From Bacteroidia bacterium (GTDB lineage: Bacteria; Bacteroidota; Bacteroidia; Bacteroidales; GWA2-32-17): 64,000 nt of DNA. Below are positions 1-64,000 of the stretch, one piece after another. The stretch spans positions 95,311-159,310 of the forward strand of contig JACREQ010000069.1 in NCBI GenBank assembly GCA_016218155.1, written 5' to 3'. Positions within the stretch are counted from its first letter, which is position 1, and every line of letters starts with the position of its first letter. The position numbers and the translations under genes were made by a program. Under the pieces are notes generated by a model that worked only from the letters and a program-made list of their open reading frames with translations, searched no databases and was not told the DNA's origin.

Positions 1-1706
1 CATGGGAATGTATTAACTACATCACAAGCTGTGTTAAATGCAAATGGACCAACCCATGTACTTGTAGTACCACCGCAGTCAGCCTGAACATAATATTCAT
101 ATGATGTACCAACTGTTAAGCCACTTAATGTATAAGGATGTGCTGTAACAGCAACAATAGTTCCTGTTCCAATAGCAAAACCTGGTAAACCATACTGTAC
201 ATTCCATGCAGTTTCTGTTCCACCATTTGTCCAGTTTAAAGAAGCTGAAGTTGTTGTTGTTGTTCCAACGCTTAATGCAGTTGGGAACATACAAGCAGGA
301 GGTGTACAACTACTAGTAAATGTAAAGAATGAACCAGCTGTAGGAGATGCTGTAGCTACAAAGGTAATTAATGTAACTCCAAATGGATCTTTTAATGTAA
401 AACCACATTCTTCAGGATATAAACCATCTGTCCAGATTAATTCAATAGAAGCAGCATCACAGATATTTACAGTTTGATTTCCTGCTGTACCAGCAGCAAG
501 TGTAAATTGTCCCATTGATACTCCGTTTTGAATTACTTCAACAGATGCACCATTCCAACCATCACCATAACTATCAGCAAATTCCAAAACATATCCGCAT
601 TGATTAGCAATTGGACAAGCTAATGTTGAGAATGTAAATGGACCAGCCCATAAACTTTGTGAACCACCACAATCAGATTGTACATAAAAATCATAAGTAG
701 TATTAGCAGTTAATCCAGCTAAAGCATAAGGATTAGTTGTTGTTCCGTTTACTGCTGTACCTGCACCTTGAGTAAATCCTGTAACACCGTACTCAATATT
801 CCAGGTTGTTGCTGTACCAATTTCTGTCCAACCTAAAGAAGCTGAAATATCAGTAATATTAGTTACAGCAAGAGTAGTTGGGAATGGACAAGTAGCAGCT
901 ACTTCAGTACCATAAACTTCAAATGGTAAGCCAACGCCATTAGTACCATCCAATAAATTACCCCATGCACCAGCACCAATTTTTTGTTTTGCATTTCCGG
1001 TAATTGCCTGACCAGTAATAGTTATAGGGTTAGCCCATGGACCTGAAGTTAAACTACCAGCTGATGCCCACTGAATCCAGTAAGCTCCACCATTTAAAAC
1101 AATAGCAGGAACATTTACAACATTTCTCATAATAGGACGTGTAGCGCCAGTTAAAGTATTTGCTCTGTAGCATCCTGAGAATACAGTGCGTGATAATACA
1201 TTAGTTGTTGTATCACCCCAAACAATAGTACTTGTTGGCAAACTTGGATCACCATCCCAGATTGCAACATGAACTGCTGTAAAAGTTGAAGTTAATGTAC
1301 TATTAGTTTGATAAGAATAAAAAACTAATGAGTCTATTGTCCAGCTTGTTGCATTAATTAAAACATCTTCAGCAACGTGAGCAAAAGTTGCAATATTATG
1401 ACCAAAACCGTAATTTGTAAGCGGAGCAGCTAACATACTTACATCACCACCAGCAGGACCTGTACCAATATCAGTTCTGAATGGTCCGTTACTGTATAAT
1501 AAAGCTTTTGAATCACTTGTTGAAAAATCAGGTGATGTTACAGAATTATGTGAAGTTCTGATTACTGATGAAATAGAACTTGCTTTTCCGTCATGTGATA
1601 AGTTTTGCTTTTTTGCAACAGGAGTTTTAGTCCCTTGCCCAAAAGCAATAGAACCTGAAAAGGTTATTGCAACTGCAAATAAAAATAAATGTTTAAATTT
1701 TCTCAT
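1..1706 (-). CDS. Secreted FN3-repeat surface protein, N-terminal part only (ORF runs off the left edge)
   Basis: Absent from the supplied ORF track because it is edge-truncated. My minus-strand translation from the ATG at 1704-1706 gives MRKFKHLFLFAVAITFSGSIAFGQ, a signal peptide. The segments I translated (1-60, 543-599, 831-899) have no in-frame stops. Two FN3-like modules are present (TNITDISASLGWTE...WNIEYG...YDFYVQSDCGG and SASLNWTNGG...WNVQYG...YEYYVQADCGG). They flank a CGYVLEFADSYGDGWNGAS module. Confidence 0.7.
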   Translation of the reverse strand, partial: MRKFKHLFLFAVAITFSGSIAFGQGTKTPVAKKQNLSHDGKASSISSVIRTSHNSVTSPDFSTSDSKALLYSNGPFRTDIGTGPAGGDVSMLAAPLTNYGFGHNIATFAHVAEDVLINATSWTIDSLVFYSYQTNSTLTSTFTAVHVAIWDGDPSLPTSTIVWGDTTTNVLSRTVFSGCYRANTLTGATRPIMRNVVNVPAIVLNGGAYWIQWASAGSLTSGPWANPITITGQAITGNAKQKIGAGAWGNLLDGTNGVGLPFEVYGTEVAATCPFPTTLAVTNITDISASLGWTEIGTATTWNIEYGVTGFTQGAGTAVNGTTTNPYALAGLTANTTYDFYVQSDCGGSQSLWAGPFTFSTLACPIANQCGYVLEFADSYGDGWNGASVEVIQNGVSMGQFTLAAGTAGNQTVNICDAASIELIWTDGLYPEECGFTLKDPFGVTLITFVATASPTAGSFFTFTSSCTPPACMFPTALSVGTTTTTSASLNWTNGGTETAWNVQYGLPGFAIGTGTIVAVTAHPYTLSGLTVGTSYEYYVQADCGGTTSTWVGPFAFNTACDVVNTFP

Positions 1707-1780
1707 AATTGATTTGATTTGATTAATAATGCAAAATTAAAGCTAAAAAAGATATTTACCATGATTAAAATTCTAAAACA

Positions 1781-3475
1781 CTATGATTTTGCGATTTTTT
1801 TATTCACAATATTTAGTATTTCTGATTCAAGATTAATAGCATTGTTTTCTATTTCAGTGCCTTCAGAGATTAACTTATTAACAAAAGCTTTATCATCCAA
1901 CCCAGCACAGTTAATTTTAACATTAAGAAATGCACCAATAACTCCACTTCTTGCAGCTATTGCACCAACTCCGGCATCACTTACTGAATTTGGATTTCCG
2001 ATTTCAGCCATTTGTTTAATCATTTCCATAGATTCATAACAGGCTTTCATTACTTTAAATGGAATTTCAATTGCATATTTAGTAGCTTCTTGAATTGCAT
2101 TTTTTCGGTTCTGTTTTTCAGTGTCAGTACTTTTTGGTAATCCGAATGCATCCATAATTTTATTGAATGCTAATGTATCTTCATCTATTAAATGTAACAA
2201 TATGTCATGGTAATATTTACCCTTTTCTGCCAATTTACTAAATTCTTCCCAACGATCATCCCATCCAGGTTTATGAGCTGAAAGATTAGCAACCATAGTT
2301 CCTAAGGCCGCACCCATAGCACCCATTGCAGCAGAAATAGATCCGCCACCGGGAGCAGGAGATTCAGATGCAGTTTCTATAACAAAATCCTTAACAGTAA
2401 AATCAACCAATTTTTTTGATGATTTATCTGCAATCAGATATTCAATAATTTTTTTCTTTGGATCGAAAGGAGCAAGCTCATCTAAACCAAGCGATTTAAC
2501 TGCTATTTTAATAATCTCTGCATCAGAAATTCCACATGAACGTTGTTGTTTAGCAAGAAAATATTTTCCTGCATCAATAAATGATTGGAGAGGAGCAACA
2601 CCTATAAGTTCAGATCCTGTAACACGAAGTCCTCTTTCCTGTGCTTTTTTGCATGCTTCATCAAAAGCAATGTGCATAGGTGTAACAGAAATGTCTGTAA
2701 GGTTAATAGAAATCTGTGCTATACCATATTCTTCAATATACCAACCAATTGCTTTTGCTGACTTTAATGTTCCGGGTGCCCATATTTCTTTACCATTTTC
2801 ATCAATTTTTACTTTACCAGTAACTTGATTACCTTCACGAACAGGTCTTCCTTTTTCGCGAATATCAAAAGCAACTGCGTTAGCTCTGCGCGTTGATGTT
2901 GTATTTAAATTTACATTATATGCTATTAAAAAATTTCTTGCAGAAACTGCTGTTGCTCCTGTTTTAGGCACAAAAGTAGCTGGACCAAAATCCGGTTTCC
3001 ATTCAGGCTTTGCCAATTTCTGTGACAATCCTTCATATTCTCCAGAACGTACATTTGCAAGATTTTTTCTTTCAGGTTTTTGAGCAGCAAATTCGTAACA
3101 ATATACAGGGTATTGTAGTTCTTCTCCAATTCTTTTCGCTAATTTTCTTGCATATTCAGTAGTTTCATCCATTGAAACATTTGCAACAGGAATTAACGGA
3201 CAAACATCCATTGCTCCAAACCTTGGATGTGCACCGGAGTGTTTTGCCATATCAATTACTTCTGTTGCTTTTTTTGCAGCCTGAAAAGCGGCTTCACAAA
3301 CTGCTTCGGGTGTGCCAACAAATGTAACAACTGTACGATTTGTTGCTTTCCCGGGATCTACATCAATAAGCTTAACACCATCCACAGATTCAATAACATC
3401 TGTAATTTGTTTAATAATCTCCATATTCCGACCTTCACTGAAATTCGGAACACATTCAATGATTCTGTTATCCAT
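1781..3475 (-). CDS. ftcD: Bifunctional glutamate formimidoyltransferase / formimidoyl-THF cyclodeaminase (FTCD-like fusion)
   Basis: 564-aa ORF. The N-terminus MDNRIIECVPNFSEGRN...TNRTVVTFVG is the formiminotransferase signature. The C-terminal 200 aa (FVIETASESPAPGGGSISAAMGAMGAALGTMVANLS) is the cyclodeaminase helical domain. Confidence 0.9.
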   Translation of the reverse strand: MDNRIIECVPNFSEGRNMEIIKQITDVIESVDGVKLIDVDPGKATNRTVVTFVGTPEAVCEAAFQAAKKATEVIDMAKHSGAHPRFGAMDVCPLIPVANVSMDETTEYARKLAKRIGEELQYPVYCYEFAAQKPERKNLANVRSGEYEGLSQKLAKPEWKPDFGPATFVPKTGATAVSARNFLIAYNVNLNTTSTRRANAVAFDIREKGRPVREGNQVTGKVKIDENGKEIWAPGTLKSAKAIGWYIEEYGIAQISINLTDISVTPMHIAFDEACKKAQERGLRVTGSELIGVAPLQSFIDAGKYFLAKQQRSCGISDAEIIKIAVKSLGLDELAPFDPKKKIIEYLIADKSSKKLVDFTVKDFVIETASESPAPGGGSISAAMGAMGAALGTMVANLSAHKPGWDDRWEEFSKLAEKGKYYHDILLHLIDEDTLAFNKIMDAFGLPKSTDTEKQNRKNAIQEATKYAIEIPFKVMKACYESMEMIKQMAEIGNPNSVSDAGVGAIAARSGVIGAFLNVKINCAGLDDKAFVNKLISEGTEIENNAINLESEILNIVNKKIAKS

Positions 3476-3496
3476 AAAAATATTAAAATGATTTAA

Positions 3497-4072
3497 TTAA
3501 AAAGAAAAACCTATTCCAAAATTAGCATTTAAAAAACTACCTGGACCAGTAAAATACCATAAAACATCATCGAGAGTGGTATATTCAAACCCATCTATAT
3601 ATATTGTTTGAGCTGCAGTAAATTTTGAATATTGAAAACCCAGAAATAAATCTATAGGCATTTCACCTCCACCTACAAGAAATTGGTAACCAATACCTAA
3701 ACCTGCACCATAAGTAGGAAAGCTCCTCTGAGATGAAATAGTTAAAGTATCAGTAACGCTTTCATAAGTATAATCCATTTTTGAATTAAAATAACCAATA
3801 ACAGCTTTGCCTTGTATATAAAAACCTTTGGGTGCGCTGCCAGTCGGATATAATCTTACAATAGGATCTAATCTAAAACCTTTGAAATGCATATAATATG
3901 CATTAATATAGGCCCCTGCACTAATGTTTTCATTTAAATTTCTTTCGTATTTAATTCGTAATTTATCAACAAAACCCATAGGTGCAAATGTTACAACATT
4001 CTTCTGTGCAAAAGTTGTAATACAAAATACGGATAATGCTAAGAATAAAATAGTTCGTTTAAAATTTTTCAT
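3497..4072 (-). CDS. Small outer-membrane beta-barrel protein (DUF3575-like)
   Basis: 191 aa with signal peptide MKNFKRTILFLALSVFCITTFAQ. It shows an alternating aromatic/glycine beta-strand pattern and ends in the aromatic tail GIGFSF. Confidence 0.55.
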   Translation of the reverse strand: MKNFKRTILFLALSVFCITTFAQKNVVTFAPMGFVDKLRIKYERNLNENISAGAYINAYYMHFKGFRLDPIVRLYPTGSAPKGFYIQGKAVIGYFNSKMDYTYESVTDTLTISSQRSFPTYGAGLGIGYQFLVGGGEMPIDLFLGFQYSKFTAAQTIYIDGFEYTTLDDVLWYFTGPGSFLNANFGIGFSF

Positions 4073-4112
4073 TCAGTTTATGTTTAATAGGTCAACAAAG
4101 ATAAATATTATT

Positions 4113-7076
4113 TTAGTGTAAAACAGTGAATTTATAATGTTCTACAATTGATTCGTTATTAAATTGTAAAAAATAAATCCCATTAGATAAGGTACTTACA
4201 TCTATTGAAAAAGAATTTTTATCAATACTATTTATTGGAACTATGATTTCTTCACCATTAATATTAATAATATGAATATTATTTTTAAAATCAAGATATG
4301 TTTTAGTGTTAATTGTTAATTTTAAGCTTGCAGGATTTGGAAAAATTGAAACCAGGTTTGAATTATTCTCGTTTATTGAATTTGGCTCTAAAATAAGTAT
4401 ACCATCCGAAGAGGATACTGAAGAGGTAAGACCTGCACCATTAACTGCTTTTGTATTTAAATAATAAATGGTATTGTAATTCAGAGCTAGTGAATTTACT
4501 GTAACAGAAGTGTTCAATAAATTACTGATCCATAATCCAGAAATACTTGAATCCAGAGGTGATATTCCAATTGAATATTTATACAAACCAATACCTGAAT
4601 TTGAATCTGTACTTACCAACCAGTTTCCGGTTAATTGTGTATTTGTAAAAGAAGTATCAATATCTGAACTAATGCCGTCATTAACCAGACTAATGTCAGT
4701 AGGGGGTGTCCAGTCAACATTTAAGTTAGTTTTTGCAATTAAGGATAGATTGTGATTACCATCAACTATTATTGATTTTATTTGAGCTGAAGGTGTAGAA
4801 GGATTTGAATTCTGAAAACGTATATCTTTAGTAATATCACCAATAGTAATATTAGCAGTAGCCAACCTAGAGCGATAAACATTAAAATCACTTATAGTTA
4901 ATTTACTGTTGCCTGAACGAAAACTGATATAATTTCCATTTGTTGAATAAGGTGCAGGATCAGTCCAGCTTCCAATAAAAATATCATCGCGCCATACTGA
5001 GATTATTCCTAATACTCTATCATAAGTAATTTTAAAATCATAGTATTGACCAGGATTTGTAATCACATTTGTTACAATACTTGATGCACTTGTAAAACTA
5101 TTTCCAACAACTTTGTAAAACTCCATTGTTTGTCCTTCAACTCTGAACCAAACAAAATATGAATTACCTCTATTTGTTTGACTTGCAGAATCGCAGAAGA
5201 GATGAAATCCAAATCTGCGATTACCACCTGTTCCTTCAACTTTTGCTTTAAAATGATATAAATATCTGTTAGATAAATTCTGATTTAATGCAGCATAAAA
5301 ATTAGTATTAGTTTCTGATTCATTTGTTTGAATCAATTCTCCAGAAGAAATATTCCAGGTTCCCAAGCCACTTGTCCAAACAGGTTGCTGAATATTAAAT
5401 GAATCTGTAAAAAATCCATTATTTGTATTAGCTCCCCAATTTGCACCATCAAAATCTGAAACATTATAAAATGACTTTTCAACTCCAGTTCCGTTATCTG
5501 TATCTGTAAAATTTGCAATAAGGTTTTGAGTAATCCATGGAGTAGGTGAGGTAATTAAAGTAACAGGTGAAATGTTGTCGGTAATACATTGCCATATTGC
5601 ACTATATCCTGAACTTGTTGTTAAGTTATCTGAATGAAATTTTAAAGTAATTGATGGATTATTTGAGGTAATAGTTGCAGGAATAGTTGTTCCTGTATAA
5701 CCCCCAATTAATGGAGAATTTATGGTTGGGCCATTATACAAGTATAAAGAATCATATCCGGCTTCTAAATTGAATGATTGAAAATTTAGCATTACTGATG
5801 CTGCATTTGAAGGAGAAATTGTAAAAGAATAGTTTTCCTTATCATAATAATTACGTAAAGGACCACCCATATCATAAATAGTATCAGTGCAGTTATCAAC
5901 CCGGCAAGTAGTAAATTTATTTTTAATTTTATCCCATAATTCAGGGTAACCATCATCGTAACCCAAAGCCCATATTCCAATACCTCCAATTCCTCGCTGA
6001 TTTACCATATCATATCGTTTTCCTAAACTATACGAATCATCTATCCAGCATTGATACCATTGACTACCAGTTTGGTAAGTATAATAAGGAGTGAAAGAAG
6101 TCTGGTCCCAAAGTTTTGTTGTGTAATTTCCGCTTGTATTATTTCTAACAGTATTGTAAAATGGAGAAGTTCCAGAGGCTGTAGTAGCTGATCCTATTAA
6201 ATTACTAGCAGTTGCCCACTGTTTTCCATAATAAGGTAATCCAAGTATTAATTTTGATTTTGTAACACCTTGACTAAGATAATAAGTTATAGACTTTGTT
6301 AAAGTATAATTGTAGGATGTAATAAAATTGTATAAAGGATCATTTGGACCTGCAGTAGAACTTCCACCATAATAATAATCATAACCCATTATTATGAACA
6401 AATCAACGTAATTATTTAATACAGGTATGTCAAAAACGCCACTCCAATCAACCGAAAAAAGTGCAATACTAACCTGAGAACCTGGAATAGCCGTATGCAT
6501 CTGATTACAAAGATCTATCATAAATGCAGTAAGTTGATTTTTTTGAGAAGAAGGCACGCCTTCGAAATCGATATTAACCCCATTCGCACCTCTGCTTTGT
6601 ACTAAATTTATTAGGTTAGTAATTAAAGTCTGCTGACTTGAACTACTTGCAAAAAAAGTAGCATGACTACTAAATAGTGTTACGCATAAATTTACTCTAA
6701 CTCCGTTTGCCAAAGCTTGAGTTACAACATTTGCAGATGCCCAACTGTGCGTTGTACTCGCATTTCCAGTTGCAGGATCAACTTCATAAGAAAAATATGA
6801 AAGATCAGAAATTAATGTCCAATCGTAATTTGCTTCAAGGCCATTACTCCAATATGGGTGCCAGCCAAATACGATTTTATTTAAATTACAAGCTTTTGAA
6901 CGCAGTCGTCCATTTGATTTAAATACTCCACGAACTAATGACCAATCATAATCATCGCCAAATTGCTTGTAATATTCACTTTCTTCCTGATGAATAGATT
7001 TAAAATCAGAATTTTGAGAGAATGCAGGGATGACAAATACAAATAATAAGATAGTTAAATAGAAGTTTGTTTTCAT
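4113..7076 (-). CDS. GH18 chitinase-like glycoside hydrolase with CUB-like and jelly-roll domains; T9SS type-A cargo
   Basis: 987 aa with a signal peptide. The GH18 core motif reads GANGVNIDFEG, retaining D-x-E. A CUB-like block follows (FQSFNLEAGYDSLYLYNGPTINSPLIGGYTG...ITLKFHSDNLTTSSGYSAIWQC). The C-terminal tail SIFPNPASLKLTI...GIYFLQF is a T9SS sorting domain. Confidence 0.85.
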   Translation of the reverse strand: MKTNFYLTILLFVFVIPAFSQNSDFKSIHQEESEYYKQFGDDYDWSLVRGVFKSNGRLRSKACNLNKIVFGWHPYWSNGLEANYDWTLISDLSYFSYEVDPATGNASTTHSWASANVVTQALANGVRVNLCVTLFSSHATFFASSSSQQTLITNLINLVQSRGANGVNIDFEGVPSSQKNQLTAFMIDLCNQMHTAIPGSQVSIALFSVDWSGVFDIPVLNNYVDLFIIMGYDYYYGGSSTAGPNDPLYNFITSYNYTLTKSITYYLSQGVTKSKLILGLPYYGKQWATASNLIGSATTASGTSPFYNTVRNNTSGNYTTKLWDQTSFTPYYTYQTGSQWYQCWIDDSYSLGKRYDMVNQRGIGGIGIWALGYDDGYPELWDKIKNKFTTCRVDNCTDTIYDMGGPLRNYYDKENYSFTISPSNAASVMLNFQSFNLEAGYDSLYLYNGPTINSPLIGGYTGTTIPATITSNNPSITLKFHSDNLTTSSGYSAIWQCITDNISPVTLITSPTPWITQNLIANFTDTDNGTGVEKSFYNVSDFDGANWGANTNNGFFTDSFNIQQPVWTSGLGTWNISSGELIQTNESETNTNFYAALNQNLSNRYLYHFKAKVEGTGGNRRFGFHLFCDSASQTNRGNSYFVWFRVEGQTMEFYKVVGNSFTSASSIVTNVITNPGQYYDFKITYDRVLGIISVWRDDIFIGSWTDPAPYSTNGNYISFRSGNSKLTISDFNVYRSRLATANITIGDITKDIRFQNSNPSTPSAQIKSIIVDGNHNLSLIAKTNLNVDWTPPTDISLVNDGISSDIDTSFTNTQLTGNWLVSTDSNSGIGLYKYSIGISPLDSSISGLWISNLLNTSVTVNSLALNYNTIYYLNTKAVNGAGLTSSVSSSDGILILEPNSINENNSNLVSIFPNPASLKLTINTKTYLDFKNNIHIININGEEIIVPINSIDKNSFSIDVSTLSNGIYFLQFNNESIVEHYKFTVLH

Positions 7077-7107
7077 TATAATGTTGTTAGGAACATCAAA
7101 ATTACCT

Positions 7108-7115
7108 TATTTTTG
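7108..7115 (+). promoter_or_regulatory. Candidate Bacteroidota -7 promoter box (TATTTTTG)
   Basis: Matches TAnnTTTG and lies 46 nt upstream of the ATG at 7162. The motif carries little information in AT-rich DNA. Confidence 0.3.
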
Positions 7116-7161
7116 TATAGTCTGCAAAAAGATTTATTAGTATTATAAAACATTAATTATC

Positions 7162-7428
7162 ATGCAAGTTAAAATTGAAAAACTTACAGAATCTCAAATC
7201 GAAGAAAAAAAGATTCGTAAATGGTCAATCTGGGAAAAAGAAATATCTGATTTTGAATGGTACTACGATAGCATGGAACAATGCCTTTTTCTTGAAGGAG
7301 AAGTAACAGTAAAAACTTATGAAGGAGATTATCATATTAAAAAAGGTGATTTTGTAACATTTAACAAAGGATTAGCTTGTACATGGCAGGTAAAAAAAGC
7401 AGTAAAGAAACATTATAAGTTTTATTGA
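7162..7428 (+). CDS. Small cupin-fold protein (DUF861/cupin_3-like)
   Basis: 88 aa. KWSIWEKE...FEWYYDSMEQCLFLEGEVTV...GDFVTFNKGLACTWQV is typical of single-domain cupins. Confidence 0.65.
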   Translation: MQVKIEKLTESQIEEKKIRKWSIWEKEISDFEWYYDSMEQCLFLEGEVTVKTYEGDYHIKKGDFVTFNKGLACTWQVKKAVKKHYKFY

Positions 7429-7518
7429 AAATCAGGCGCATTACAATATTCATTTTTAATTTCAATAAAATCTTATAATTTTAAAATTTATTAAACATTA
7501 CTTTTTTTCTTAAATATA

Positions 7519-9609
7519 ATGGTCAGAAAACTTCTATTTATATTTTTCATTCTTAGTTCATATATTTTAAAATCACAAACCTTTTCAATAAATCCTAATT
7601 CAATAATTAACGACAATTCAACTACAGATTTCCCAATTCTGGTTTCGGGTTTATCGCCTGCAAATATTGACACATTTAATTTTGGTTTAGAAACTGTTTG
7701 TATTAACCTTACTCACACCTGGGATGCAGATCTTAATATATACATTATTTCTCCCGACGGTACAACAGTAATGCTTGTAAGCGGACAGGGTGGATCAGAT
7801 GATAATTATACAAATACATGTTTTAATGTTTATTCTACTCAAACAATACCTGCAGGTTCTGCTCCGTTTACCGGAACTTTTAAACCAATGGGGCAAATGG
7901 GAAGAGTTAACAACGGACAGAATGGAAATGGCACATGGATTTTAAGAGTAGTTGATACATATGCTCAAGATGACGGAACTGTTCTTTCATTCAGTTTAAC
8001 ATTTGGAAATAATCCTGCAAACTACTTTTCAATTCACGAATCAGATTTGCCAATTTTTGTAATAAACTCAAATGGTCAGCAAATTCCAAATGATCCTAAA
8101 ATCATGGCCGATTTAGGTGTTGTATGGAACGGAGATGGAATCCGAAATCATTTAACCGATACATTTAATAATTATAATGGAAAAATAGGAATTGAGCTAA
8201 GAGGAGCCAGTTCATTAAGTTTTCCTAAAAAACAATATTCTGTTGAATTATGGGACATAAACAGCAATAGTATTGACAGTAGTTTATGTGGATTACCTGC
8301 TGAAAACGATTGGGTTTTAAGTGCACAATATCCAGATAAATCTCTAATGCGTGGAATGTTATCATTTCATTTAATCAGAGAAATGGGATGGTATGCACCA
8401 AGATGCAAACCTGTTGAACTTATTATTAACGGAGAATACCTTGGTGTTTATGTTTTGATGGAGAAAGTTAAACGCGACAATAACCGCATTAATATTTCTA
8501 AGCTTCAAACTACTGATATTTCCGGCGATCAGCTTACAGGTGGTTACATTTTACAATTAGATAAAAATTCGGGAAACGCAGATCCGGGCTGGAACTCGCC
8601 ATATTTACCATGGCCTTCTGGCGATTCAATTTTTATTAATTATATTTATCCTGATGGTGCCACCATTGTTCCACAACAATCTGCATATATAAAGGCTTAT
8701 GTTGATAGTTTTGAAACTTCCTTGATTGGTCCAAACTTTATGGATCAAAACATTGGATTTAGAAAATATGCCAATATAAATTCATGTGTTGATGCTTTTA
8801 TTATTCAGGAATTATCAAAAAGCATTGATGCATACCGGAAAAGCTTTTACTTGTATAAAGATAAGGATAGCAAGGGTGGTAAGCTGGTAATGGCTCCAAT
8901 ATGGGACTATGACTTAACATATGGCAATGCTGGATTTTGCGAAGGTGAAAACTTCGCAGGATGGCAGTATAATTTCAATTATGTTTGTGGTGGCGATTAC
9001 TGGTTAAATCCTTTCTGGTACGAAAGAATGGTACAGGATTCATTATTTAACAATCAGGTACGTTGCAGATGGGAAGAACTAAGAGAAACAATTCTTAGTC
9101 AGAATTATCTTAATAATTGGATTGATTCAACTGCAAATTACATGAATGAAAGTCAGGGATGGAATTTTACCATATGGCCAATTTTAGGCTCTTACGTATG
9201 GCCTAATTACTATATTGGTCAAAATTTACAAGAAGAAATAGACACTTTAAAATGGTGGTTGTTTGAAAGAATAAACTGGCTTGATAACAATTTGCCGGGA
9301 AATTCAAACAATTGCAATCCAACTGGAATCAACAATAGTTATATTACCGTTAATAATACTAAAATATATCCAAACCCATTTATCAACGAAATTAATTTCT
9401 CGCTTTACCTTTTAAAACCTGATAAAATAACCATAACAATTTTCAATACATTAGGACAAAAGGTAATGTTACCAATAGAAATTCAGGGAACAACAAAAAC
9501 TAATAATATTAATATTAAACTACCACAAATACTTCCTTCGGGATTATATGTTATGCAGATAAATACAGCAAACAAAACCTGGACTCAAAATATTTCTAAA
9601 ATAGAGTAA
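7519..9609 (+). CDS. Secreted CotH kinase-like protein with an N-terminal proprotein-convertase P-domain; T9SS type-A cargo
   Basis: 696 aa with a signal peptide. P-domain: CINLTHTWDADLNIYIISPDGTTVMLVSGQGGSDDNY...GTWILRVVDTYAQDDGTVLSFSLTFG. CotH motifs: IELRGASSLSFPKKQYSVELWD, LIINGEYLGVYVLMEKV and APIWDYDLTYGN. C-terminal tail: IYPNPFINEINFSL...GLYVMQI. Confidence 0.85.
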   Translation: MVRKLLFIFFILSSYILKSQTFSINPNSIINDNSTTDFPILVSGLSPANIDTFNFGLETVCINLTHTWDADLNIYIISPDGTTVMLVSGQGGSDDNYTNTCFNVYSTQTIPAGSAPFTGTFKPMGQMGRVNNGQNGNGTWILRVVDTYAQDDGTVLSFSLTFGNNPANYFSIHESDLPIFVINSNGQQIPNDPKIMADLGVVWNGDGIRNHLTDTFNNYNGKIGIELRGASSLSFPKKQYSVELWDINSNSIDSSLCGLPAENDWVLSAQYPDKSLMRGMLSFHLIREMGWYAPRCKPVELIINGEYLGVYVLMEKVKRDNNRINISKLQTTDISGDQLTGGYILQLDKNSGNADPGWNSPYLPWPSGDSIFINYIYPDGATIVPQQSAYIKAYVDSFETSLIGPNFMDQNIGFRKYANINSCVDAFIIQELSKSIDAYRKSFYLYKDKDSKGGKLVMAPIWDYDLTYGNAGFCEGENFAGWQYNFNYVCGGDYWLNPFWYERMVQDSLFNNQVRCRWEELRETILSQNYLNNWIDSTANYMNESQGWNFTIWPILGSYVWPNYYIGQNLQEEIDTLKWWLFERINWLDNNLPGNSNNCNPTGINNSYITVNNTKIYPNPFINEINFSLYLLKPDKITITIFNTLGQKVMLPIEIQGTTKTNNINIKLPQILPSGLYVMQINTANKTWTQNISKIE

Positions 9610-9695
9610 TTACATCTTGGATCTCGAAATTAACATTTGGGAAACTCATACCTTTTGTTAGGAAACTGGATATTGTAATATTTTTTTTCTCAATT

Positions 9696-9703
9696 TAGCT
9701 TTG
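9696..9703 (+). promoter_or_regulatory. Candidate -7 promoter box (TAGCTTTG)
   Basis: Matches TAnnTTTG and lies 13 nt upstream of the ATG at 9717. Confidence 0.35.
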
Positions 9704-9716
9704 AGAAAAAACAATT

Positions 9717-10925
9717 ATGAAAGCACAATTATTTTTTACAATTTATTTTTCTGTTTATTATTTATGCTGTCAAGCTCAAAATACTTGGACACAGAAAGCA
9801 AATTTTCCGGACAATTCTTTAGTTGGCACCTTTTCTTTTTCTATAGGTAATAAGGGTTATGTAGGTGGCGGATCAGATTGTTCTGGAAATTTTTCAAATA
9901 AATTTTGGGAATATGATCCATTTTTAAATTTATGGACACAAAAGGCAAATTTTGCTGGCGGTAAAAGAGATTATGCAACTTCTGTCTCAATTCTGGGAAA
10001 GGGATATGTGGGTTTAGGAAGGGACTCAACTTACACATTGATAAATGATTGGTGGGAATATGACCCAATCTTAAATTCATGGACGCAAAAAGGTAATTTT
10101 GGCGGTGGTTCTACTTTTTATCCAGCCGTGTTTACTATCGAAAATAAAGCATATATTTGTTCAGGTACAGAAAATAATACATATACCATTTGTACTAATT
10201 CACTTTGGCAATACAATCCAATTAATGATACTTGGACTCAGAAAGCAAGTTTTCCTGCACAATCAAGACTTGGTGCATTTGCATTTGCAATAAACAAAAA
10301 AGGATACTTTGGAGGTGGCTTTTATCACAATAATCTATTGCCAGACTTTTGGGAGTATAATCCAATTCCAGACAGTTGGCAACAGAAAGCTACAATTCCA
10401 GATTCTGTTTGGATAGATGCTTGTGCTTTTTCAATTTGCGGATTTGGTTTCCTTGGCGTTGGAGAAAATCTAGAAACATCTAGTAATTTTTGGCAATATA
10501 ATCCTGTAAATGATCAATGGTCTCAAATAGCTACATTTCCTGGAACAGAAAGAGATGAATGTGCTTTTTTTGTGATTAACGAGAAAGGCTATATTGGTTT
10601 AGGAGGAGATAACTGCTTCCCATCTTATAATGATTTTTATGAATACACACCTAATTGCTTAACAGATTTATCTGAATTTTCAGATTCTAAATTGGAAATA
10701 GACTTCTACCATAATCCTACAAGTAACTTACTTAATGTTAATTTTAACAACTCTAAAAAATCAACAATTGAAATTATCAATAGTAATGGAACAACTATTT
10801 TTTCAGACCAATTCATTAATCAAGAAACAAAGCAGATAGATATTTCTAAATATGCTAAAGGTTTTTATTTTGTAATTATTAAGTCTGAGGATTTAATAAA
10901 AGTCGAAAAGTTGATAATAGAGTAG
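9717..10925 (+). CDS. Kelch-type beta-propeller protein; T9SS type-A cargo
   Basis: 402 aa with a signal peptide. There are six to seven repeats of W(T/S/Q)QKA.FP...G(Y/F)(V/I/F)G(G/L)G...(W/Y)EY(D/N/T)P. The C-terminal sorting-type tail ends in KGFYFVIIKSEDLIKVEKLIIE. Confidence 0.8.
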   Translation: MKAQLFFTIYFSVYYLCCQAQNTWTQKANFPDNSLVGTFSFSIGNKGYVGGGSDCSGNFSNKFWEYDPFLNLWTQKANFAGGKRDYATSVSILGKGYVGLGRDSTYTLINDWWEYDPILNSWTQKGNFGGGSTFYPAVFTIENKAYICSGTENNTYTICTNSLWQYNPINDTWTQKASFPAQSRLGAFAFAINKKGYFGGGFYHNNLLPDFWEYNPIPDSWQQKATIPDSVWIDACAFSICGFGFLGVGENLETSSNFWQYNPVNDQWSQIATFPGTERDECAFFVINEKGYIGLGGDNCFPSYNDFYEYTPNCLTDLSEFSDSKLEIDFYHNPTSNLLNVNFNNSKKSTIEIINSNGTTIFSDQFINQETKQIDISKYAKGFYFVIIKSEDLIKVEKLIIE

Positions 10926-10956
10926 CTTATTTTCAATGTTTCTAAATGTTTTCAAA

Positions 10957-10996
10957 CATATACAGAATAAAAATATATTCTATATATGTTTTTTTA
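10957..10996 (+). terminator. Rho-independent terminator after the Kelch gene
   Basis: 12-bp stem catatacagaat/attctatatatg with one mismatch and an 8-nt loop, followed by a run of seven T (tttttttag). Confidence 0.6.
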
Positions 10997-11024
10997 GTAT
11001 TTTTATTTACAAATATTTAATAAT

Positions 11025-14000
11025 ATGAAAAGAATAATTTTTGCAGTATTTCTGTTAATAACTGCTTCAGTTTCTTATTCTCAGTTAACAGTTACAACAG
11101 GTCTTTCTGCCCAACAATTAGCGAATATTCTTGCTGGGTATAATATTCAGGTAACAAATGCCTCTATTAGCGGAAATTCTTTACAAAAAGGAGCTTTTCA
11201 ATATACCGGAACTAATCTGGGAGTTAATTCAGGGGTAATTTTATCAAGTGGTAATGTTATGCAGGCTATTGGTCCAAATAATTCTTCTAGTGGTGCTTCT
11301 ACAGGATTTAACGGTGCTGGAAATCCTTTATTAACAAATCTTGCAGGTTACCAAACATATGATGCTGTTGTATTTCAATTCGATTTTCAGGTACAATCTG
11401 ACCAGATTGAGTTTAAATACATCTTTTTATCTGAAGAGTATAATGAATATGTTGGTATGGGTTATAATGATGTATTTGCTTTTTTTATTAGCGGACCAGG
11501 AATTACAGGTGAAGAAAATTTAGCCGTTGTACCGGGAACAACTTCACCGGTTTCAATAAATTCAATAAATACAGCTAACTACTGGCAGTTTTATCATAAT
11601 AACGAACCGCCAAATACAAACATTCAATATGATGGTTTTACAACTTTAATGACTGCAAAGAAAACAGGACTAATACCTTGTCAAACCTATAGACTAAAAT
11701 TAATGATTGCTGATGGAAGTGATGAAGTTTTAGATACCGGAGTATTACTGCAGGAAAATTCACTTGTTCAGGCTAATGTTTCAGCTACTGCAAATACATT
11801 CAGTGATAATAATACTGCACTTGAAGGTTGTGTTCAGGCAAATTTCACATTTCAGCTTGATAGTGCAATGACGCAAAATACTAGTATTCCGATTGGAATA
11901 GGAGGCTCTGCATTAAACGGAGTTGACTATTCACATGTAGATACGTTAATTGTTATTCCTGCAGGACAAACTTCTGCAACAATAATTATTGATGCCATTG
12001 CAGACGGTATTACAGAAGGTAACGAAACTATTGAAATTTATTACAGTACAGGACCATGTATGCAAAAAGACACAGTGACTTTATTTATAAACGATTATAA
12101 CCTGATTGAATTTACAACTTCTTCTGTAAACAGTTTATGTAACGGATCATCAAATGGCTCTGTAAATATTAATGTTACTGGAGGAATACCACCTTACTAC
12201 GTAACATTAACAGATAGTACAACCGGTATTTCAAGCCAGTATACAACAGTGCCAATAACAGGGTTAAATGCAGCTACTTATTATGTTAATGTTATGGATG
12301 GTTATGGTTGCGTAGCCGAAGATATTGTAAACGGTGCAATGTTTGAAGGTGGAGCGGTTTTTTTACCAGATGGGAATGGCTTTTCTTATTCTACATCGCT
12401 TAACTTATCAGGTTTTGCTCCCGGACAAACATTAACAGATATCAATCAACTTCAATCAATTTGCATTAATATGGAACACTCTTTTATGGGAGATTTGCAA
12501 ATTGTTTTACAGGCTCCTAACGGGACACAAGTAGAATTAAAACATCAGCCAGGAGGTTCTAAGACTAATTTAGGTGAACCAGTAGCTACCGGATCTAATG
12601 ACACACACAGTTGGGATACGACGCCAGGTGTAGGATATGATTATTGCTTTAACCAAAATCCAACTTATGGAACAATGGTTTCTGAAGCTAATAATTATCA
12701 ATACACATATATTACAACTCAGGGAATTTCTCAAACGGATAGTTACCTTCCCGCAGGATCTTATCAATCGCAACAGCCTTTAACAAATTTAATTGGTGTT
12801 CCCTTAAATGGAGCATGGACATTGATTGTTACAGACGAAATTCCTAATAACAACGGTTATGTATTTAACTGGAGTATTAGCTTAACAGCTGAACCACCTG
12901 ATTCTGTTGTTACAGTTTCACAACCATCTCAGCCAACAGTTACAAGTACAAACACCCTTCCTGGTTGCGGAATGAATAATGGTGCTATTAACATTACAGT
13001 AACAGGATCATCAACACCTTATACATACCAATGGAGTAACGGACCTACTACACAAGACATTTCAGGAGTACCTTCCGGAACTTATATTGTAACAATAACT
13101 GGTGCAGACAATTGTTCATATATCAGAACTTATAACTTATCTAATAACGGTACTCTTGCATTAAATGGAACAACTTTACCATCAACATGCACTGGAAGCA
13201 ATAATGGTAGTATAAATCTGACAGTATCTGGAGGTACTTTACCATTTAACTACATTTGGAATAACAGTGCTATTACCGAAGACATTACAGGATTAGCTCC
13301 AGCTAATTATACTGTTACTGTTACAGACTTTAATGGATGCAACGGAATAAAAGAATTTACAATTAACCAGTTGGCTCCAATAGATATTTCAACAAATATA
13401 ACAAATGAAAATTGTGGAGATCATGAAGGAATAATTAACCTTTCATTAACAGGTGGTTCAGGAATATATACTTACAATTGGTCAAATAATGCAACAACCG
13501 AAGATATAACAGACCTTGTACAAGGTAATTATGCTGTTACTGTTACAGATTCGAACAACTGTACTTCATCAGGCAATTTTACAGTAACAAACTATGTTGG
13601 CAATTGCATTCCAAATTGTGATATTAATATAACTAATGCCATAGTTAACAATGAAACATGCGGTAACTCAGCTGGATCAATAAACTTAACAGTGTTCACA
13701 AGTTTTTCACCTTTCACAGTTCAGTGGTCAAATACTTCAACCAATGAAGATATTTATATGTTACACGGTGGAAATTACACAGTAACTATTACCGATGCAG
13801 AATCTTGTCAGATAATAAATACTTATAATATTTTAAATCAAACAGGAACACTTAATGTTTCGGGAGTCTCTGTAACAAATGAAACATGCGGAAATAATAA
13901 CGGAGCAATAAATATTACAGTAACCGGAGGAGCACTACCAAATACTTATTTATGGTCTAATGGAAGCACCTCACAAAACTTAGTGGGAGTTCATGCAGGG

Positions 14001-17000
14001 CATTACTACGTAACAGTTACAGATGCTAATGGTTGTGCAGTATTTGCAGATGCAATAATTAACAATACAACCGGAACTTTAGTTCAAACATTTGGGAACG
14101 TTGTTAATGAAGTTTGTGGAAATCATAATGGCTCAATCGATATTCAAATATCTGGCGGAAGCGGTTCTCTAACCTATTCATGGTCAAACGGAATGTTTTC
14201 ACAAGACCTTATAAATATTGGCGCAGGAACATATTCCTGCACTATTACAGATGCAAATAATTGCAAATTATTCACACCTGCTTATACAGTCCAAAATGAA
14301 TCGGGAACAATGGTATTAGGCTATACAGATATCGACGATGAGATTTGTAATAACAATTCAGGTTTAGTTAATATTACAGTAACAGGTGGAAACATCCCAT
14401 ATACTTATCATTGGTCTAATAATGCAACAACTCAGGATTTAACAAATATTGATGCTGGATCATATTCATGTACTATAACCGATAATCTTGGTTGTGCTTT
14501 ACATACTCCGGTTTATACTGTTATAAATTCTCCCGGAACATTACAATTATCAAATGTTTCAACTATTGATGAATTGTGTAGCAATAACGGTGGTAGTATT
14601 AATCTTACTCTGGCTGGTGGCACAAGTCCCTTAACATACATTTGGAATAATAGCGTTGCATCAGAGGATCTTATTAATATTTCAGCAGGAAATTACTCTT
14701 GTACAATTAGTGATGCTAACAATTGTCAGATTACAGTAAATTCTTCAATTAACAACTTGCAAGGAACATTAAATATTTCCAATTCAATTATTACAAATGA
14801 AAGCTGTGGAAATATCAATGGTCAAATTAACATTGTTACTGGTGGAGGAACAACTCCTTATACATACTTATGGAGTTCGGGACAAACAACTGAAGATTTA
14901 TCAAACATAAGTAGTGGAAACTACATTGTAACAATTAACGATGCACAGGGTTGCAGTATTTCTCATGCTTATACAGTAAACAATATTGCAGGAACGCTGG
15001 CATTAGGAAATACTGTAATTACAAATGAAATTTGCTCAGGCATTAATGGTTCTGTTAATATTTCAGTTACAGGAACTCAAACTCCTTTCAGTTACCTCTG
15101 GAGCAACAGCTCAATTACACAAGATATCTCAGGAATAATTGCAGGTACTTATACATGTACAATTACAGACAACTTAGGTTGCAAAATAATTGCCGGACCT
15201 TATATTGTAAACAACACAGCCCCAGGAATGACCGTAACAACAAACTCAATTAGTTATGAAAATTGCGGAAACGGAACAGGAGCAATAGATATAAGTGTTT
15301 CAGGAGGGATATCTCCTTACACATACATATGGAGCAATTCATCATCAACACAGGATATTTCCGGAGTACATTCAGGAACATACACAGTAACAATTACAGA
15401 CATAAATAACTGTAAAACAATTAAGACTTTTACAATCAATAACAATTCAGGCACACTTAATATTTCGGGAGCAATAATAAATAACGAAACATGTTCAAAC
15501 GGATTAGGAACAATTAATATTACTGTTGCCGGGGGAGGTTCTCCATATACTTACCTTTGGAGTAACGGAGCTACAACTCAGAACTTATCGGGATTACATG
15601 ATGGTATTTATAAAGTTACAATTACCGATGCTTTAACTTGCTCTATTGTGTCAACTAATTATACTGTAAGTAATAGTCCAGGAACGTTTACAATTTCAAA
15701 TACTATTATAACAAATGAAATTTGTAATAACAATAATGGAAGTATTAATATAAGTATATCCGGAGCAACAATGCCTGTTTCATATATCTGGAGTAATAGT
15801 GCAATAACACAAGATATTTCAGGATTAAATTCTGGAAACTACTCCTGTACAGCAACTGATAATAATGGGTGTGAATTAGTAATTTACGAGACAGTTGGAA
15901 ATGATGCCGGAACTTTAACTTTAAACAATTCTATAGTTTCTTATGCTTCTTGTAATGCAGGAAATGGTTTTATTGATATTACAATTGCAGGTGGTACTTT
16001 ACCATATACTTTTTTATGGAGTAATGGAGCATTAACTGAAGATATATCGAATTTAAACAGTGGTACATATACCTGTTTAATTACAGACGCAGCAGGTTGT
16101 ACAATTTCTCACTCAGAAACTTTAAATACTATTGGTAATGCATTGTTAATTACAAATCCAACTATTGTTCATGAACAATGTTCACATAACGATGGGTCTA
16201 TTAATATTTCAGTTTCAGGTGGGGTGGCCCCATATACGTATATCTGGAATAACAGTCAAACTACGCAGGATATTTATAATTTATCTGCAGCTACTTATTC
16301 TGTTACTATAACAGATGTTAATAATTGTACAGTTTCAGGAATTTATAATATTTTAAACAGTAACAGTCTTTCATTTTCTAATGTTTATGTTTATAACGAT
16401 ATCTGCGGAAATAACCAGGGATATATTGAAGTCAGTATATATGGAGGAACATTCCCATATACTTATCTATGGAGTAATAATTCTACATTAGAGGACTTGT
16501 ATTATATTTCCGGCGGAACATACACTATAACAGTAACAGATGGAGTTGGATGTACACTTACTCACACATCAATTGTTAATAATAATACAAACGGATTAGC
16601 AGTTACTAATGCTGTTGTTTCAAATGATTCATGTGGATTAAATAATGGCTCAATAAATCTGACAATTAATGGAGGCACAGGTCCTTACACATACTCATGG
16701 AGTAATAATGAAATATCAGAAGATATTTCTGGTCTTTCTGGTGGAAATTATTCATGTACAATTATGGATAATACCGGCTGTAAGGTATTCTATTCTGCAA
16801 ATATTTTAAATGTAACAAATGGACTTTTAATACAAAACGCTACAATAACAAATGACACATGTAATAGTTATTTAGGTGCTGTAAACATTACTCTTACAGG
16901 GGGAAATATGCCATATCAGTATTTATGGAACAATGGTTCAGTTAATGAAGATTTAAATAATGTAACATCAGGCAATTATATTTTAACAATTACCGATAAT

Positions 17001-18443
17001 AGTGGATGTGCAATTGAATCAAGCTTTCTTGTAAATAATATTTCCAATTCTTCTTTAGGTTTTCAAAACATTTCAATATTTAATGACTATTGCGGAAACA
17101 GTCAAGGAAGCATCACATTTGACCCAGCAGGTACAGGCACTTACACATTTGAACTTAATGGTCATCAGGGAGGACAACCTATTCACGAATTTAATAATCT
17201 TATTGCTGGAAATTATTTACTCGCAATCTGGGAAGGTTCGTGTTATTATGACACAATTGTAACAGTTGGAAATAGCGGAAATTTCTCATCATCAGTAGGC
17301 TTCTATGGAAGTGAATATTGTGGTAATGGTGGCGGTTATATCGACATTAATGTTTTTCCACCGGATAATTATTCTTTTATTTGGAGTAACAATGTGTACA
17401 CAGAAGATAATTTTAATTTAAGTGCAGGAACATATTATTGTACAATTACCGACCAGACAGGCTGTCATAATTACCTTTCTGCAACTATTAATAATGCTGC
17501 AACATTTAATGTTACTACATCTGTTATTAATGAGGTGTGCGGAAATACGAACGGAAGCATAAATTTAACATTAACCGGAAATTATTTAGGTTCTACATTT
17601 ATCTGGAGTAATGGTAGTAATACTCAAAATATTTCCAATATTTCATCAGGTATTTATAATTGTACAATTACAAATTTAAATAACTGCACAGTTACAATTA
17701 GTGCAACAGTGAATAATGCAACCGGAAGTTTTGGGGTTAACTCACAGGTTAATGACGATTTTTGCGGAGAAGGGCAGGGGATGATTGCTTTAAGTACTAT
17801 TGGTGATCCTGGTCCTTATTCTTATATATGGAATACAAGTGAAACTAACGATACGTTATATAATATTCATTCAGGCACTTATTTAGTAACAGTTACTAAT
17901 ATTCCTACAGGATGTAATTATTATAATAGCTTTAATGTTGGAAATTCCGCATTGTTTTCTTTATCAGATGTCATTAATCCATCAAATTGTTTTACTTGTA
18001 ATACCGGTTCTATAGATATTACAACAATAGGCTCCAGCCCAACTTACACATATCTTTGGGGTAATGGAGCAACAAGTGAAGATTTAAATAATTTATTACC
18101 CGGAACTTATTATTTAACAGCTACTGACAATTGGGGATGTATTGTTATAGATTCCTTTGAAGTTGGTTTTTATAACATTATATACGAAGATTTTAATATC
18201 GATTACTTCAATGTATATCCTAATCCATCAAATGGAGTGTTTTATATTGATTATGATTTTGATAAAATGAATGGAAATACAATTGAAATATATGACCTTA
18301 CCGGCAAACTTGCTTTATCTCAAAAACTGATAGAATCAAAAGGGCATATTAAAATTGATCTTCAACAATATCCTAAAGGATTATATTTAATAAGAAAGAT
18401 TAATGGAAATAAGGTATTTAATTATAAAATATCTGTTAATTAA
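11025..18443 (+). CDS. Giant surface adhesin: choice-of-anchor-L domain, Calx-beta, P-domain and 24 SprB repeats; T9SS type-A cargo
   Basis: 2472 aa with a signal peptide. N-terminal choice-of-anchor-L signature: YDAVVFQFDF...FKYIFLSEEYNEYV...NDVFAFFISGPG. Calx-beta: GGSALNGVDYSHVDTLIVIPAGQTSATIIIDAIADGITEGNETIEIYY. P-domain: CINMEHSFMGDLQIVLQAPNGTQVELK...GAWTLIVTDEIPNNNGYVFNWSISL. The repeats have the form C.N.NGSINxTVxGGxxPYTYxWSNxxTTQDxSGLxxGxYxVTxTDxxGC. C-terminal tail: VYPNPSNGVFYIDY...GLYLIRK. Confidence 0.9.
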   Translation: MKRIIFAVFLLITASVSYSQLTVTTGLSAQQLANILAGYNIQVTNASISGNSLQKGAFQYTGTNLGVNSGVILSSGNVMQAIGPNNSSSGASTGFNGAGNPLLTNLAGYQTYDAVVFQFDFQVQSDQIEFKYIFLSEEYNEYVGMGYNDVFAFFISGPGITGEENLAVVPGTTSPVSINSINTANYWQFYHNNEPPNTNIQYDGFTTLMTAKKTGLIPCQTYRLKLMIADGSDEVLDTGVLLQENSLVQANVSATANTFSDNNTALEGCVQANFTFQLDSAMTQNTSIPIGIGGSALNGVDYSHVDTLIVIPAGQTSATIIIDAIADGITEGNETIEIYYSTGPCMQKDTVTLFINDYNLIEFTTSSVNSLCNGSSNGSVNINVTGGIPPYYVTLTDSTTGISSQYTTVPITGLNAATYYVNVMDGYGCVAEDIVNGAMFEGGAVFLPDGNGFSYSTSLNLSGFAPGQTLTDINQLQSICINMEHSFMGDLQIVLQAPNGTQVELKHQPGGSKTNLGEPVATGSNDTHSWDTTPGVGYDYCFNQNPTYGTMVSEANNYQYTYITTQGISQTDSYLPAGSYQSQQPLTNLIGVPLNGAWTLIVTDEIPNNNGYVFNWSISLTAEPPDSVVTVSQPSQPTVTSTNTLPGCGMNNGAINITVTGSSTPYTYQWSNGPTTQDISGVPSGTYIVTITGADNCSYIRTYNLSNNGTLALNGTTLPSTCTGSNNGSINLTVSGGTLPFNYIWNNSAITEDITGLAPANYTVTVTDFNGCNGIKEFTINQLAPIDISTNITNENCGDHEGIINLSLTGGSGIYTYNWSNNATTEDITDLVQGNYAVTVTDSNNCTSSGNFTVTNYVGNCIPNCDINITNAIVNNETCGNSAGSINLTVFTSFSPFTVQWSNTSTNEDIYMLHGGNYTVTITDAESCQIINTYNILNQTGTLNVSGVSVTNETCGNNNGAINITVTGGALPNTYLWSNGSTSQNLVGVHAGHYYVTVTDANGCAVFADAIINNTTGTLVQTFGNVVNEVCGNHNGSIDIQISGGSGSLTYSWSNGMFSQDLINIGAGTYSCTITDANNCKLFTPAYTVQNESGTMVLGYTDIDDEICNNNSGLVNITVTGGNIPYTYHWSNNATTQDLTNIDAGSYSCTITDNLGCALHTPVYTVINSPGTLQLSNVSTIDELCSNNGGSINLTLAGGTSPLTYIWNNSVASEDLINISAGNYSCTISDANNCQITVNSSINNLQGTLNISNSIITNESCGNINGQINIVTGGGTTPYTYLWSSGQTTEDLSNISSGNYIVTINDAQGCSISHAYTVNNIAGTLALGNTVITNEICSGINGSVNISVTGTQTPFSYLWSNSSITQDISGIIAGTYTCTITDNLGCKIIAGPYIVNNTAPGMTVTTNSISYENCGNGTGAIDISVSGGISPYTYIWSNSSSTQDISGVHSGTYTVTITDINNCKTIKTFTINNNSGTLNISGAIINNETCSNGLGTINITVAGGGSPYTYLWSNGATTQNLSGLHDGIYKVTITDALTCSIVSTNYTVSNSPGTFTISNTIITNEICNNNNGSINISISGATMPVSYIWSNSAITQDISGLNSGNYSCTATDNNGCELVIYETVGNDAGTLTLNNSIVSYASCNAGNGFIDITIAGGTLPYTFLWSNGALTEDISNLNSGTYTCLITDAAGCTISHSETLNTIGNALLITNPTIVHEQCSHNDGSINISVSGGVAPYTYIWNNSQTTQDIYNLSAATYSVTITDVNNCTVSGIYNILNSNSLSFSNVYVYNDICGNNQGYIEVSIYGGTFPYTYLWSNNSTLEDLYYISGGTYTITVTDGVGCTLTHTSIVNNNTNGLAVTNAVVSNDSCGLNNGSINLTINGGTGPYTYSWSNNEISEDISGLSGGNYSCTIMDNTGCKVFYSANILNVTNGLLIQNATITNDTCNSYLGAVNITLTGGNMPYQYLWNNGSVNEDLNNVTSGNYILTITDNSGCAIESSFLVNNISNSSLGFQNISIFNDYCGNSQGSITFDPAGTGTYTFELNGHQGGQPIHEFNNLIAGNYLLAIWEGSCYYDTIVTVGNSGNFSSSVGFYGSEYCGNGGGYIDINVFPPDNYSFIWSNNVYTEDNFNLSAGTYYCTITDQTGCHNYLSATINNAATFNVTTSVINEVCGNTNGSINLTLTGNYLGSTFIWSNGSNTQNISNISSGIYNCTITNLNNCTVTISATVNNATGSFGVNSQVNDDFCGEGQGMIALSTIGDPGPYSYIWNTSETNDTLYNIHSGTYLVTVTNIPTGCNYYNSFNVGNSALFSLSDVINPSNCFTCNTGSIDITTIGSSPTYTYLWGNGATSEDLNNLLPGTYYLTATDNWGCIVIDSFEVGFYNIIYEDFNIDYFNVYPNPSNGVFYIDYDFDKMNGNTIEIYDLTGKLALSQKLIESKGHIKIDLQQYPKGLYLIRKINGNKVFNYKISVN
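12950..18170 (+). repeat. Array of 23 consecutive diverged SprB-type coding repeats (about 75 codons each)
   Basis: I counted the W(S/N/G)N...TxTD..GC units in the translated ORF. A 24th unit lies upstream at about 12130-12325, before the P-domain. The units are diverged rather than identical, by eye roughly half the residues are shared. Confidence 0.8.
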
Positions 18444-18465
18444 AAATTAAACAACAAAATGAAAG

Positions 18466-18493
18466 GAGGGTTAAATACCCTCTTTTCTTTTTT
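18466..18493 (+). terminator. Rho-independent terminator after the giant adhesin gene
   Basis: Hairpin gagggt-taaat-accctc followed by ttttctttttt. Confidence 0.7.
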
Positions 18494-18500
18494 ATAAATT

Positions 18501-19118
18501 TTATTTCCCTTTTCTCCACCTCATAATAGAAGTAATTCCCTGCTTTTTCAAAAGGCTTTGATGAACGGGAAAAACACCTTCACTCACATATTTTAAATCT
18601 TCAACAGAATAGAATGCCTTTGGATTGTGAATTTGAATTAACTCAACAACTTTAGGTAAATCGGCTCTATGAATAGAAGTGAAAATAACATCAACTTTAC
18701 CAATAGCACCTTCGGCAGGAATTGTTGTTATACCAATTTCAGCTTCACGTAATGCATTTTTTAAATCAAAAGCATCTTTGGGAGTAATAATTCTTACAAC
18801 AACATAGCCCATTGCAAGCTTTTCTTCAATCCACATTCCAACATAATTACCTGTTGCAAAACCGGCAGCATATCCAATATAACATGGTAAATTGCTTGCA
18901 TTCTGCATTATTTTCCCAATAACAATTATCCAAATAAATACTTCAAAAAAACCAAGAATGGGAGCGATGTTCTTTTTTCCACGAGAAACAAAAATAATTC
19001 TTAGTGTACCAATTGACACATCGCAAATTCTTGCTGCAAAAATCATTAATGGAAGCACTATATAATTGAAAACGTCTGTATTGTAAAATTCTGTGTTCAT
19101 AAAATTCATTTTTTGCAA
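18501..19118 (-). CDS. UPF0316/DUF2179 family membrane protein
   Basis: 205 aa. CDVSIGTLRIIFVSRGKK...GFFEVFIWIIVIG...GNYVGMWIEEKLAMGYVVVRIITP resembles the UPF0316 family: an N-terminal membrane part plus a C-terminal DUF2179 domain. Confidence 0.75.
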   Translation of the reverse strand: MQKMNFMNTEFYNTDVFNYIVLPLMIFAARICDVSIGTLRIIFVSRGKKNIAPILGFFEVFIWIIVIGKIMQNASNLPCYIGYAAGFATGNYVGMWIEEKLAMGYVVVRIITPKDAFDLKNALREAEIGITTIPAEGAIGKVDVIFTSIHRADLPKVVELIQIHNPKAFYSVEDLKYVSEGVFPVHQSLLKKQGITSIMRWRKGK

Positions 19119-19139
19119 AATTACGTTTTTTATAAATAC

Positions 19140-19172
19140 TTGTCATTCTGAACGAAGTGAAGAATCTATATT
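19140..19172. repeat. Short dispersed intergenic repeat, copy A (ttgtcattctgaacgaagtgaagaatctata)
   Basis: Related to copies at 20933-20970, 47548-47589 and 47615-47645. The shared core is GTCATyC.GA.C..AG.GA.GAATCT. Confidence 0.6.
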
Positions 19173-19317
19173 TTTGACAAATATATAGTTAGCTTTGCTA
19201 AGTTTGACTTTTAAGATGTCTAGTATTTGGATTATACTTAAATAACTAAGCTTTTATAAAGTTTGATTTATTAAAACTTAAAGTATCATTCATTTTTTAA
19301 AGTCTTCAGAAATAGAT

Positions 19318-19325
19318 TACTTTTG
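19318..19325 (+). promoter_or_regulatory. Candidate -7 promoter box (TACTTTTG) for prfC
   Basis: Matches TAnnTTTG and lies 18 nt upstream of the ATG at 19344. Confidence 0.4.
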
Positions 19326-19343
19326 CAAATTATTTAAAAATTG

Positions 19344-20924
19344 ATGGATCAGATAAGCGAAATTAAAAGACGACGTACATTTGCAATTGTTAGTCACCCC
19401 GATGCAGGAAAAACAACATTAACAGAAAAATTACTTTTGTTTGGTGGTGCTATTCACGAGGCAGGTGCTGTAAAGTCGAATAAAATTAAGAAAACTACAG
19501 TTTCCGATTTTATGGAAATTGAAAAGCAGCGCGGTATTTCTGTTGCTACTTCAGTAATGGGATTTGAATACAAAGGCTATAAAGTAAATATTCTTGATAC
19601 TCCGGGTCATCAGGATTTTGCCGAAGATACGTACCGTACTTTATCCGCTGTAGATAGCGTTATTATTGTTGTAGATGCTGCAAAAGGTGTTGAAACTCAA
19701 ACTGAAAAACTTTCAAATGTTTGCAGAATGAGAAATACACCCACAATATTTTTCTTAAACAAATTAGATCGCGAAGGATTAGACCCATATAGCTTACTTG
19801 ATGAAATAGAGAAAAAACTAAATATAAGCCTTTGTCCGATGACATGGCCCATTGGAATGGGCAGAACATTCAAAGGTGTTTATAATCTCTATAACGAAAG
19901 CTTGAACCTTTTCAGCGGGCAGGAAAAACAACTTATTGAAGATTCAATAAAAATTGATTCGATTGAAAGTAAGGAATTAGAAAAACATATTGGTGAAGAA
20001 GCTGCTAATAAGTTACGCGAAGATATTGAAGTTGTTAGGGGAGTGTATCCAAAATTAAACAGAGAAGAATATTTGGAAGGGCTTGTTGCACCTGTGTTTT
20101 TTGGTTCAGCATTAAATAATTTTGGTGTAAACGAACTTTTAAATTCATTTTTAGAACAGGCTCCACCACCTTTACCATCAAATACTAATGAAAGAATTGT
20201 TCGACCCGAAGAAGAAAAATTCTCAGGTTTTGTATTTAAAATTCATGCTAATTTACATCCATTGCACCGTGCACGTATAGCTTTTGTTAAAGTGTGTTCA
20301 GGTGTATTTGAACGCAATAAACCATATATGCATGTGCGACAGGGGAAATGGTTAAAATTTTCAAACCCTACTTCGTTCATGGCTGCTAAACAGTCTGTTA
20401 TTGAAGATGCTTACCCTGGCGATATTATTGGACTGCACGATACCGGTAACTTTAAAATTGGCGATTCATTAACTGAGGGCGAAATATTAAATTTTAAAGG
20501 AATTCCAAGTTTTTCGCCAGAATTATTCCGTTATGTTGAAAACAGTGATCCTTTTAAATCCAAACAACTTGCAAAAGGTTTGGAGCAATTAACCGATGAA
20601 GGTGTTGCACAATTGTTTACCCATAAAACTTCAAACCGCAAAATTATTGGTACAGTTGGTGCTCTTCAGTTTGATGTTATACAATTCAGATTATTAAACG
20701 AATATTCTGCTTCATGCAGATACGACTCTATACAACTTCATAAAGCATGTTGGTTTGTTAGTGATAACAAAGCACAAATAGAAGATTTTAAAAAACGCAA
20801 ATACAACTTTTTAGCTGAAGATAAATATGGGAGAGATGTTTTCCTGGCCGATTCTGCCTTTAGCTTAAAAATGGCTCAGGATAATTTCCCGGATATTCAG
20901 TTTTATTTTAAATCAGAGTTTTAA
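19344..20924 (+). CDS. prfC: Peptide chain release factor 3
   Basis: [35 protein letters not shown]...[16 protein letters not shown] is the RF3 GTPase signature. The ORF track starts at the TTG at 19341. I prefer the adjacent ATG at 19344. Confidence 0.95.
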
Positions 20925-20932
20925 TTTATTTT

Positions 20933-20970
20933 TTGTCATTCCGAGCATAGCGAGGAATCTGGTTCGAGAT
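20933..20970. repeat. Short dispersed intergenic repeat, copy B (ttgtcattccgagcatagcgaggaatctggttcgagat)
   Basis: About 31 of 38 positions match copy C. A partial inverted copy (ttctctcgctagcatc) lies at about 20997-21025. Confidence 0.6.
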
Positions 20971-21151
20971 TAAATTACATTCGTTGAATAAGTTCTTTTC
21001 TCTCGCTAGCATCTTGCGAGTGAGTAGCATATTATGGCATATTGCCAATTTCACACTCGCAGTAAAAACGTTAGTTATGATTTGTGCCTTTGTTAGAATT
21101 ATTTCCAACAAACTAAATAGATTTTAAAATATAAGAAAACTTATCTAAAGT

Positions 21152-21643
21152 CTATACAACCTTAAAAGTATATTTCTTTTGCGAAAAATAGCTTACAAAA
21201 ACAGTAACTATAGAAACTATCATGTTAGAAATGGTAGGATAAAAGTTAAAGCCATCAACCAATAATTTTAATCCTGCATAATTTATCAAAAGATTAATTA
21301 AAAACACAACAAAATAACGGAATAGCTGAACATGTCCGCGTAAATCGGAATCGTTGAAAGTAACATATTTTTGTAACAAAAAACCTGAAAAAAGTACTAT
21401 AGGAAATTTGATACAAAAAGTTGCAATATGTGAGCTTAATGTTATGAAGCCTAAATTAAGCATCTGATGCTGTAAAACAAATGTGTAAATCAGAAAATAC
21501 AGAATCCAGTCAAATACAAGGTTTCCTGCACCGGTAATTCCATATCTGAAAAATTGTAAAGTTGTATATTTTCGAAAAGGGGGATAAAAGAAATCAATAA
21601 TAGTGCGAATCCAGCCACCAATTATTTCAAAAACATTTCTCAC
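21152..21643 (-). CDS. GtrA-family membrane protein
   Basis: 163 aa with four predicted hydrophobic spans. FFRYGITGAGNLVFDWILYFLIY is a typical GtrA-like N-terminus. Confidence 0.7.
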   Translation of the reverse strand: MRNVFEIIGGWIRTIIDFFYPPFRKYTTLQFFRYGITGAGNLVFDWILYFLIYTFVLQHQMLNLGFITLSSHIATFCIKFPIVLFSGFLLQKYVTFNDSDLRGHVQLFRYFVVFLINLLINYAGLKLLVDGFNFYPTISNMIVSIVTVFVSYFSQKKYTFKVV

Positions 21644-21686
21644 TTACAATTAATTTTAACAAATTAAATATGATATTTCATGACCT

Positions 21687-21694
21687 CAAATATA
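21687..21694 (-). promoter_or_regulatory. Candidate -7 box (TATATTTG) inside a conserved AATTATTTTGTATATTTGA motif
   Basis: Lies 43 nt upstream of the start at 21643. The same extended motif recurs at 29595-29602 and 32015-32022. Confidence 0.4.
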
Positions 21695-21787
21695 CAAAAT
21701 AATTAATATTCACAATGCTTGAGGCTTAATAAAAGTCATTATTTTAATATTATGGTTTACAATACCATTGTTGGTATTATTTTAAAT

Positions 21788-21832
21788 AAAAAACAATAAC
21801 ACAATCTTTCGCGCTTGTGTTATTGTTTTTAT
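21788..21832 (-). terminator. Rho-independent terminator downstream of the 375-aa gene
   Basis: 13-bp perfect stem aaacaataacaca/tgtgttattgttt with T-runs on both strands. Confidence 0.6.
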
Positions 21833-21876
21833 TAATTAAGAAAAGATATTATTATAATAACATGTAATATTTGTTA

Positions 21877-23004
21877 TTACATCTTTCTCTTTTTTTGAAT
21901 ATTAAATCCAAACATAAAACCTATTGTTGAACCATCTCTTCTTGGAGCAATATAGATATTTACAGGAATATTTAAATATCCTGAATGAAATGTTTTTCCT
22001 ATTGCAAATACTAATCCTGTAGATAAGCTTATATCTCCACGACTATCAAGCTGATTTTTTATTTCATATTTCACATAGTTATTCCCATCATCAAAATATC
22101 CGGGCTCGTCATGAAAAGCATTCGTCGAATCGGCTTTCCATTCATTGCTTATGTTCCATTCATTATTTCTGTCGTAATAACCACGTGCTTTTTTAATTAT
22201 TCTAAAAGTAGGACCAAAACCAAATTCCCATGCTCCTTTACCAAACCTGAACCCAAGCATTGGTGTATAGCTTGGAATAAATCTTCCACTTTCTAAACCT
22301 CCAATCATAACAATATTCTCAACAAGTGCCTGAAAATTTCCGGCACTTATATATTTAAATTCATGTTGCCATCCAAAGTTAAATGTTGCAGGAAACATAT
22401 CAAATCCACCTGGTTTATTAGTTGAGAGTATTTTTGCCGATTCGCCCATAGTATAGGAACAGCCCATCCTTGGACCATTTAAGCGTAAAGTATTTTTTGG
22501 ACTTTCGATAGGAACATTATAATCAATAAGCTGTTCAACCATTTCCTGATCAGGTTTAATTCCTAATAATTTTTTTACCGATATTTCAATCATTTTCTGC
22601 ATCTCCGGTAAATTCAAATACTCTGTAGTTTCGTTCTTTTCAATACTTGATGAATTTACATCAATAAGTCTTAAAGTTATAACAATCTTTTCTCCAAATC
22701 TTTCTGCACTGCCAGAAATCATTTTATCAACTTTTAAAAGTTTTCCTGTTTCTACAAGACATGATTTTGCATAGCAGTTGTTCAGATCAATATTATTGTT
22801 TTTAATAATATCGGCTACTTCATACTTGTCGAGCACCGAATAAACATTTGTTTTTTCTACTTCAAGTTTTACTAAGTATCCCATAGTTTGAGCATCCTGA
22901 ACAACTCCTTTGCTGTCTATGTTTAATACAGCTACACTTTGTTTTGTCTGTGCGAACATTCCTACTGCGAAGAACATTGCTGCAATTGTCATTATTGTTT
23001 TCAT
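21877..23004 (-). CDS. Hypothetical outer-membrane protein (periplasmic TolB_N/LpoB-like module plus C-terminal beta-barrel-like region)
   Basis: 375 aa with signal peptide MKTIMTIAAMFFAVGMFAQ. The N-terminus reads VAVLNIDSKGV...KMISGSAERFGEKIVITLRLIDV. The C-terminus is rich in aromatic/glycine strands (GFMFGFNI). Confidence 0.5.
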   Translation of the reverse strand: MKTIMTIAAMFFAVGMFAQTKQSVAVLNIDSKGVVQDAQTMGYLVKLEVEKTNVYSVLDKYEVADIIKNNNIDLNNCYAKSCLVETGKLLKVDKMISGSAERFGEKIVITLRLIDVNSSSIEKNETTEYLNLPEMQKMIEISVKKLLGIKPDQEMVEQLIDYNVPIESPKNTLRLNGPRMGCSYTMGESAKILSTNKPGGFDMFPATFNFGWQHEFKYISAGNFQALVENIVMIGGLESGRFIPSYTPMLGFRFGKGAWEFGFGPTFRIIKKARGYYDRNNEWNISNEWKADSTNAFHDEPGYFDDGNNYVKYEIKNQLDSRGDISLSTGLVFAIGKTFHSGYLNIPVNIYIAPRRDGSTIGFMFGFNIQKKRKM

Positions 23005-23037
23005 TTTGTTTAAAAATTAAATTTATTATTATTAACC

Positions 23038-23835
23038 TTACATCATTCTTTGTCTAATATTTATTACTATTATGTCTGAAGCTATTCCTACAAGAAATCC
23101 CAATAATACCATTCCTGCTTTTTTACTATGAGCTGCTCTTTTATAACCTTTCTTATACCAACTATTTGTTTTGTATAAATTTTTGTTAGGATTTTTTTCA
23201 AGCCCAAAGCAACTTTGCTTAGCAGGAGTTGAAGCAATAATTATTTCAGGAATCCAGCCTACTGGAAAAAACACTCCCGATACCACTCCACCGGCAAATG
23301 CATAATTCCCTGTATAATACTTTTTGCTGTCAGAAATACCAAGTTTAAAATAGAATTCCATTGAATCTGCCTGTAATTTTTGAGTAATTATTGATTTATT
23401 GTAATCATTGTTATTTATAACATAGCTGCTATCAGATTTTAATAACTGCCTCTGTACAATGGTATCTTTTTTTATAGCTGAATTTTTAATAACATTCATT
23501 TGTGGTGCAATAGATTTAATATAAGGTTTATTTTCTCTCCCAAAAATTAGTGCATTAGAATTAACTAATTCAATCCAGTCAATATTTTCTATCATCATAT
23601 CATGAAGGCTGCTTTCTTTTTCAAATACAATGTATAAAGGGTGAATTTCTGTAATAAGACAGTTTTTTATTATACCATCTTTTTTTAGAATTAAATTAAC
23701 TCTTCCAATTGATGAAAGAATCACTTTATTGCCATTTAAATTAGGAATGGAATCCGATGATTGAGAAAAAAGCTTTTCTGTATTGCTAAGCATTATTAGA
23801 ATTGCTATAATCTGAATTAAAATTGACTTTTTCAT
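23038..23835 (-). CDS. Hypothetical membrane-anchored protein
   Basis: I moved the start to the internal ATG at 23835, which gives the signal-like N-terminus MKKSILIQIIAILIMLSNTEKLFSQ. There are C-terminal hydrophobic segments. The stop lies 33 nt before the next gene, which suggests an operon. Confidence 0.5.
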   Translation of the reverse strand: MKKSILIQIIAILIMLSNTEKLFSQSSDSIPNLNGNKVILSSIGRVNLILKKDGIIKNCLITEIHPLYIVFEKESSLHDMMIENIDWIELVNSNALIFGRENKPYIKSIAPQMNVIKNSAIKKDTIVQRQLLKSDSSYVINNNDYNKSIITQKLQADSMEFYFKLGISDSKKYYTGNYAFAGGVVSGVFFPVGWIPEIIIASTPAKQSCFGLEKNPNKNLYKTNSWYKKGYKRAAHSKKAGMVLLGFLVGIASDIIVINIRQRMM

Positions 23836-23922
23836 AATCGTTTTTTTTATCGTTTTGATGATGTAAAATTGCAACCGAAAGCAGGCGAATAAAAACGGAT
23901 TTATAATGAGAGGATTATTAAC

Positions 23923-23951
23923 TCAATTGATATTCAATAATTCAATTGATA
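23923..23951. promoter_or_regulatory. Two direct copies of TCAATTGATA (possible operator) in a divergent intergenic region
   Basis: Exact 10-mers at 23923-23932 and 23942-23951, each containing the palindrome CAATTG. They lie between the divergent 23835(-) and 24060(+) genes. Confidence 0.25.
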
Positions 23952-24059
23952 AAAAATAAAACCAAATTGCATTTTTGCGATTTTTACTAAAGAATTTCAG
24001 CAAAAAATTATATATTGCAAAAGAATAATATTGAATTAATTAATTTCAACTAAAATTAA

Positions 24060-25073
24060 ATGGCTGATAATTCGATTAAAAACCCAATTCAGTTAAAATT
24101 CTTTGAAAAACTTAAGCAATCGGTTTCTCAAAACATTTCTGTTGCCAATGAAATTGCAGATGTGCTTGAGATTAGTCAGGATGGGGCATACAGAAGAATG
24201 CGCGGAGAAAGTATTTTAAGTATGGACGAGATGATAAAACTATGCAAATACTTTAAAATATCTCCCGATGTTTCAACAATAGAGGACGAAACATCTGCTA
24301 CATTTCATTTTCAAAGAATGATTCACGATGAGAACGGTTATGAAGAATATCTTAAAAATATACTTAGCGATCTTCAAAAGATAGATAATTCAAACCCAAA
24401 ACATATTATTTATGCAGCAGGAGATTTACCTATATTTATTCAGTTTATTTCTCCGGAATATTCTGCATTTAAAGCATTCTTCTGGCAAAAAGCAATGTTA
24501 AATATTCCATCAATGGATGGGAAAAAATACAGCAATAATAACATTAAACCAGAAATATCAGAATTATGCAAAAAAATATCTGATACTTACATTCGTATTC
24601 CCTCTACAGAGATATGGCATTTCGACACAATACACAGTAACATAAAACTTATTGAATTTGCCTGGGAATCGGGAATGTTCTTAACAATTGAGGATGCATT
24701 AATTGTATGCGAACAACTTTCTGACATGCTTTTGCTTATTGAAAAACAAGCAGAAAAAAGTTCTAAATTCAGTAACGAAGAGCGTTGGTCTTTAAATGAA
24801 GGAAACTTTACATTATATCAGAGTGATTTTGTGCTAACAAATAATCATATATTTGTTTCTGCCGGAAACACAAAAACTCTTTATCTTACACACAATACTT
24901 TTAACTCTATTTTAACAACAAACACAGTATTTTGCAACGAAACCGAAGAATGGCTTAAAAACCTTATCAGAAAATCGACTCAGATAAGCGGGGTAGGAGA
25001 AAAGCAACGCCATAAGTTTTTTAAAAATGCTCAGGAAAAAATTGAGAACCTTGTTATGAAGATAAAAGAGTAA
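24060..25073 (+). CDS. Putative HTH transcriptional regulator of unknown family
   Basis: 337 aa. The N-terminus ISVANEIADVLEISQDGAYRRMRGESILSMDEMIKLCKYFKISPD looks like an XRE-type helix-turn-helix. The C-terminal 250 aa are not recognisable to me. Confidence 0.55.
   Translation: MADNSIKNPIQLKFFEKLKQSVSQNISVANEIADVLEISQDGAYRRMRGESILSMDEMIKLCKYFKISPDVSTIEDETSATFHFQRMIHDENGYEEYLKNILSDLQKIDNSNPKHIIYAAGDLPIFIQFISPEYSAFKAFFWQKAMLNIPSMDGKKYSNNNIKPEISELCKKISDTYIRIPSTEIWHFDTIHSNIKLIEFAWESGMFLTIEDALIVCEQLSDMLLLIEKQAEKSSKFSNEERWSLNEGNFTLYQSDFVLTNNHIFVSAGNTKTLYLTHNTFNSILTTNTVFCNETEEWLKNLIRKSTQISGVGEKQRHKFFKNAQEKIENLVMKIKE
25037..25073 (+). repeat. Direct repeat copy 1, the true 3' end of the regulator gene
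   Basis: aaaaattgagaaccttgttatgaagataaaagagtaa. 34 of 37 positions match 29716-29752, and the last 24 bp are identical. Confidence 0.9.
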
Positions 25074-25131
25074 CGGTTGTATTTTCATACAGATTTTCCG
25101 ATTGATTTAATATTGTGTTAGTTGTAGGCAA

Positions 25132-26007
25132 TTAATATTTTTCTGGTAGTTGTAATTTTTTAATTTTTGCATCTATACTTAGTTTAGATAATCCCAATTC
25201 CGCACGTCTTATGTCCACCTCTTTTATGTTTTCAATTGGCACATAATCGGAAATTGTTCTAAAGGTTCCATATGTTTGAAAACCATTCATTGCATAATTG
25301 TACCTGTCCAAAACAATCGCATAATCACTAAAAGAAATATTTCCTTTTAAAGCTTCAGAATATAAAAGGGGTTTAAAAAATGATTCCCAATAATGTTTTG
25401 TTGATGTGTTAGTTGTAGAATGCATTATTAAAATAATAATATCTTGATTATAACCAAGCGTTTTAAATCCTGGATATCCTTGTTCATTAATAAGTTCCAT
25501 TACATTTATTGTATTAATAGAATCTATTTCTGCCATATATTTATACTTACAGGCATCTTCATTTCTGTTACGAATAAATTGATCAACTTCAATCCATGCA
25601 TTAATTTTCGCAAAAGTAGGAAAATCTATTTCTGATTTTACTGATTTAAGATTCTCCCATAATTTGGATTTTTTTGCAAATTCAAAAATTGAATCATTTG
25701 TTTTATCTTCTAAAATTTCATCCAATTTAAAATCATATTTGATCATGTCAGATATTATCCGTAATGTCATTACAGTATCCTTTTTAGAGGCGAAAGCTTT
25801 TGCTGCATCTAGATTATCAAAAGGAAAAAGTTTCCCGAAAGTTGAAAATATTTGATTATAAATAATAATAGCTGAGTCTGTATTATTCTCAGATAAAAAG
25901 TATTCTACTTTACTAGACAAAACAGAATATTGCTTATAATCTTGAGCAAATGTATTTACTGAAACTGAACAAATCAGAAACAAAATCAGGTTTTTAATAT
26001 TTTTCAT
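25132..26007 (-). CDS. Hypothetical secreted protein
   Basis: The track ORF (25132..26160) reads through the upstream repeat element. The signal peptide MKNIKNLILFLICSVSVNTFAQ begins at the ATG at 26007. An alternative ATG is at 26031. Confidence 0.55.
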   Translation of the reverse strand: MKNIKNLILFLICSVSVNTFAQDYKQYSVLSSKVEYFLSENNTDSAIIIYNQIFSTFGKLFPFDNLDAAKAFASKKDTVMTLRIISDMIKYDFKLDEILEDKTNDSIFEFAKKSKLWENLKSVKSEIDFPTFAKINAWIEVDQFIRNRNEDACKYKYMAEIDSINTINVMELINEQGYPGFKTLGYNQDIIILIMHSTTNTSTKHYWESFFKPLLYSEALKGNISFSDYAIVLDRYNYAMNGFQTYGTFRTISDYVPIENIKEVDIRRAELGLSKLSIDAKIKKLQLPEKY

Positions 26008-26012
26008 AATAA

Positions 26013-26195
26013 TTTTATTTGTTAAAGTCATTTTGTATTGCTTACAGCTAAAGGTTTGCGGTTGAATTTGGCAGGCTTTTATTTGCAGTTGTGCTTGCCC
26101 CTTCGGGGTCAAACCGCTAAGAATATTATTTATTGTTATATTTGTCAAGTTGCACTTCACTGCTCGTTGTTTTCGTAGGTGGTGTTACTGATTGT
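26013..26195. repeat. About 180-bp structure-prone intergenic repeat, copy 1
   Basis: Core: ggtttgcggttgaatttggcaggcttttatttgcagttgtgcttgccccttcggggtcaaaccgctaag...attgttatatttgtcaagttgcac. It aligns with 26884-27072, differing by a few substitutions and indels in the core. Confidence 0.8.
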
Positions 26196-26214
26196 TTATT
26201 TATTTTTAAGAGAG

Positions 26215-26853
26215 CTATTTTCCTTTTTGTTTGTCATCAACACAATAGTATCTAAGAATTTTCCCATTCATGTCAATGAATACATAAATTTCCATATTTG
26301 ATATGTCTTTAATGCAAAAATCAACTAATACAATTGCAAATTCATTATTGTTAATGAAATAAGGAGAGGTAGCATAGATCATACCTGCATTTTCTTTTGC
26401 ATAGCGATAACCATTAAATGAAAATATTTGTTTTTGCTTATTATTCAATTTAATCCTAGTATTTCTGCAATGATCATAAATGAAGCTACATTTTGCATTT
26501 TTTCTTAAGTATCTTGATAATTTTCCAGCATTTTTATAACTTGTAGAATCATAAGGATATATTTTGTGGAATTCATCAGTCAGATTTGAAATTTCTTTAT
26601 TACACTGAATTTGAGTTTGCCTTATTAAAGTCGAATCTGATTTTGAAAAAATAAATTGTAATTCCCAATCCCAGAAAATATTTGCAGATTGAGAGCAACT
26701 AATTATTAGGATTTTTGAATCTGATGAGGGTCGCTTTAAAAAAGACTCTTCAGAGTCAACAACAAACTTTAATGCGATTTTCTCAAAATTAAGTTTTTGG
26801 CAAAAAGTATGTAGTGACAAGAATAAGATGGGAACTAATAATAATTGTTTCAT
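26215..26853 (-). CDS. Hypothetical secreted protein
   Basis: 212 aa with signal peptide MKQLLLVPILFLSLHTFCQ. I see no recognisable domain. Confidence 0.5.
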   Translation of the reverse strand: MKQLLLVPILFLSLHTFCQKLNFEKIALKFVVDSEESFLKRPSSDSKILIISCSQSANIFWDWELQFIFSKSDSTLIRQTQIQCNKEISNLTDEFHKIYPYDSTSYKNAGKLSRYLRKNAKCSFIYDHCRNTRIKLNNKQKQIFSFNGYRYAKENAGMIYATSPYFINNNEFAIVLVDFCIKDISNMEIYVFIDMNGKILRYYCVDDKQKGK

Positions 26854-26883
26854 ATTCTTTATCTTATATTTGTTAATAAATCC

Positions 26884-27072
26884 TTAAAGTCATACTTGTA
26901 ATTGTTTTTTATAAATAAGCGGTAACGGTTTGCTGTTGAATTTGGCAGGCTTTTACTTGCAGTTGTGCTTGCCCCTTCGGTGTCAAACCGCTAAATATTA
27001 TACATATTGTTATATTTGTCAAGTTGCACCACCCACCCAGTTTTTGCCAAACGTGTGTTACCAGCTGGCCTA
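26884..27072. repeat. About 180-bp structure-prone intergenic repeat, copy 2
   Basis: It shares ttaaagtcat, ggtttgc.gttgaatttggcaggctttta.ttgcagttgtgcttgccccttcgg.gtcaaaccgctaa and attgttatatttgtcaagttgcac with copy 1. The ends GGTAAC...GTTACC form a short inverted pair. Confidence 0.8.
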
Positions 27073-27082
27073 CTTTTCATAA

Positions 27083-28312
27083 TTAAAATTTTCGTACTGC
27101 TCGAACACGATAATTGATATCTTTATCACCTACATAACCTGATCCCATATCTATATTAATGCTACAACAATTATTAAATCTTTCTGTTGAACTCATATAC
27201 CATGCATCGTTTGGTATTGGCAACCCTGTTGAATAATTATCACCATCATTCTCTAGTATAAATGTAATATGAAAAGCATTAACTAATAATTGTCTTAATT
27301 CAAAAACTGATGGTAGATACCAATCAGAAAAACCTCCAAATATATACTGTGTACATAATAATGCACCACTATTTGTATGACCTGCTTGTGATATTATTGC
27401 TTGTGTATTTGATTGACCATCCCAAGTACTTTCAGCTGTTGATCCAATTGAAACATTAATAATGTTGCTCCATGGCATACCTGCACTTAAATCTGCAAGG
27501 CTTGCAATTAAACCATGTTGACGAGAATGGTCAACCCAAAATACAATACCACCTCCAAATAATTCGCCAACATAATGACCGCTTAATGAATTAGCAACCT
27601 GTGCCGTGTCATTTGTTTGGGGATTGATTAAATTGTACGCATAATTAGCGGTGTCGGAATAAATAGAAGTTGTAGCTGTTTGAGAATTAAATGCGAATGA
27701 TGAAGAATCAGAAAAATTAGAAGTTGCAGCAGTTTGGGCAAAATTTGCAGTCAAAGCAGTAGTAGCAGTATTAGCTGTTGCTGCCGATTGTGCATTATAC
27801 GCAAATGTTGCAGTGTCTGCATAGTTAGCATGATTTGAAGAATATGAGAACACTGCAGTGTCAGACTGTAATGAATGAAATGCATAAGGAACAGCCAACA
27901 TTTGTTGAATACCGACTAATTTATATTCACTATTACCTTTTATATCAATTTCTACTTTTAAAAAGTGTTTATAACTACCCCAATCAATATTTAAGAGACT
28001 TGTGTCAGGACTTAAACCAGTTAAAACACCGTGTCCAATAACAACGGTAAATAATCCATTCTGATCTGTGTTTGCTGTATGTGTTTCTTGATAAACGAGT
28101 ATTCCTGACACTTCTTCCTGTAAAATTGTAAACCGGATATTTATGATTTTGTCTGATAAAATATTTCCATTTACATCCATTCCGGCAATTTCTTTTCCAT
28201 TTTCGTCAATAGCAACAGCCTGATATGTTATGCCATCAACAACCTGTGCTTTAACAGTATTTATTGAAAATATTGTTACTGTAAAAACAATATACATATA
28301 TAACTTTTTCAT
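27083..28312 (-). CDS. Secreted fibre-like protein with a C-terminal DUF1566 (Lcl C-terminal-like) domain
   Basis: 409 aa with a signal peptide. The N-terminus GITYQAVAIDENGKEI...VYQETHTANTDQNGLFTVVIGHG resembles the N-termini of Bacteroidota tail-fibre-like proteins, from memory. The centre carries A/T/S/N-rich pseudo-repeats (ADTATFAYN, SDSSSFAFN, SDTANYAYN). The C-terminus GGIVFWVD...GFSDWYLPSVFELRQL is DUF1566-like. Confidence 0.65.
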   Translation of the reverse strand: MKKLYMYIVFTVTIFSINTVKAQVVDGITYQAVAIDENGKEIAGMDVNGNILSDKIINIRFTILQEEVSGILVYQETHTANTDQNGLFTVVIGHGVLTGLSPDTSLLNIDWGSYKHFLKVEIDIKGNSEYKLVGIQQMLAVPYAFHSLQSDTAVFSYSSNHANYADTATFAYNAQSAATANTATTALTANFAQTAATSNFSDSSSFAFNSQTATTSIYSDTANYAYNLINPQTNDTAQVANSLSGHYVGELFGGGIVFWVDHSRQHGLIASLADLSAGMPWSNIINVSIGSTAESTWDGQSNTQAIISQAGHTNSGALLCTQYIFGGFSDWYLPSVFELRQLLVNAFHITFILENDGDNYSTGLPIPNDAWYMSSTERFNNCCSINIDMGSGYVGDKDINYRVRAVRKF

Positions 28313-28333
28313 AGTCGATAAATTTATAAATAT

Positions 28334-28966
28334 TTATTTTTTATTTATCGAAAAAACAAGTCCAAAATGCAATGATAATGCTCTGTTATACAATTTTTGA
28401 CTTTGATTTGGTTCTGAATTTTGCTCCAATTGATTCATGCCGGTTGAATTTCTAAGTTCAAACAATACGGATGCCGATTCGGTAAAAGAATACAATAAAC
28501 CTGCATACACATTCAAACCATAATCAGTATTTTTTATAGCATCCATTTTAAGCATATTATAGTAGCTCAAACCAATTGATTGTTCTGCTTTGAACAAATA
28601 TGAAAAATAAAATGAAGCTCCGATAAATGGCTTAAGCTTACCTTTGTTTACTATGTAACCACCACCAAGATTAAGGTCGGTATAATGTAAAGACCAATCA
28701 AGTTTTTGATTATTCAGAATTGAATTTGCACCAAGGTTTTTATAACCAAGTTCAATTCTGGCAAAAATATTTGATGAAAATATTTTACTATAATTCAAAC
28801 CATATGAATAATTAATGGCTGATGTTATATTATCATCTTTATTCCCTTCAGAATCTAAAAACTTGAACTTAGAATATGTCTGAGCGAAATGAAGTGAAAA
28901 ATTGTCTTGAGCATAACCTATGGTTACAATAAGACAAATTAAAAATGAAGTCAATAAATTTTTCAT
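28334..28966 (-). CDS. Outer-membrane beta-barrel (porin-family/PorT-like) protein
   Basis: The start at the ATG at 28966 gives signal peptide MKNLLTSFLICLIVTIGYAQ. It shows an alternating beta-strand pattern and ends in LHFGLVFSI. The gap to the upstream stop is 7 nt. Confidence 0.6.
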   Translation of the reverse strand: MKNLLTSFLICLIVTIGYAQDNFSLHFAQTYSKFKFLDSEGNKDDNITSAINYSYGLNYSKIFSSNIFARIELGYKNLGANSILNNQKLDWSLHYTDLNLGGGYIVNKGKLKPFIGASFYFSYLFKAEQSIGLSYYNMLKMDAIKNTDYGLNVYAGLLYSFTESASVLFELRNSTGMNQLEQNSEPNQSQKLYNRALSLHFGLVFSINKK

Positions 28967-28973
28967 AGTGATA

Positions 28974-29462
28974 TTAGATTTTAACAATTTTCTTTGTTAT
29001 TTGTAAGTTGTTATTAGAATAAATATTTATAAAATATATTCCTGTACCCCAATTGTCACATTTTATTTTGCTTTCATTGTTTCCTGCAATATTCAGAGTT
29101 GAAATTGTGTTACCTAAAATGTCTGTTACCAATATTGAATATGAAATGTCATCACCTACAATTTTTATCTGAAAATAATCATTAATTGGGTTAGGGTATA
29201 AGGACAATTCAATTTTCTTATTCGAGTAGATTTTTGCATTAATATTATTCACAGGTTGTTGAAATCCTTGTCGTATAGTATTATTTTCGGATGAAAAACA
29301 TGTTGTGTTTGAAGGTTGTCCAATTGTTTGTCGAAGAAGTATACCATCAAACATATTGTTAGAACCCAAACTGCTTAAAGACTGTCTGATTATATTTTGA
29401 GCATTTAATGTATTGATTAAAATTATTCCAATCAATAACAAAGTCAAGTTTTTAAAAGTCAT
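28974..29462 (-). CDS. Small T9SS type-A cargo protein with an RQ(S/T)(L/I)G / RQGFQQP motif N-domain
   Basis: 162 aa with a signal peptide. Motifs: IIRQSLSSLGS, LLRQTIGQPS and IRQGFQQPV. C-terminal tail: LSLYPNPINDYFQIKI...GIYFINI. Confidence 0.65.
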   Translation of the reverse strand: MTFKNLTLLLIGIILINTLNAQNIIRQSLSSLGSNNMFDGILLRQTIGQPSNTTCFSSENNTIRQGFQQPVNNINAKIYSNKKIELSLYPNPINDYFQIKIVGDDISYSILVTDILGNTISTLNIAGNNESKIKCDNWGTGIYFINIYSNNNLQITKKIVKI

Positions 29463-29594
29463 ATTATTTTTTCTGATTTCATCAAATTAGTCCTATATAG
29501 ACTTGTTGGCAAGACACTTATAGTTTATATATCATCATACATATTCAGATAGTTATAAACAAATAAGTATAACAAATCATAATTTTATTATAAT

Positions 29595-29602
29595 CAAATA
29601 TA
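29595..29602 (-). promoter_or_regulatory. Candidate -7 box (TATATTTG) for the three-gene module
   Basis: Minus-strand tattatttttttgtatatttga, 132 nt upstream of the start at 29462. Confidence 0.4.
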
Positions 29603-29715
29603 CAAAAAAATAATATTTTCACTCGTTCTCATCTTGCTTAAAAAAAAGCAAATCATAGCAAAAGATTCTGTTACAAGCGCGTATGATTGTAACATGGTGG
29701 ATTATAGTGAAATGT

Positions 29716-29752
29716 AAAAAATGAGAGGCTTGTTATGAAGATAAAAGAGTAA
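29716..29752 (+). repeat. Direct repeat copy 2, a relic of the regulator gene 3' end
   Basis: aaaaaatgagaggcttgttatgaagataaaagagtaa. In the regulator frame it reads KNERLVMKIKE-stop, against KIENLVMKIKE-stop in the real gene. Confidence 0.9.
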
Positions 29753-29809
29753 TATTTCTTTCTATTTTGTTATCGTTATAAATGATGAAGAAATTGGATT
29801 TTACAAAGG

Positions 29810-30091
29810 TTATTTATTTTTAATTAGTTTACCATCTTCAAAATTTTCATGATACTCTATATTTAAATTCTTATCATAACGTAACCATGAACCATTTTTT
29901 TTACTGTTTTTAAAATTACCTACACACCAAAGTTGTCCGGTTTCTCTATAAAATATCCATTCTCCTTCCATTAGCCCGGCTACGTATTGTCCTTTTGCCT
30001 TAATCTTACCGTTTTTAAAAAAGTAAGTTAACTTATCATCAATTAATTCATGAATCTTTTGCCCGTTTGAATAAAACTTTTTATCTAACAT
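29810..30091 (-). CDS. MORN-repeat-variant protein (YwqK-like)
   Basis: 93 aa with repeats YFFKNGKIKAKGQYVAGLMEGEWIFYRETGQLWCVGNFKNSKKNGSW. Confidence 0.7.
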   Translation of the reverse strand: MLDKKFYSNGQKIHELIDDKLTYFFKNGKIKAKGQYVAGLMEGEWIFYRETGQLWCVGNFKNSKKNGSWLRYDKNLNIEYHENFEDGKLIKNK

Positions 30092-30102
30092 ATTTTATTT
30101 TG

Positions 30103-30696
30103 TTATAATATTCTTTGCAAACCGCGAAATCCCCTGACTGCATAATATGAATCAGCACCATTATGATAGACAAAAACATGATTGTAACGACAATCACAAA
30201 AAAGTGCACCACCAAGTTTTCTGATTTCATCAGGTGTCTTTACCCAACTAGAAGTTTTTGTATCAAACTTGCCAAACTTCTGCAAATCCCTGTATTGTTG
30301 TTCAGTTAAGATTTCAATACCCATTTTTGCAGCCATATCAATAGCATTATTTGCTGGTTTATGCTCTTTCCTTGATTCAAGTGCTTCCCGGTCGTAACAA
30401 ATGCTTCTGCGATCCTTAGGGCTTTCTGGTGAACAATCATAAAAGATATATTCGCCGGTATTGTTATCATAAGCTATAACATCCGGTTCACCACCAGTTC
30501 TTTCCATTTCATTCAGACTCCAGATTTTTTCAATACTATTTTGACTTCCGGATATGCAGGCTTCTAGTTTTGCTTTTAGTTTATTCCATTCAATACTCTT
30601 ATGTCGGTTCATGTTTTTTTCAAAACGAACTTTTAAAACTTTTAATAGTTCTTCATATTGTTCTGGTAACAATATTTTTTTATTTTCAATTTTCAT
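30103..30696 (-). CDS. DUF4256-family protein
   Basis: 197 aa. MERTGGEPDVI...FYDCSPESPKDRRSICYD...KTSSWVKTP...YHNGADSYYAVRGFRG matches my memory of DUF4256. Confidence 0.6.
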   Translation of the reverse strand: MKIENKKILLPEQYEELLKVLKVRFEKNMNRHKSIEWNKLKAKLEACISGSQNSIEKIWSLNEMERTGGEPDVIAYDNNTGEYIFYDCSPESPKDRRSICYDREALESRKEHKPANNAIDMAAKMGIEILTEQQYRDLQKFGKFDTKTSSWVKTPDEIRKLGGALFCDCRYNHVFVYHNGADSYYAVRGFRGLQRIL

Positions 30697-30873
30697 GATT
30701 ATGATTTCTAATTAATTTCATTAACTAATCGAGAGAGAACAATATATTTTTAAAATTTTATTATAAAATTAAAAAATAGCACAACCAGTGTCTGGATGTC
30801 TCTGATAAATATCTGGATAAATTAATTTTCATTTGAGAAAGTTATATACCATTGTATTATTATGTGTAAAGTG

Positions 30874-31935
30874 TTATAATTTGATCAATTTTGTTTCTAA
30901 AATACTATCACCATCTTTAAAACGTATCATATATACTCCAACAGATAAATTACTTAAATCAATAATAGATTGTGATTCGTTAATACTTAGATTTTTTATC
31001 AACTTGCCACCAGAATCAAAAATTTCAACAAATAAATCGGTCAATGTTTCAATTTTAATAAAATCATGAAAAGGATTTGGGAAAACCTTAACCAAAAATG
31101 TGCCTGCTAAATATATTGTTTTATTTACTAACATGGTATCCATGCATCCCATGTTTGAAACTGCTATTAGTTTAATATTATAATTGCCTTCATTAGTAAA
31201 AAAATGAATAGGATTTTTAGTATTAGTAGAATCACCATCATCAAAAATCCATATAACATTACTACTTAAAGTTGACAGATCGTAAAATTGTATACTATCA
31301 TTTACTTTAGAAATAGAAGGAGATAAGCTAAAATTAGCTTCCGGTTTAGGATAGGCAGTTATTAAGTCAATATAAATTACAGATGTAGAACAACCAAATT
31401 TAGAAGTTTTAGTAAGCCAAACAGAAAATATACCATCATTGCAAAATGTATAGTCAGGATTTTTTAACGTTGAAGTGTCATTCGAAACTATTGAATCGCC
31501 AAAATTCCAAAAATATTTATCATTTTGATCCGGATTGATTTCTATAAAATCTATTTTAAGTGGTACACATCCTGTTAAATGGTCTGCAATAACACAAGTT
31601 GGAGGAAATGGCATTATGTGGATATAAATTGATTTTGAGATTTGATTACCTGAATAATCTTTTGCAGTTATTGTAATAACATTAGAGTAATCGGGATGAA
31701 CTAAATAAGGATTATTAATTATTTCACCTGAATCATTATAAAGCAAATATGGACCACCATCACCACCTGAAATTAAAGCATTAATAAATGTCGAATCACC
31801 AGGGCATAATGAATCTCTTTCAAGACTTAATGTTAAAACAATAGGAGATTTCTCTTTTGATTCGTAACAAATAGCATAAGAGATTTTTACAATAAATAAA
31901 AATAGAAAAAATAAAATCGAAAAAATAATTTTCAT
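30874..31935 (-). CDS. PKD-domain protein; T9SS type-A cargo
   Basis: 353 aa with a signal peptide. PKD motif: YFWNFGDSIVSNDTSTLKNPDYTF. C-terminal tail: VFPNPFHDFIKIET...GVYMIRF. Confidence 0.75.
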   Translation of the reverse strand: MKIIFSILFFLFLFIVKISYAICYESKEKSPIVLTLSLERDSLCPGDSTFINALISGGDGGPYLLYNDSGEIINNPYLVHPDYSNVITITAKDYSGNQISKSIYIHIMPFPPTCVIADHLTGCVPLKIDFIEINPDQNDKYFWNFGDSIVSNDTSTLKNPDYTFCNDGIFSVWLTKTSKFGCSTSVIYIDLITAYPKPEANFSLSPSISKVNDSIQFYDLSTLSSNVIWIFDDGDSTNTKNPIHFFTNEGNYNIKLIAVSNMGCMDTMLVNKTIYLAGTFLVKVFPNPFHDFIKIETLTDLFVEIFDSGGKLIKNLSINESQSIIDLSNLSVGVYMIRFKDGDSILETKLIKL

Positions 31936-32014
31936 AAGTTAATAATCCATCTATTAGAATTTTAAGTAATCCTTATTTTCAACTACTTATTTATTGTTAT
32001 TTATTTTATACTAT

Positions 32015-32022
32015 CAAATATA
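32015..32022 (-). promoter_or_regulatory. Candidate -7 box (TATATTTG) inside AATTATTTTGTATATTTGA
   Basis: Lies 79 nt upstream of the start at 31935. The 19-mer is identical to the one at 21687. Confidence 0.4.
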
Positions 32023-32123
32023 CAAAATAATTTAGAAACAAAATATTATGCTAATATTGGTTATTATAACAAACTTGTCGATTTCAAGCATGAATGCTTG
32101 CACAAAAAAGAATAAGTATAGAA

Positions 32124-33260
32124 TTATTTTAAAAAGTTAGTAACATCGGTAACATTACCTTTTTCGTCCCATTCTGTTTTTTCTAGATAAACGCCTTTGC
32201 GAAATGTTGCTTCTTTCTTTTTAGCACCACTTTCATAGTACCAAATATTTTTTCCATCCATTTCGTCGTCATTATAATTTGCAATAATTCTAGGTTGTCC
32301 GTTTGAATACCAGAATCGCCATTTACCTTCCTTTTTACCGTTTGAATATGTACCTTCAATTTTCTTTTGTCCGTTGCTATACCAGTATTCCCAGAACCCA
32401 TTTTTAATTCCTTTTTCATAAGCACCACGCAATCCTTTTTGCCCGGTTTCATAATATCCGTAACATTGGCCGGTATATGGGTCTTTAGCTTTCTTAAGAT
32501 ACATTACCTGCATTCTTTCTTCCAGTTGTGCATTATCAACACCCTGCGCAAAAGTTTTATCTAAAAGATTCTGAAAATAATTAATCAAAGGTTTTCTGAA
32601 AGTACTATTTTCTACCAGATTATTGTCTTTTCTATCCAAAACTTCTATGGTAACAGCAACATCATTTACCTGATCGGGACAATAGGGGCAGGGGAACCAC
32701 GAAACGGTTATTGTAACCTTATCAGATATTCCGTTTACCTTTACTTTTTTCCAGCGAATAAAATTTGATTTTATTTTTGCATCGCCACCAAAATTTTCTT
32801 TCAAAATACTAATATAGTTTGCTGCATTCTGAAGTTCGCGAGTTGAAAAAGTAAGCAAATATTGGCTTTTATCATTTTTTTTACTTTTCCAGCGAAGTGC
32901 TTCTATATTGTCATAACACATTGCAACAACTTCATTTAACAGAAAAAGCGAATCCTGTATTTCTACTCTTAGAAATTGTTTTAAATTAATTTTAGAAATT
33001 GGAAGTTTAATCTGCTTATAACCAATTGATGAAAAAATAATTGTGTCATTAATATACTTTGAATCGAAATTAAGTTCGAATTTGCCATCTTCTGCTGTAA
33101 TTGTACCTATTGTTGTAGCTCTTATATGAACAGCTGCAAAACTAACAGGAGCATCATTAGAATAGGCATATACACCACCTTTTAAAACTAAAGTATTAGT
33201 GGTTTGAGCAACTAAAACAAAAGGACAAATTAAAAATACTATAATGAATAATCGAAACAT
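32124..33260 (-). CDS. Carboxypeptidase-regulatory-like domain protein with C-terminal MORN-variant (YwqK-like) repeats
   Basis: 378 aa with a signal peptide. N-terminal domain: LKGGVYAYSNDAPVSFAAVHIRATTIGTITAEDGKFEL. C-terminal repeats: GIKNGFWEYWYSNGQKKIEGTYSNGKKEGKWRFWYSNGQ. Confidence 0.7.
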   Translation of the reverse strand: MFRLFIIVFLICPFVLVAQTTNTLVLKGGVYAYSNDAPVSFAAVHIRATTIGTITAEDGKFELNFDSKYINDTIIFSSIGYKQIKLPISKINLKQFLRVEIQDSLFLLNEVVAMCYDNIEALRWKSKKNDKSQYLLTFSTRELQNAANYISILKENFGGDAKIKSNFIRWKKVKVNGISDKVTITVSWFPCPYCPDQVNDVAVTIEVLDRKDNNLVENSTFRKPLINYFQNLLDKTFAQGVDNAQLEERMQVMYLKKAKDPYTGQCYGYYETGQKGLRGAYEKGIKNGFWEYWYSNGQKKIEGTYSNGKKEGKWRFWYSNGQPRIIANYNDDEMDGKNIWYYESGAKKKEATFRKGVYLEKTEWDEKGNVTDVTNFLK

Positions 33261-33400
33261 TCTAAATTTTTTGTCAAACCTACGGTAATTTTAAAAAAAT
33301 AGCAAGTTCGCATAATTGCGTGCTTGTTAGCAATTTGAAATAAATTACTGAATTTGCGATGAAGTATAGAGTGTTAAAAAACAGAAAATCCCGATGAGTT

Positions 33401-33784
33401 TTATTCAAATGATAACAGATTATTTGAAGGGATTTCCATTTTTAAAGATGTACTTTCGTTTTCATTTTCATCGGATTGTTCTTCAGTTATTTCAGAGAAA
33501 TCAACTGGTTTTTCTTTTCTTTTAGGCTTTGGTCTTGGCTGAACAACCGGAGTTGTAACAGGATTTACAAATAATTCGTTTGTTGCTAATTCAAGTCTGT
33601 TTGCTTTAATAAACATTCCCCATTCTAAAGCTTTAGAAATGCTTTTAATATTTAATTCAACTTCCCAATCATCAGAATTAGAGTTACGTGGAATTGCAGT
33701 AAATTCAGTTTTCTGAAGAAGACAATTATCAATAATTATCTGAATGTTTTTTGTTTTAGCTAAAATTCTGGTCTTTTCATTCAT
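33401..33784 (-). CDS. Hypothetical protein with an acidic C-terminal tail
   Basis: 127-aa ORF with a basic/proline linker (PRPKPKRKEKP) followed by an acidic tail. No domain recognised. Confidence 0.45.
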   Translation of the reverse strand: MNEKTRILAKTKNIQIIIDNCLLQKTEFTAIPRNSNSDDWEVELNIKSISKALEWGMFIKANRLELATNELFVNPVTTPVVQPRPKPKRKEKPVDFSEITEEQSDENENESTSLKMEIPSNNLLSFE

Positions 33785-33823
33785 ATTATTCTAACATTAA
33801 AATTTTTGTAGGTGTTTAGAATA

Positions 33824-33831
33824 CAAAAATA
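33824..33831 (-). promoter_or_regulatory. Candidate -7 box (TATTTTTG)
   Basis: Matches TAnnTTTG on the minus strand, about 40 nt upstream of the start at 33784. Confidence 0.35.
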
Positions 33832-33833
33832 AT

Positions 33834-33866
33834 AAAAAAGGCGCAGAGTTCATCTGCGCCTTTTTA
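33834..33866 (-). terminator. Rho-independent terminator after the M43 protease gene
   Basis: GC-rich hairpin ggcgcaga-gttca-tctgcgcc flanked by A- and T-runs. Confidence 0.75.
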
Positions 33867-33885
33867 AGATTTTTATAAAATTAAT

Positions 33886-36141
33886 TTATTTCACCATTAA
33901 TTTTTTAGTAAACACAAACTCACCAGCAGTTAGTTTAACAAAGTAGCATCCGGTAGAATTCAAATCATTCTTACTAATTGAATATTCATGGTGGCCTGCT
34001 GCCAAATCATTATTTTCAATAGCCTTAATTTCCTTACCTACCAAATCTATAATTTGAATTTTAGTATTCATGTTTTCTGGTAAATCAAATGAAATAGTTG
34101 AATTTTCGTCAACTGGATTAGGATAAACTTCCATATTTACAAGATCCATAGAATATGAATCCATTCCGGTATATGTACCATTGTCAATATTAATATCTTC
34201 AAGATAAATGTTATTACCGCCATTGCCAAAGAATTCAAATTTAAATCTAAAATTTGTCTGATGCTGATTTAAATATATATGAATATTTATTGAATCTGAT
34301 GCCCAGTCGGCAGGTGCAGGGTCAAAACTATTCTGATTCGGTACTGTAGTGGTTTGTAGTGCAGCTCCTAATTTTGCCCATTTTTGAGCCCAAGTTTTAC
34401 CACAATTTGTAGAAACTAAAATTCTCATTTTATCATATGCAGTATCGGCATCAGTAAGAACAGTACCAGGATTTATTTTACCGCAATAAGCATATTTAAA
34501 TTTTAATTTAAGAGGTACAGTATTATATAAAGAAGTTAAATCATAACCATCACTAATCAAATCGTCAAAACTGCCATTCTGGTTTCCGATAAAATTTCTG
34601 ATTCTTGCAGATTTAGTACCAGAAACAGAAGCAGTATCAGTAATTTCCCATCCAATCCCAGCTGCATTATCAACTATCCAGGTAGGGTTAATTCCAGCTT
34701 CAAAATCTTCATTTAAAGGAACCTGAACATTTGTAGATGGATCAAATACTCTGATATAAGAAGTTTTTGTTATACTGTCATTTCCAGAAGCATTTGCTAC
34801 GATAAGTTTTACAGGATATATTCCTGCTGCTGTATATGTTACAGAAGGATTCTGAAGTGTAGAAGTTGAAGGTGTTGCGCCGGTTAAATCCCAGTTCCAT
34901 GAAGTTGGAGCTGAATTAAATGAAATATCTGAAAAGTTTACAGCATCGCCAACACAAATTCTTTTTGGGGTTGCAGAAAAGTCAGCTATTGGTGCACAAA
35001 TCGGATGGTAACTTGTGTCTAAAACTCCTGTTGCAATTAAATTCTCTTTTGTCCACAAATTATGTCTGATACCTGCAAGAGTCGCATCAACTCTGGCTTT
35101 TTGTCCGTTTGTAAATGAATTGGTACAATATCCGAATTGATAATCCATATAATTCTCAATCATATCAGGCTCATCAGGACTATCTTGTGTGCAAGAATTA
35201 ATACTTCCGGGAGTAAAACATGATACAGAAGTATTTTGTGTTGCAACAGCTACAGGAGGAGTATCGTCAACTTCATCGCCGGCTGATGCAAATAGAGTAG
35301 GACAACCACTTGATGCGGGCAATAATCCAAACATTAAATTTTGAAATGGATGATATAAATTAAAATAATGACCTGTTTCATGAGTAAATGTTCTGTTAAG
35401 TAAATTTATACCCATTCCACCCATATCTGTTGCTGTTCCAATTGAGCCAACACAGTCCTGACGAATTAATACACCATCAATATCAGAATCACCACCTGTT
35501 AATGCCTGTGATAAAGTATTGTCAGGAGGAAAAGGAGACATACCGCCAATAAAAGCTCCGTCGGGTAATGACATACCTTCAGGATAAATAAAATTTACAG
35601 CAAAAATATTCATGTACTTTGTTGGATCCCAAACGTATTGTTTCATAGTTGCAAAATATGCCCAATTAGTTTGAGGATCAAAGATATGTTCAATACCATT
35701 AGTGCAATTTCCAAGTACATCTATCTTTGCTAATCTGAATTCAATTGCAAAATCTGATGCTCTTGGTTTAAAAAGTGGAAAAATATTTACTGTATCTGCA
35801 TTTAATTTTGCATAATCAATATTCATTTTATTAATTCCATCTATAACCTGTGCATCACTTATATTTTCAGGTCCGTTTGCATGAATAACATGAACCACTA
35901 CAGGAATTATTCTTCTACCATTAATCAGAGTATCTACTTTAATGTTATTAAGATTTTCAATAATTTGCTTAAAGTTTTTTTCATAAAGCAAATAATCATT
36001 TAAAATCTGAGGGTTCTCCTTAATCTTTTGTTTAATAATTAAGTCATCTGCAATAATAGGTTTAATAGTCTGACTATAACCTAAATGAGAGATTGAAAAA
36101 CTAGAAATGATAATTAAAATAAGTAAACTAAATCGATTCAT
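33886..36141 (-). CDS. M43 (pappalysin/cytophagalysin-type) zinc metalloprotease with a PKD domain; T9SS type-A cargo
   Basis: 751 aa with a signal peptide. Zinc motif: FTHETGHYFNLYHPF. PKD: FSATPKRICVGDAVNFSDIS...WNWDL. C-terminal tail: VYPNPVDENSTISF...GCYFVKL. Confidence 0.85.
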   Translation of the reverse strand: MNRFSLLILIIISSFSISHLGYSQTIKPIIADDLIIKQKIKENPQILNDYLLYEKNFKQIIENLNNIKVDTLINGRRIIPVVVHVIHANGPENISDAQVIDGINKMNIDYAKLNADTVNIFPLFKPRASDFAIEFRLAKIDVLGNCTNGIEHIFDPQTNWAYFATMKQYVWDPTKYMNIFAVNFIYPEGMSLPDGAFIGGMSPFPPDNTLSQALTGGDSDIDGVLIRQDCVGSIGTATDMGGMGINLLNRTFTHETGHYFNLYHPFQNLMFGLLPASSGCPTLFASAGDEVDDTPPVAVATQNTSVSCFTPGSINSCTQDSPDEPDMIENYMDYQFGYCTNSFTNGQKARVDATLAGIRHNLWTKENLIATGVLDTSYHPICAPIADFSATPKRICVGDAVNFSDISFNSAPTSWNWDLTGATPSTSTLQNPSVTYTAAGIYPVKLIVANASGNDSITKTSYIRVFDPSTNVQVPLNEDFEAGINPTWIVDNAAGIGWEITDTASVSGTKSARIRNFIGNQNGSFDDLISDGYDLTSLYNTVPLKLKFKYAYCGKINPGTVLTDADTAYDKMRILVSTNCGKTWAQKWAKLGAALQTTTVPNQNSFDPAPADWASDSINIHIYLNQHQTNFRFKFEFFGNGGNNIYLEDINIDNGTYTGMDSYSMDLVNMEVYPNPVDENSTISFDLPENMNTKIQIIDLVGKEIKAIENNDLAAGHHEYSISKNDLNSTGCYFVKLTAGEFVFTKKLMVK

Positions 36142-36242
36142 ATTTAGCAGTTTTAAATGGTTATTAATACCGCTAATATAAAAAAAAAGCTTAAAAAATA
36201 CGATGATGAAAAATTGAAAAAACTATGTTTTAAAAATAGAAT

Positions 36243-36836
36243 TTACCAACCTGTAAATGAATTTCCACAGTTGTGTGAAAAAGGAGAGGAATAAGAATTA
36301 AACGGTGAATTGCCTTTATTATATTGCATTTCGAAATACAAGCTGGTTTTCTCATTAATATTATAACCAATACCTATTTTGCCACCCTTAGCATCATTAT
36401 AATAAGCAGGGTTTATATTGTTAGGAACATCAGGCTTTGCAAGTGAAGTATAAGCACCACCTGTTAGAAAAACTTTATTACTGATTTTATAAGATCCTTG
36501 TGTATAAAAAAAAGTTCCGTTTACATTATTCATTCTTGAACCACCCTCGGTATTAAAACTACTTGGCATACTAAAACTACTGAAAATTACACCGGCCTGA
36601 ACAGATAGTTTTGAAGTTAAATTAACATTATAATTCGGAGCCAAAAAGGAACCATAATAACCTTGCCCGTTAAAACTACCACCAAATGCACCTGCATTAA
36701 CGCCCCAACGACCAGAAACTCCTTTTTTAACCGGAGATAAATTAGATGGATTAAAATATTCAGTTGTAGAATCAGTCTGACCTATAGCCAGATTAAAACA
36801 GAAAAAAACTGAAACGAAAAACAATAAAGTTTTCAT
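36243..36836 (-). CDS. Small outer-membrane beta-barrel protein
   Basis: 197 aa with a signal peptide and glycine/aromatic-rich alternating strands. Confidence 0.5.
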   Translation of the reverse strand: MKTLLFFVSVFFCFNLAIGQTDSTTEYFNPSNLSPVKKGVSGRWGVNAGAFGGSFNGQGYYGSFLAPNYNVNLTSKLSVQAGVIFSSFSMPSSFNTEGGSRMNNVNGTFFYTQGSYKISNKVFLTGGAYTSLAKPDVPNNINPAYYNDAKGGKIGIGYNINEKTSLYFEMQYNKGNSPFNSYSSPFSHNCGNSFTGW

Positions 36837-36972
36837 GTCTTTTTATTTTACTCAAAGATACATAATAATTTTTCACGTTATTAATAGATTAACATAAAAA
36901 ACTTTAAAATATAAAACATATAATAATTTGATATAACATTACTTATAAAACAAATGTTAATAAAGTAATTAT

Positions 36973-38991
36973 TTATTCTTCGTCAATATCAGGAATATAG
37001 TTGGTAGAAATAACTTTAAACTCGGTTCTACGATTCATTTGATTAGCCTGATCTTTTAATTCAGGAGTTGCTAGCTTATTTATATATTCTTCGGTTAAAA
37101 TATCACCTTCCTTAAAAACTCCATCTTTTGAATCTTTTGCATTTCTTCCATTAATAACTTTTGGCATTGTTTTTCCATAACCTTTTGCCACAAGACGATC
37201 TTTTGCAATTCCTTTTTCAACCATATAATCAACTACAGATTGAGCACGTTTTTGAGATAATGTAACATTACTCAAAGAATCGCCTACCATATCGGTATGA
37301 GAGCCTAATTCAATTGTAATATTTGGATTTGCTTTTAAAATATCAGAAAGTCCGTTTAATTCTCTTTTAACTTCAGGACGTAAATCCCATTTACCAAAAT
37401 CATATAATACATTTTCTACTTCAACAGGGTTTGAAATTGAAGCCAATCTAATTACATCAGAGAAAGTCTTGCTATCTGCTAATTCAGCAGTTGTTATTCT
37501 TCCCTTTCCATTAAGATAGCCTTCCTTTTTAGCTAAATAAATGTAATCTGTATGCTGATTAAGTTTATATCTGAATGTACCATCATCTAATGTTGTAATG
37601 TCAAGATCAGTTCCATCATTTCCTACAATTCTTATTCTTGCACCCTTAATAGGTTTATCGGTATTTTCATCTCTGATTACACCTTGTAAAACAAACTCCA
37701 TTGGCGGTAAAATAAATGAATATATATCATCTTTTCCTTTTCCTCCTTTTCGTGAAGAACTAAATAATCCTTCCTCAGAGTTTCCTTTAAATATTATATC
37801 AAAATCATCCTGAGAAGAATTAATCGGATATCTCATATTTTCAACTATCCATTCATTATCTTCATTTTTTGTTGCTTTAAATATATCTAGTCCACCCATA
37901 CCAGGATGACCGTTGGAACAAAAATACAATATGCCGTTTTCACGGATAAATGGAAACATTTCATCGCCAAGGGTATTAATTTCCATTCCAAGATTTACAA
38001 GATTTGCAAAAGATTTTGATTTTGACTTTCTTGTCATCATATAAATATCGTTACCACCAAATCCTCCTGACATTTTAGCAACAAAATACATTGTTAAACC
38101 ATCTTTTGAAATTGAAGGATATCCAACAGAAATACTATCATTTGCAATTTGAACTATTTCATATTTTAGCCAGTCTTCACCAGGATCACGTACGCCTTTA
38201 TAAATCTGACAACCAAGTTTAATACCTCTTGCAATTTTGCATCGAGTAAAATACAAACTATTATAGTTATCTGACAGACACGGTGCTCCATCATCATTTA
38301 CTGAGTTTATAGTATCATTTAACGGTTCAGGCTTACTCCATTCACCTTTTTTATCTAAAGAAGTTTCAAAAATGTCAGAAAATATCTGACCTGTAACAGG
38401 ATTTATTTTTTCACCATGAATACCCGGGCGGGTAGAGGTAAAGTAAATATTTAAATAATCATTTGAAGCATATGCCGGTGCAAAATCACTTTCTTTCGAG
38501 TTTAATTCTTTTCTGTTTTCAATTACATATCTGGTAGGACTATCAATCCACTTTGCTGAAAGGGAACAGGAAATTTTTGACACCTTTGCTCTTTCATCAT
38601 TAGGAACTCTTTTTAAATATTCTTCATATTGTACAGCGGCTTCAGCATATTTTTCATTCCTTTGAAGCATATCCGCATAATAATAATAAATAAGAGGATT
38701 TTGATAATTTTTAGTAATAACCTTTAAGTATTGAGCCTCTGCCTTTTGAGTTTGATTCATATTTCTGTAACATTCTGCAATTCTAAATGAAATATAATTC
38801 TTCTCATCTTTGTTTTGAGATTCTTTATACAAATCTTTATACATATTTAAGGCTTTGAAAAACTCATTGGTTGCATAAGTGTAATCTGCCTTTTTAGTAA
38901 ATTTACTATAAAAATCATCTTGTGAAAAAGCAGTATTACTTAACAAGGCTAAATAAATTATTATTACTGCTTTATAAATATATTTTGACAT
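36973..38991 (-). CDS. OmpA-family protein with TPR, TolB-like beta-propeller and CarboxypepD_reg-like domains
   Basis: 672 aa. The C-terminus VLYDFGKWDLRPE...LGSHTDMVGDSLSNVTLSQKRAQSVVDYMVEKGIAKDRLVAKGYG is an OmpA peptidoglycan-binding domain. N-terminal TPR-like helices and PD40-like repeats are also present. Confidence 0.85.
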   Translation of the reverse strand: MSKYIYKAVIIIYLALLSNTAFSQDDFYSKFTKKADYTYATNEFFKALNMYKDLYKESQNKDEKNYISFRIAECYRNMNQTQKAEAQYLKVITKNYQNPLIYYYYADMLQRNEKYAEAAVQYEEYLKRVPNDERAKVSKISCSLSAKWIDSPTRYVIENRKELNSKESDFAPAYASNDYLNIYFTSTRPGIHGEKINPVTGQIFSDIFETSLDKKGEWSKPEPLNDTINSVNDDGAPCLSDNYNSLYFTRCKIARGIKLGCQIYKGVRDPGEDWLKYEIVQIANDSISVGYPSISKDGLTMYFVAKMSGGFGGNDIYMMTRKSKSKSFANLVNLGMEINTLGDEMFPFIRENGILYFCSNGHPGMGGLDIFKATKNEDNEWIVENMRYPINSSQDDFDIIFKGNSEEGLFSSSRKGGKGKDDIYSFILPPMEFVLQGVIRDENTDKPIKGARIRIVGNDGTDLDITTLDDGTFRYKLNQHTDYIYLAKKEGYLNGKGRITTAELADSKTFSDVIRLASISNPVEVENVLYDFGKWDLRPEVKRELNGLSDILKANPNITIELGSHTDMVGDSLSNVTLSQKRAQSVVDYMVEKGIAKDRLVAKGYGKTMPKVINGRNAKDSKDGVFKEGDILTEEYINKLATPELKDQANQMNRRTEFKVISTNYIPDIDEE

Positions 38992-39028
38992 GAATTGAAA
39001 AATTAATATCGATGAAACGTTAAGGTCT

Positions 39029-39036
39029 CAAAATTA
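39029..39036 (-). promoter_or_regulatory. Candidate -7 box (TAATTTTG) for the OmpA-family gene
   Basis: Matches TAnnTTTG on the minus strand, 38 nt upstream of the start at 38991. Confidence 0.35.
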
Positions 39037-39132
39037 TTATAAAATTGGGAATTATAACTATATTTTTTTATTCTGTTTACTAATAATTAATAACTTTACG
39101 AGTCGAAAATTTCGACAAAATTATATTTATTG

Positions 39133-39243
39133 TAGTCTCCGAGTTAAGTTTTCTAAGGATGAAAGTCTATGAAAATTAACCATTGGGTCAATGGAAACAA
39201 ACAGCCCACCCGAGGTTTAAAACCCAAATTGGAAAGGAGAAAG
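39133..39243 (+). promoter_or_regulatory. Molybdenum cofactor (Moco) riboswitch aptamer
   Basis: Conserved blocks as I recall the Moco RNA motif: 5' gTCTCCGAG, internal hairpin ccattg-ggt-caatgg, and 3' CAGCCCACCCGAGG...GGAAAGGAGA. TCTCC (39136-40) pairs with GGAGA (39236-40) as P1. The context is right, directly upstream of Moco genes. Confidence 0.75.
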
Positions 39244-39267
39244 TCATTAAAAAATATTTAATGATTG

Positions 39268-39299
39268 TGCCTTCTTTCCATTTGATAGAAGGCATTTTT
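39268..39299 (+). terminator. Riboswitch expression-platform terminator
   Basis: Stem tgccttct/agaaggca with an 11-nt loop, followed by ttttt. It ends 7 nt before the ATG at 39307. The 5' arm ccttctttcc could instead pair with the GGAAAGGAGA region. Confidence 0.65.
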
Positions 39300-39306
39300 A
39301 TTGAGT

Positions 39307-40473
39307 ATGGCAAATGTTTTATTTTTTTTTAAGTCTCGCATCAGGTTCGACCGAAATGAGTTTTCGGGAGCTTTTGGTGATATTGGCACCGATTTACCTT
39401 TAATAATTGGTATGATACTGGCTTCTGGATTAGATAGTGCCAGTGTTTTAATAACATACGGGATTATGCAATTGCTAACTGCAATGCTTTACGGAATTCC
39501 AATGCCGGTTCAACCATTAAAAGCAGTTGCAATGATTGTAATTACACAAAAAATTGCTCCCGAAGTTATTTATGGTGGCGGTTTAGCAATTGGTGTATTA
39601 ATGTTAGTTCTATCACTAACAGGTCTTGTTGATTTAATTGCAAAATATATTCCTAAGGTTGTGGTGCGTGGAATTCAGTTTGGGCTTGGAATTCAACTTT
39701 CTATGGTTGCATTAAAAGAATATGTTGTAGCAGATTCTTTTTCGGGATATTGGCTTGCAGGAATTGCATTTATTATTACAATAATTTTATTAGGAAACAG
39801 AAAATATCCTCCGGCCATTTTTATTATTATTGCAGGCGTTGCTTATGCCTTAATTTTTAAATTCACAAACTTTAATTTTGTAAATGCAATTAGCTTTTCA
39901 ATACCAAAATTGTATACACCGAGCTGGACAGACATCTTAACCGGGTTTTTAATACTGGCACTTCCACAGATTCCTCTTTCTATTGGAAATTCAATTATTG
40001 CAACAAAACAAATGGCAACTGATTATTTTCCAGAGAAAAAAATAACAGTAAAAAAAATCAGTCTTACTTATTCAATAATAAATATTATTAATCCATTTTT
40101 AGGCGGTGTTCCTACATGTCATGGTTCGGGTGGCATGGCCGGACATTACGCATTTGGTGCAAGAACCGGAGGATCTGTATTTATTTATGGCATATTGTTT
40201 TTAATCTTAGGTTTTTTCTTTAGCGGTAGTTTTGAGCAAATTGTTAAGATATTCCCTTTACCAGTATTAGGCGTAATTCTTTTATTTGAGGGATTAACAT
40301 TAATGATTTTTATAAAAGATATTATTGATTCTAAAAAGAGTTTCTTTATAGCATTACTGGTTGCCTTAATTGCATGTGGCTTACCATATGGTTATTTAAT
40401 TGGAATGATAGTAGGAACAATTATGTATTATATCTCTGACAAAAAAATCAAAAACTATTTTAAAATTAAATGA
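39307..40473 (+). CDS. MOT-family (MFS_MOT1-like) putative molybdate transporter
   Basis: About 388 aa and polytopic. EFSGAFGDIGTDLPLIIGM resembles the ELSGAVGDLGT(Y/F)IPIV signature of plant MOT1/MOT2, as I recall it. The gene sits under the Moco riboswitch. I prefer the ATG at 39307 to the TTG at 39301. Confidence 0.7.
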   Translation: MANVLFFFKSRIRFDRNEFSGAFGDIGTDLPLIIGMILASGLDSASVLITYGIMQLLTAMLYGIPMPVQPLKAVAMIVITQKIAPEVIYGGGLAIGVLMLVLSLTGLVDLIAKYIPKVVVRGIQFGLGIQLSMVALKEYVVADSFSGYWLAGIAFIITIILLGNRKYPPAIFIIIAGVAYALIFKFTNFNFVNAISFSIPKLYTPSWTDILTGFLILALPQIPLSIGNSIIATKQMATDYFPEKKITVKKISLTYSIINIINPFLGGVPTCHGSGGMAGHYAFGARTGGSVFIYGILFLILGFFFSGSFEQIVKIFPLPVLGVILLFEGLTLMIFIKDIIDSKKSFFIALLVALIACGLPYGYLIGMIVGTIMYYISDKKIKNYFKIK

Positions 40474-41036
40474 ATTTAACAGGAATTATATTAGCTGGCG
40501 GAGAGAGCAGTAGAATAGGTAAGGACAAAAGTAAAATCATTTATAACAATTTACCATTAATTGAATATCCTATTAATTTGTTCAGGAAATACTGTGATGA
40601 AATTATTATTAGTGCCGACTCGAACAAGTTAAATGAATATAATTATTTAAAAGTACCTGATGAAATCGGGAAATATGGGCCTCTTGCAGGAATTTATTCA
40701 TGTTTAAAGAAAAGTTCAAATCATGTAAATATTGTTATATCCTGTGATATGCCTTTAATTACAGATAAATTAATCAGTTATATTATTGATAATTCAAATG
40801 GATTTGATTTGATAATGCCATTTTATAATTCTCATTATGAGCCATTATGTGCAATATACACAAAATCATTAATCCCAGTTATTGAAGATTTATTTTCAAA
40901 AAATGATTACTCGCCTTTAAGTCTGATACCTGTTTGTAATTTCAAACAATTAGAAATATCCGAGAGTCTTCCATTTTTTAATAAAAATGTTTTTAGTAAT
41001 GTAAATACTATTTACGATTTAAATAATTTAAAATGA
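40470..41036 (+). CDS. mobA: Molybdenum cofactor guanylyltransferase
   Basis: 188 aa. LTGIILAGGESSRIGKDKS...GPLAGIYSCL...ISCDMPLI is the MobA signature. The start overlaps the upstream stop (ATGA). Confidence 0.85.
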   Translation: MNLTGIILAGGESSRIGKDKSKIIYNNLPLIEYPINLFRKYCDEIIISADSNKLNEYNYLKVPDEIGKYGPLAGIYSCLKKSSNHVNIVISCDMPLITDKLISYIIDNSNGFDLIMPFYNSHYEPLCAIYTKSLIPVIEDLFSKNDYSPLSLIPVCNFKQLEISESLPFFNKNVFSNVNTIYDLNNLK

Positions 41037-41584
41037 ATCATTATTTACCAAATTTACTTATTGTTTGTGGCTCGGGAAGAAATACCGGAAAAACTGCACT
41101 GGTAAGCAAAATAATAAAAGTAAATAAGGAAAAAAATAAAATTGCAGCAATTAAAGTTTCGCCACATTTTCATGCCGACAAACAACCAAAAAATAAAATC
41201 TGGAATGATATTGATTGCAATATTTATCTGGAAGATGAGATAACAACTAAAGACAGTTCGGCATTCTTTCAGGCTGGAGCCAGCCCTGTTTATTATTTGG
41301 AGACAAAAGATTATAAACTTAAAGAAGCATTTGAAATTATTTTAAAACATATCGGAGATGACCGTTTAATAATTTGCGAATCGGGAGTTTTAGGAAGAAT
41401 ATTTAAACCTGGACTTTTAATTTTTATAGAATCTTCAATTAACAAAGTTCAGGATATAAATAAAATAACCAACAGAAATACTGCAGACCTTATAATTACT
41501 GTAGAAAACGGAAAACTGGAAGATGAACTTTTAAAAATAGAAAATAAAATTACAATTATTGGAAATGAATGGAAATTAGTCTAA
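41033..41584 (+). CDS. P-loop-like protein in the MobB position (function uncertain)
   Basis: 183 aa. LLIVCGSGRNTGKTALVSKII is a deviant Walker-A-like loop. The gene is translationally coupled to mobA (ATGA overlap). Confidence 0.4.
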   Translation: MNHYLPNLLIVCGSGRNTGKTALVSKIIKVNKEKNKIAAIKVSPHFHADKQPKNKIWNDIDCNIYLEDEITTKDSSAFFQAGASPVYYLETKDYKLKEAFEIILKHIGDDRLIICESGVLGRIFKPGLLIFIESSINKVQDINKITNRNTADLIITVENGKLEDELLKIENKITIIGNEWKLV

Positions 41585-42412
41585 AATCTCTTTTCTGTTT
41601 TTTTCTACTTTTTTACTAACAAAGATGCTGATTTCAAATAGCACCCAGATTGGAAATCCTACAAGTAACATACTAAACATATCTCCCGAAGGAGTAATAA
41701 AAGCTGCTAAAATAGCAATCACAACTATTGCATGACGTCTGTATTTTCTAAGAAACGCAGATGACAACAAACCAATTTTTGTAAGAAAATATATTAATAC
41801 AGGTAGTTCAAAAACAATTCCCATTGATAAGGTAAGAATTGATAAAATTGAAATATACGATCCTATTGAAATTAAATTCTTAATATTTGAGCTTAATTCA
41901 TAGGTTGCCAGAAAATTTATTGTTAAAGGTGCTACTAGAAAATAACCAAAGAATACTCCGAATAAAAATAAAGCTGAAATGTATAAAATTATTCCCCTTG
42001 ATGATTTTAATTCCCTTTCTTTAAGAGCAGGTTTAATAAACTGCCATAATTGCCAAACAATAAAAGGAAATGCTACAATTATTCCTGAAATTATAGAAAT
42101 TAACAAATGGTAGCGAAACTGCCCACCAATTTCTGTGTTAATAAGATCTAAGGTAAAAGGCTGAAAACATAAACCATCAAAATTAAAGAAGGTACCTATT
42201 TTGCAAAATGCTTTATAAGTAATAAACTTAGTATCACTTGGTAAAAGAATAATAGTATTAAAAATAAAATCTTTATATATGAATGCAACAATTGCAAAAG
42301 CAAAAATTGCTATAACTGAGCGAAATAGATATTTCCTTAATTCATCAAGATGTCCCCAGAAGGTTGAATCGTTTTCTTTCTTTTTATAAAATCCAAATAG
42401 AAACCTAAACAT
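41576..42412 (-). CDS. tatC: Twin-arginine translocase subunit TatC
   Basis: 278 aa. FWGHLDELRKYLFRSVIAIFAFAI plus six hydrophobic spans. Its 3' end overlaps the convergent gene by 9 bp. Confidence 0.9.
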   Translation of the reverse strand: MFRFLFGFYKKKENDSTFWGHLDELRKYLFRSVIAIFAFAIVAFIYKDFIFNTIILLPSDTKFITYKAFCKIGTFFNFDGLCFQPFTLDLINTEIGGQFRYHLLISIISGIIVAFPFIVWQLWQFIKPALKERELKSSRGIILYISALFLFGVFFGYFLVAPLTINFLATYELSSNIKNLISIGSYISILSILTLSMGIVFELPVLIYFLTKIGLLSSAFLRKYRRHAIVVIAILAAFITPSGDMFSMLLVGFPIWVLFEISIFVSKKVEKNRKEILD

Positions 42413-42473
42413 AAACTTGTTTTTAGTATCTTAATCTCACTATCAAGTATATATTGAAATGAGAATAAAACTT

Positions 42474-42716
42474 CTATTTGTTATTTTCAGCTGATTTTGT
42501 AGTACTACTTTTATCAGTTTTAGTAGTTTTAGTATCATTAATATCTAGTTCATCATAAACACCATCTTTAGCTTTTTTAAACTCGTTCATTCCTCTGCCT
42601 AAACCACGCATTAGCTGAGGAATTTTTGTTCCGCCGAAAAGAAGTAATACTATAATTAAAATTATTATTATTTCCTGTCCGCCAAACATGCCTAATAAAA
42701 CCTGATTTGCTATCAT
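42474..42716 (-). CDS. tatA: Twin-arginine translocase subunit TatA/E
   Basis: 80 aa. [38 protein letters not shown] is the TatA signature. Confidence 0.9.
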
Positions 42717-42848
42717 AACTTAAATAATTAGAATTTAATTACATGAACATAATTATATGATATTATATAATTAACAACAAAGATATTAAAAATGCTATTA
42801 ACAAATAGGTTAAAATTAATTAATTTTGAAAATATTTTATTTCTGAAA

Positions 42849-44024
42849 ATGATACTATTTGAAGATGCATTAAGAACTGTATTAGAAAAAGCTAAATGTG
42901 CTGATAAGGAGAAAGTTAAGTTATTGGATTCAACTAACCGATTTCTTGCTCAAAATATAATTGCCGATATAGATATGCCACCTTTTGATAAATCGGCAGT
43001 TGATGGTTATGCTTGTAAAATTGACGACATTCATAATAATCTTGAAGTTTTGGAAACAATTGCTGCCGGAGATGTTCCAAAAAATAACATTAAGCAGAAT
43101 CAATGTTCAAAAATAATGACAGGCGCAATGTTACCCGAAGGTGCAGATTGTGTATTAATGGTTGAACACACTCAGAAAATAGACGAGACTCACATAAAAT
43201 TAACTACAGAAAAAACAGGGATTAATATTGCATACAAGGCTGAAGATATTAAAAAAGATACAGTTTTATTAAAAGAGGGTTTACTTATACAACCGCAACA
43301 TATTGCACTAATAGCTTCTGTTGGATATTCTGAATTATTAGTTTACAAACAACCAAGAGTTGCTGTATTAACTACTGGAAGCGAACTTGTTGAACCTGAC
43401 ACTAAACCTGCATTAGGTCAAATAAGAAACAGCAATGCATGGCAGATATATTCTCAGGTTCAGAAAATAAATGCTATTCCTGTTTATTTTGGAATAATTG
43501 AAGATACTGAAGAAAAAACTGATTTGGCAATAAAAAAAGCCATTTCTGAAAATGATGTTGTAATATTAACCGGCGGAGTATCAATGGGCGACTTTGATTT
43601 TGTGCCTAAAATACTTAAACAAAATAATGTAGATTTAATTTTCGAAAAAATAAAAATCAGACCTGGAAAACCTACTGTATTTGGTGTGCATAAAGATGCA
43701 TTTGTTTTTGGTTTACCAGGTAATCCTGTATCATCATTTGTACTTTTTGAAATATTAGTTAAGCCATTTTTACAAAAAATGATGGGTTCAAATGAAGTAC
43801 AAAAAAATATTTATTTGACATTAGGTACTGACTTTAAAAGAGCAAAAGCCGATGTTATGTTATGGGTGCCATCAAAAATTAACGAAAAAGGAGAAGTCGT
43901 TCCAGTTGAATACCACCGCTCAGCCCATGTTTCATCTCTATGCAATGCCGATGTGCTTTTCCCGGTAAGTATTGGTGTATTTGAATTAAAGAAAGGGGAT
44001 ATAGTAAATGTTAGACAGATATAA
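42849..44024 (+). CDS. moeA: Molybdopterin molybdenumtransferase
   Basis: MILFEDALRTV..., PPFDKSAVDGYA, IMTGAMLPEGADCV, LTGGVSMGDFDF and GLPGNPVSSF are MoeA motifs. I moved the start from 42792 to the ATG at 42849. Confidence 0.9.
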   Translation: MILFEDALRTVLEKAKCADKEKVKLLDSTNRFLAQNIIADIDMPPFDKSAVDGYACKIDDIHNNLEVLETIAAGDVPKNNIKQNQCSKIMTGAMLPEGADCVLMVEHTQKIDETHIKLTTEKTGINIAYKAEDIKKDTVLLKEGLLIQPQHIALIASVGYSELLVYKQPRVAVLTTGSELVEPDTKPALGQIRNSNAWQIYSQVQKINAIPVYFGIIEDTEEKTDLAIKKAISENDVVILTGGVSMGDFDFVPKILKQNNVDLIFEKIKIRPGKPTVFGVHKDAFVFGLPGNPVSSFVLFEILVKPFLQKMMGSNEVQKNIYLTLGTDFKRAKADVMLWVPSKINEKGEVVPVEYHRSAHVSSLCNADVLFPVSIGVFELKKGDIVNVRQI

Positions 44025-44808
44025 CAGAGACATACATTATTTAAGGATTTCTGTTACCGATCGTTGCAATCTGCGATGCAAATATTGTATGCCTGAAGAC
44101 GGTGTAAAGCTTATTGACCATAAGGATATATTATCATTTGAGGAAATTTATGAGTTTACTAAAATTGCTGTAAAAAATGGCATAAATAAAGTAAGAATTA
44201 CAGGTGGTGAGCCTCTTGTAAGAAAAAATATTTTAGAACTTATAAAATTATTATCACAAATTAAGGAGCTTAATGATTTATCTCTAACAACAAACGCAAT
44301 ATTATTAAAAGATTTTGCAAAACCATTATCTGAAGCAGGTTTAAAAAGGGTAAATATTAGTCTCGACACTTTAAATCCTGAAAAATTCAAAGAAATTACA
44401 AGAGGTGGTGATATTAATAAAGTAATTGAAGGTATTGAAGCTGCAATTAATGCAGGTCTAAGACCTATTAAAATAAATTGTGTTGTTAATAAATCCCAGA
44501 ATGAACCAGATGCATTACAAGTAAAAAAGTTTTGCGAAAAACACGGTTTAATGGTTCGGTTTATTCATCAAATGAATTTAGAAACAGGTGAATTTTCTGT
44601 TGTAGAAGGTGGAACGGGAGGCGATTGTAATAATTGTAACAAATTGCGATTATCAAGTGATGGTTATTTAAGACCATGTTTGTTTAATGACATTGCATAT
44701 AATGTTAGAGAATTGGGCGCCGAAAAAGCCATAGAAATGGCTATAGGAAATAAACCCAAATGTGGCACCTACAGTTTATCTAATAAATTCAATGCAATTG
44801 GAGGATAA
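44008..44808 (+). CDS. moaA: GTP 3',8-cyclase (radical SAM), short form
   Basis: 266 aa. It has the LRISVTDRCNLRCKYCMPE cluster, RITGGEPL, a second cluster CNNCNKLRLSSDGYLRPCLF, and a terminal GG. It overlaps moeA by 17 bp. Confidence 0.85.
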   Translation: MLDRYNRDIHYLRISVTDRCNLRCKYCMPEDGVKLIDHKDILSFEEIYEFTKIAVKNGINKVRITGGEPLVRKNILELIKLLSQIKELNDLSLTTNAILLKDFAKPLSEAGLKRVNISLDTLNPEKFKEITRGGDINKVIEGIEAAINAGLRPIKINCVVNKSQNEPDALQVKKFCEKHGLMVRFIHQMNLETGEFSVVEGGTGGDCNNCNKLRLSSDGYLRPCLFNDIAYNVRELGAEKAIEMAIGNKPKCGTYSLSNKFNAIGG

Positions 44809-44831
44809 AACAGAAATTAACAACTTGCACA

Positions 44832-45518
44832 ATGTTAAAAAAGATTATTAAAATAATTTCTATTTTCATTCTTTCTTTAATATTATTGCCGGCACTTTAC
44901 ATGTTAATCGCTTATATATTTTCGCATATTCAGATTGAAGCTAAAAAAGAGTCAGGTAAAACTATTTCAGTATATATTTTAACAAATGGAGTTCATACTG
45001 ACATAGTAATGCCAATAAAAAATGACCAATACGACTGGAGTAAAGAAATAAAATTTGAATACACAAAAAAGAAAGACTCTTTAATGCAGTTTATTGCAAT
45101 AGGGTGGGGCGATAAAGGGTTTTATCTTGAAACTCCAACATGGGCAGATTTAAAATTTACAACTGCATTTAATGCAGCATTTGGTTTAAGCAACTCGGCA
45201 ATACATGCAACATTTTATAAGAAAATTGAAGAATCAGAAAGTTGTATAAAAATAAATATAAGCAAAAAACAATATTTTAATTTAATAAAATATATTTTAA
45301 GAAGCCTTAAGAAAGATAAAAACGGGCATTTTATAAATATTAAGACTAATGCCAATTATGGTGATAATGATGCATTTTACGAGGCTTATGGAAGCTATTC
45401 GCTTTTGCACACCTGTAATACATGGACAAATATCAGTCTAGTTTCTTGTGGTCAGAAAGCCTGTATGTGGACGCCATTTGACAAAGGAATATTTTATCAA
45501 TATAATAAAGATAAATAG
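44832..45518 (+). CDS. TIGR02117/DUF2459-family protein
   Basis: 228 aa with an N-terminal membrane anchor. YILTNGVHTDIVMP...GWGDKGFY...LLHTCNTWTN fits my memory of this family. Confidence 0.6.
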   Translation: MLKKIIKIISIFILSLILLPALYMLIAYIFSHIQIEAKKESGKTISVYILTNGVHTDIVMPIKNDQYDWSKEIKFEYTKKKDSLMQFIAIGWGDKGFYLETPTWADLKFTTAFNAAFGLSNSAIHATFYKKIEESESCIKINISKKQYFNLIKYILRSLKKDKNGHFINIKTNANYGDNDAFYEAYGSYSLLHTCNTWTNISLVSCGQKACMWTPFDKGIFYQYNKDK

Positions 45519-45609
45519 TTTGTTATAAATGTGTGTATAAAATTTTGTTTATAATTTGTTATTTAATAAATTTGAAAATCATTATAAATCTTGACACTTA
45601 TATTTATTC

Positions 45610-46104
45610 ATGCCTGATTCGTTAACAAAGAAACATATTAGTTTTCGCGACTTTATAGGATATGATGAGAATATTTTAATTTATCTTCATAATACCTTTT
45701 TGGAAGAAACTGCTATTTCAATAATTAACGAAGGATTTAAATTTATTAAATCATTAGATTATACAACAGATAATATTTCAAATATTAATGAAATTGAAGT
45801 AAATTATTTTTTAGTAAAAAGAAAATTCTACGGCAAACATACTATTGTTATTCAGATAGGAGTTGAAATCTTAAAATTTTATTCTGATTTAATTGATGCT
45901 GATGATAAAGTATTAAAAGAAATGATTTTTTCACAAATTAGTGATGAATTAAATGAAGATGACCAGAATTATAATATTTTACATAAGCAATTTATAAAAG
46001 GTTATTATAATCACGAAACAAAAGAGGGTGTTTATAGTCCCTTTTTTAATCCACATGAAAAATCAGATACTTTTCACGAAAATTTAAAGAAAAATAAACA
46101 GTAA
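45610..46104 (+). CDS. Hypothetical cytoplasmic protein
   Basis: 164-aa ORF with no signal peptide and no recognisable motif. Confidence 0.45.
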   Translation: MPDSLTKKHISFRDFIGYDENILIYLHNTFLEETAISIINEGFKFIKSLDYTTDNISNINEIEVNYFLVKRKFYGKHTIVIQIGVEILKFYSDLIDADDKVLKEMIFSQISDELNEDDQNYNILHKQFIKGYYNHETKEGVYSPFFNPHEKSDTFHENLKKNKQ

Positions 46105-46142
46105 TAGATTGGTTTATATTTTTGTTATAGGCTATAAATAAA

Positions 46143-47009
46143 ATGAAAAAACTTTCACTCTTTACTGTATTAATTTGTTTGACGGGTTTGGTCAATGCAC
46201 AATTCATTATTTCTGGACAACATAGTATAAATGATTACCATTACCAATTTGTACCTGATAGTATAGTAATTAACATCCCCCAAAACCCACCGAATTATAA
46301 TCCGCAATTTTATTTGATTGATATAAATAATGATGGAATCATGGACTTCCAATTTGCACTTCGTCCTCCTACTACAGCTTTAGGTATGAATTCGGATTAT
46401 TGTACTTTAAGCGGTCTTAATAACAATAATGTTGCTTTAGGTTATTTCGATACTTGTTATACAAATACTGGCGTATATGTAAATAGGTTTGGAATAGCTC
46501 ATGAATTTAATTACAATTACTCTATAAATTCAAATGCAAATTGGGATAGTTTAGTTTACTTGAATTATTATACTGTGTATACAGGAAGTTACGGTTGTGG
46601 ATGCCCAAATTGCTCATTCACCGCTTACATTGGTGTACGTGTACAAGTAGCTTCTTCTTATAAATATGGCTGGATTAAGATTGCTGGCCTTACATTTAAT
46701 CCATGGGGCAATACAACTTTAACAATGGGGGAATTTGCTTGTGAAAATATTGGTAATGGTGTAAATATGCATACAAATAACAGAGAACTGAAATCAGTTT
46801 ATCCAAACCCTGCAAATGATAAATTGACTATTGAGTCCCTGCAAAAATCAATCATATTAATTTCAGACATGCAAGGACAAGTAATTTTAGAACAAAATTT
46901 AAAGCAAGGAATAACTGATATTAATATAAGTGGACTTTCAAAAGGAATTTACATTTTAAAACAAGTTGGAAATAATAAAACCGAGGTGACAAGAATTATT
47001 AAAGAGTAA
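46143..47009 (+). CDS. Hypothetical secreted protein; T9SS type-A cargo
   Basis: 288 aa with a signal peptide. C-terminal tail: VYPNPANDKLTIES...GIYILKQ. Confidence 0.7.
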   Translation: MKKLSLFTVLICLTGLVNAQFIISGQHSINDYHYQFVPDSIVINIPQNPPNYNPQFYLIDINNDGIMDFQFALRPPTTALGMNSDYCTLSGLNNNNVALGYFDTCYTNTGVYVNRFGIAHEFNYNYSINSNANWDSLVYLNYYTVYTGSYGCGCPNCSFTAYIGVRVQVASSYKYGWIKIAGLTFNPWGNTTLTMGEFACENIGNGVNMHTNNRELKSVYPNPANDKLTIESLQKSIILISDMQGQVILEQNLKQGITDINISGLSKGIYILKQVGNNKTEVTRIIKE

Positions 47010-47020
47010 AATTTACAGCC

Positions 47021-47075
47021 TATAACACCACCTACGAATACAACGTGCAGCAATGTGCAACTTGACAACTTTAAC
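47021..47075. repeat. Partial inverted copy (copy 3) of the 26-27 kb intergenic repeat
   Basis: cctataacaccacctacgaatacaacgtgcagcaatgtgcaacttgacaa is the reverse complement, with a few mismatches, of ttgtcaagttgcacttcactgctcgttgttttcgtaggtggtgttac at 26143-26189. Confidence 0.7.
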
Positions 47076-47083
47076 ATTAAATA

Positions 47084-47500
47084 CTATTCTCCAATAATTT
47101 TCACCAATAATCTTTTTCTACGCTTTCCGTCAAATTCTCCGTAAAAAATTTGTTCCCAAGGACCAAAGTCTAGTTTACCATTTGTTATAGCTACAACAAC
47201 TTCGCGACCCATAATTGTACGTTTTAAATGAGCATCTGCATTGTCCTCAAAACCATTGTGTTTGTATTGCGAATATGGCTTTTCGGGTGCAAGTTTTTCG
47301 AGCCACACTTCAAAATCATGATGTAAGCCAGATTCATCATCGTTTATAAAAACACTTGCAGTTATATGCATAGCATTTACCAGGCATAGTCCTTCTTTAA
47401 TACCACTATCAATCAAACACTGATTTACAAAAGGAGTTATATTAATTAACTCACGTCGGCTTTTAATATCGAACCAAAGTTCTTTACGGTAGGATTTCAT
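47084..47500 (-). CDS. yjbQ: YjbQ/UPF0047 family protein (secondary thiamine-phosphate synthase-like)
   Basis: 138 aa. [36 protein letters not shown]...[10 protein letters not shown] is the family signature. Confidence 0.85.
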
Positions 47501-47547
47501 ATTTTTTTTGACACTAATTTAGTAATAATTTCAGTAAATACTTTTTA

Positions 47548-47589
47548 TTGTCATCCAGAGCAAAGCGAAGGATCTGGTTCGTATCTATA
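47548..47589. repeat. Short dispersed intergenic repeat, copy C
   Basis: ttgtcatccagagcaaagcgaaggatctggttcgtatctata. Confidence 0.6.
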
Positions 47590-47614
47590 TTCTTCACCAC
47601 TCCGCCCAAACTAG

Positions 47615-47645
47615 GACATTCAGAATGAAGAAGTGAAAAGCTATA
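47615..47645. repeat. Short dispersed intergenic repeat, copy D (diverged)
   Basis: ggacattcagaatgaagaagtgaaaagctata resembles copy A. It overlaps the truA stop codon. Confidence 0.45.
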
Positions 47646-48435
47646 CTAAAACCCAATTATTTATAAAAGCAGCAAATTCTGCCCTTTGTTTTATATCTAA
47701 AAATGGATAAGTAACTTTTGAAAGATACAACCCTTGCGGAAAAGCAAGTTTATGTTCAGTCTCAATTTCTCTGGAAATTAAATAATTTTCAAACTCAGCT
47801 ATACTCAAATTTCCCTTACCAATATCAAGTAACATTCTAACAATAATTCTTACCATTCCTCTTAAAAACCGGTTAGATGAAATCTGAAATCTAATTTTAT
47901 CTTCATTTTCAGAAACAAATAAATTTGCAGAAGTAATGTTACAAAGGGTTGTAGTTCCTTTATCAGGAGTTAAGCAAAGTGCTCTGAAGTCTGTATATTT
48001 TTTAAGCAAATTTGCAGCAACTTGCATTTTTGATAAATCCAGACTTCTTTCAATATAAAGTGAAGAAAGCTCATTAAGGAATGGATCTTTATATGTATGA
48101 ATAAAATAATCGTAAGTTCTGCTTATTGCATCAAATTGTGCATGCGAGTTTTCTTTAACTTCAATTATGTCAAAAACGGCAATATCTCTAGGTAACATTA
48201 TATTTAAACGAGCCAATAAATCAAAATCCCATTTCTCCGAAACATCAATATGAAAGAAATATTGACTTGCATGTACTTCTGCATCTGTTCTTCCACAACC
48301 AATACAAGTTATTTGACTTTTAAGAACCAGACTTAAATTCTCTTCAAATACTTGTTGTATGCTATTAGCATTTATTTGTCTTTGCCAGCCACGATAATGA
48401 GTGCCGTTATAACCGATATGAAAAAAATATCTCAA
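47641..48435 (-). CDS. truA: tRNA pseudouridine(38-40) synthase
   Basis: MRYFFHIGYNGTHYRGWQRQ...GCGRTDAEVHAS contains the catalytic Asp motif. Confidence 0.92.
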   Translation of the reverse strand: MRYFFHIGYNGTHYRGWQRQINANSIQQVFEENLSLVLKSQITCIGCGRTDAEVHASQYFFHIDVSEKWDFDLLARLNIMLPRDIAVFDIIEVKENSHAQFDAISRTYDYFIHTYKDPFLNELSSLYIERSLDLSKMQVAANLLKKYTDFRALCLTPDKGTTTLCNITSANLFVSENEDKIRFQISSNRFLRGMVRIIVRMLLDIGKGNLSIAEFENYLISREIETEHKLAFPQGLYLSKVTYPFLDIKQRAEFAAFINNWVLV

Positions 48436-48436
48436 C

Positions 48437-49276
48437 TTAAATACTTACTTTATTTTTCAACTCTTCCGGTAATGCAAAAAGTGATTTAATTCCTTTTGAT
48501 GTTGAATTCTTAAGTTCGTTGAAGAGATATTTGCCTATTAACTTTGGCACAAATAAAGGGCTCTCGACATTACCTGTTGTTTTTTCAACTTCCTTAATCA
48601 AATCAGCCAGAGCACTACGAATTTCTTCAGGAACAGATGGGTCCTGACTTGCTTTTTTGAGTTTAACCAGACCTTTCTGATAATCTCCTGAATCTATGTC
48701 ACCAATTGCATCCACAAGAATATAAGGCCAATTTACACCTGTAAGCTGACCAATTCCGGCAAAGTGAAAACGTGCCATATCAAAGTTTCTGTCATAAATG
48801 GAAACAACACCTGCAAGTAAATGGATAACTAGCATTTGAGTGTAAGCCTGATTCTGGTCTCCATCTTTTCCAAACTGCTTCATTCCAATAGTTGATTCTT
48901 CTTTTGCAATTTGTTTCCAACCCTTCTCATACATTCCAATAGATAATAAAATATGAGCAAGAGCTACAGCATTCTCGTCCTTACTGTTTTCTATAACAAT
49001 GTTTGATTCGGCAAAAGAAAAATTACTTTTTTGAGCAATTGACCACGAATAACCCAGCAATAACCGCATGTAATCTGAGCTTATTTTTTCAGAATCACTG
49101 GCAGTAGTATTATAAACAATTATTGCAGGACCAATAACAGATCCACTTAGAGTTTTATAGGTTTTGTAACTAAACCCATCTATTTCATCTTCATATAATT
49201 CTCTTTCTGTTGGCGAACCACACGAAACAAAAAGTAGAATCAAAGCAGTTATCCCAAAAGCAAACAGTTGTTTCAT
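48437..49276 (-). CDS. Hypothetical lipoprotein
   Basis: The start at the ATG at 49276 gives MKQLFAFGITALILLFVSCGS, a lipobox. The rest is helical and TPR-like. Confidence 0.55.
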   Translation of the reverse strand: MKQLFAFGITALILLFVSCGSPTERELYEDEIDGFSYKTYKTLSGSVIGPAIIVYNTTASDSEKISSDYMRLLLGYSWSIAQKSNFSFAESNIVIENSKDENAVALAHILLSIGMYEKGWKQIAKEESTIGMKQFGKDGDQNQAYTQMLVIHLLAGVVSIYDRNFDMARFHFAGIGQLTGVNWPYILVDAIGDIDSGDYQKGLVKLKKASQDPSVPEEIRSALADLIKEVEKTTGNVESPLFVPKLIGKYLFNELKNSTSKGIKSLFALPEELKNKVSI

Positions 49277-49349
49277 AGCCGATTTTATAAAATTAAATCT
49301 ATTACAAAATAACAATATAAACTAATAAGGAATAAATGCTTAATATTCC

Positions 49350-51089
49350 TTACTGTAATTTTAAAGATTCAATAATCTTTTCGATTTTTGTATCGAGTTT
49401 TTTATTTACTTCATCAAATTTAGCAGGTGAGGAGAGAGGTTCTTTTACCCCAAAATAAAATTTAATTTTAGGTTCAGTTCCCGAAGGACGAATAGAAACA
49501 ACGGAACCATCTGCTGTAATAAATTGCAAAACATCTGATTTTGGTTGATCTATTGATTTTTTTGAATTATTTGTAAAATCATGATCAATCTGTAAAAGAT
49601 AATCTTTCATACAGCTAACCTTAGAACCAGCTATTTCCATTGGTGGGTTCTGACGAAAAGTTTTCATCATCTTTTTAATTTCCTCTTGACCTTCGCTACC
49701 TTTTTTTGTTATTGACAATAAAGATTCTTTATAAAATCCATATTTACAATAAATATCAATAAGTAAACTGTACAATGTTTTTCCATTATCCTTAGCCCAA
49801 GCAGCACATTCGGCAATCATAGCACAAGCAGATACAGCATCTTTATCTCTTACATAATCTCCAACTAAAAAACCGTAGCTTTCTTCACCACCACAGATAT
49901 ATTTCTTTTTACCTTCGTTTTCACGAATAACCTCTGCAATATATTTAAATCCAGTAAGTACATCAAAATATTCTACATTAAAATCATTTGCAATTGAAGC
50001 AAGTAATTCTGTTGTAACGATTGTTTTAACAATATACTCATTACCTCTTAATAAATGATTTTCTTTATATTTTGAAAGCATGTAGAATGTCAATAATGAT
50101 GCTGTTTGGTTTCCATTAAGCAAAATATGCTCACCATTAAAGTTTTTAACTGCAACGCCAACTCTGTCGGCATCCGGATCAGTAGCAAGGATAAGGTCAG
50201 CATTAATTTTTGCAGCCATTTCCAAAGCTAAATTCAGTGCAGCTTTTTCCTCAGGATTCGGACTTTTTACTGTTGGGAAATCACCATCAGGTTTAGATTG
50301 TTCTTTTAATATATTAACATTGGTAAAACCTATTTTACTTAATGCTAATGGAACCAGATTTACACCCGAACCATGAATAGGAGTGTAAACAATATTAAGA
50401 TTATGATTATTCTTTATAGATTCTGGAGAAAGCGATGTTTTAACAATTTCATCTATATAAAGTTCATCAAATTCTTTACCTAACATTGTAATAGAACCAT
50501 CAACAACTTTATTTTTTACATCGCTAAACGATTTAATAGCAATAACTTCAGTTATAACATTTTTATCGTGAGGAGGTACAAGTTGTCCGCCATCTGTCCA
50601 GTAAGCCTTGTAACCATTATATTCTTTAGGATTATGTGAGGCTGTTATAACAACACCACCAATACATTGTAATTTTCTTACAGCGTATGATAATTCTGGA
50701 GTTGGTCTTAACGATTCAAATAAAAATACTTTAAAACCGTTAGCAGAAAATACATTAGCAGTGGCTTCTGCAAAGATTTTACTATTATTTCTGCTATCAT
50801 AAGCAATTGCTACTTTAAGATCCTTTTGTTTTGGGAAAGCTTTATTAATATGATTACTAAAGCCCTGTGTTGCCATCTGTACAGTATAAATATTCATTCT
50901 GTTTGTGCCAACACCCATAATTCCACGTAGGCCACCTGTTCCAAATTCCAAATCATCTGCAAAAGCTTCAGTTAATTCTTTAGGATTGTTTAAAAGCTCT
51001 TTTACACTTTTACACGTTTCGGCATCAAAGCCAGTTTCTAACCATTTCTCAGCTTTCTGGGTAGCTCTTTCAAGTCTATTATCAGTCAT
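49350..51089 (-). CDS. pgcA: Phosphoglucomutase/phosphomannomutase family phospho-sugar mutase
   Basis: 579 aa. It has the active-site loop GGVVITASHNPKEYNGYK and the metal loop ATDPDADR. Confidence 0.9.
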   Translation of the reverse strand: MTDNRLERATQKAEKWLETGFDAETCKSVKELLNNPKELTEAFADDLEFGTGGLRGIMGVGTNRMNIYTVQMATQGFSNHINKAFPKQKDLKVAIAYDSRNNSKIFAEATANVFSANGFKVFLFESLRPTPELSYAVRKLQCIGGVVITASHNPKEYNGYKAYWTDGGQLVPPHDKNVITEVIAIKSFSDVKNKVVDGSITMLGKEFDELYIDEIVKTSLSPESIKNNHNLNIVYTPIHGSGVNLVPLALSKIGFTNVNILKEQSKPDGDFPTVKSPNPEEKAALNLALEMAAKINADLILATDPDADRVGVAVKNFNGEHILLNGNQTASLLTFYMLSKYKENHLLRGNEYIVKTIVTTELLASIANDFNVEYFDVLTGFKYIAEVIRENEGKKKYICGGEESYGFLVGDYVRDKDAVSACAMIAECAAWAKDNGKTLYSLLIDIYCKYGFYKESLLSITKKGSEGQEEIKKMMKTFRQNPPMEIAGSKVSCMKDYLLQIDHDFTNNSKKSIDQPKSDVLQFITADGSVVSIRPSGTEPKIKFYFGVKEPLSSPAKFDEVNKKLDTKIEKIIESLKLQ

Positions 51090-51094
51090 ATACT

Positions 51095-51964
51095 CTATTT
51101 TTTCAATTTATTCAAACAATCTTCAAGGCTATCTCTCCAATAAGGAATCTCTATATTAAAAGTATTTTGAATTTTGTTTTTATTTAAAACACTATATGCA
51201 GGACGTTTTGCAGGTGTCGGATAATCCTTGGTTTCGATAGGATTCACTTTACATTTATATCCTGAAAATTTCATTATTTCGACAGCAAAATCATACCAGC
51301 TGCAAACACCATTATTTGCATAATTATAAATACCAGATTTAAAAGTATCAGATTTTTCTTCAGCATTAACAATTATTTGCAAAATTGCTTTTGCAAGATC
51401 TCTAGCATATGTAGGACTTCCAACCTGATCATAAACAACATTCAATTCTTCTCTGTCATTTCCAAGCTTAAGCATTGTTTTAACAAAATTATTTCCATAA
51501 GAAGAATATAGCCAGGATGTTCTTATTATAATACTATTATTATATCTCAAAGCTTCAGTTTCGCCTTTTAACTTTGTTAATCCGTATGCTGATTTTGGAT
51601 TTGTCGGGGCAGTTTCACTGTAAGGAATATTTGCAGTACCATCAAAAACATAATCAGTTGAAATTTGAATTAGTTTTGAATTAAAATGTGTTGCAAATTT
51701 TATAAGATTTGAAACTGCAGTAATATTAATTTTTTCGGCAAGTTTTATTTCACTCTCAGCCTTATCAACTGCAGTATAAGCAGCACAGTTAATAATATAC
51801 TTTACACTATTATTATTAAAGAATTTTTTGAGCAATGTTAAATCTGTAATATCTAGCTCAGTAACATCAGTAAAAATAAAGCTTAAAGAATTAAATTCAT
51901 TACTTAATTCTCTGATTTCGCTACCTAATTGTCCGTTAGCGCCGGTTACAAGTATTTTTGACAT
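51095..51964 (-). CDS. rfbD: dTDP-4-dehydrorhamnose reductase
   Basis: 289 aa. ILVTGANGQLG...AAYTAVDKAE...STDYVFDG...YGLTKLKGE. Confidence 0.9.
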   Translation of the reverse strand: MSKILVTGANGQLGSEIRELSNEFNSLSFIFTDVTELDITDLTLLKKFFNNNSVKYIINCAAYTAVDKAESEIKLAEKINITAVSNLIKFATHFNSKLIQISTDYVFDGTANIPYSETAPTNPKSAYGLTKLKGETEALRYNNSIIIRTSWLYSSYGNNFVKTMLKLGNDREELNVVYDQVGSPTYARDLAKAILQIIVNAEEKSDTFKSGIYNYANNGVCSWYDFAVEIMKFSGYKCKVNPIETKDYPTPAKRPAYSVLNKNKIQNTFNIEIPYWRDSLEDCLNKLKK

Positions 51965-51966
51965 AA

Positions 51967-52521
51967 TTAAAAACTAAAGTTTTTTTCTGCGTCATTAAAT
52001 AAAGGTTGAACGATATCTTTATCTGAAATAACTCTTTTATTTTCTTCTATTTTCCAATCAATTCCTAAAAATTGATCATTAAAATTAATTCCTCTTTCTG
52101 CTTCTTTGTTATATAAGCTGTCACATTTATAAATAAAAATTGCAGTTTCTGATAATACTGAAAATCCATGTGCAAAACCGCGTGGAATAAGTAGCTGTAA
52201 TTTGTTTTCACAACTTAATTCCTGTCCAAACCATTTTCCGAAAGTTGGACTACCTTTCCTTAAATCAACCGCCACATCCAATACACAACCTTGTAAAACT
52301 CTTACAAGTTTTGCCTGAGCATATGGTTCTAATTGATAATGCAACCCTCGAATAACACCAAATGTAGATTTGGATTCATTATCCTGAATAAAATTGTAAT
52401 TCAAACCATTATCAGCAAAGGTTTTTTCGTTAAATGATTCAAAGAAATAACCACGTTGATCTGAGAAAACTTTAGGTTCAATTACTACCAATCCGGGAAT
52501 AAATGTCTTAATAATTTTCAT
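51967..52521 (-). CDS. rfbC: dTDP-4-dehydrorhamnose 3,5-epimerase
   Basis: 184 aa. FSDQRGYFFESF...GVIRGLHYQ...AKLVRVLQGCVLDVAVDLR...PRGFAHGF. Confidence 0.92.
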   Translation of the reverse strand: MKIIKTFIPGLVVIEPKVFSDQRGYFFESFNEKTFADNGLNYNFIQDNESKSTFGVIRGLHYQLEPYAQAKLVRVLQGCVLDVAVDLRKGSPTFGKWFGQELSCENKLQLLIPRGFAHGFSVLSETAIFIYKCDSLYNKEAERGINFNDQFLGIDWKIEENKRVISDKDIVQPLFNDAEKNFSF

Positions 52522-52524
52522 TTA

Positions 52525-53406
52525 TTATGAAATAATTTGTTTCTCATTTGCTATTTGAAATAAATATTCACCATATTGGTTTTTCTTATATATCTCAGCA
52601 ATTGCGAGTAATTGCTCTTTGTTAATAAATCCTTCTCGAAATGCAATTTCTTCGATACACGCAACCTTTAATCCCTGACGTTCTTCAATTGTAGCAATGA
52701 AATTTGAGGCCTGTAACAAACTTTCGTGAGTTCCGGTATCTAACCATGCCATTCCACGACTTAAAAGTTTTACTCCTAAGCGGTTTTCTTCCAAATATAG
52801 TCTGTTTAAATCTGTAATTTCTAATTCGCCACGTTTAGATGGTTTTAGGTTTTTAGCTTTTTCAACTACATCATTTGAGTAATAGTAAAGACCGGTAACA
52901 GCATAATTAGATTTTGCTTCTTTAGGTTTTTCTTCAAGACTAATTACTTTTCCATTATCATCAAATTCAGCAACACCATATCTTTCAGGATCTTTTACGT
53001 AATACCCGAAAACTATTGCTCCATCTTTTAGTTGAGCAGCTTCTTTTAAAACTTTTCTGAATCCATATCCATAAAAGATATTATCTCCTAACACCATGCA
53101 TACACTATCTTTTCCAATAAATTTTTCTCCAATAATAAATGCCTGAGCTAAGCCATCTGGTGAAGGTTGTTCTTCATAAACAATTTGCAAACCAAGATGA
53201 GAACCATCACCAAATAAATCTTTATAAAGGTGAATATCTTTTGGGGTAGAAATTATAAGAATCTCGCGAATACCCGACATCATAAGCACAGATAAAGGAT
53301 AATATATCATTGGCTTATCATATATAGGAATAATCTGCTTAGAGATTGTTTGAGTAATAGGGTATAATCTAGTGCCCGAGCCACCTGCTAAAATGATGCC
53401 TTTCAT
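52525..53406 (-). CDS. rfbA: Glucose-1-phosphate thymidylyltransferase
   Basis: 293 aa. [18 protein letters not shown]...[17 protein letters not shown]...LGDNIFYG. Confidence 0.95.
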
Positions 53407-53409
53407 TAT

Positions 53410-54351
53410 TTAAAGTTTTAAAGAGTTTTTGAAATAATTTATAGTTTGTTTTAACCCTTCATCTAAAGGAATTTTTGGTTCCCAACCGTTTAGTTCTTTT
53501 TTTGCTAAAGTAATATCTGGTTGACGTTGAGTAGGGTCATCCTCAGGAAGAGGCATATATATAATTTTTGATTTGGAATTTGTTAAATCAATAACTTTTT
53601 GTGCAAGTTCAAGTATTGTGAATTCACCAGGATTACCAATATTTACTGGTCCTGTAAACTCTTTAGGTGTTGCCATCATTCTGATCATACCTTCTACAAG
53701 ATCTGATACATATTGGAAACTACGTGTTTGAGAGCCTTCACCAAAAACAGTAATATCTTTATTATTTAATGCCTGAACAATAAAATTTGAAACTACACGA
53801 CCATCATTTGGATGCATGCGTGGACCATAAGTATTAAAAATTCTGATAATTTTTATGCTTACATTATTTTGTTTGTTATAATTCACAAAAAGTGATTCGG
53901 CACAACGCTTTCCTTCATCGTAACAAGAGCGAATTCCAATAGGATTAACATTACCCCAGTATGATTCGGGTTGTGGGTGAATATCAGGATCACCATAAAC
54001 TTCAGAAGTAGAAGCCTGCAAAATTTTAGCCTGAGTTCTTTTAGCAAGACCAAGCATATTAATTGCACCCATTACAGAAGTTTTAATAGTTTTTATTGAA
54101 TTAAACTGGTAGTGAATAGGAGAGGCGGGACATGCAAGATTGTAAATTTCATCAACTTCAAGAAAAATAGGCATTGTAACATCGTGCCTAATTAACTCAA
54201 AAAATGGATTTCCTAACAAATGAGCAATGTTTTCTTTTGAACCGGTAAAATAGTTATCGAGACAAATTACTTCGTTTCCTTCATTTAATAATCTTTCGCA
54301 TAGGTGAGAGCCAACAAATCCTGCTCCACCGGTTACCAATATTTTTTTCAT
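53410..54351 (-). CDS. uxs: UDP-glucuronate decarboxylase (UDP-xylose synthase)
   Basis: 313 aa. [34 protein letters not shown]...YDEGKRCAE. Confidence 0.88.
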
Positions 54352-54360
54352 TCAATAAAT

Positions 54361-55692
54361 TTATTTAGCAATAATAGGTTCTCTTCCGATTGAATAATAT
54401 GTCCAATTCCATTCCTTCATTTCTTTTGGTTCATAAATATTTCTACCATCAAAAATTACTTTATTCTTCAACACTTTTTCCATCACTTTAAAATTTGGAG
54501 AACGGAATTCTGACCATTCTGTAACAAGCATTAAAGCATCGGCATCAATTAATGCATCGTAAGGATCTTTTGCATATTTAATTGTATCACCAATTTTTCT
54601 ATGAGTTTCTTCCATTGAAACAGGATCGTAAGCAACCACTTTTGCACCTGCTGCTAACAAATGTTCAATAATGACTAACGCTGGAGCTTCGCGCATATCA
54701 TCAGTATTCGGTTTAAATGAAAGTCCCCATATTGCAATGGTTTTATTTTTTAAATCACCTTTAAAATGCGACAATGCTTTTTTAAACAAAACTTCTTTCT
54801 GGCGATCATTAACATCTTCAACAGCCTTTAAAATAACCAATGAGTGTTTATTTTCATCAGAAGTTTTAATTAAGGCTTTAACATCTTTTGGAAAACACGA
54901 ACCACCATAACCTGCACCAGGATAAATAAATTTATTTCCAATTCTGCTATCACTTCCAATTCCTTTTCTTACCATGTTTACATCTGCTCCAACAATTTCG
55001 CAAAGGTTTGCGATATCATTCATAAAGCTAATTTTTGTTGCAAGCATTGAGTTTGCAGCATATTTTGTCATTTCAGCAGAAGGAATATCCATAAAGTAAA
55101 TAGGATGGTTATTCAAAAGAAATGGCTTATATAGACGTGTCATTATTTTTTCTGCCTCTTCACTTTCAATTCCAATAACAATTCTGTCTGGCTTTAAAAA
55201 ATCGTCAACAGCATCACCTTCTTTTAAAAACTCTGGATTTGAAGCTACATCGAAAGGAATTTTAACACCTCTTTTATCAAGTTCTTCCTGAATCGCAGCC
55301 TTTACTTTTACAGCTGTTCCAATAGGAACAGTACTTTTGGTAACAACAACCAGATAATTCTCCATATGCTGTCCTATTTCACGGGCAACCGATATAACAT
55401 ATTGCAAATCTGCACTTCCATCTTCATCAGGAGGAGTTCCAACTGCAGAAAATACTACTTCAACATCTTTTAATGAATCTTTTAAACTAGTACTAAAACT
55501 TAATCTTCCTTTTTCAACATTTCTGGCAACCATTTCTTCAAGACCTGGTTCCCAAATAGGAATAATGCCGTTATTAAGTTTATTAATCTTCTCAACGTCA
55601 ATGTCAACGCATGTAACATCAATACCAGTTTCGGCAAAACATGTTCCTGTTACCAAACCAACATAACCGGTTCCAACTACTGAAATCTTCAT
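54361..55692 (-). CDS. ugd: UDP-glucose 6-dehydrogenase
   Basis: 443 aa. MKISVVGTGYVGLVTGTCFAE...NPEFLKEG...GGSCFPKD. Confidence 0.95.
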   Translation of the reverse strand: MKISVVGTGYVGLVTGTCFAETGIDVTCVDIDVEKINKLNNGIIPIWEPGLEEMVARNVEKGRLSFSTSLKDSLKDVEVVFSAVGTPPDEDGSADLQYVISVAREIGQHMENYLVVVTKSTVPIGTAVKVKAAIQEELDKRGVKIPFDVASNPEFLKEGDAVDDFLKPDRIVIGIESEEAEKIMTRLYKPFLLNNHPIYFMDIPSAEMTKYAANSMLATKISFMNDIANLCEIVGADVNMVRKGIGSDSRIGNKFIYPGAGYGGSCFPKDVKALIKTSDENKHSLVILKAVEDVNDRQKEVLFKKALSHFKGDLKNKTIAIWGLSFKPNTDDMREAPALVIIEHLLAAGAKVVAYDPVSMEETHRKIGDTIKYAKDPYDALIDADALMLVTEWSEFRSPNFKVMEKVLKNKVIFDGRNIYEPKEMKEWNWTYYSIGREPIIAK

Positions 55693-55790
55693 TTTTATTA
55701 GTATTTGTTATTTTTTATTAATTTTTGACTAAAAAAACATTAAAGTACATGAATCATAAAAGATTTTCTTCCAACTTTCGTTTATATTTG

Positions 55791-55798
55791 CAAAAGTA
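55791..55798 (-). promoter_or_regulatory. Candidate -7 box (TACTTTTG) for the ugd operon
   Basis: Matches TAnnTTTG on the minus strand, about 100 nt upstream of the start at 55692. It abuts a plus-strand TATATTTG at 55783-55790. Confidence 0.3.
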
Positions 55799-55942
55799 AA
55801 TTTTTTATTTGAAAAATGTAAATCATGTAATATTTTGTTAATCAGTATAATTATCTTTGTTTTTATTTTTTTTTCAACATTGCAAAGATAACGTTTAGTG
55901 TTTAATTTTAATATGAGTATTGACATTGGTTATAACTTAAGG

Positions 55943-55950
55943 TAAATTTG
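55943..55950 (+). promoter_or_regulatory. Candidate -7 box (TAAATTTG) for rpoD
   Basis: Matches TAnnTTTG, 22 nt upstream of the ATG at 55973. Confidence 0.45.
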
Positions 55951-55972
55951 CATAAAATATCGGACTGAATAT

Positions 55973-56833
55973 ATGAGACAATTAAAAATCACAAAATCAA
56001 TTACTAATCGTGAGAGTGCATCGCTAGATAAATACTTGCAAGAGATTGGTAAAGAGCAGTTAATAACTGTTGAAGAAGAAGTAGATTTAGCGCAAAGAAT
56101 TAGAAAAGGGGATAGATCAGCTTTAGAAAAGTTAACCAGAGCAAATTTAAGATTTGTTGTTTCAGTTGCCAAACAATATCAGAATCAAGGGTTAAGCCTT
56201 CCAGATTTAATTAACGAAGGAAATTTAGGATTAATAAAAGCTGCTGAAAAATTTGATGAAACACGCGGTTTCAAATTTATTTCATACGCTGTTTGGTGGA
56301 TTCGTCAATCAATTTTACAAGCTTTGGCTGAACAATCAAGAATTGTTCGTTTACCATTAAATCAGGTTGGTTCATTAAATAAAATTAATAAAGCTCTTTC
56401 AAAATTTGAACAGGATTTTGAGCGTACTCCAACTCCAGACGAATTAGCAACAGTACTTGAAGTACCAAAAGAAAAAGTTATTGATACTTTAAGAGTTTCT
56501 GGTCGTCATATTTCAATGGATGCACCATTTGTTGAAGGTGAAGACAATAGTCTTATTGATGTTATCGAAAATAAAGATTCCCCAGTTGCAGATAGTAAAT
56601 TAATGGGAGAATCATTAAGTCGTGAAATTGAAAGAGCATTAGCTACTTTAACTGAACGTGAAAGAGATATTATCAGATTTTTCTTTGGAATTTCCTGTCA
56701 GGAAATGACTCTTGAAGAAATAGGTGAGAAATTTGCTCTTACCCGCGAAAGAGTTCGCCAGATTAAAGAAAAAGCTATACGTCGTTTACGTCATTCAAGT
56801 AGAAGTAAACTTTTAAAACAATATTTAGGTTAA
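55973..56833 (+). CDS. rpoD: Primary RNA polymerase sigma factor (Bacteroidota sigma-A type)
   Basis: 286 aa. [57 protein letters not shown], and region 4.2 [17 protein letters not shown]. Confidence 0.95.
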
Positions 56834-56849
56834 TTCTAAAATTCACATA

Positions 56850-56887
56850 AAAAAAGTGCAATCAAATCTGGTTGCACTTTTTTTTAT
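56850..56887. terminator. Bidirectional rho-independent terminator between convergent genes
   Basis: An A-run, the stem agtgcaa/ttgcact with a 10-nt loop, then a T-run. Confidence 0.75.
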
Positions 56888-56900
56888 TGGATAAATAGAT

Positions 56901-59900
56901 TTATCGACAAATAGTAATAGGAGTTGTTTTTGTGTTATTGCTACTAATAATTGTTAGCAAATACATTCCATCTGAAAGGCAACTTAAATCTAATGTATTA
57001 AAACTGGTATTTGTTTTAGTAGTAAATAATAGTCTTCCAGAAATATCATTTACATTAATAATTGTATCATTAAGGCTTAAATTTTTAATTGAAATAATTC
57101 CCTGAGATGGATTAGGAAAAATTAAAATGTTTTCTAATTCATTTTCTGTAATTGAATTAACAGATACAGTTATTGATTGAATTAATGTATCATTTCCGCA
57201 ATTGTTATGAGCAATTAAAGTAACCTGATATGTTCCGTTGGCAGCATAATTATAATTAGGCTCAAACTGAGTAGAAATTCCACCATCACCAAAATACCAT
57301 ATATATGAAGTAGCACCCACAGAAAGATTAGTAAATGTAACATTTAAATCAGTAGAGCTAAATGTAAAATTGCTAAATGGGAGAGGATTAATACTTACAG
57401 TCACATTATCAGTATTGGTACATGTATTAGAATTAGTAACGGTAACAGTGTACGTTGTTGTAGTTGTTGGGCTAACCGAAACTGTAGCTGTACTACCAGC
57501 TCCATTATCCCATAAATATGACGTACCGCCAGTTGCCGTTAAACTAGCAGTCTGTCCTTCGCAAATTGTTTGATTTATACCAGCATCAGCAACAGGTAAG
57601 CTATTTACTGTTATTGATACCGATGAGTTTGCATTTGTTGAGCCATCATTAACAGTTACATAATAAGTAGTATTTACATTTGGTGTTACAGTTGGATTTG
57701 CAATAGTTGAATTAAAACCTACAGGAATTGAAGACCATTGATATGTATATGATCCTGATCCTCCTGAAGCTCCTGCCTGTAGTTGTGTGCTTGCTCCAAT
57801 ACAAATTGAAGGTTGATTTGCTGTAGAAGAACAACTAAGAGTACCACCAGTTACAGTTATAATAACATTGTCTGTTCCTGTGCAAGTTGAATTCTGGTCT
57901 GTCACAGTTAATGTGAACTGTGTTGTAGTATTTAATGCAATAGTCGTAGGATTTGCAACATTAGCATTTACCAGTTGAGAAGAAGGTTCCCAATGATAAG
58001 AATATAAACCGCTGCCACCACTTGCCGAACCTGTTAATGTTGCTGTTGCGCCAGTTGTAATTGACTGATCTGTTCCTGCATTGGTTGTTGGATTCTGGTT
58101 AACTGTTACTATAACATTATCTATTGAAGTGCAAAGCTGAGCATTTGTAACAGTTACTGTGTATGTTGTTGTAGTTGTAGGAGCTACAGTAATTCCAGCA
58201 CTATTACCACCTTGAGACCAAGAATAAGTACCACCACCTGTAGCATTTATAGTTGCTGAACCTCCGTTGCAAATTGCCTGATCGGTTCCAGCATTTGCAG
58301 TTGGTACAGGTAATATAGTTGCTGTAACAGAAGTTCTTCCACTAGTACATGATGTGATTGGCTGAACTTCCCAATCATAATAGAAATAATAAGCTGTCAA
58401 TCCTGCACTGCTATTTGTTATAGAAACCAATCCTGCAATTTCATAAGGATAACTTACACCTGTATTATTTCTGAATAAATTAATTGCTGATGTTGAAGAT
58501 AATCCAAGTTGATAATTAGTTCCAACAGGGATGTCGAAATTTAATGTAATTCTATTTGTTCCCACAGGAATATTTACTGTTGCAGAATTAATTACAGTTC
58601 CTGAACTATTTCTTAACTCAACAGTTCTGTTTCCTGCAATTGTAGTTCTTACCTGAACTGACACCAATCTGACTGGAACATTAACATCAAAAATCTGATA
58701 CCTTCCGGCAGTATTATGGGTTAATGCAGAGGTTATAGCAGGACTTGGAACATATTGAGATGTACCAAATGAAGTAGAACTGCTTTCAACATAATATGTA
58801 GTAGTAGAACTAAGGATAGGAGTGTGGTAACTTGTTCCAGTAAAAACCAAACTTCCTCCGGATGCAGCATCATACCAGTTTAAAGTACCACTTCCAGCAG
58901 CATCTAATATTAAAGAATTTGGACCACAAATCTGAGCTGAAGTTGTTGTTGGTGCAGTTGGTAATGAAATAGTAATATAGTTTGTTTTAATTTCAGAATC
59001 ATTTCCTGCACAACTTGAAACAGCAAGTGTTACTGTATAAGTTCCACTTGTTGAATAAGAGTGGGTTGGATTTTGTAATGTAGAAGTTTGTCCATCCCCG
59101 AAATTCCAAAGAAAAGTAGATCCTGCAGCTGCTCCAGAAATATCTGTAAATTGAACAGAAGCATTACAACCAGTAGTATGATCAGCAGTAAAGTTTGCCA
59201 CTGGAGCAATCGGAACTAATTGTATGTTTCTGATAACTGTTGCTTTGTTTGCAACAGTAACTCCGGTTATTGTCTGAGAAACATAACCTGGAGCGGAATA
59301 TGTAATAGAATAGGTTCCGGCAAGTATAGGTCTGTGATAATTTCCTACTGGTAATGAACTATATACATGCGAACTATCAACATCATGAGTATTAACAAAA
59401 ACTTTTGCTTTAATAGGCAAACCTGAACATGCATCGGTAATAATACCTCTAACACCGTACAAAGAATGTTCTAAATAATTTAAAAATGAACGGTAATTGT
59501 AATTCCAATAATTAGGAAGTGTACTTGCTGCTACAAGTTTTGTAGATGATAATTCTAATGTTACTTCTCTAGTATGTTTAAAATAATTCATATAATCTTG
59601 CCTGCCACCAGTAATTACATACCAATCGCCACCTTCAGTATATCCACTTGTAACTACATCAGAAAAATAACTGGCAGTTCCATATAGTTTAGCAGTATCG
59701 GCATATTCTTTTGAAACATATCTCCACCAGTTATCATCTGCATGCGTACGTTGTGAGGATGTCCAGGTATCCCATGGAAAATTTACAACTTCTGCACCAC
59801 CATGAGTATTTGCAGCCATAACAAAATCATGAGCATCTGCAAATGCCATCCATGCGATGTTTTCTGGTTGCCAAGCATTACCATCAGGATGTTGTCCAGC

Positions 59901-60653
59901 CCTCGGGTCAGGATAGTTACGATTTAAGTCTATATTGTTAGCATTATTTCTTCTTGCTCCAGTAATATTATTATCTCCGGCATAATATGTTCCATCAGGA
60001 TTTGAAAATGGGCATATCCAAAGTTCAATATTATTTACAATATTAGTAGCTCTGGCATTAGTTCCATAATTTGATAATAAATAGTTAGCTAATCTTAAAA
60101 ATATTATAGAACCAGTAACTTCATCACCATGCATTGCTCCTGTATAAAATACTTCAGGTTCATCTTCATTAGCATTTGGATTATCAGTAATTTTAAGTGC
60201 TAATAATCTTCTTCCACTTGCTAGTGTAGCAATTGTATCAAGATGGCAGAGATTTGGATATGTAGTGGCAAATGTATTCATCATTGTTTCATACTCTGTA
60301 TATGTTGGATAAGTATCAAACTGCCAAATCCCCTTTGACTGATCCCACATTTCAACAATTGCATCACCGGGGTGTGGTAAAACCTGATATGAAATATTTT
60401 TAGCTAAAAATCTGTTAAACTCAATTTTGTTAGCATAAGCCCACACTTCACCATTTTTAACGTTATCAATAGAAATGATATTTGTCAGAGTTATTAGTTC
60501 TGAAGGATTTTTTATTTGAAAATGAAAATAAACTTCACCTTTTTTATCTAAATATTTTTTGGCCTGATTAAATTCAGAATCACTTTGGGCAAAGCCTGTA
60601 TTTATGGCAAATACAAAAGCAAACAGTACTAAAAAAGAGTAAAAATTTTTCAT
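56901..60653 (-). CDS. M14 zinc carboxypeptidase with CarboxypepD_reg, PKD and multiple Ig-like repeats; T9SS type-A cargo
   Basis: 1250 aa with a signal peptide. M14 motifs: YPTYTEYETMM and FYTGAMHGDEVTG. PKD: FLWNFGDGQTSTLQNPTHSY. Ig-like repeats of the form AG.DQ.IC.G....L.A.GG..Y.W. C-terminal tail: IFPNPSQGIISIKN...GMYLLTI. Confidence 0.88.
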   Translation of the reverse strand: MKNFYSFLVLFAFVFAINTGFAQSDSEFNQAKKYLDKKGEVYFHFQIKNPSELITLTNIISIDNVKNGEVWAYANKIEFNRFLAKNISYQVLPHPGDAIVEMWDQSKGIWQFDTYPTYTEYETMMNTFATTYPNLCHLDTIATLASGRRLLALKITDNPNANEDEPEVFYTGAMHGDEVTGSIIFLRLANYLLSNYGTNARATNIVNNIELWICPFSNPDGTYYAGDNNITGARRNNANNIDLNRNYPDPRAGQHPDGNAWQPENIAWMAFADAHDFVMAANTHGGAEVVNFPWDTWTSSQRTHADDNWWRYVSKEYADTAKLYGTASYFSDVVTSGYTEGGDWYVITGGRQDYMNYFKHTREVTLELSSTKLVAASTLPNYWNYNYRSFLNYLEHSLYGVRGIITDACSGLPIKAKVFVNTHDVDSSHVYSSLPVGNYHRPILAGTYSITYSAPGYVSQTITGVTVANKATVIRNIQLVPIAPVANFTADHTTGCNASVQFTDISGAAAGSTFLWNFGDGQTSTLQNPTHSYSTSGTYTVTLAVSSCAGNDSEIKTNYITISLPTAPTTTSAQICGPNSLILDAAGSGTLNWYDAASGGSLVFTGTSYHTPILSSTTTYYVESSSTSFGTSQYVPSPAITSALTHNTAGRYQIFDVNVPVRLVSVQVRTTIAGNRTVELRNSSGTVINSATVNIPVGTNRITLNFDIPVGTNYQLGLSSTSAINLFRNNTGVSYPYEIAGLVSITNSSAGLTAYYFYYDWEVQPITSCTSGRTSVTATILPVPTANAGTDQAICNGGSATINATGGGTYSWSQGGNSAGITVAPTTTTTYTVTVTNAQLCTSIDNVIVTVNQNPTTNAGTDQSITTGATATLTGSASGGSGLYSYHWEPSSQLVNANVANPTTIALNTTTQFTLTVTDQNSTCTGTDNVIITVTGGTLSCSSTANQPSICIGASTQLQAGASGGSGSYTYQWSSIPVGFNSTIANPTVTPNVNTTYYVTVNDGSTNANSSVSITVNSLPVADAGINQTICEGQTASLTATGGTSYLWDNGAGSTATVSVSPTTTTTYTVTVTNSNTCTNTDNVTVSINPLPFSNFTFSSTDLNVTFTNLSVGATSYIWYFGDGGISTQFEPNYNYAANGTYQVTLIAHNNCGNDTLIQSITVSVNSITENELENILIFPNPSQGIISIKNLSLNDTIINVNDISGRLLFTTKTNTSFNTLDLSCLSDGMYLLTIISSNNTKTTPITICR

Positions 60654-60877
60654 ATTATAGTATTATTTTAATATTCAGTTTTTATGAAAACAAGTTAAGA
60701 ATTTTTTAAATTGAATATCCACCTAAATCGATAAAATTCTAATAAAAGACTATTAATTTAAAACTAAGGTTGCAATTTTTTTATTCAAAAAACGTAAAAC
60801 TTTGTTTCATTTGACATTCAATCATTAATTTGTCATAAAATCAAAAACAATACTTTAATTTTAGAAGTAAATTTTAT

Positions 60878-60885
60878 TAATTTTG
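60878..60885 (+). promoter_or_regulatory. Candidate -7 box (TAATTTTG) for the rhodanese gene
   Basis: Matches TAnnTTTG, 26 nt upstream of the ATG at 60912. Confidence 0.4.
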
Positions 60886-60911
60886 AATTCTTAAACTCTA
60901 AAATCAAAAAA

Positions 60912-61871
60912 ATGAAAAAGATTACATTTTATCTATCACTAATATTTTCATTAATTAACTTAAACCTATTACAGGCAAACCCGGATACATTAATTGCAAA
61001 TATTACAACTGCTCAGGGGCATGATACTATTTTAGCATATGCTGGTAATCCTAATTTTGTTATATTAGATGTTAGAACTCCGGGTGAATACGTTACTCAT
61101 ATTGAGGGTGCTGTAAATATTGATTATAATAATGCAAATTTTTCTACAATACTTGACAGTCTTAATAAAGGTAAAGTTTATTTAATTCATTGTGCAAGCG
61201 GAAGTAGAAGTGCACTGGCAAAAGCAGTTATGCAAACTAAACATTTTAGAACTGTTTATAATATGTTGGGTGGAATAAGCGGATGGAATACTGCCGGATA
61301 TCCTACTACAACTTTTGTGGCTCCAGAATTTAGTCTTTTAACTGATAGCGTATATATTTTTAATGATACACCAGTGGGGCATCTTGACTCGGTATTAATA
61401 ACAGTTACAAATTCTAAAAACTCTGTTTTACAGTTTTCGTCATCTACTAATATCTCTGGAAGTGAATATAGTTCTCAATTACAAAACACACATCCTTTAT
61501 TAGGAGCACGTGATTTTAGCTTTTATATTTATTATTTACCGGCAAATACAGATAATGATAGTATTGCTTATACAATCGAAAGCAGTGCAGGAAATAAAAA
61601 TGTATATATTTATGGTAAATATAATCAAACCGGAATAAACACTAATAACCTGAATAACTTTAAAGTATTTGCAAATAAATCAAATAATTCTCTAGTAATT
61701 TTTTCTGATAAATCTTTATATAACGAAGAAGTTCAGATTTTCGATTTATTTGGAAGACTGTTATATTCAAATAAAATATCAGGAAACCATGTTATTGTTA
61801 AATTTAATAATGAACAAAGTGGTTTATTATTAATAAAAATAAGTTCAAAAACAGAAAAGATTTTCTGGTAA
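60912..61871 (+). CDS. Secreted rhodanese-domain protein with an Ig-like middle domain and a sorting-type C-terminal domain
   Basis: 319 aa with signal peptide MKKITFYLSLIFSLINLNLLQA. Rhodanese domain: VILDVRTPGEY...YLIHCASGSRSALAKAV...GGISGW. The C-terminal 70 aa are beta-rich like a T9SS CTD but lack the PNP motif. Confidence 0.75.
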   Translation: MKKITFYLSLIFSLINLNLLQANPDTLIANITTAQGHDTILAYAGNPNFVILDVRTPGEYVTHIEGAVNIDYNNANFSTILDSLNKGKVYLIHCASGSRSALAKAVMQTKHFRTVYNMLGGISGWNTAGYPTTTFVAPEFSLLTDSVYIFNDTPVGHLDSVLITVTNSKNSVLQFSSSTNISGSEYSSQLQNTHPLLGARDFSFYIYYLPANTDNDSIAYTIESSAGNKNVYIYGKYNQTGINTNNLNNFKVFANKSNNSLVIFSDKSLYNEEVQIFDLFGRLLYSNKISGNHVIVKFNNEQSGLLLIKISSKTEKIFW

Positions 61872-61892
61872 TAAATTACAGAACAAAAAACA

Positions 61893-61925
61893 TTTAACTC
61901 CTCTGGAGTTAAAAATCCCTTTTTA
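61893..61925 (+). terminator. Possible terminator after the rhodanese gene
   Basis: Stem tttaactcc/ggagttaaa with a 3-nt loop. The T-run begins only 6 nt after the stem. Confidence 0.4.
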
Positions 61926-62269
61926 TTTCTTTTTATAAACATTAAAATTCTACGGATTTTTTGAAATAAAATACTTTTTCTAGTGCAAGTGTCCTCGCTT
62001 GAACTTATTAAATCTTCTTTTTGCGCAAACTTCCTTGCTTTATACTATTTCCCTAAAACTGTTTATATTTTTTTGTATTATAAAACTAGCTTATACAATT
62101 TATTATATCTTTGCCTTTATAATTTTTATTAGAAATGAATTATTCAATTCTTTCAATATTAGCAAGCCGTATTTACCTTAACATTAAGGACAGAGATAAC
62201 TAATATCTTAGGCTTTTTATACAATTTCTATTTTTATCAATTTTATTAATCTTTTTAAATTTATTTCAT

Positions 62270-63646
62270 ATGGAATTACCATTTGCAGAACCTTATAAAA
62301 TTAAGATGGTTGAAACCATCAAAAAAACTACACGTAGCGACAGAGAAAAATGGGTACGTGAGGCAAAATATAATTTGTTTAACCTTAGCAGTGATAAAAT
62401 TTTTATCGATCTTTTAACTGATTCAGGAACCGGTGCAATGAGTGATCAGCAATGGGGGAAAATAATGACAGGGGACGAAAGTTATGCTGGGTCAAGTTCT
62501 TATTTCGCGTTAAAAGATGCAGTTAAAAATCTTTTTGGATTCGAATATTTTTTACCGACACATCAGGGAAGAGCTGCAGAAAATGTGCTTTTCAGTGTTA
62601 TGGTAAAAGAAGGAAATATTGTTCCGGGCAACTGTCATTTCGATACAACAAAAGGTCATATTGAATTCAGAAAGGCACATGCTGTTGATTGCACTATCGA
62701 TGAAGCTTTCGACACAACTGTTTATCACCCTTTTAAAGGTAATGTTGACATTAATAAGCTTGAAAAAGTTTTAAAATCAAGTCCTAAAGAAAACATTCCA
62801 ATGATTATTGTGACCATAACAAACAACACAGCGGGTGGTCAGCCAGTATCAATGGAAAATTTAAAAAACGTAAAAGAACTTGCAAATAAATTTGGAATAC
62901 CAGTAATTTATGATTCTGCACGTTTTGCCGAAAACGCATACTTTATTAAAGTTCGTGAGAAAGGATACGAGAACAAAACCATTCGCGAAATTGTAAGTGA
63001 AATGTTTTCTTATGCCGACGGTATGACTATGAGCAGCAAAAAAGATGGTATAGTAAATATTGGCGGATTTATAGGTTTAAGAAGTCAGGATTTATTCCGT
63101 GCCGCATCCACTTTCAATATTATGTTTGAAGGTTTTATTACCTATGGTGGGATGGCTGGTCGTGATATGAATGCACTTGCACAAGGCTTATACGAAGCAA
63201 CAGAATTCGATTATTTAGAATCGAGAGTAGGACAGGTAGCTTATCTTGGAAAAAGACTTGTAGAGTTTGGTGTTCCTGTTCAGGAGCCATTTGGTGGGCA
63301 TGCAATTTTTGTTGATGCAAAAAGATTTTTCCCACATATTCCTCAATCAGAATATATCGCTCAAATATTAGGCATTGAACTATATATTGAAGGAGGGGTT
63401 AGAGGAGTAGAAATAGGCACGTTGTTAGCAGATCGCGATCCGGAAACTCGCCTGGACAGGCTTCCTGCTTTAGAGTTACTTCGCTTAGCAATTCCAAGAA
63501 GGGTTTATACAAATAATCATATGGATTATATTGCTGTAGCTTTAAAAAATGTTTACGACAGAAGAAATGAAATTAAACGCGGATATAAAATTTTATGGGA
63601 AGCTCCAATTATGCGTCATTTCACTGTTGAATTGGAGAAACTTTAA
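62270..63646 (+). CDS. tnaA: Tryptophanase (beta-eliminating lyase family; tyrosine phenol-lyase not excluded)
   Basis: 458 aa. MELPFAEPYKIKMVE, IDLLTDSGTGAMSDQQW, PTHQGRAAE, and MSSKKDGIVNIGGF containing the PLP lysine. Confidence 0.8.
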   Translation: MELPFAEPYKIKMVETIKKTTRSDREKWVREAKYNLFNLSSDKIFIDLLTDSGTGAMSDQQWGKIMTGDESYAGSSSYFALKDAVKNLFGFEYFLPTHQGRAAENVLFSVMVKEGNIVPGNCHFDTTKGHIEFRKAHAVDCTIDEAFDTTVYHPFKGNVDINKLEKVLKSSPKENIPMIIVTITNNTAGGQPVSMENLKNVKELANKFGIPVIYDSARFAENAYFIKVREKGYENKTIREIVSEMFSYADGMTMSSKKDGIVNIGGFIGLRSQDLFRAASTFNIMFEGFITYGGMAGRDMNALAQGLYEATEFDYLESRVGQVAYLGKRLVEFGVPVQEPFGGHAIFVDAKRFFPHIPQSEYIAQILGIELYIEGGVRGVEIGTLLADRDPETRLDRLPALELLRLAIPRRVYTNNHMDYIAVALKNVYDRRNEIKRGYKILWEAPIMRHFTVELEKL

Positions 63647-63752
63647 ATTATAAAAATCATAATCTTTAGTTTATTTAACCTTTATTTGTTTGAGGTTTCA
63701 TATTAATCTACAAACAAAGAAAATTAATGTTATATATTTCGAATTTTACAAA

Positions 63753-64000
63753 ATGAAAAAAATAAAAGTAATTTTATTATATTCCATAGCAATAATTTTA
63801 GTATTTCAATCATGTAAAAAAGGTGAAGATGACCCAACTATTTCTTTAAGATCGAGAAAAGCAAGATTAGTTGGTGAATGGAGTTTAACCTCCGGCAAAA
63901 TCACATCTCATGAGGAATACACAACAACAGTTACTACATATGATGGAAAAACATCTATTTCTTCTGTTTATGGAACAAATCCATATACAGAAAAAATGTT
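63753..64000 (+). CDS. Hypothetical lipoprotein, N-terminal part (runs off the right edge)
   Basis: My translation from the ATG at 63753 gives MKKIKVILLYSIAIILVFQSCKKGEDDPTISLRSRKARLVGEW..., with a lipobox Cys. It is not in the ORF track because it is edge-truncated. Confidence 0.55.
   Translation, partial: MKKIKVILLYSIAIILVFQSCKKGEDDPTISLRSRKARLVGEWSLTSGKITSHEEYTTTVTTYDGKTSISSVYGTNPYTEKM

Follow-up and report, generated by a model that had tools for sequence, protein, structure and literature searches.

A displaced 3′ end of a regulator gene beside a putative insertion of five surface-protein genes in an uncultured Bacteroidia genome

Some genomic islands and prophages are found at the 3′ ends of tRNA, tmRNA or housekeeping genes, where they are inserted by P4-type tyrosine integrases. 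In these elements a block of identity runs to the exact end of the gene, and a displaced copy of the gene end is found at the far boundary. The CIMEs, or cis-mobilizable elements, are remnants of ICEs or IMEs flanked by att sites; in Streptococcus thermophilus, for example, a group of them occupies the fda 3′ end. They are a recognised class that keeps attL and attR as direct repeats, one of them being the 3′ end of a protein-coding target, with no integrase or other integration and transfer genes between them (PMC5704250; PMC6323972). Displaced gene ends are also known from Rhs, CDI and T6SS effector-immunity loci, in which a module of host-like composition coming from a related strain is anchored in a conserved upstream gene and the ancestral 3′ end is shifted downstream as a relic, or orphan end, with no recombinase (Kirchberger et al. 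2017, PMC5361080). Integron cassettes are small, promoter-poor or self-promoted genes in the same orientation with repeats of about 100 bp between them.

The window, i.e. the whole 64-kb stretch of DNA analysed here, includes a locus that can be compared with all of these. The end of a regulator gene is found a second time beyond five genes for secreted or outer-membrane proteins. In the Rhs, CDI and T6SS arrays the anchor is a toxin gene whose C-terminus varies, whereas here it is a transcription regulator; a single non-coding 37-bp relic takes the place of an array, and the five cargo genes, of envelope or T9SS type, lie on the opposite strand. The locus differs from the CIMEs in that it has no decayed MGE genes, its composition is host-like, the site has no known cognate ICE, IME or integrase, and nothing so far points to excision or to other elements using it. 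As compared with the islands and prophages that target 3′ ends it is small (4.7 kb), with no integrase beside the target and no phage or conjugation genes. A resemblance to an integron cassette array, created by the same-orientation genes and an internal repeat named D1, was rejected: the D1 stem GGTT...AACC is opposite in polarity to the attC RYYYAAC...GTTRRRY, D1 is present at two junctions only with a partial copy elsewhere in the other orientation, and no IntI was found.

The regulator gene and the relic of its end

The features of the anchor gene and of the repeat are the following.

24060..25073, + strand: regulator gene, the putative insertion target, an ORF coding for a 337-aa HTH protein with a BetR/XRE-type N-terminus (NCBI protein MBI5540878.1)
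25037..25073, + strand: live copy of the repeat, AAAAATTGAGAACCTTGTTATGAAGATAAAAGAGTAA, the last 11 regulator codons plus the stop codon
25050-25073, + strand: perfect 24-bp core of the live copy, ending in TAA
29716..29752, + strand: relic copy, the displaced regulator 3′ end, AAAAAATGAGAGGCTTGTTATGAAGATAAAAGAGTAA

The regulator belongs to a conserved single-copy family of uncultured Bacteroidota with 204 homologues (41-96% identity among the 120 listed), and its N-terminus shows weak Pfam matches to BetR and HTH_3. The C-terminal motif LVMKIKE is restricted to this species group, other family members ending in ...SRIS... Exact-protein look-ups gave no record for the regulator of the window, i1, i2 or the upstream 265-aa gene.

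An earlier note, made from the sequence, had claimed that the last 37 bp of this gene recur at 29716-29752 and that the distal copy is a gene relic, and both claims held. The two copies are identical at 34 of 37 positions, with a perfect match over the final 24 bp including the TAA, and the distal copy read in the regulator frame is NVKNERLVMKIKE followed by a stop codon, with other stop codons preceding it. All three mismatches are located within the first 13 bp (p about 0.04 under an even spread). Homology ends abruptly on both sides: none was found to the left of the relic 37-mer (best upstream local score 24, against a null of 20.5 +/- 2.9), it stops immediately beyond the relic stop codon, and neither a pseudogene extension nor a further regulator remnant lies beside the relic. 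The left edge of the relic falls in an A-run, a possible microhomology. As to the objection that the core could be a common motif, a search of both strands of the 64 kb that tolerated as many as 3 mismatches gave exactly two matches of the 24-mer, the two copies described here. The relic junction (i5, relic, MORN gene, DUF4256 gene) is 100% identical over 3212 nt in an independent assembly, L001, the Logan assembly of run SRR12113407, which was built with k = 31; this supports the relic-side junction, which is not an assembly artefact. The distal 37-mer is a displaced regulator gene end, a genuine scar.

The genes between the two copies

The DNA between the two copies includes the features listed below.

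25074..29715, − strand: inserted block of 4.64 kb, with five genes that encode secreted or outer-membrane proteins; missing in the sister genome L085
25132..26010, − strand: i1, 292 aa, signal peptide; weak DUF6624 match (E 5.5e-5, under the gathering score)
26215..26853, − strand: i2, 212 aa, signal peptide; no family match
27083..28312, − strand: i3, 409 aa, DUF1566/Lcl_C-type secreted protein
28334..28966, − strand: i4, outer-membrane beta-barrel protein, OMP_b-brl_2
28974..29462, − strand: i5, small protein carrying a C-terminal T9SS sorting domain
26031..26155, unstranded: D1 repeat copy 1, upstream of i1, pairing with 26905-27029
26905..27029, unstranded: D1 repeat copy 2, upstream of i2
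29595..29602, − strand: Bacteroidota-type −7 promoter box, TATATTTG, upstream of i5

For i3, the nearest homologue other than itself shows 66% identity in an alignment that covers 44% of the query. The D1 copies show 86% identity over 125 nt and 91% over 103 nt, and the third, partial copy lies outside the block at 47023-47090; D1 had no match in Rfam, its folding z-scores were unremarkable, and its core was absent from the JGI contigs and from all loci. We take TATATTTG to be a promoter element on the basis of the published TAnnTTTG consensus, and the same extended box is found upstream of the PKD gene (32015-32022) and of GtrA (21687-21694). The earlier note had already assigned a promoter box and internal repeats to the interval. 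The comparison with the flanks that the note proposed revealed no difference from the host: the tetranucleotide correlation of the block is 0.975 (window mean 0.965), GC3 is 0.194 in both block and host, codon usage correlates with an r of 0.946, and the promoter boxes are of the host type. The composition of the block is indistinguishable from that of the host.

No recombinase or transposase domain was detected in the five interval ORFs using Pfam, NCBIfam and PHROG, and the ORFs of 90 aa or more across the 64-kb window likewise gave no tyrosine, serine or DDE recombinase, which for the interval agrees with what had been noticed before. The non-coding gaps of the interval (58, 204, 229, 21 and 253 bp) are short and therefore leave no room for a hidden recombinase. 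The block includes no MGE genes or MGE-like PHROG matches, its ends form no terminal inverted repeats (the score of 8.5 compares with a null of 9.5 +/- 1.4), the 24-bp core has no dyad symmetry, and a CTnDOT-type GTANNTTTGC target motif was absent from the repeat when inspected by eye. A transposon, IS or MITE was rejected, as there are no terminal inverted repeats and the repeat is imperfect and 37 bp long, as compared with the 2-14 bp of a target-site duplication.

The searches beyond the window gave no second instance of the block or of the 24-mer, and no integrase beside this gene family. The 24-mer had no matches in JGI metagenome contigs or IMG/VR viral contigs, and when the 150 ORFs that come directly after the regulator in 78 loci were grouped, no integrase was present among the recurrent families. 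Blastn of the block against PLSDB plasmids and INPHARED phages gave no match, i1-i5 had no tblastn match in the other 84 fetched loci (of which 83 belong to the regulator family), and in the 84 regulator loci (the window and 83 fetched) no other genome has a second copy of its own regulator end. Relic-like matches in two loci, L012 and L024, were marginal and at chance level, and were discarded.

The locus therefore has the direct repeats that rebuild the 3′ end of a target in an integrative element (34/37, with the 24-bp core reaching the stop codon) and has no encoded site-specific recombinase; at the sequence level only, it also shows what defines a CIME, att-like repeats that are kept while integration and transfer genes are missing. 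The view of the block as a mobile element is not supported. Since nothing shows that the block is mobile, it looks like ordinary strain-to-strain gene turnover, and the block looks like accessory cargo at a hotspot where surface-protein genes vary between strains.

The regulator stop codon in related genomes

The following features are located to the right of the relic.

29810..30091, − strand: MORN-repeat gene, 93 aa, 11 bp downstream of the DUF4256 gene; absent from L085
30103..30696, − strand: DUF4256 gene, the first right-hand gene in common with L085, where the regulator adjoins it
30727-32124: PKD gene, a second indel, absent from L085

The sister genome L085 (about 87-90% nucleotide identity) lacks all five interval genes, the MORN gene and the PKD gene. 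As a consequence of lacking both the block and the MORN gene, its regulator abuts the DUF4256 gene, which is convergent and 34 bp from the regulator stop codon. No flanking direct repeats were found at the neighbouring indels (the MORN gene and the PKD gene at 30727-32124). A second relative, L002, belongs to the same species (97%) and departs from the window within about 12 nt past the regulator stop codon, where it has a different, unrelated sequence with a convergent ORF of no known identity. Four different sequences therefore abut the regulator stop codon: i1 in the window, MORN after the relic, the convergent ORF in L002, and DUF4256 in L085.

These comparisons support, at the level of sequence, that the block is an insertion at the regulator stop codon. 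Of the claim of an integrative element inserted in the gene end, what stands is that the DNA between the copies is extra as compared with L085; nothing indicates an integrative mobile element. None of the three genomes of the clade present in the collections showed the predicted empty site, in which the regulator and the MORN gene would converge with nothing in between, L085 also being without MORN, and no donor-type genome with the regulator followed by the block and no relic was found. In the wider family the downstream synteny is not conserved, DUF2400 being the next gene in only 4 of 80 loci, and more distant relatives therefore cannot be used as an empty site.

The region of the anchor is a mosaic. 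L002 is 97% identical to the window over 21089-25085, yet only 91% over the adjacent RF3 gene, and about 60 bp of the window regulator (24680-24740) form a divergent patch where L002 is more similar to L085. The four genes from GtrA to the regulator behave as a unit, which in L085 has other neighbours on either side than in the window. The stop codon is a variable junction, and homologous recombination between lineages acts on the anchor region. The relic has the GAGAG state of the L002 and L085 alleles, and it matches L085 at 29/30 positions and the window's own gene at 28/30.

Possible mechanisms for the generation of the displaced end

The explanation that we slightly favour over att-type integration, with a probability of about 0.4, is that DNA of a related strain was taken in by one event of illegitimate recombination, anchored by homology. 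DNA in which the block was already located 3′ of its regulator would have entered the cell and paired with the recipient regulator as the homologous anchor, and its non-homologous far end, upstream of i5, would have formed an illegitimate join with the recipient regulator at a run of A's, 37 bp short of the end of that gene. As a result the live gene would end in donor sequence, and the last 37 bp of the recipient gene would be left as a non-functional scar, pushed 4.68 kb downstream and followed by the original downstream DNA of the recipient (MORN, DUF4256). No recombinase would be required, and the block would not be a mobile element. The donor arrangement and the illegitimate join are the steps that we infer. 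A relic with the GAGAG of L002 and L085 is what would be expected if the live end was imported and the relic is native, an argument that depends on one nucleotide and is hence weak. On the other side, the confinement of the mismatches to the first 13 bp would also be expected of an att core with diverged arms, and gene-end duplications beside islands are in general mostly left by site-specific integrases, both of which count against displacement. The displaced 3′ ends of T6SS and Rhs arrays have been ascribed to the same mechanism (PMC5361080), although the reported frequency of such recombination is lower by orders of magnitude than that of the ordinary homologous kind (PMC5361080; PMC3240628). 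Taken together, one-ended homologous plus illegitimate recombination with no recombinase explains the pattern at least as well as integration does.

An att-type integration is a somewhat less probable but serious possibility. A circular DNA with an attP mimicking the last 24-37 bp of the regulator would have recombined at attB by the action of a tyrosine or serine recombinase, so that 25037-25073 would be attL and 29716-29752 attR; with the recombinase gene lost or acting in trans, the block would now be a CIME-like, integrase-less islet flanked by att sites. The classical direct repeat rebuilding the target 3′ end, with a perfect 24-bp core and imperfections on the gene-proximal side only, fits this proposal, as does the existence of the CIMEs as a class, and the missing block in L085 and the different post-stop sequence in L002 are compatible with a reused attB. 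However, no recombinase was found in the block or in the 64 kb, and the usual position of an integrase, between the regulator stop codon and i1, is just 58 bp long with no pseudogene debris. The host-like composition and promoters, the lack of MGE genes, core dyad and terminal inverted repeats, and the unmatched 24-mer and block in the contig, virus, plasmid and phage collections also speak against it, as do the absence of homologues of the five genes in the other 84 fetched loci (i3 having no close homologue anywhere), of another second regulator-end copy among the 84 loci, and of a recurrent downstream integrase.

It is unlikely that the scar was generated by duplication or translocation of a regulator segment followed by deletion down to its last 37 bp, or by a Campbell-type, RecA-mediated re-insertion of a circularised chromosomal fragment with the gene end. 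The behaviour of the GtrA-to-regulator block as a unit would fit either route, and the relic sits beside DUF4256, where the end of that block lies in L085; but at least two events would be required, the opposite end of that block has left no relic, no other remnant of a second regulator exists, and 24-37 bp is at or under the usual minimum for RecA-dependent recombination. Still more doubtful is that the regulator stop codon could be a dedicated attachment site, reused by a recombinase encoded elsewhere that swaps integrase-less cassettes of surface and T9SS cargo in an integron-like manner, which would explain the four different sequences at one stop codon in three genomes. A chance match, a shared functional motif or an assembly chimera, for which it could be said that short A/T-rich repeats are common in an AT-rich genome, is effectively refuted by the 0 matches of the 24-mer in 100 dinucleotide-preserving shuffles and its uniqueness in the window, the preserved reading frame and stop codon, the species-group specificity of LVMKIKE, and the recurrence of the junction in an independent assembly.

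If excision or a repeated use of the 24-mer were shown, the locus would represent a Bacteroidota attachment site, new in kind, for cargo that has no integrase; otherwise it adds to the Rhs and T6SS loci for which displacement without a recombinase has already been proposed. In both cases the present evidence gives nothing new in mechanism or function. The locus shows, in a clean and verifiable way, accessory surface-protein genes entering a conserved neighbourhood in an uncultured Bacteroidia lineage, with a scar that pins the insertion point to the base.

The regulator 3′ end and its displaced copy

The regulator gene and a displaced copy of its 3′ end, hereafter called the relic, enclose a 4.64-kb block (25074-29715) that includes five minus-strand genes, named i1 to i5. 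To the right of the block are a gene coding for a 93-aa MORN protein, a DUF4256 gene, and then a long series of genes for T9SS/secreted proteins.

Features of the regulator, the block and the internal repeat D1
24060-25073, plus strand: regulator, 337-aa HTH protein
25132-26010, minus strand: i1, signal-peptide protein with a weak DUF6624 match
26031-26155: D1 copy 1, upstream of i1
26215-26853, minus strand: i2, signal-peptide protein, no family
26905-27029: D1 copy 2, upstream of i2
27083-28312, minus strand: i3, DUF1566/Lcl_C protein
28334-28966, minus strand: i4, outer-membrane beta-barrel protein
28974-29462, minus strand: i5, small protein with a T9SS sorting domain
47023-47090, strand opposite to that of the other copies: D1 copy 3, partial, outside the block

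The last 37 bp of the regulator gene (25037-25073) and the relic (29716-29752) are identical at 34 of 37 positions, and the perfect part of the match is the final 24 bp, TAA included, with the sequence CTTGTTATGAAGATAAAAGAGTAA. This 24-mer is not a common motif: when up to 3 mismatches were tolerated it was found at two sites only in the window, which are the two repeat copies, and 100 dinucleotide-preserving shuffles yielded no occurrence. Read in the regulator frame, the relic codes for NVKNERLVMKIKE followed by the stop codon, and other stop codons are located immediately 5′ of it. No similarity above background was found between the two loci to the left of the 37-mer or to the right of the stop codon, which indicates that the relic is a 37-bp fragment rather than the surviving end of a degraded pseudogene. 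The C-terminal sequence LVMKIKE is confined to this species group, while other members of the regulator family, which is conserved in uncultured Bacteroidota, end in ...LVSRIS..; the relic is therefore derived from this gene in this lineage. Thus the description in the earlier note of a direct repeat that recreates the regulator 3′ end, with the distal copy as a gene relic, was correct. An independent assembly (L001, Logan, run SRR12113407) is 100% identical to 27302-30513, a span including i3-i4-i5, the relic, and the MORN and DUF4256 genes, and since it reproduces the distal junction, this junction is not an assembly artefact.

Composition of the block and tests for a mobile element

The composition of the block, which the earlier note proposed to compare with that of its flanks, is indistinguishable from that of the host. 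The tetranucleotide correlation of block and window is 0.975 (equal-sized windows average 0.965), GC3 is 0.194 in both block and host, and the codon-usage r is 0.946. The extended TATATTTG promoter box is common to the block and to host genes outside it. The two complete D1 copies, of 125 nt and 86-91% identical, each constitute the entire upstream region, to the start codon, of i1 and of i2, two unrelated genes; the third lies 20 kb off between two convergent genes (87% over 68 nt). The minus strand of D1 has TTGACA-N16/17-TAnnnT and its plus strand has TATATTTG; D1 also includes a GC-rich CCCCTTCGGGG hairpin and, in the plus direction, a small ORF that is conserved (26038-26178 and 26930-27082). 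It was absent from Rfam, JGI contigs, and related loci. The i5 gene is bracketed exactly, stop to start, by 31-nt inverted repeats (28971-29001 and 29434-29464, 74% complementary), probably a product of chance in AT-rich DNA. Elsewhere in the window, a Moco (molybdenum cofactor) riboswitch (39125-39255, plus strand, 47.6 bits) precedes the genes for a MOT1-type molybdate transporter, mobA, mobB, moeA, and moaA; this is a known family in its expected context.

As the earlier note had stated, no recombinase was found in the interval: neither the five block genes nor the other ORFs of 90 aa or more across the 64-kb window showed a recombinase or transposase domain, and the non-coding gaps of the block are too short to conceal a recombinase gene. 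The block gave no MGE-like match in PHROGs and none at all in PLSDB or INPHARED, and it lacks terminal inverted repeats. The 24-mer has no meaningful dyad and was absent from JGI metagenome contigs and IMG/VR. The i1-i5 proteins had no homologues in the 84 further loci that were fetched, 83 of which belong to the regulator family, and of 5.8 billion proteins the one nearest to i3 showed 66% identity over 44% of the i3 length. A scan for duplicate regulator ends in 84 loci, the window included, found no convincing second copy in other species; two other loci gave matches, both at chance level. Among 150 ORFs located just 3′ of the regulator in 78 loci there was no recurrent integrase family, the recurrent families being housekeeping ones (aminotransferase, RecR, PfkB, RecQ, and others). 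The proposal of an integrative mobile element thus found no backing in any of these tests. CIMEs are defined at the sequence level by att-like repeats and missing integration/transfer genes (PMC5704250, PMC6323972). The block fits this definition, having att-like repeats without integration or transfer genes. It shows no trace of ICE/IME descent, and no cognate integrase is known for it.

The insertion site in related genomes

The clade of the window is represented by only three genomes in the collections. The sister genome L085 (Logan SRR22388113, a 58.6-kb contig reached via the DUF4256 homologue P0122) is collinear with the window over 21149-25072 (87%), 30105-30726 (89%), and 32125-42008 (90%), and its regulator stop is separated by 34 bp from that of the convergent DUF4256 gene. 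As a consequence, two segments are extra in the window. The first, 25073-30104, includes the five genes, the relic, and the MORN gene. The second, 30727-32124, carries a PKD/T9SS-tail gene of 353 aa that has a separate TATATTTG box; this segment is not flanked by a direct repeat and would be placed in L085 between the DUF4256 and CarboxypepD_reg/MORN genes. The same-species strain L002 (Logan SRR22388218) departs from the window at most about 12 nt past the regulator stop, and its remaining 74-nt tail, which matched nothing, appears to be the terminal part of a convergent ORF. The regulator stop codon is abutted by four different sequences (window, relic, L002, and L085). Of the empty site predicted in the earlier note, an emptier version does exist, in L085, but the precise pre-insertion arrangement, in which TATTTCTTTC and the MORN gene come straight after the regulator, was not found among the relatives. 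Downstream synteny is not kept in more distant relatives (4 of 80 loci have DUF2400 after the regulator), and the family-wide conservation that the earlier note regarded as contrary to its reading is not seen. In four loci with 40-70% identity (L003, L004, L009, and L013) a co-directional DUF2400 gene follows or overlaps the regulator, which hints at an older functional pairing lost in the clade of the window.

L002 is 97% identical to the window at the nucleotide level over the four genes that run from GtrA to the regulator (21089-25085) versus 91% over the adjacent RF3 gene (19602-20924), and the spacer between RF3 and GtrA cannot be aligned. L085 has the same four genes with different neighbours on both sides. 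Within the window regulator, a divergent patch some 60 bp long (24680-24740) accounts for 22 of the 38 differences from L002 in this gene; similarity to L085 in the patch is 0.95 for L002 versus 0.85 for the window. The patch has the appearance of a short tract of gene conversion or recombination that arose in the lineage of the window. The RF3-GtrA spacer includes REP-like GC-rich hairpins that differ between the window (about 20930-20965, GTCATTCCGAGCATAGCGAGGAATC) and L002 (about 1510-1560, GTCATCCTGAGG...AGGATGAC).

Origin of the scar

A gene-end relic arises only by insertion or duplication and never by deletion, which makes insertion at the regulator stop a robust conclusion; we estimate a probability of about 0.85 that DNA was inserted at this codon. 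Two single-event routes fit the relic. The leading one, which we favor tentatively, is homology-anchored illegitimate recombination. A related strain would have supplied DNA in which the block came after the regulator; this DNA would have entered and anchored in the recipient regulator, and its far end would have been joined illegitimately 37 bp short of the end of the recipient gene. On this route no recombinase is expected, the composition should be host-like, and the relic should have an abrupt left edge and carry the native allele. The left edge is abrupt, within an A-run, and the relic keeps GAGAG like L002 and L085 (29/30 to L085) while the live gene has GAGAAC; as a single nucleotide is involved, this allele state weakly suggests a native relic. 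Recombination between lineages is visible in the very anchor, as the L002 mosaic and the 24680-24740 patch. A displacement of this kind, acknowledged as rare, is the proposed origin of the shifted 3′ ends of T6SS and Rhs arrays (PMC5361080).

Att-type integration at the regulator 3′ end, by a recombinase since lost or acting in trans, was the model of the earlier note and is a somewhat less likely alternative: repeats of this type are, in general, most often produced in this way, and the model fits a perfect core flanked by an imperfect arm (all 3 mismatches are in the first 13 of the 37 positions, p ~0.04), yet it requires an unseen integrase and the clean loss of all element genes. Two hairpins directly to the left of the relic (29670-29693 and 29633-29650), consisting of a 7-bp inverted repeat (GTTACAA N10 TTGTAAC) and TTGCTTAAAAAAAAGCAA, might be the terminator of the DUF4256-MORN transcript, in which case it would sit in DNA that both insertion models count as incoming. 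Multi-step duplication-deletion or Campbell-type RecA routes are unlikely, a stop codon that is a dedicated attachment site served by a trans-acting recombinase is quite improbable, and chance or artefact is hardly credible.

The relic and the block are a real, precisely mapped recombination scar in an uncultured Bacteroidia MAG. They give no grounds for proposing a mobile element of a new kind; the site of the scar is a strain-variable hotspot of surface-protein genes.

Follow-up and report, generated by a model that had tools for sequence, protein, structure and literature searches.

Arrays of the rAID-1 type, described in gut Bacteroidales and thus in the same phylum as the repeats analysed here (Ross et al. 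2019, bioRxiv 10.1101/471110; PMC12247911), protect against T6SS toxins, and the mechanism of their biogenesis was called an open question in 2025 (PMC12247911). According to the published descriptions, on which our comparison is based, these arrays consist of a XerD-family recombinase gene followed by short co-oriented genes on the same strand, with repetitive intergenic sequences 'reminiscent of integrons' and a conserved motif between the stop codon of the recombinase gene and the first ORF; hairpin sites, box exchange and an attI-like junction do not figure in these accounts. The rAID-1 cassettes encode orphan immunity proteins, and their recombinase is homologous to BF9343_RS08045. In integrons, attC sites are imperfect hairpins of 57-141 nt, antisense to the cassette gene and delimited by AAC/GTT end boxes, with an internal loop, a gene-proximal bulge and a terminal structure. 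One such site accompanies each promoter-poor ORF in the co-oriented arrays of integrons, CALINs and SALINs, where the bases just outside the boxes are swapped between neighbours, and solitary cassettes reside at G|TT secondary sites. The repeats of Vibrio cholerae (VCR) are ~125 nt in length and highly alike within a lineage (cf. PMC13638679). Finally, the published target of the IIC-attC group II introns is TTGT/T in R'' of the attC bottom strand (PMC7923331, PMC3001079).

In the window (the entire 64,000-nt stretch of DNA analysed), a first-pass annotation had described a repeat that separates same-strand cassettes, occurs in two copies and an inverted partial copy, lies beside stop codons and is richer in GC than its surroundings, and all of these points were borne out. 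Copies 1 and 2 share 86% identity over 125 nt in an ungapped alignment (26031-26155 versus 26905-27029), and the inverted partial copy (copy 3; 47009-47090) shows an 82% match to 26120-26201. Using nhmmer with a profile HMM built from unrelated loci, copies 1, 2 and 3 were recovered at E = 4e-30, 5e-33 and 6e-13, respectively, and a covariance model (R1), also built from unrelated loci, recovered the same three (Table 1), so that chance similarity is excluded. The stop codons at 26215, 27083 and 47007 are located 13-27 nt from the GTTA/TAAC box, and the GC content of the element is 0.41-0.43 compared with ~0.31 across the window. Copy 3, which aligns to positions 86-156 of the nhmmer model, retains the gene-proximal box, the right arm and, of the conserved centre, the right-hand part; its distal half is gone. 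A fourth site, at 25071-25120, had been missed, as had the attC-type anatomy (TAAC/GTTA boxes and arm covariation), because the latter is visible only when many copies are compared; this site either has lost internal sequence by deletion or is a short variant. The window thus contains a three-cassette array (25071-28312) and a solitary T9SS-cargo cassette (46124-47090). An exact-protein look-up of a window cassette protein returned no record, and no match was found in the plasmid and phage collections searched.

Table 1. Positions of the candidate attC-like sites, their sequence features and the predicted cassette genes in the window
Feature	Position	Strand	Remarks
attC-like site, copy 1 (~139 nt)	26049-26187	+	Follows cassette gene 26215-26853; CM R1, 68.8 bits
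Boxes of copy 1	26049-26052; 26184-26187		Left box TAAA (mutated); GTTA
attC-like site, copy 2 (~139 nt)	26923-27060	+	Follows cassette gene 27083-28312; CM R1, 71.2 bits, E = 1.2e-15; + strand is the folding ('bottom') strand
Boxes of copy 2	26923-26926; 27057-27060		TAAC; GTTA
Half copy (copy 3)	47023-~47090	-	Follows gene 46143-47009; TAAC on + strand at 47023; CM R1, 24.3 bits
Short attC-like site (50 nt)	25071-25120	+	After gene 25132-26007; TAACGG...GTGTTA; CM, 17.3 bits, E = 0.058
Invariant 14-mer TTGTCAAGTTGCAC of the conserved centre	26142-26155	+	Also 27016-27029; reverse-complemented at 47055-47068
14-nt insertion TTGTGCTTGCCCCT	26089-26102	+	Also 26963-26976; creates the 'UUCG' hairpin
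Cassette gene 1	27083-28312	-	409 aa; signal peptide; weak Lcl_C domain
Cassette gene 2	26215-26853	-	212 aa; signal peptide; no Pfam family
Cassette gene 3	25132-26007	-	291 aa; signal peptide; weak DUF6624
Solitary cassette gene	46143-47009	+	288 aa; T9SS C-terminal sorting domain (Por_Secre_tail, E = 1e-13)
5' boundary of solitary cassette	46124-46133	+	GTTATAGGCT, perfect reverse complement of AGCCTATAAC (47017-47026)

Counting copies in relatives, testing for covariation and scanning Rfam had been proposed as checks by the first-pass annotation. The search of relatives yielded >110 copies in about 70-80 loci of related Bacteroidales and metagenomes, with arrays of up to five sites, so the family extends beyond the window; these relatives are environmental MAGs and metagenomes. 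The Rfam scan, which covered the window and 10 related loci, assigned no copy to any family; in the same scan, a Moco riboswitch, a fluoride riboswitch and a group II intron were matched, all at other features. Among the 84 aligned copies, the TAAC...GTTA ends are nearly invariant and the wider RYYY/RRRY flank consensus is weakly matched. The sites are 122-139 nt in length, typically ~125 nt, and thus resemble VCR and the attC families of sedentary chromosomal integrons in being long and mutually similar; a classical 74-nt hairpin site shares an array with sites of this family. A cassette comprises one gene, sometimes two or three, followed by a site, and the stop codon of the co-oriented gene is mostly 1-30 nt from that site. 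The main ORF lies opposite the folding strand in 42/42 cassettes. In a Pfam census, the flanking genes proved to be diverse accessory genes, including T9SS cargo (22/106) as well as methyltransferases, HNH, HEPN and PemK proteins, and known immunity families were absent from the top matches.

The covariation test was clearly positive. The left and right arms form a conserved helix of ~15 bp, with a conserved G·T pair and a bulged base, on the strand antisense to the genes. Compensatory changes were found in 12 of the 15 stem pairs, 96% of the cells were paired (29-52% when the partner was slid), and the observed covariation score was reached by none of 500 shuffles. A strand bias is evident from the wobble pairs: G·T pairs numbered 127 and C·A pairs 40, the latter almost nil in copies with matched arms, and one G·T is kept in 60 of 65 copies. 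The single-nucleotide bulge (A4 column 120) is located in the gene-proximal arm of nearly all copies, an internal loop of 9 x 6 nt lies above the box, and a terminal part of ~70 nt is present. The imperfect hairpin, the end boxes and the orientation antisense to the gene are those of integron attC sites; the bulge, the internal loop and the terminal part may be counterparts of the classical extrahelical bases, unpaired central spacer and variable terminal structure. The stem arms fall into at least five interchangeable, covarying types, and the ~70-nt centre carrying TTGTCAAGTTGCAC is kept across site types and genomes; in this the sites differ from VCR.

Several observations count against the attC-like reading. 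Mismatched arms occur in ~19 of the 84 copies, and such copies are not produced by crossover at the basal box. With DNA energy parameters, both strands fold about equally well. The ~70-nt centre shows much stronger conservation than does the terminal structure (VTS) of classical attC sites, which is variable. Single-sequence folding of both strands gave z values of -0.9 to +0.75 for most constructs, no better than shuffles, and was uninformative.

The attC fold is found in the family and not in the window copies, where the conserved helix is broken (copy 1, 7/12 stem pairs; copy 2, 6/12) and arms of two different types are joined. Copies 1 and 2 are near-identical in their left halves, including ~30 nt of flank and the TTGTGCTTGCCCCT insertion, whereas their right arms belong to different family types. 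This insertion, which is private to the two window copies among the 84 aligned, is located at the switch from the left-arm type to the centre/right-arm type. The first-pass annotation had correctly pointed to the plus strand, antisense to the genes, but the fold that it proposed there is not the conserved one, its GGCAGG/CTTGCC pairing and cUUCGg loop deriving from the private insertion. The TTGACA that it had noted is part of the invariant 14-mer and is not supported as a promoter element; a sigma-70 promoter (TTGACA-N17-TATTCT) was rejected because the -10 box is not kept in other copies, and a search for Bacteroidota-type promoters gave only weak, mis-spaced matches on either strand. From the mismatched arms and the mutation of one AAC to AAA, we infer that the window sites are probably inactive fossils; one further site has been cut to 50 nt and another halved.

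A signature of cassette exchange was found in the bases adjoining the boxes. Beyond TAAC, on the start side of a gene, lie 5-8 nt that can pair with the 5-8 nt beyond GTTA, on the stop side of that gene. Across the cassette, contiguous runs of pairing average 5.13, versus 0.98 for randomly chosen pairs and 1.20 inside a single site, and runs of at least 5 were found in 30 of 39 cassettes; the rule also holds between different site families and in recombinase-headed arrays. In the window, gene 2 lies between CTGATTGT (26188-26195) and ATAAGCGG (26915-26922), whose six innermost positions include five that pair, and GTTGTAGG (25121-25128), beside the short site, pairs with CTTACAGC (26041-26048) at 8/8 positions, two G·T pairs included. 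The search for a partner of CCAGCTGG, at the 5' boundary of window cassette 1, gave none. Because no element lies upstream of the 5' boundary of the solitary cassette, this boundary was read as the junction of a secondary-site insertion. Bare G|TT junctions against ordinary DNA occur on the 5' side of cassettes only, and it is from these junctions that the cassette polarity was deduced, the comparison of the same cassette in other contexts having given too few duplicates.

Crossover within the conserved centre, as in a classical double-stranded core, was considered and rejected, because adjacent sites of different types (in loci L017, L028 and L050) keep their own matched arms and pairing across the cassette is confined to the outer bases. 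At five or more loci, a group II intron interrupts the gene-proximal box, on the folding strand, at GTGT^TA. The likeness to the IIC-attC introns, whose insertion point is TGT/T of the gene-proximal box on the bottom strand, either past the hairpin or within it, and which run against the cassette genes (PMC3001079, PMC7923331), concerns position and orientation; the intron here matches Rfam RF02001 (group-II-D1D4-3).

No tyrosine recombinase was found in the window, and none within ~5 kb of ~70 loci, which also counts against the attC-like reading. When all loci were searched by regular expression and phmmer, the sole recombinase fragment beside an array was that in L019; homologues of this fragment head co-oriented arrays in L074, L078 and L080, an arrangement like that of rAID-1. 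The first cassette boundary in these arrays lies ~100 nt past the stop codon of the recombinase gene, at an attI-like junction (...TATAAACTAG|TT...), in the place where rAID-1 has its conserved motif, and the sites of L080 match the model at E = 1e-7. A further point against is that the link to the recombinase comprises five contexts, all reached from the one fragment, and that several of the genes are truncated or frameshifted. Short ORFs of ~130-150 aa were considered as a possible 'mini-integrase', a candidate that was rejected since they reflect contig ends, low-coverage long-read frameshifts or deletions. The array-heading recombinases score 111-162 bits against the integron-integrase model TIGR02249, for which the cut-off is 265, and align to it in two stretches that skip the IntI insertion. 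The spacing between the KxR hairpin and HxLRH is 55-59 aa in these proteins and about 95 aa in IntI1.

The system differs from integrons in that the recombinase associated with it in related loci is XerD-like, lacks the IntI insertion and lies upstream of and co-oriented with the array, not divergent from it; the arrangement that defines integrons sensu stricto (IntI with its additional domain, beside attI and an array) is not seen here. Many of the cassettes carry T9SS cargo, which is a further difference. The array organization of rAID-1 is found in the three window cassettes and in further arrays of the relatives. Unlike in rAID-1, many cassettes are dispersed as mini-arrays far from the recombinase, and their contents are T9SS cargo, restriction-modification, HEPN, HNH and toxin-antitoxin genes, with no recognised T6SS immunity genes seen.

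In our judgement, it is fairly likely that the repeats are attC-like sites of a Bacteroidota integron-like gene-cassette system with a XerD-like recombinase in related loci and rAID-1 architecture. They are very probably neither an RNA family nor a MITE. A folded single strand would be the substrate and the XerD-like enzyme the catalyst. In the folded site, the basal box (TAAC paired with GTTA) would be extended by 5-8 cassette-specific bases and surmounted by an asymmetric internal loop, the ~15-bp stem with its G·T pair and gene-proximal bulge, and the ~70-nt conserved centre. A tyrosine recombinase would cut at TAA|C, so that the outer bases would travel with the neighbouring cassette and, upon circularisation, pair with the far end of the same cassette. 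In related loci, the arrays begin past the XerD-like gene at the attI-like junction, and cassettes are also found singly between housekeeping genes, at secondary ...G|TT... sites.

Alternatively, the repeats could be classical attC sites (a CALIN and a SALIN) served by a canonical IntI encoded elsewhere in the genome, with the XerD-like genes as bystanders, such as IS91-associated genes or cargo. Every site-level feature of attC appears to be present, the intron target is that of the IIC-attC introns (PMC7923331), and in L075 a related tyrosine recombinase is part of an IS91 element. Integrons have been reported from Bacteroidota (PMC8618304), most CALINs are not near intI, and IntI inserts cassettes at genomic GWT sites (bioRxiv 10.1101/2022.09.11.507474). 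We nevertheless regard this explanation as distinctly unlikely: no IntI was found in 412 kb of flanks, IntegronFinder surveys detected almost no integrons in Bacteroidetes (PMC9024848), and the XerD-like gene exactly heads the arrays in L074, L078 and L080.

It is very improbable that the repeats are a small structured RNA gene or antisense regulator transcribed opposite the flanking genes, from near TAAC to a downstream T-run. Such a gene would leave unexplained why the outer bases are complementary to bases across the neighbouring gene and why bare G|TT junctions occur, even though it would account for the strong covariation and for G·U pairs on the folding strand only. The upstream flank TTTTTTTAnnnATTGnnGn is conserved, a T-run lies 12-18 nt past GTTA, and, as a point against the attC-like reading, the T-runs and the weak TAnnnATTG motif of the flanks could suit a small RNA gene too, but the upstream motif is unlike the -7 box of Bacteroidota (TAnnTTTG), the stem is broken in many copies and Rfam offers no match.

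Still less credible is the view that the repeats are MITEs or REP-like elements, non-autonomous, ending in inverted repeats and dispersed between genes. The first-pass annotation had preferred a decaying MITE or cassette-junction element to a conserved RNA, and in this the decay and the junction label have held up and the MITE has not. The orientation relative to flanking genes is fixed in all 42 cassettes, the position is always directly 3' of a stop codon, terminal complementarity within the element is at chance and instead runs across genes, and neither target-site duplications nor an associated transposase were found; these outweigh the dispersed, multi-copy nature of the repeats, their inverted TAAC/GTTA ends and the decay of the window copies. 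A functionless local segmental duplication of the intergenic region, suggested by the shared left halves, flank and insertion of copies 1 and 2 and named by the first-pass annotation as what might explain their similarity, has a negligible probability, since it is already refuted by the family in dozens of unrelated contigs and MAGs, and the right arms of the two copies are of different types.

For the window itself, the practical message of the attC-like reading is modest: the genes at 25132-28312 and 46143-47009 would be horizontally acquired cassettes with decayed recombination sites. For rAID-type arrays, the sites provide a concrete, testable model that includes bottom-strand hairpins, crossover at TAA|C, an attI-like junction and secondary insertion at G|TT. 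A more far-reaching proposal, which is tentative and rather doubtful, is that Bacteroidota possess a second, independent integron-type lineage, in which a plain XerD-like enzyme without the IntI domain would recombine folded, single-stranded attC-like hairpins with its own downstream attI-like site; this would be the mechanism behind rAID-type arrays and would scatter T9SS-cargo and defence cassettes over the chromosome. The conserved centre with its 14-mer would then be a new functional module, for example a site for an accessory protein or a second point of crossover, which could account for the copies with swapped arms. Integron-style cassette capture is regarded as tied to one specialised integrase clade and as nearly absent in Bacteroidota. 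One implication may be that the recombination of cassettes through folded DNA arose, or was retained, with an XerD-like enzyme of the ordinary kind; another, that Bacteroidota may use cassettes to exchange defence genes and secreted T9SS proteins.

The repeat reported by the first-pass annotation is real and belongs to a family that extends well beyond the window. Copies 1 and 2 share 86% identity without gaps over 125 nt (26031-26155 versus 26905-27029), and the segment at 47009-47090 is an inverted partial copy with an 82% match to 26120-26201. The GC content of the element is 41-43%, and that of the window is ~31%. An Rfam scan of the element returned no matching family. The element is not confined to the window, a possibility that the annotation had left open: an exact-pattern scan restricted to a single genome from each species detected it at 7 loci of Bacteroidales and Bacteroidetes MAGs and a metagenome scan at 66 loci, and a profile HMM and a covariance model recovered 123 copies and 114 copies (65 loci), respectively. 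The arrays are co-oriented and contain up to 5 copies spaced by 0.5-5.5 kb. Between one copy and the next, the main ORF runs opposite to the 'plus' orientation of the element in 42 of 42 intervals. The distance from the element to the stop codon of the upstream gene is mostly 1-30 nt, and that to the next start codon is 5-110 nt. T9SS sorting tails were found in 22 of 106 flanking proteins; the others include DNA methyltransferases, HNH, HEPN, PemK, and DUF4160 proteins, which is a typical accessory mix.

Positions of repeat copies, neighbouring genes, and other features (window coordinates unless a related locus, L, from another contig is named; a slash within a sequence marks a junction)
Feature	Position	Strand	Remark
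Copy 1	26049-26187		
Copy 2	26923-27060		
Copy 3	47023-47090		inverted half copy
Fourth site	25071-25120		found by the covariance model, directly after gene 25132-26007
Genes around copies 1 and 2	27083-28312, 26215-26853, 25132-26007	-	
HTH/BetR-like gene	24060-25073	+	convergent; its stop codon (25071-25073) is the TAA of the fourth site's TAAC box
Gene upstream of copy 3	46143-47009	+	T9SS sorting domain; solitary cassette
Ends of the solitary cassette	46124-46133, 47017-47026		GTTATAGGCT and AGCCTATAAC, perfect 10-nt match
Conserved ATGACTTTAA	26021-26030, 26887-26896		noted in the first-pass annotation; not part of the site but of the leaders of the two downstream cassette genes; opens a mini-ORF (MTL...)
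Giant ORF	11025-18443	+	2472 aa, ~30 tandem units of ~228 nt (76 aa); source of most direct-repeat families in the window (D1-D12)
Second dispersed repeat, TTGTCATTCCGAGCATAGCGAGGAATCTGGTTCG	19136-19173, 20929-20966, 47544-47581		38 nt, self-complementary ATTCC...GGAAT; just past gene ends; unrelated to the attC-like family
Moco riboswitch	39125-39255	+	47.6 bits (gathering score 36); 5' of ORF 39307-40473, a few kb ahead of moeA/moaA-like genes 42792-44808
Fluoride riboswitch, L023	582-641	+	62.3 bits; contig with cassettes; directly 5' of ORF 644-1273, which follows attC-like site 385-534
Group II intron at the GT^TA box	L066 1277-1580; L036, L022, L065, L060		same intron at several sites; contigs often stop inside it
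Other mobile DNA exactly at TAA/C	L056 (oriented 8174), L070 (926), L007 (4231), L048 (817)		
IS91-family transposase gene, L075	2734-4728		frameshifted and accompanied by a 305-aa tyrosine recombinase of its own (Bacteroidetes bacterium HGW-Bacteroidetes-5); adjoins a long co-oriented cassette array and is divergent from it; this array also contains a recombinase fragment

In alignments of 84 (A3) and 65 (A4) copies, the terminal TAAC and GTTA boxes rank among the most conserved positions and delimit a site of 122-139 nt (median, 125 nt). An asymmetric internal loop of ~9 x 6 nt lies just inside the boxes, and the left arm pairs with the right arm, the gene-proximal arm containing one single bulged base. 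The arms fall into at least five sequence types (e.g. CTACGGAACGACGAGCA with TGCTCGTTGTTTTCGTAG, TTGGAAAAGCTGGGCG with CGCCCAGTTTTTACCAA, and TTGGATTTGGCGGGC with GCCCGCTAAATGCCAA), and the ~70-nt centre, GTCAAACCG[CT]TA followed by an AT-rich stretch and TTGTCAAGTTGCAC, is conserved across these types. The fold drawn in the first-pass annotation is wrong. When single sequences were folded, most constructs were no better than shuffled sequence. The covariation that the annotation had proposed to look for is present: compensatory changes occur at 12 of the 15 stem pairs, 96% of stem cells are paired (29-52% with the partner slid by 1-3 columns), and none of 500 shuffles reached the covariation score. 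A particular G·T pair recurs in 60 of 65 copies, and G·T outnumbers C·A overall (127 vs 40), C·A being almost absent from matched copies. This excess indicates that the fold is a property of the strand antisense to the genes, as the annotation had suspected.

In an integron-type cassette, crossover would occur in the distal box, and the outer bases of a site would thus belong to the neighbouring cassette. We therefore matched, for each gene, the 8 nt beyond TAAC in the start-side site against the 8 nt beyond GTTA in the stop-side site. The mean contiguous complementary run across the gene was 5.13, with runs of at least 5 in 30 of 39 cassettes, and the control means were 0.98 for random pairs, 1.20 for the two ends of one site, and 0.82 for reverse pairing. 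Pairing across the gene and not within one site rejects the MITE option of the annotation and bears out its other option, a cassette junction. In L017, L028, and L050, neighbouring sites differ in arm type; each retains its own matched arms, and pairing across the gene involves the outer bases. The exchange point is thereby assigned to the TAAC/GTTA box, not to the centre. A search for the predicted pairing partner beyond the terminal sites yielded matches in 13 of 51 and 11 of 42 cases, with ~1 expected. On the 3' side of cassettes, the partners were always further hairpin sites from different sequence families, one of them a classical 74-nt hairpin site in L019; the 5' side at times showed a bare ...TAA/C junction adjoining ordinary DNA, e.g. 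nadD in L004. A cassette thus consists of a gene and its downstream site, and the bare junctions show insertion at secondary sites. In L024 (five copies), four sites have in common a left flank, AAAAAATACTTTCATTTATTGTTTGAATTT, that immediately precedes the box; the same gene start adjoins the site, and the cross-cassette complementarity rule fails.

A group II intron (Rfam RF02001) interrupts the gene-proximal box at GTGT^TA on the folding strand; its 5' junction is visible in L066 and L036 and its 3' junction in L022, L065, L060, and L036. Group IIC-attC introns insert into the attC bottom strand at R'' (TTGT/T), against cassette transcription (PMC7923331, PMC3001079). The insertion site is independent support for the attC-like identity. 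Insertions at the TAA/C junction comprise a MITE with TAGTGTCTGTCCATAA inverted ends and an insertion sequence with a 347-aa ORF that, judging from its sequence, may encode an IS1182/IS5-family transposase. The box is apparently a hotspot for insertions.

The window lacks a tyrosine recombinase gene, and ~350 kb of flanks yielded just one 5'-truncated fragment, located just after an array in L019. Homologues of this fragment head co-oriented arrays in L074 (AAA_21, HNH, HEPN, and radical SAM genes), L078 (HTH and DNA methylase genes), and L080 (DUF4304 and other genes), and another sits within an array in L075. In L074, L078, L079, and L080, the first cassette begins at a conserved junction, ...TATAAACTAG/TT or ...AAGCTAG/TT, ~100 nt to the 3' side of the stop codon that ends the recombinase gene. 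The outer bases of this junction pair perfectly with the proximal box of the first site in L074, L078, and L080 (e.g. GTTACAGGT with ACCTGTAAC and GTTGTACACC with GGTGTACAAC), and the L080 sites match the window-family model (E = 1e-7). The array-linked recombinases gave below cut-off matches to the XerC/XerD/XerA and integron-integrase models, and the IntI-specific region is left out when they are aligned to the integron model. Because some of these genes are damaged (frameshifts, a deletion, and contig ends), the link between recombinase and array is suggestive but not proven.

The outer bases of the fourth site (GTTA/GTTGTAGG) pair at 8 of 8 positions with those of copy 1 (CTTACAGC/TAAA), including two G·T pairs, and the window array thus comprises three cassettes. 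At the boundaries of cassette 2, ATAAGCGG/TAAC and GTTA/CTGATTGT, 5 of the innermost 6 positions pair. In copies 1 and 2, the left arm is of the E type but the right arm of the A or B type (6-7 of 12 pairs), and a 14-nt insertion private to these copies lies at the arm-type switch point. Together with these mismatched arms and the insertion, the TAAA box of copy 1 (instead of TAAC), a site of just 50 nt, and a halved site make the window sites look dead, judging from their sequences. The shared ATGACTTTAA leader, left arm, and 14-nt insertion suggest that the left halves of copies 1 and 2 were copied one from the other. Such swapped-arm hybrids account for ~19 of 84 copies of the family, and we infer that they arose by homologous recombination through the conserved centre.

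IntegronFinder surveys detected almost no integrons in Bacteroidetes (PMC9024848), and how rAID-1 arrays, the XerD-type-recombinase-headed arrays of gut Bacteroidales, acquire genes has been described as unknown (PMC12247911). The element represents a family of attC-like sites of an integron-like cassette system, probably of the rAID type, of which the window holds only decayed remnants.
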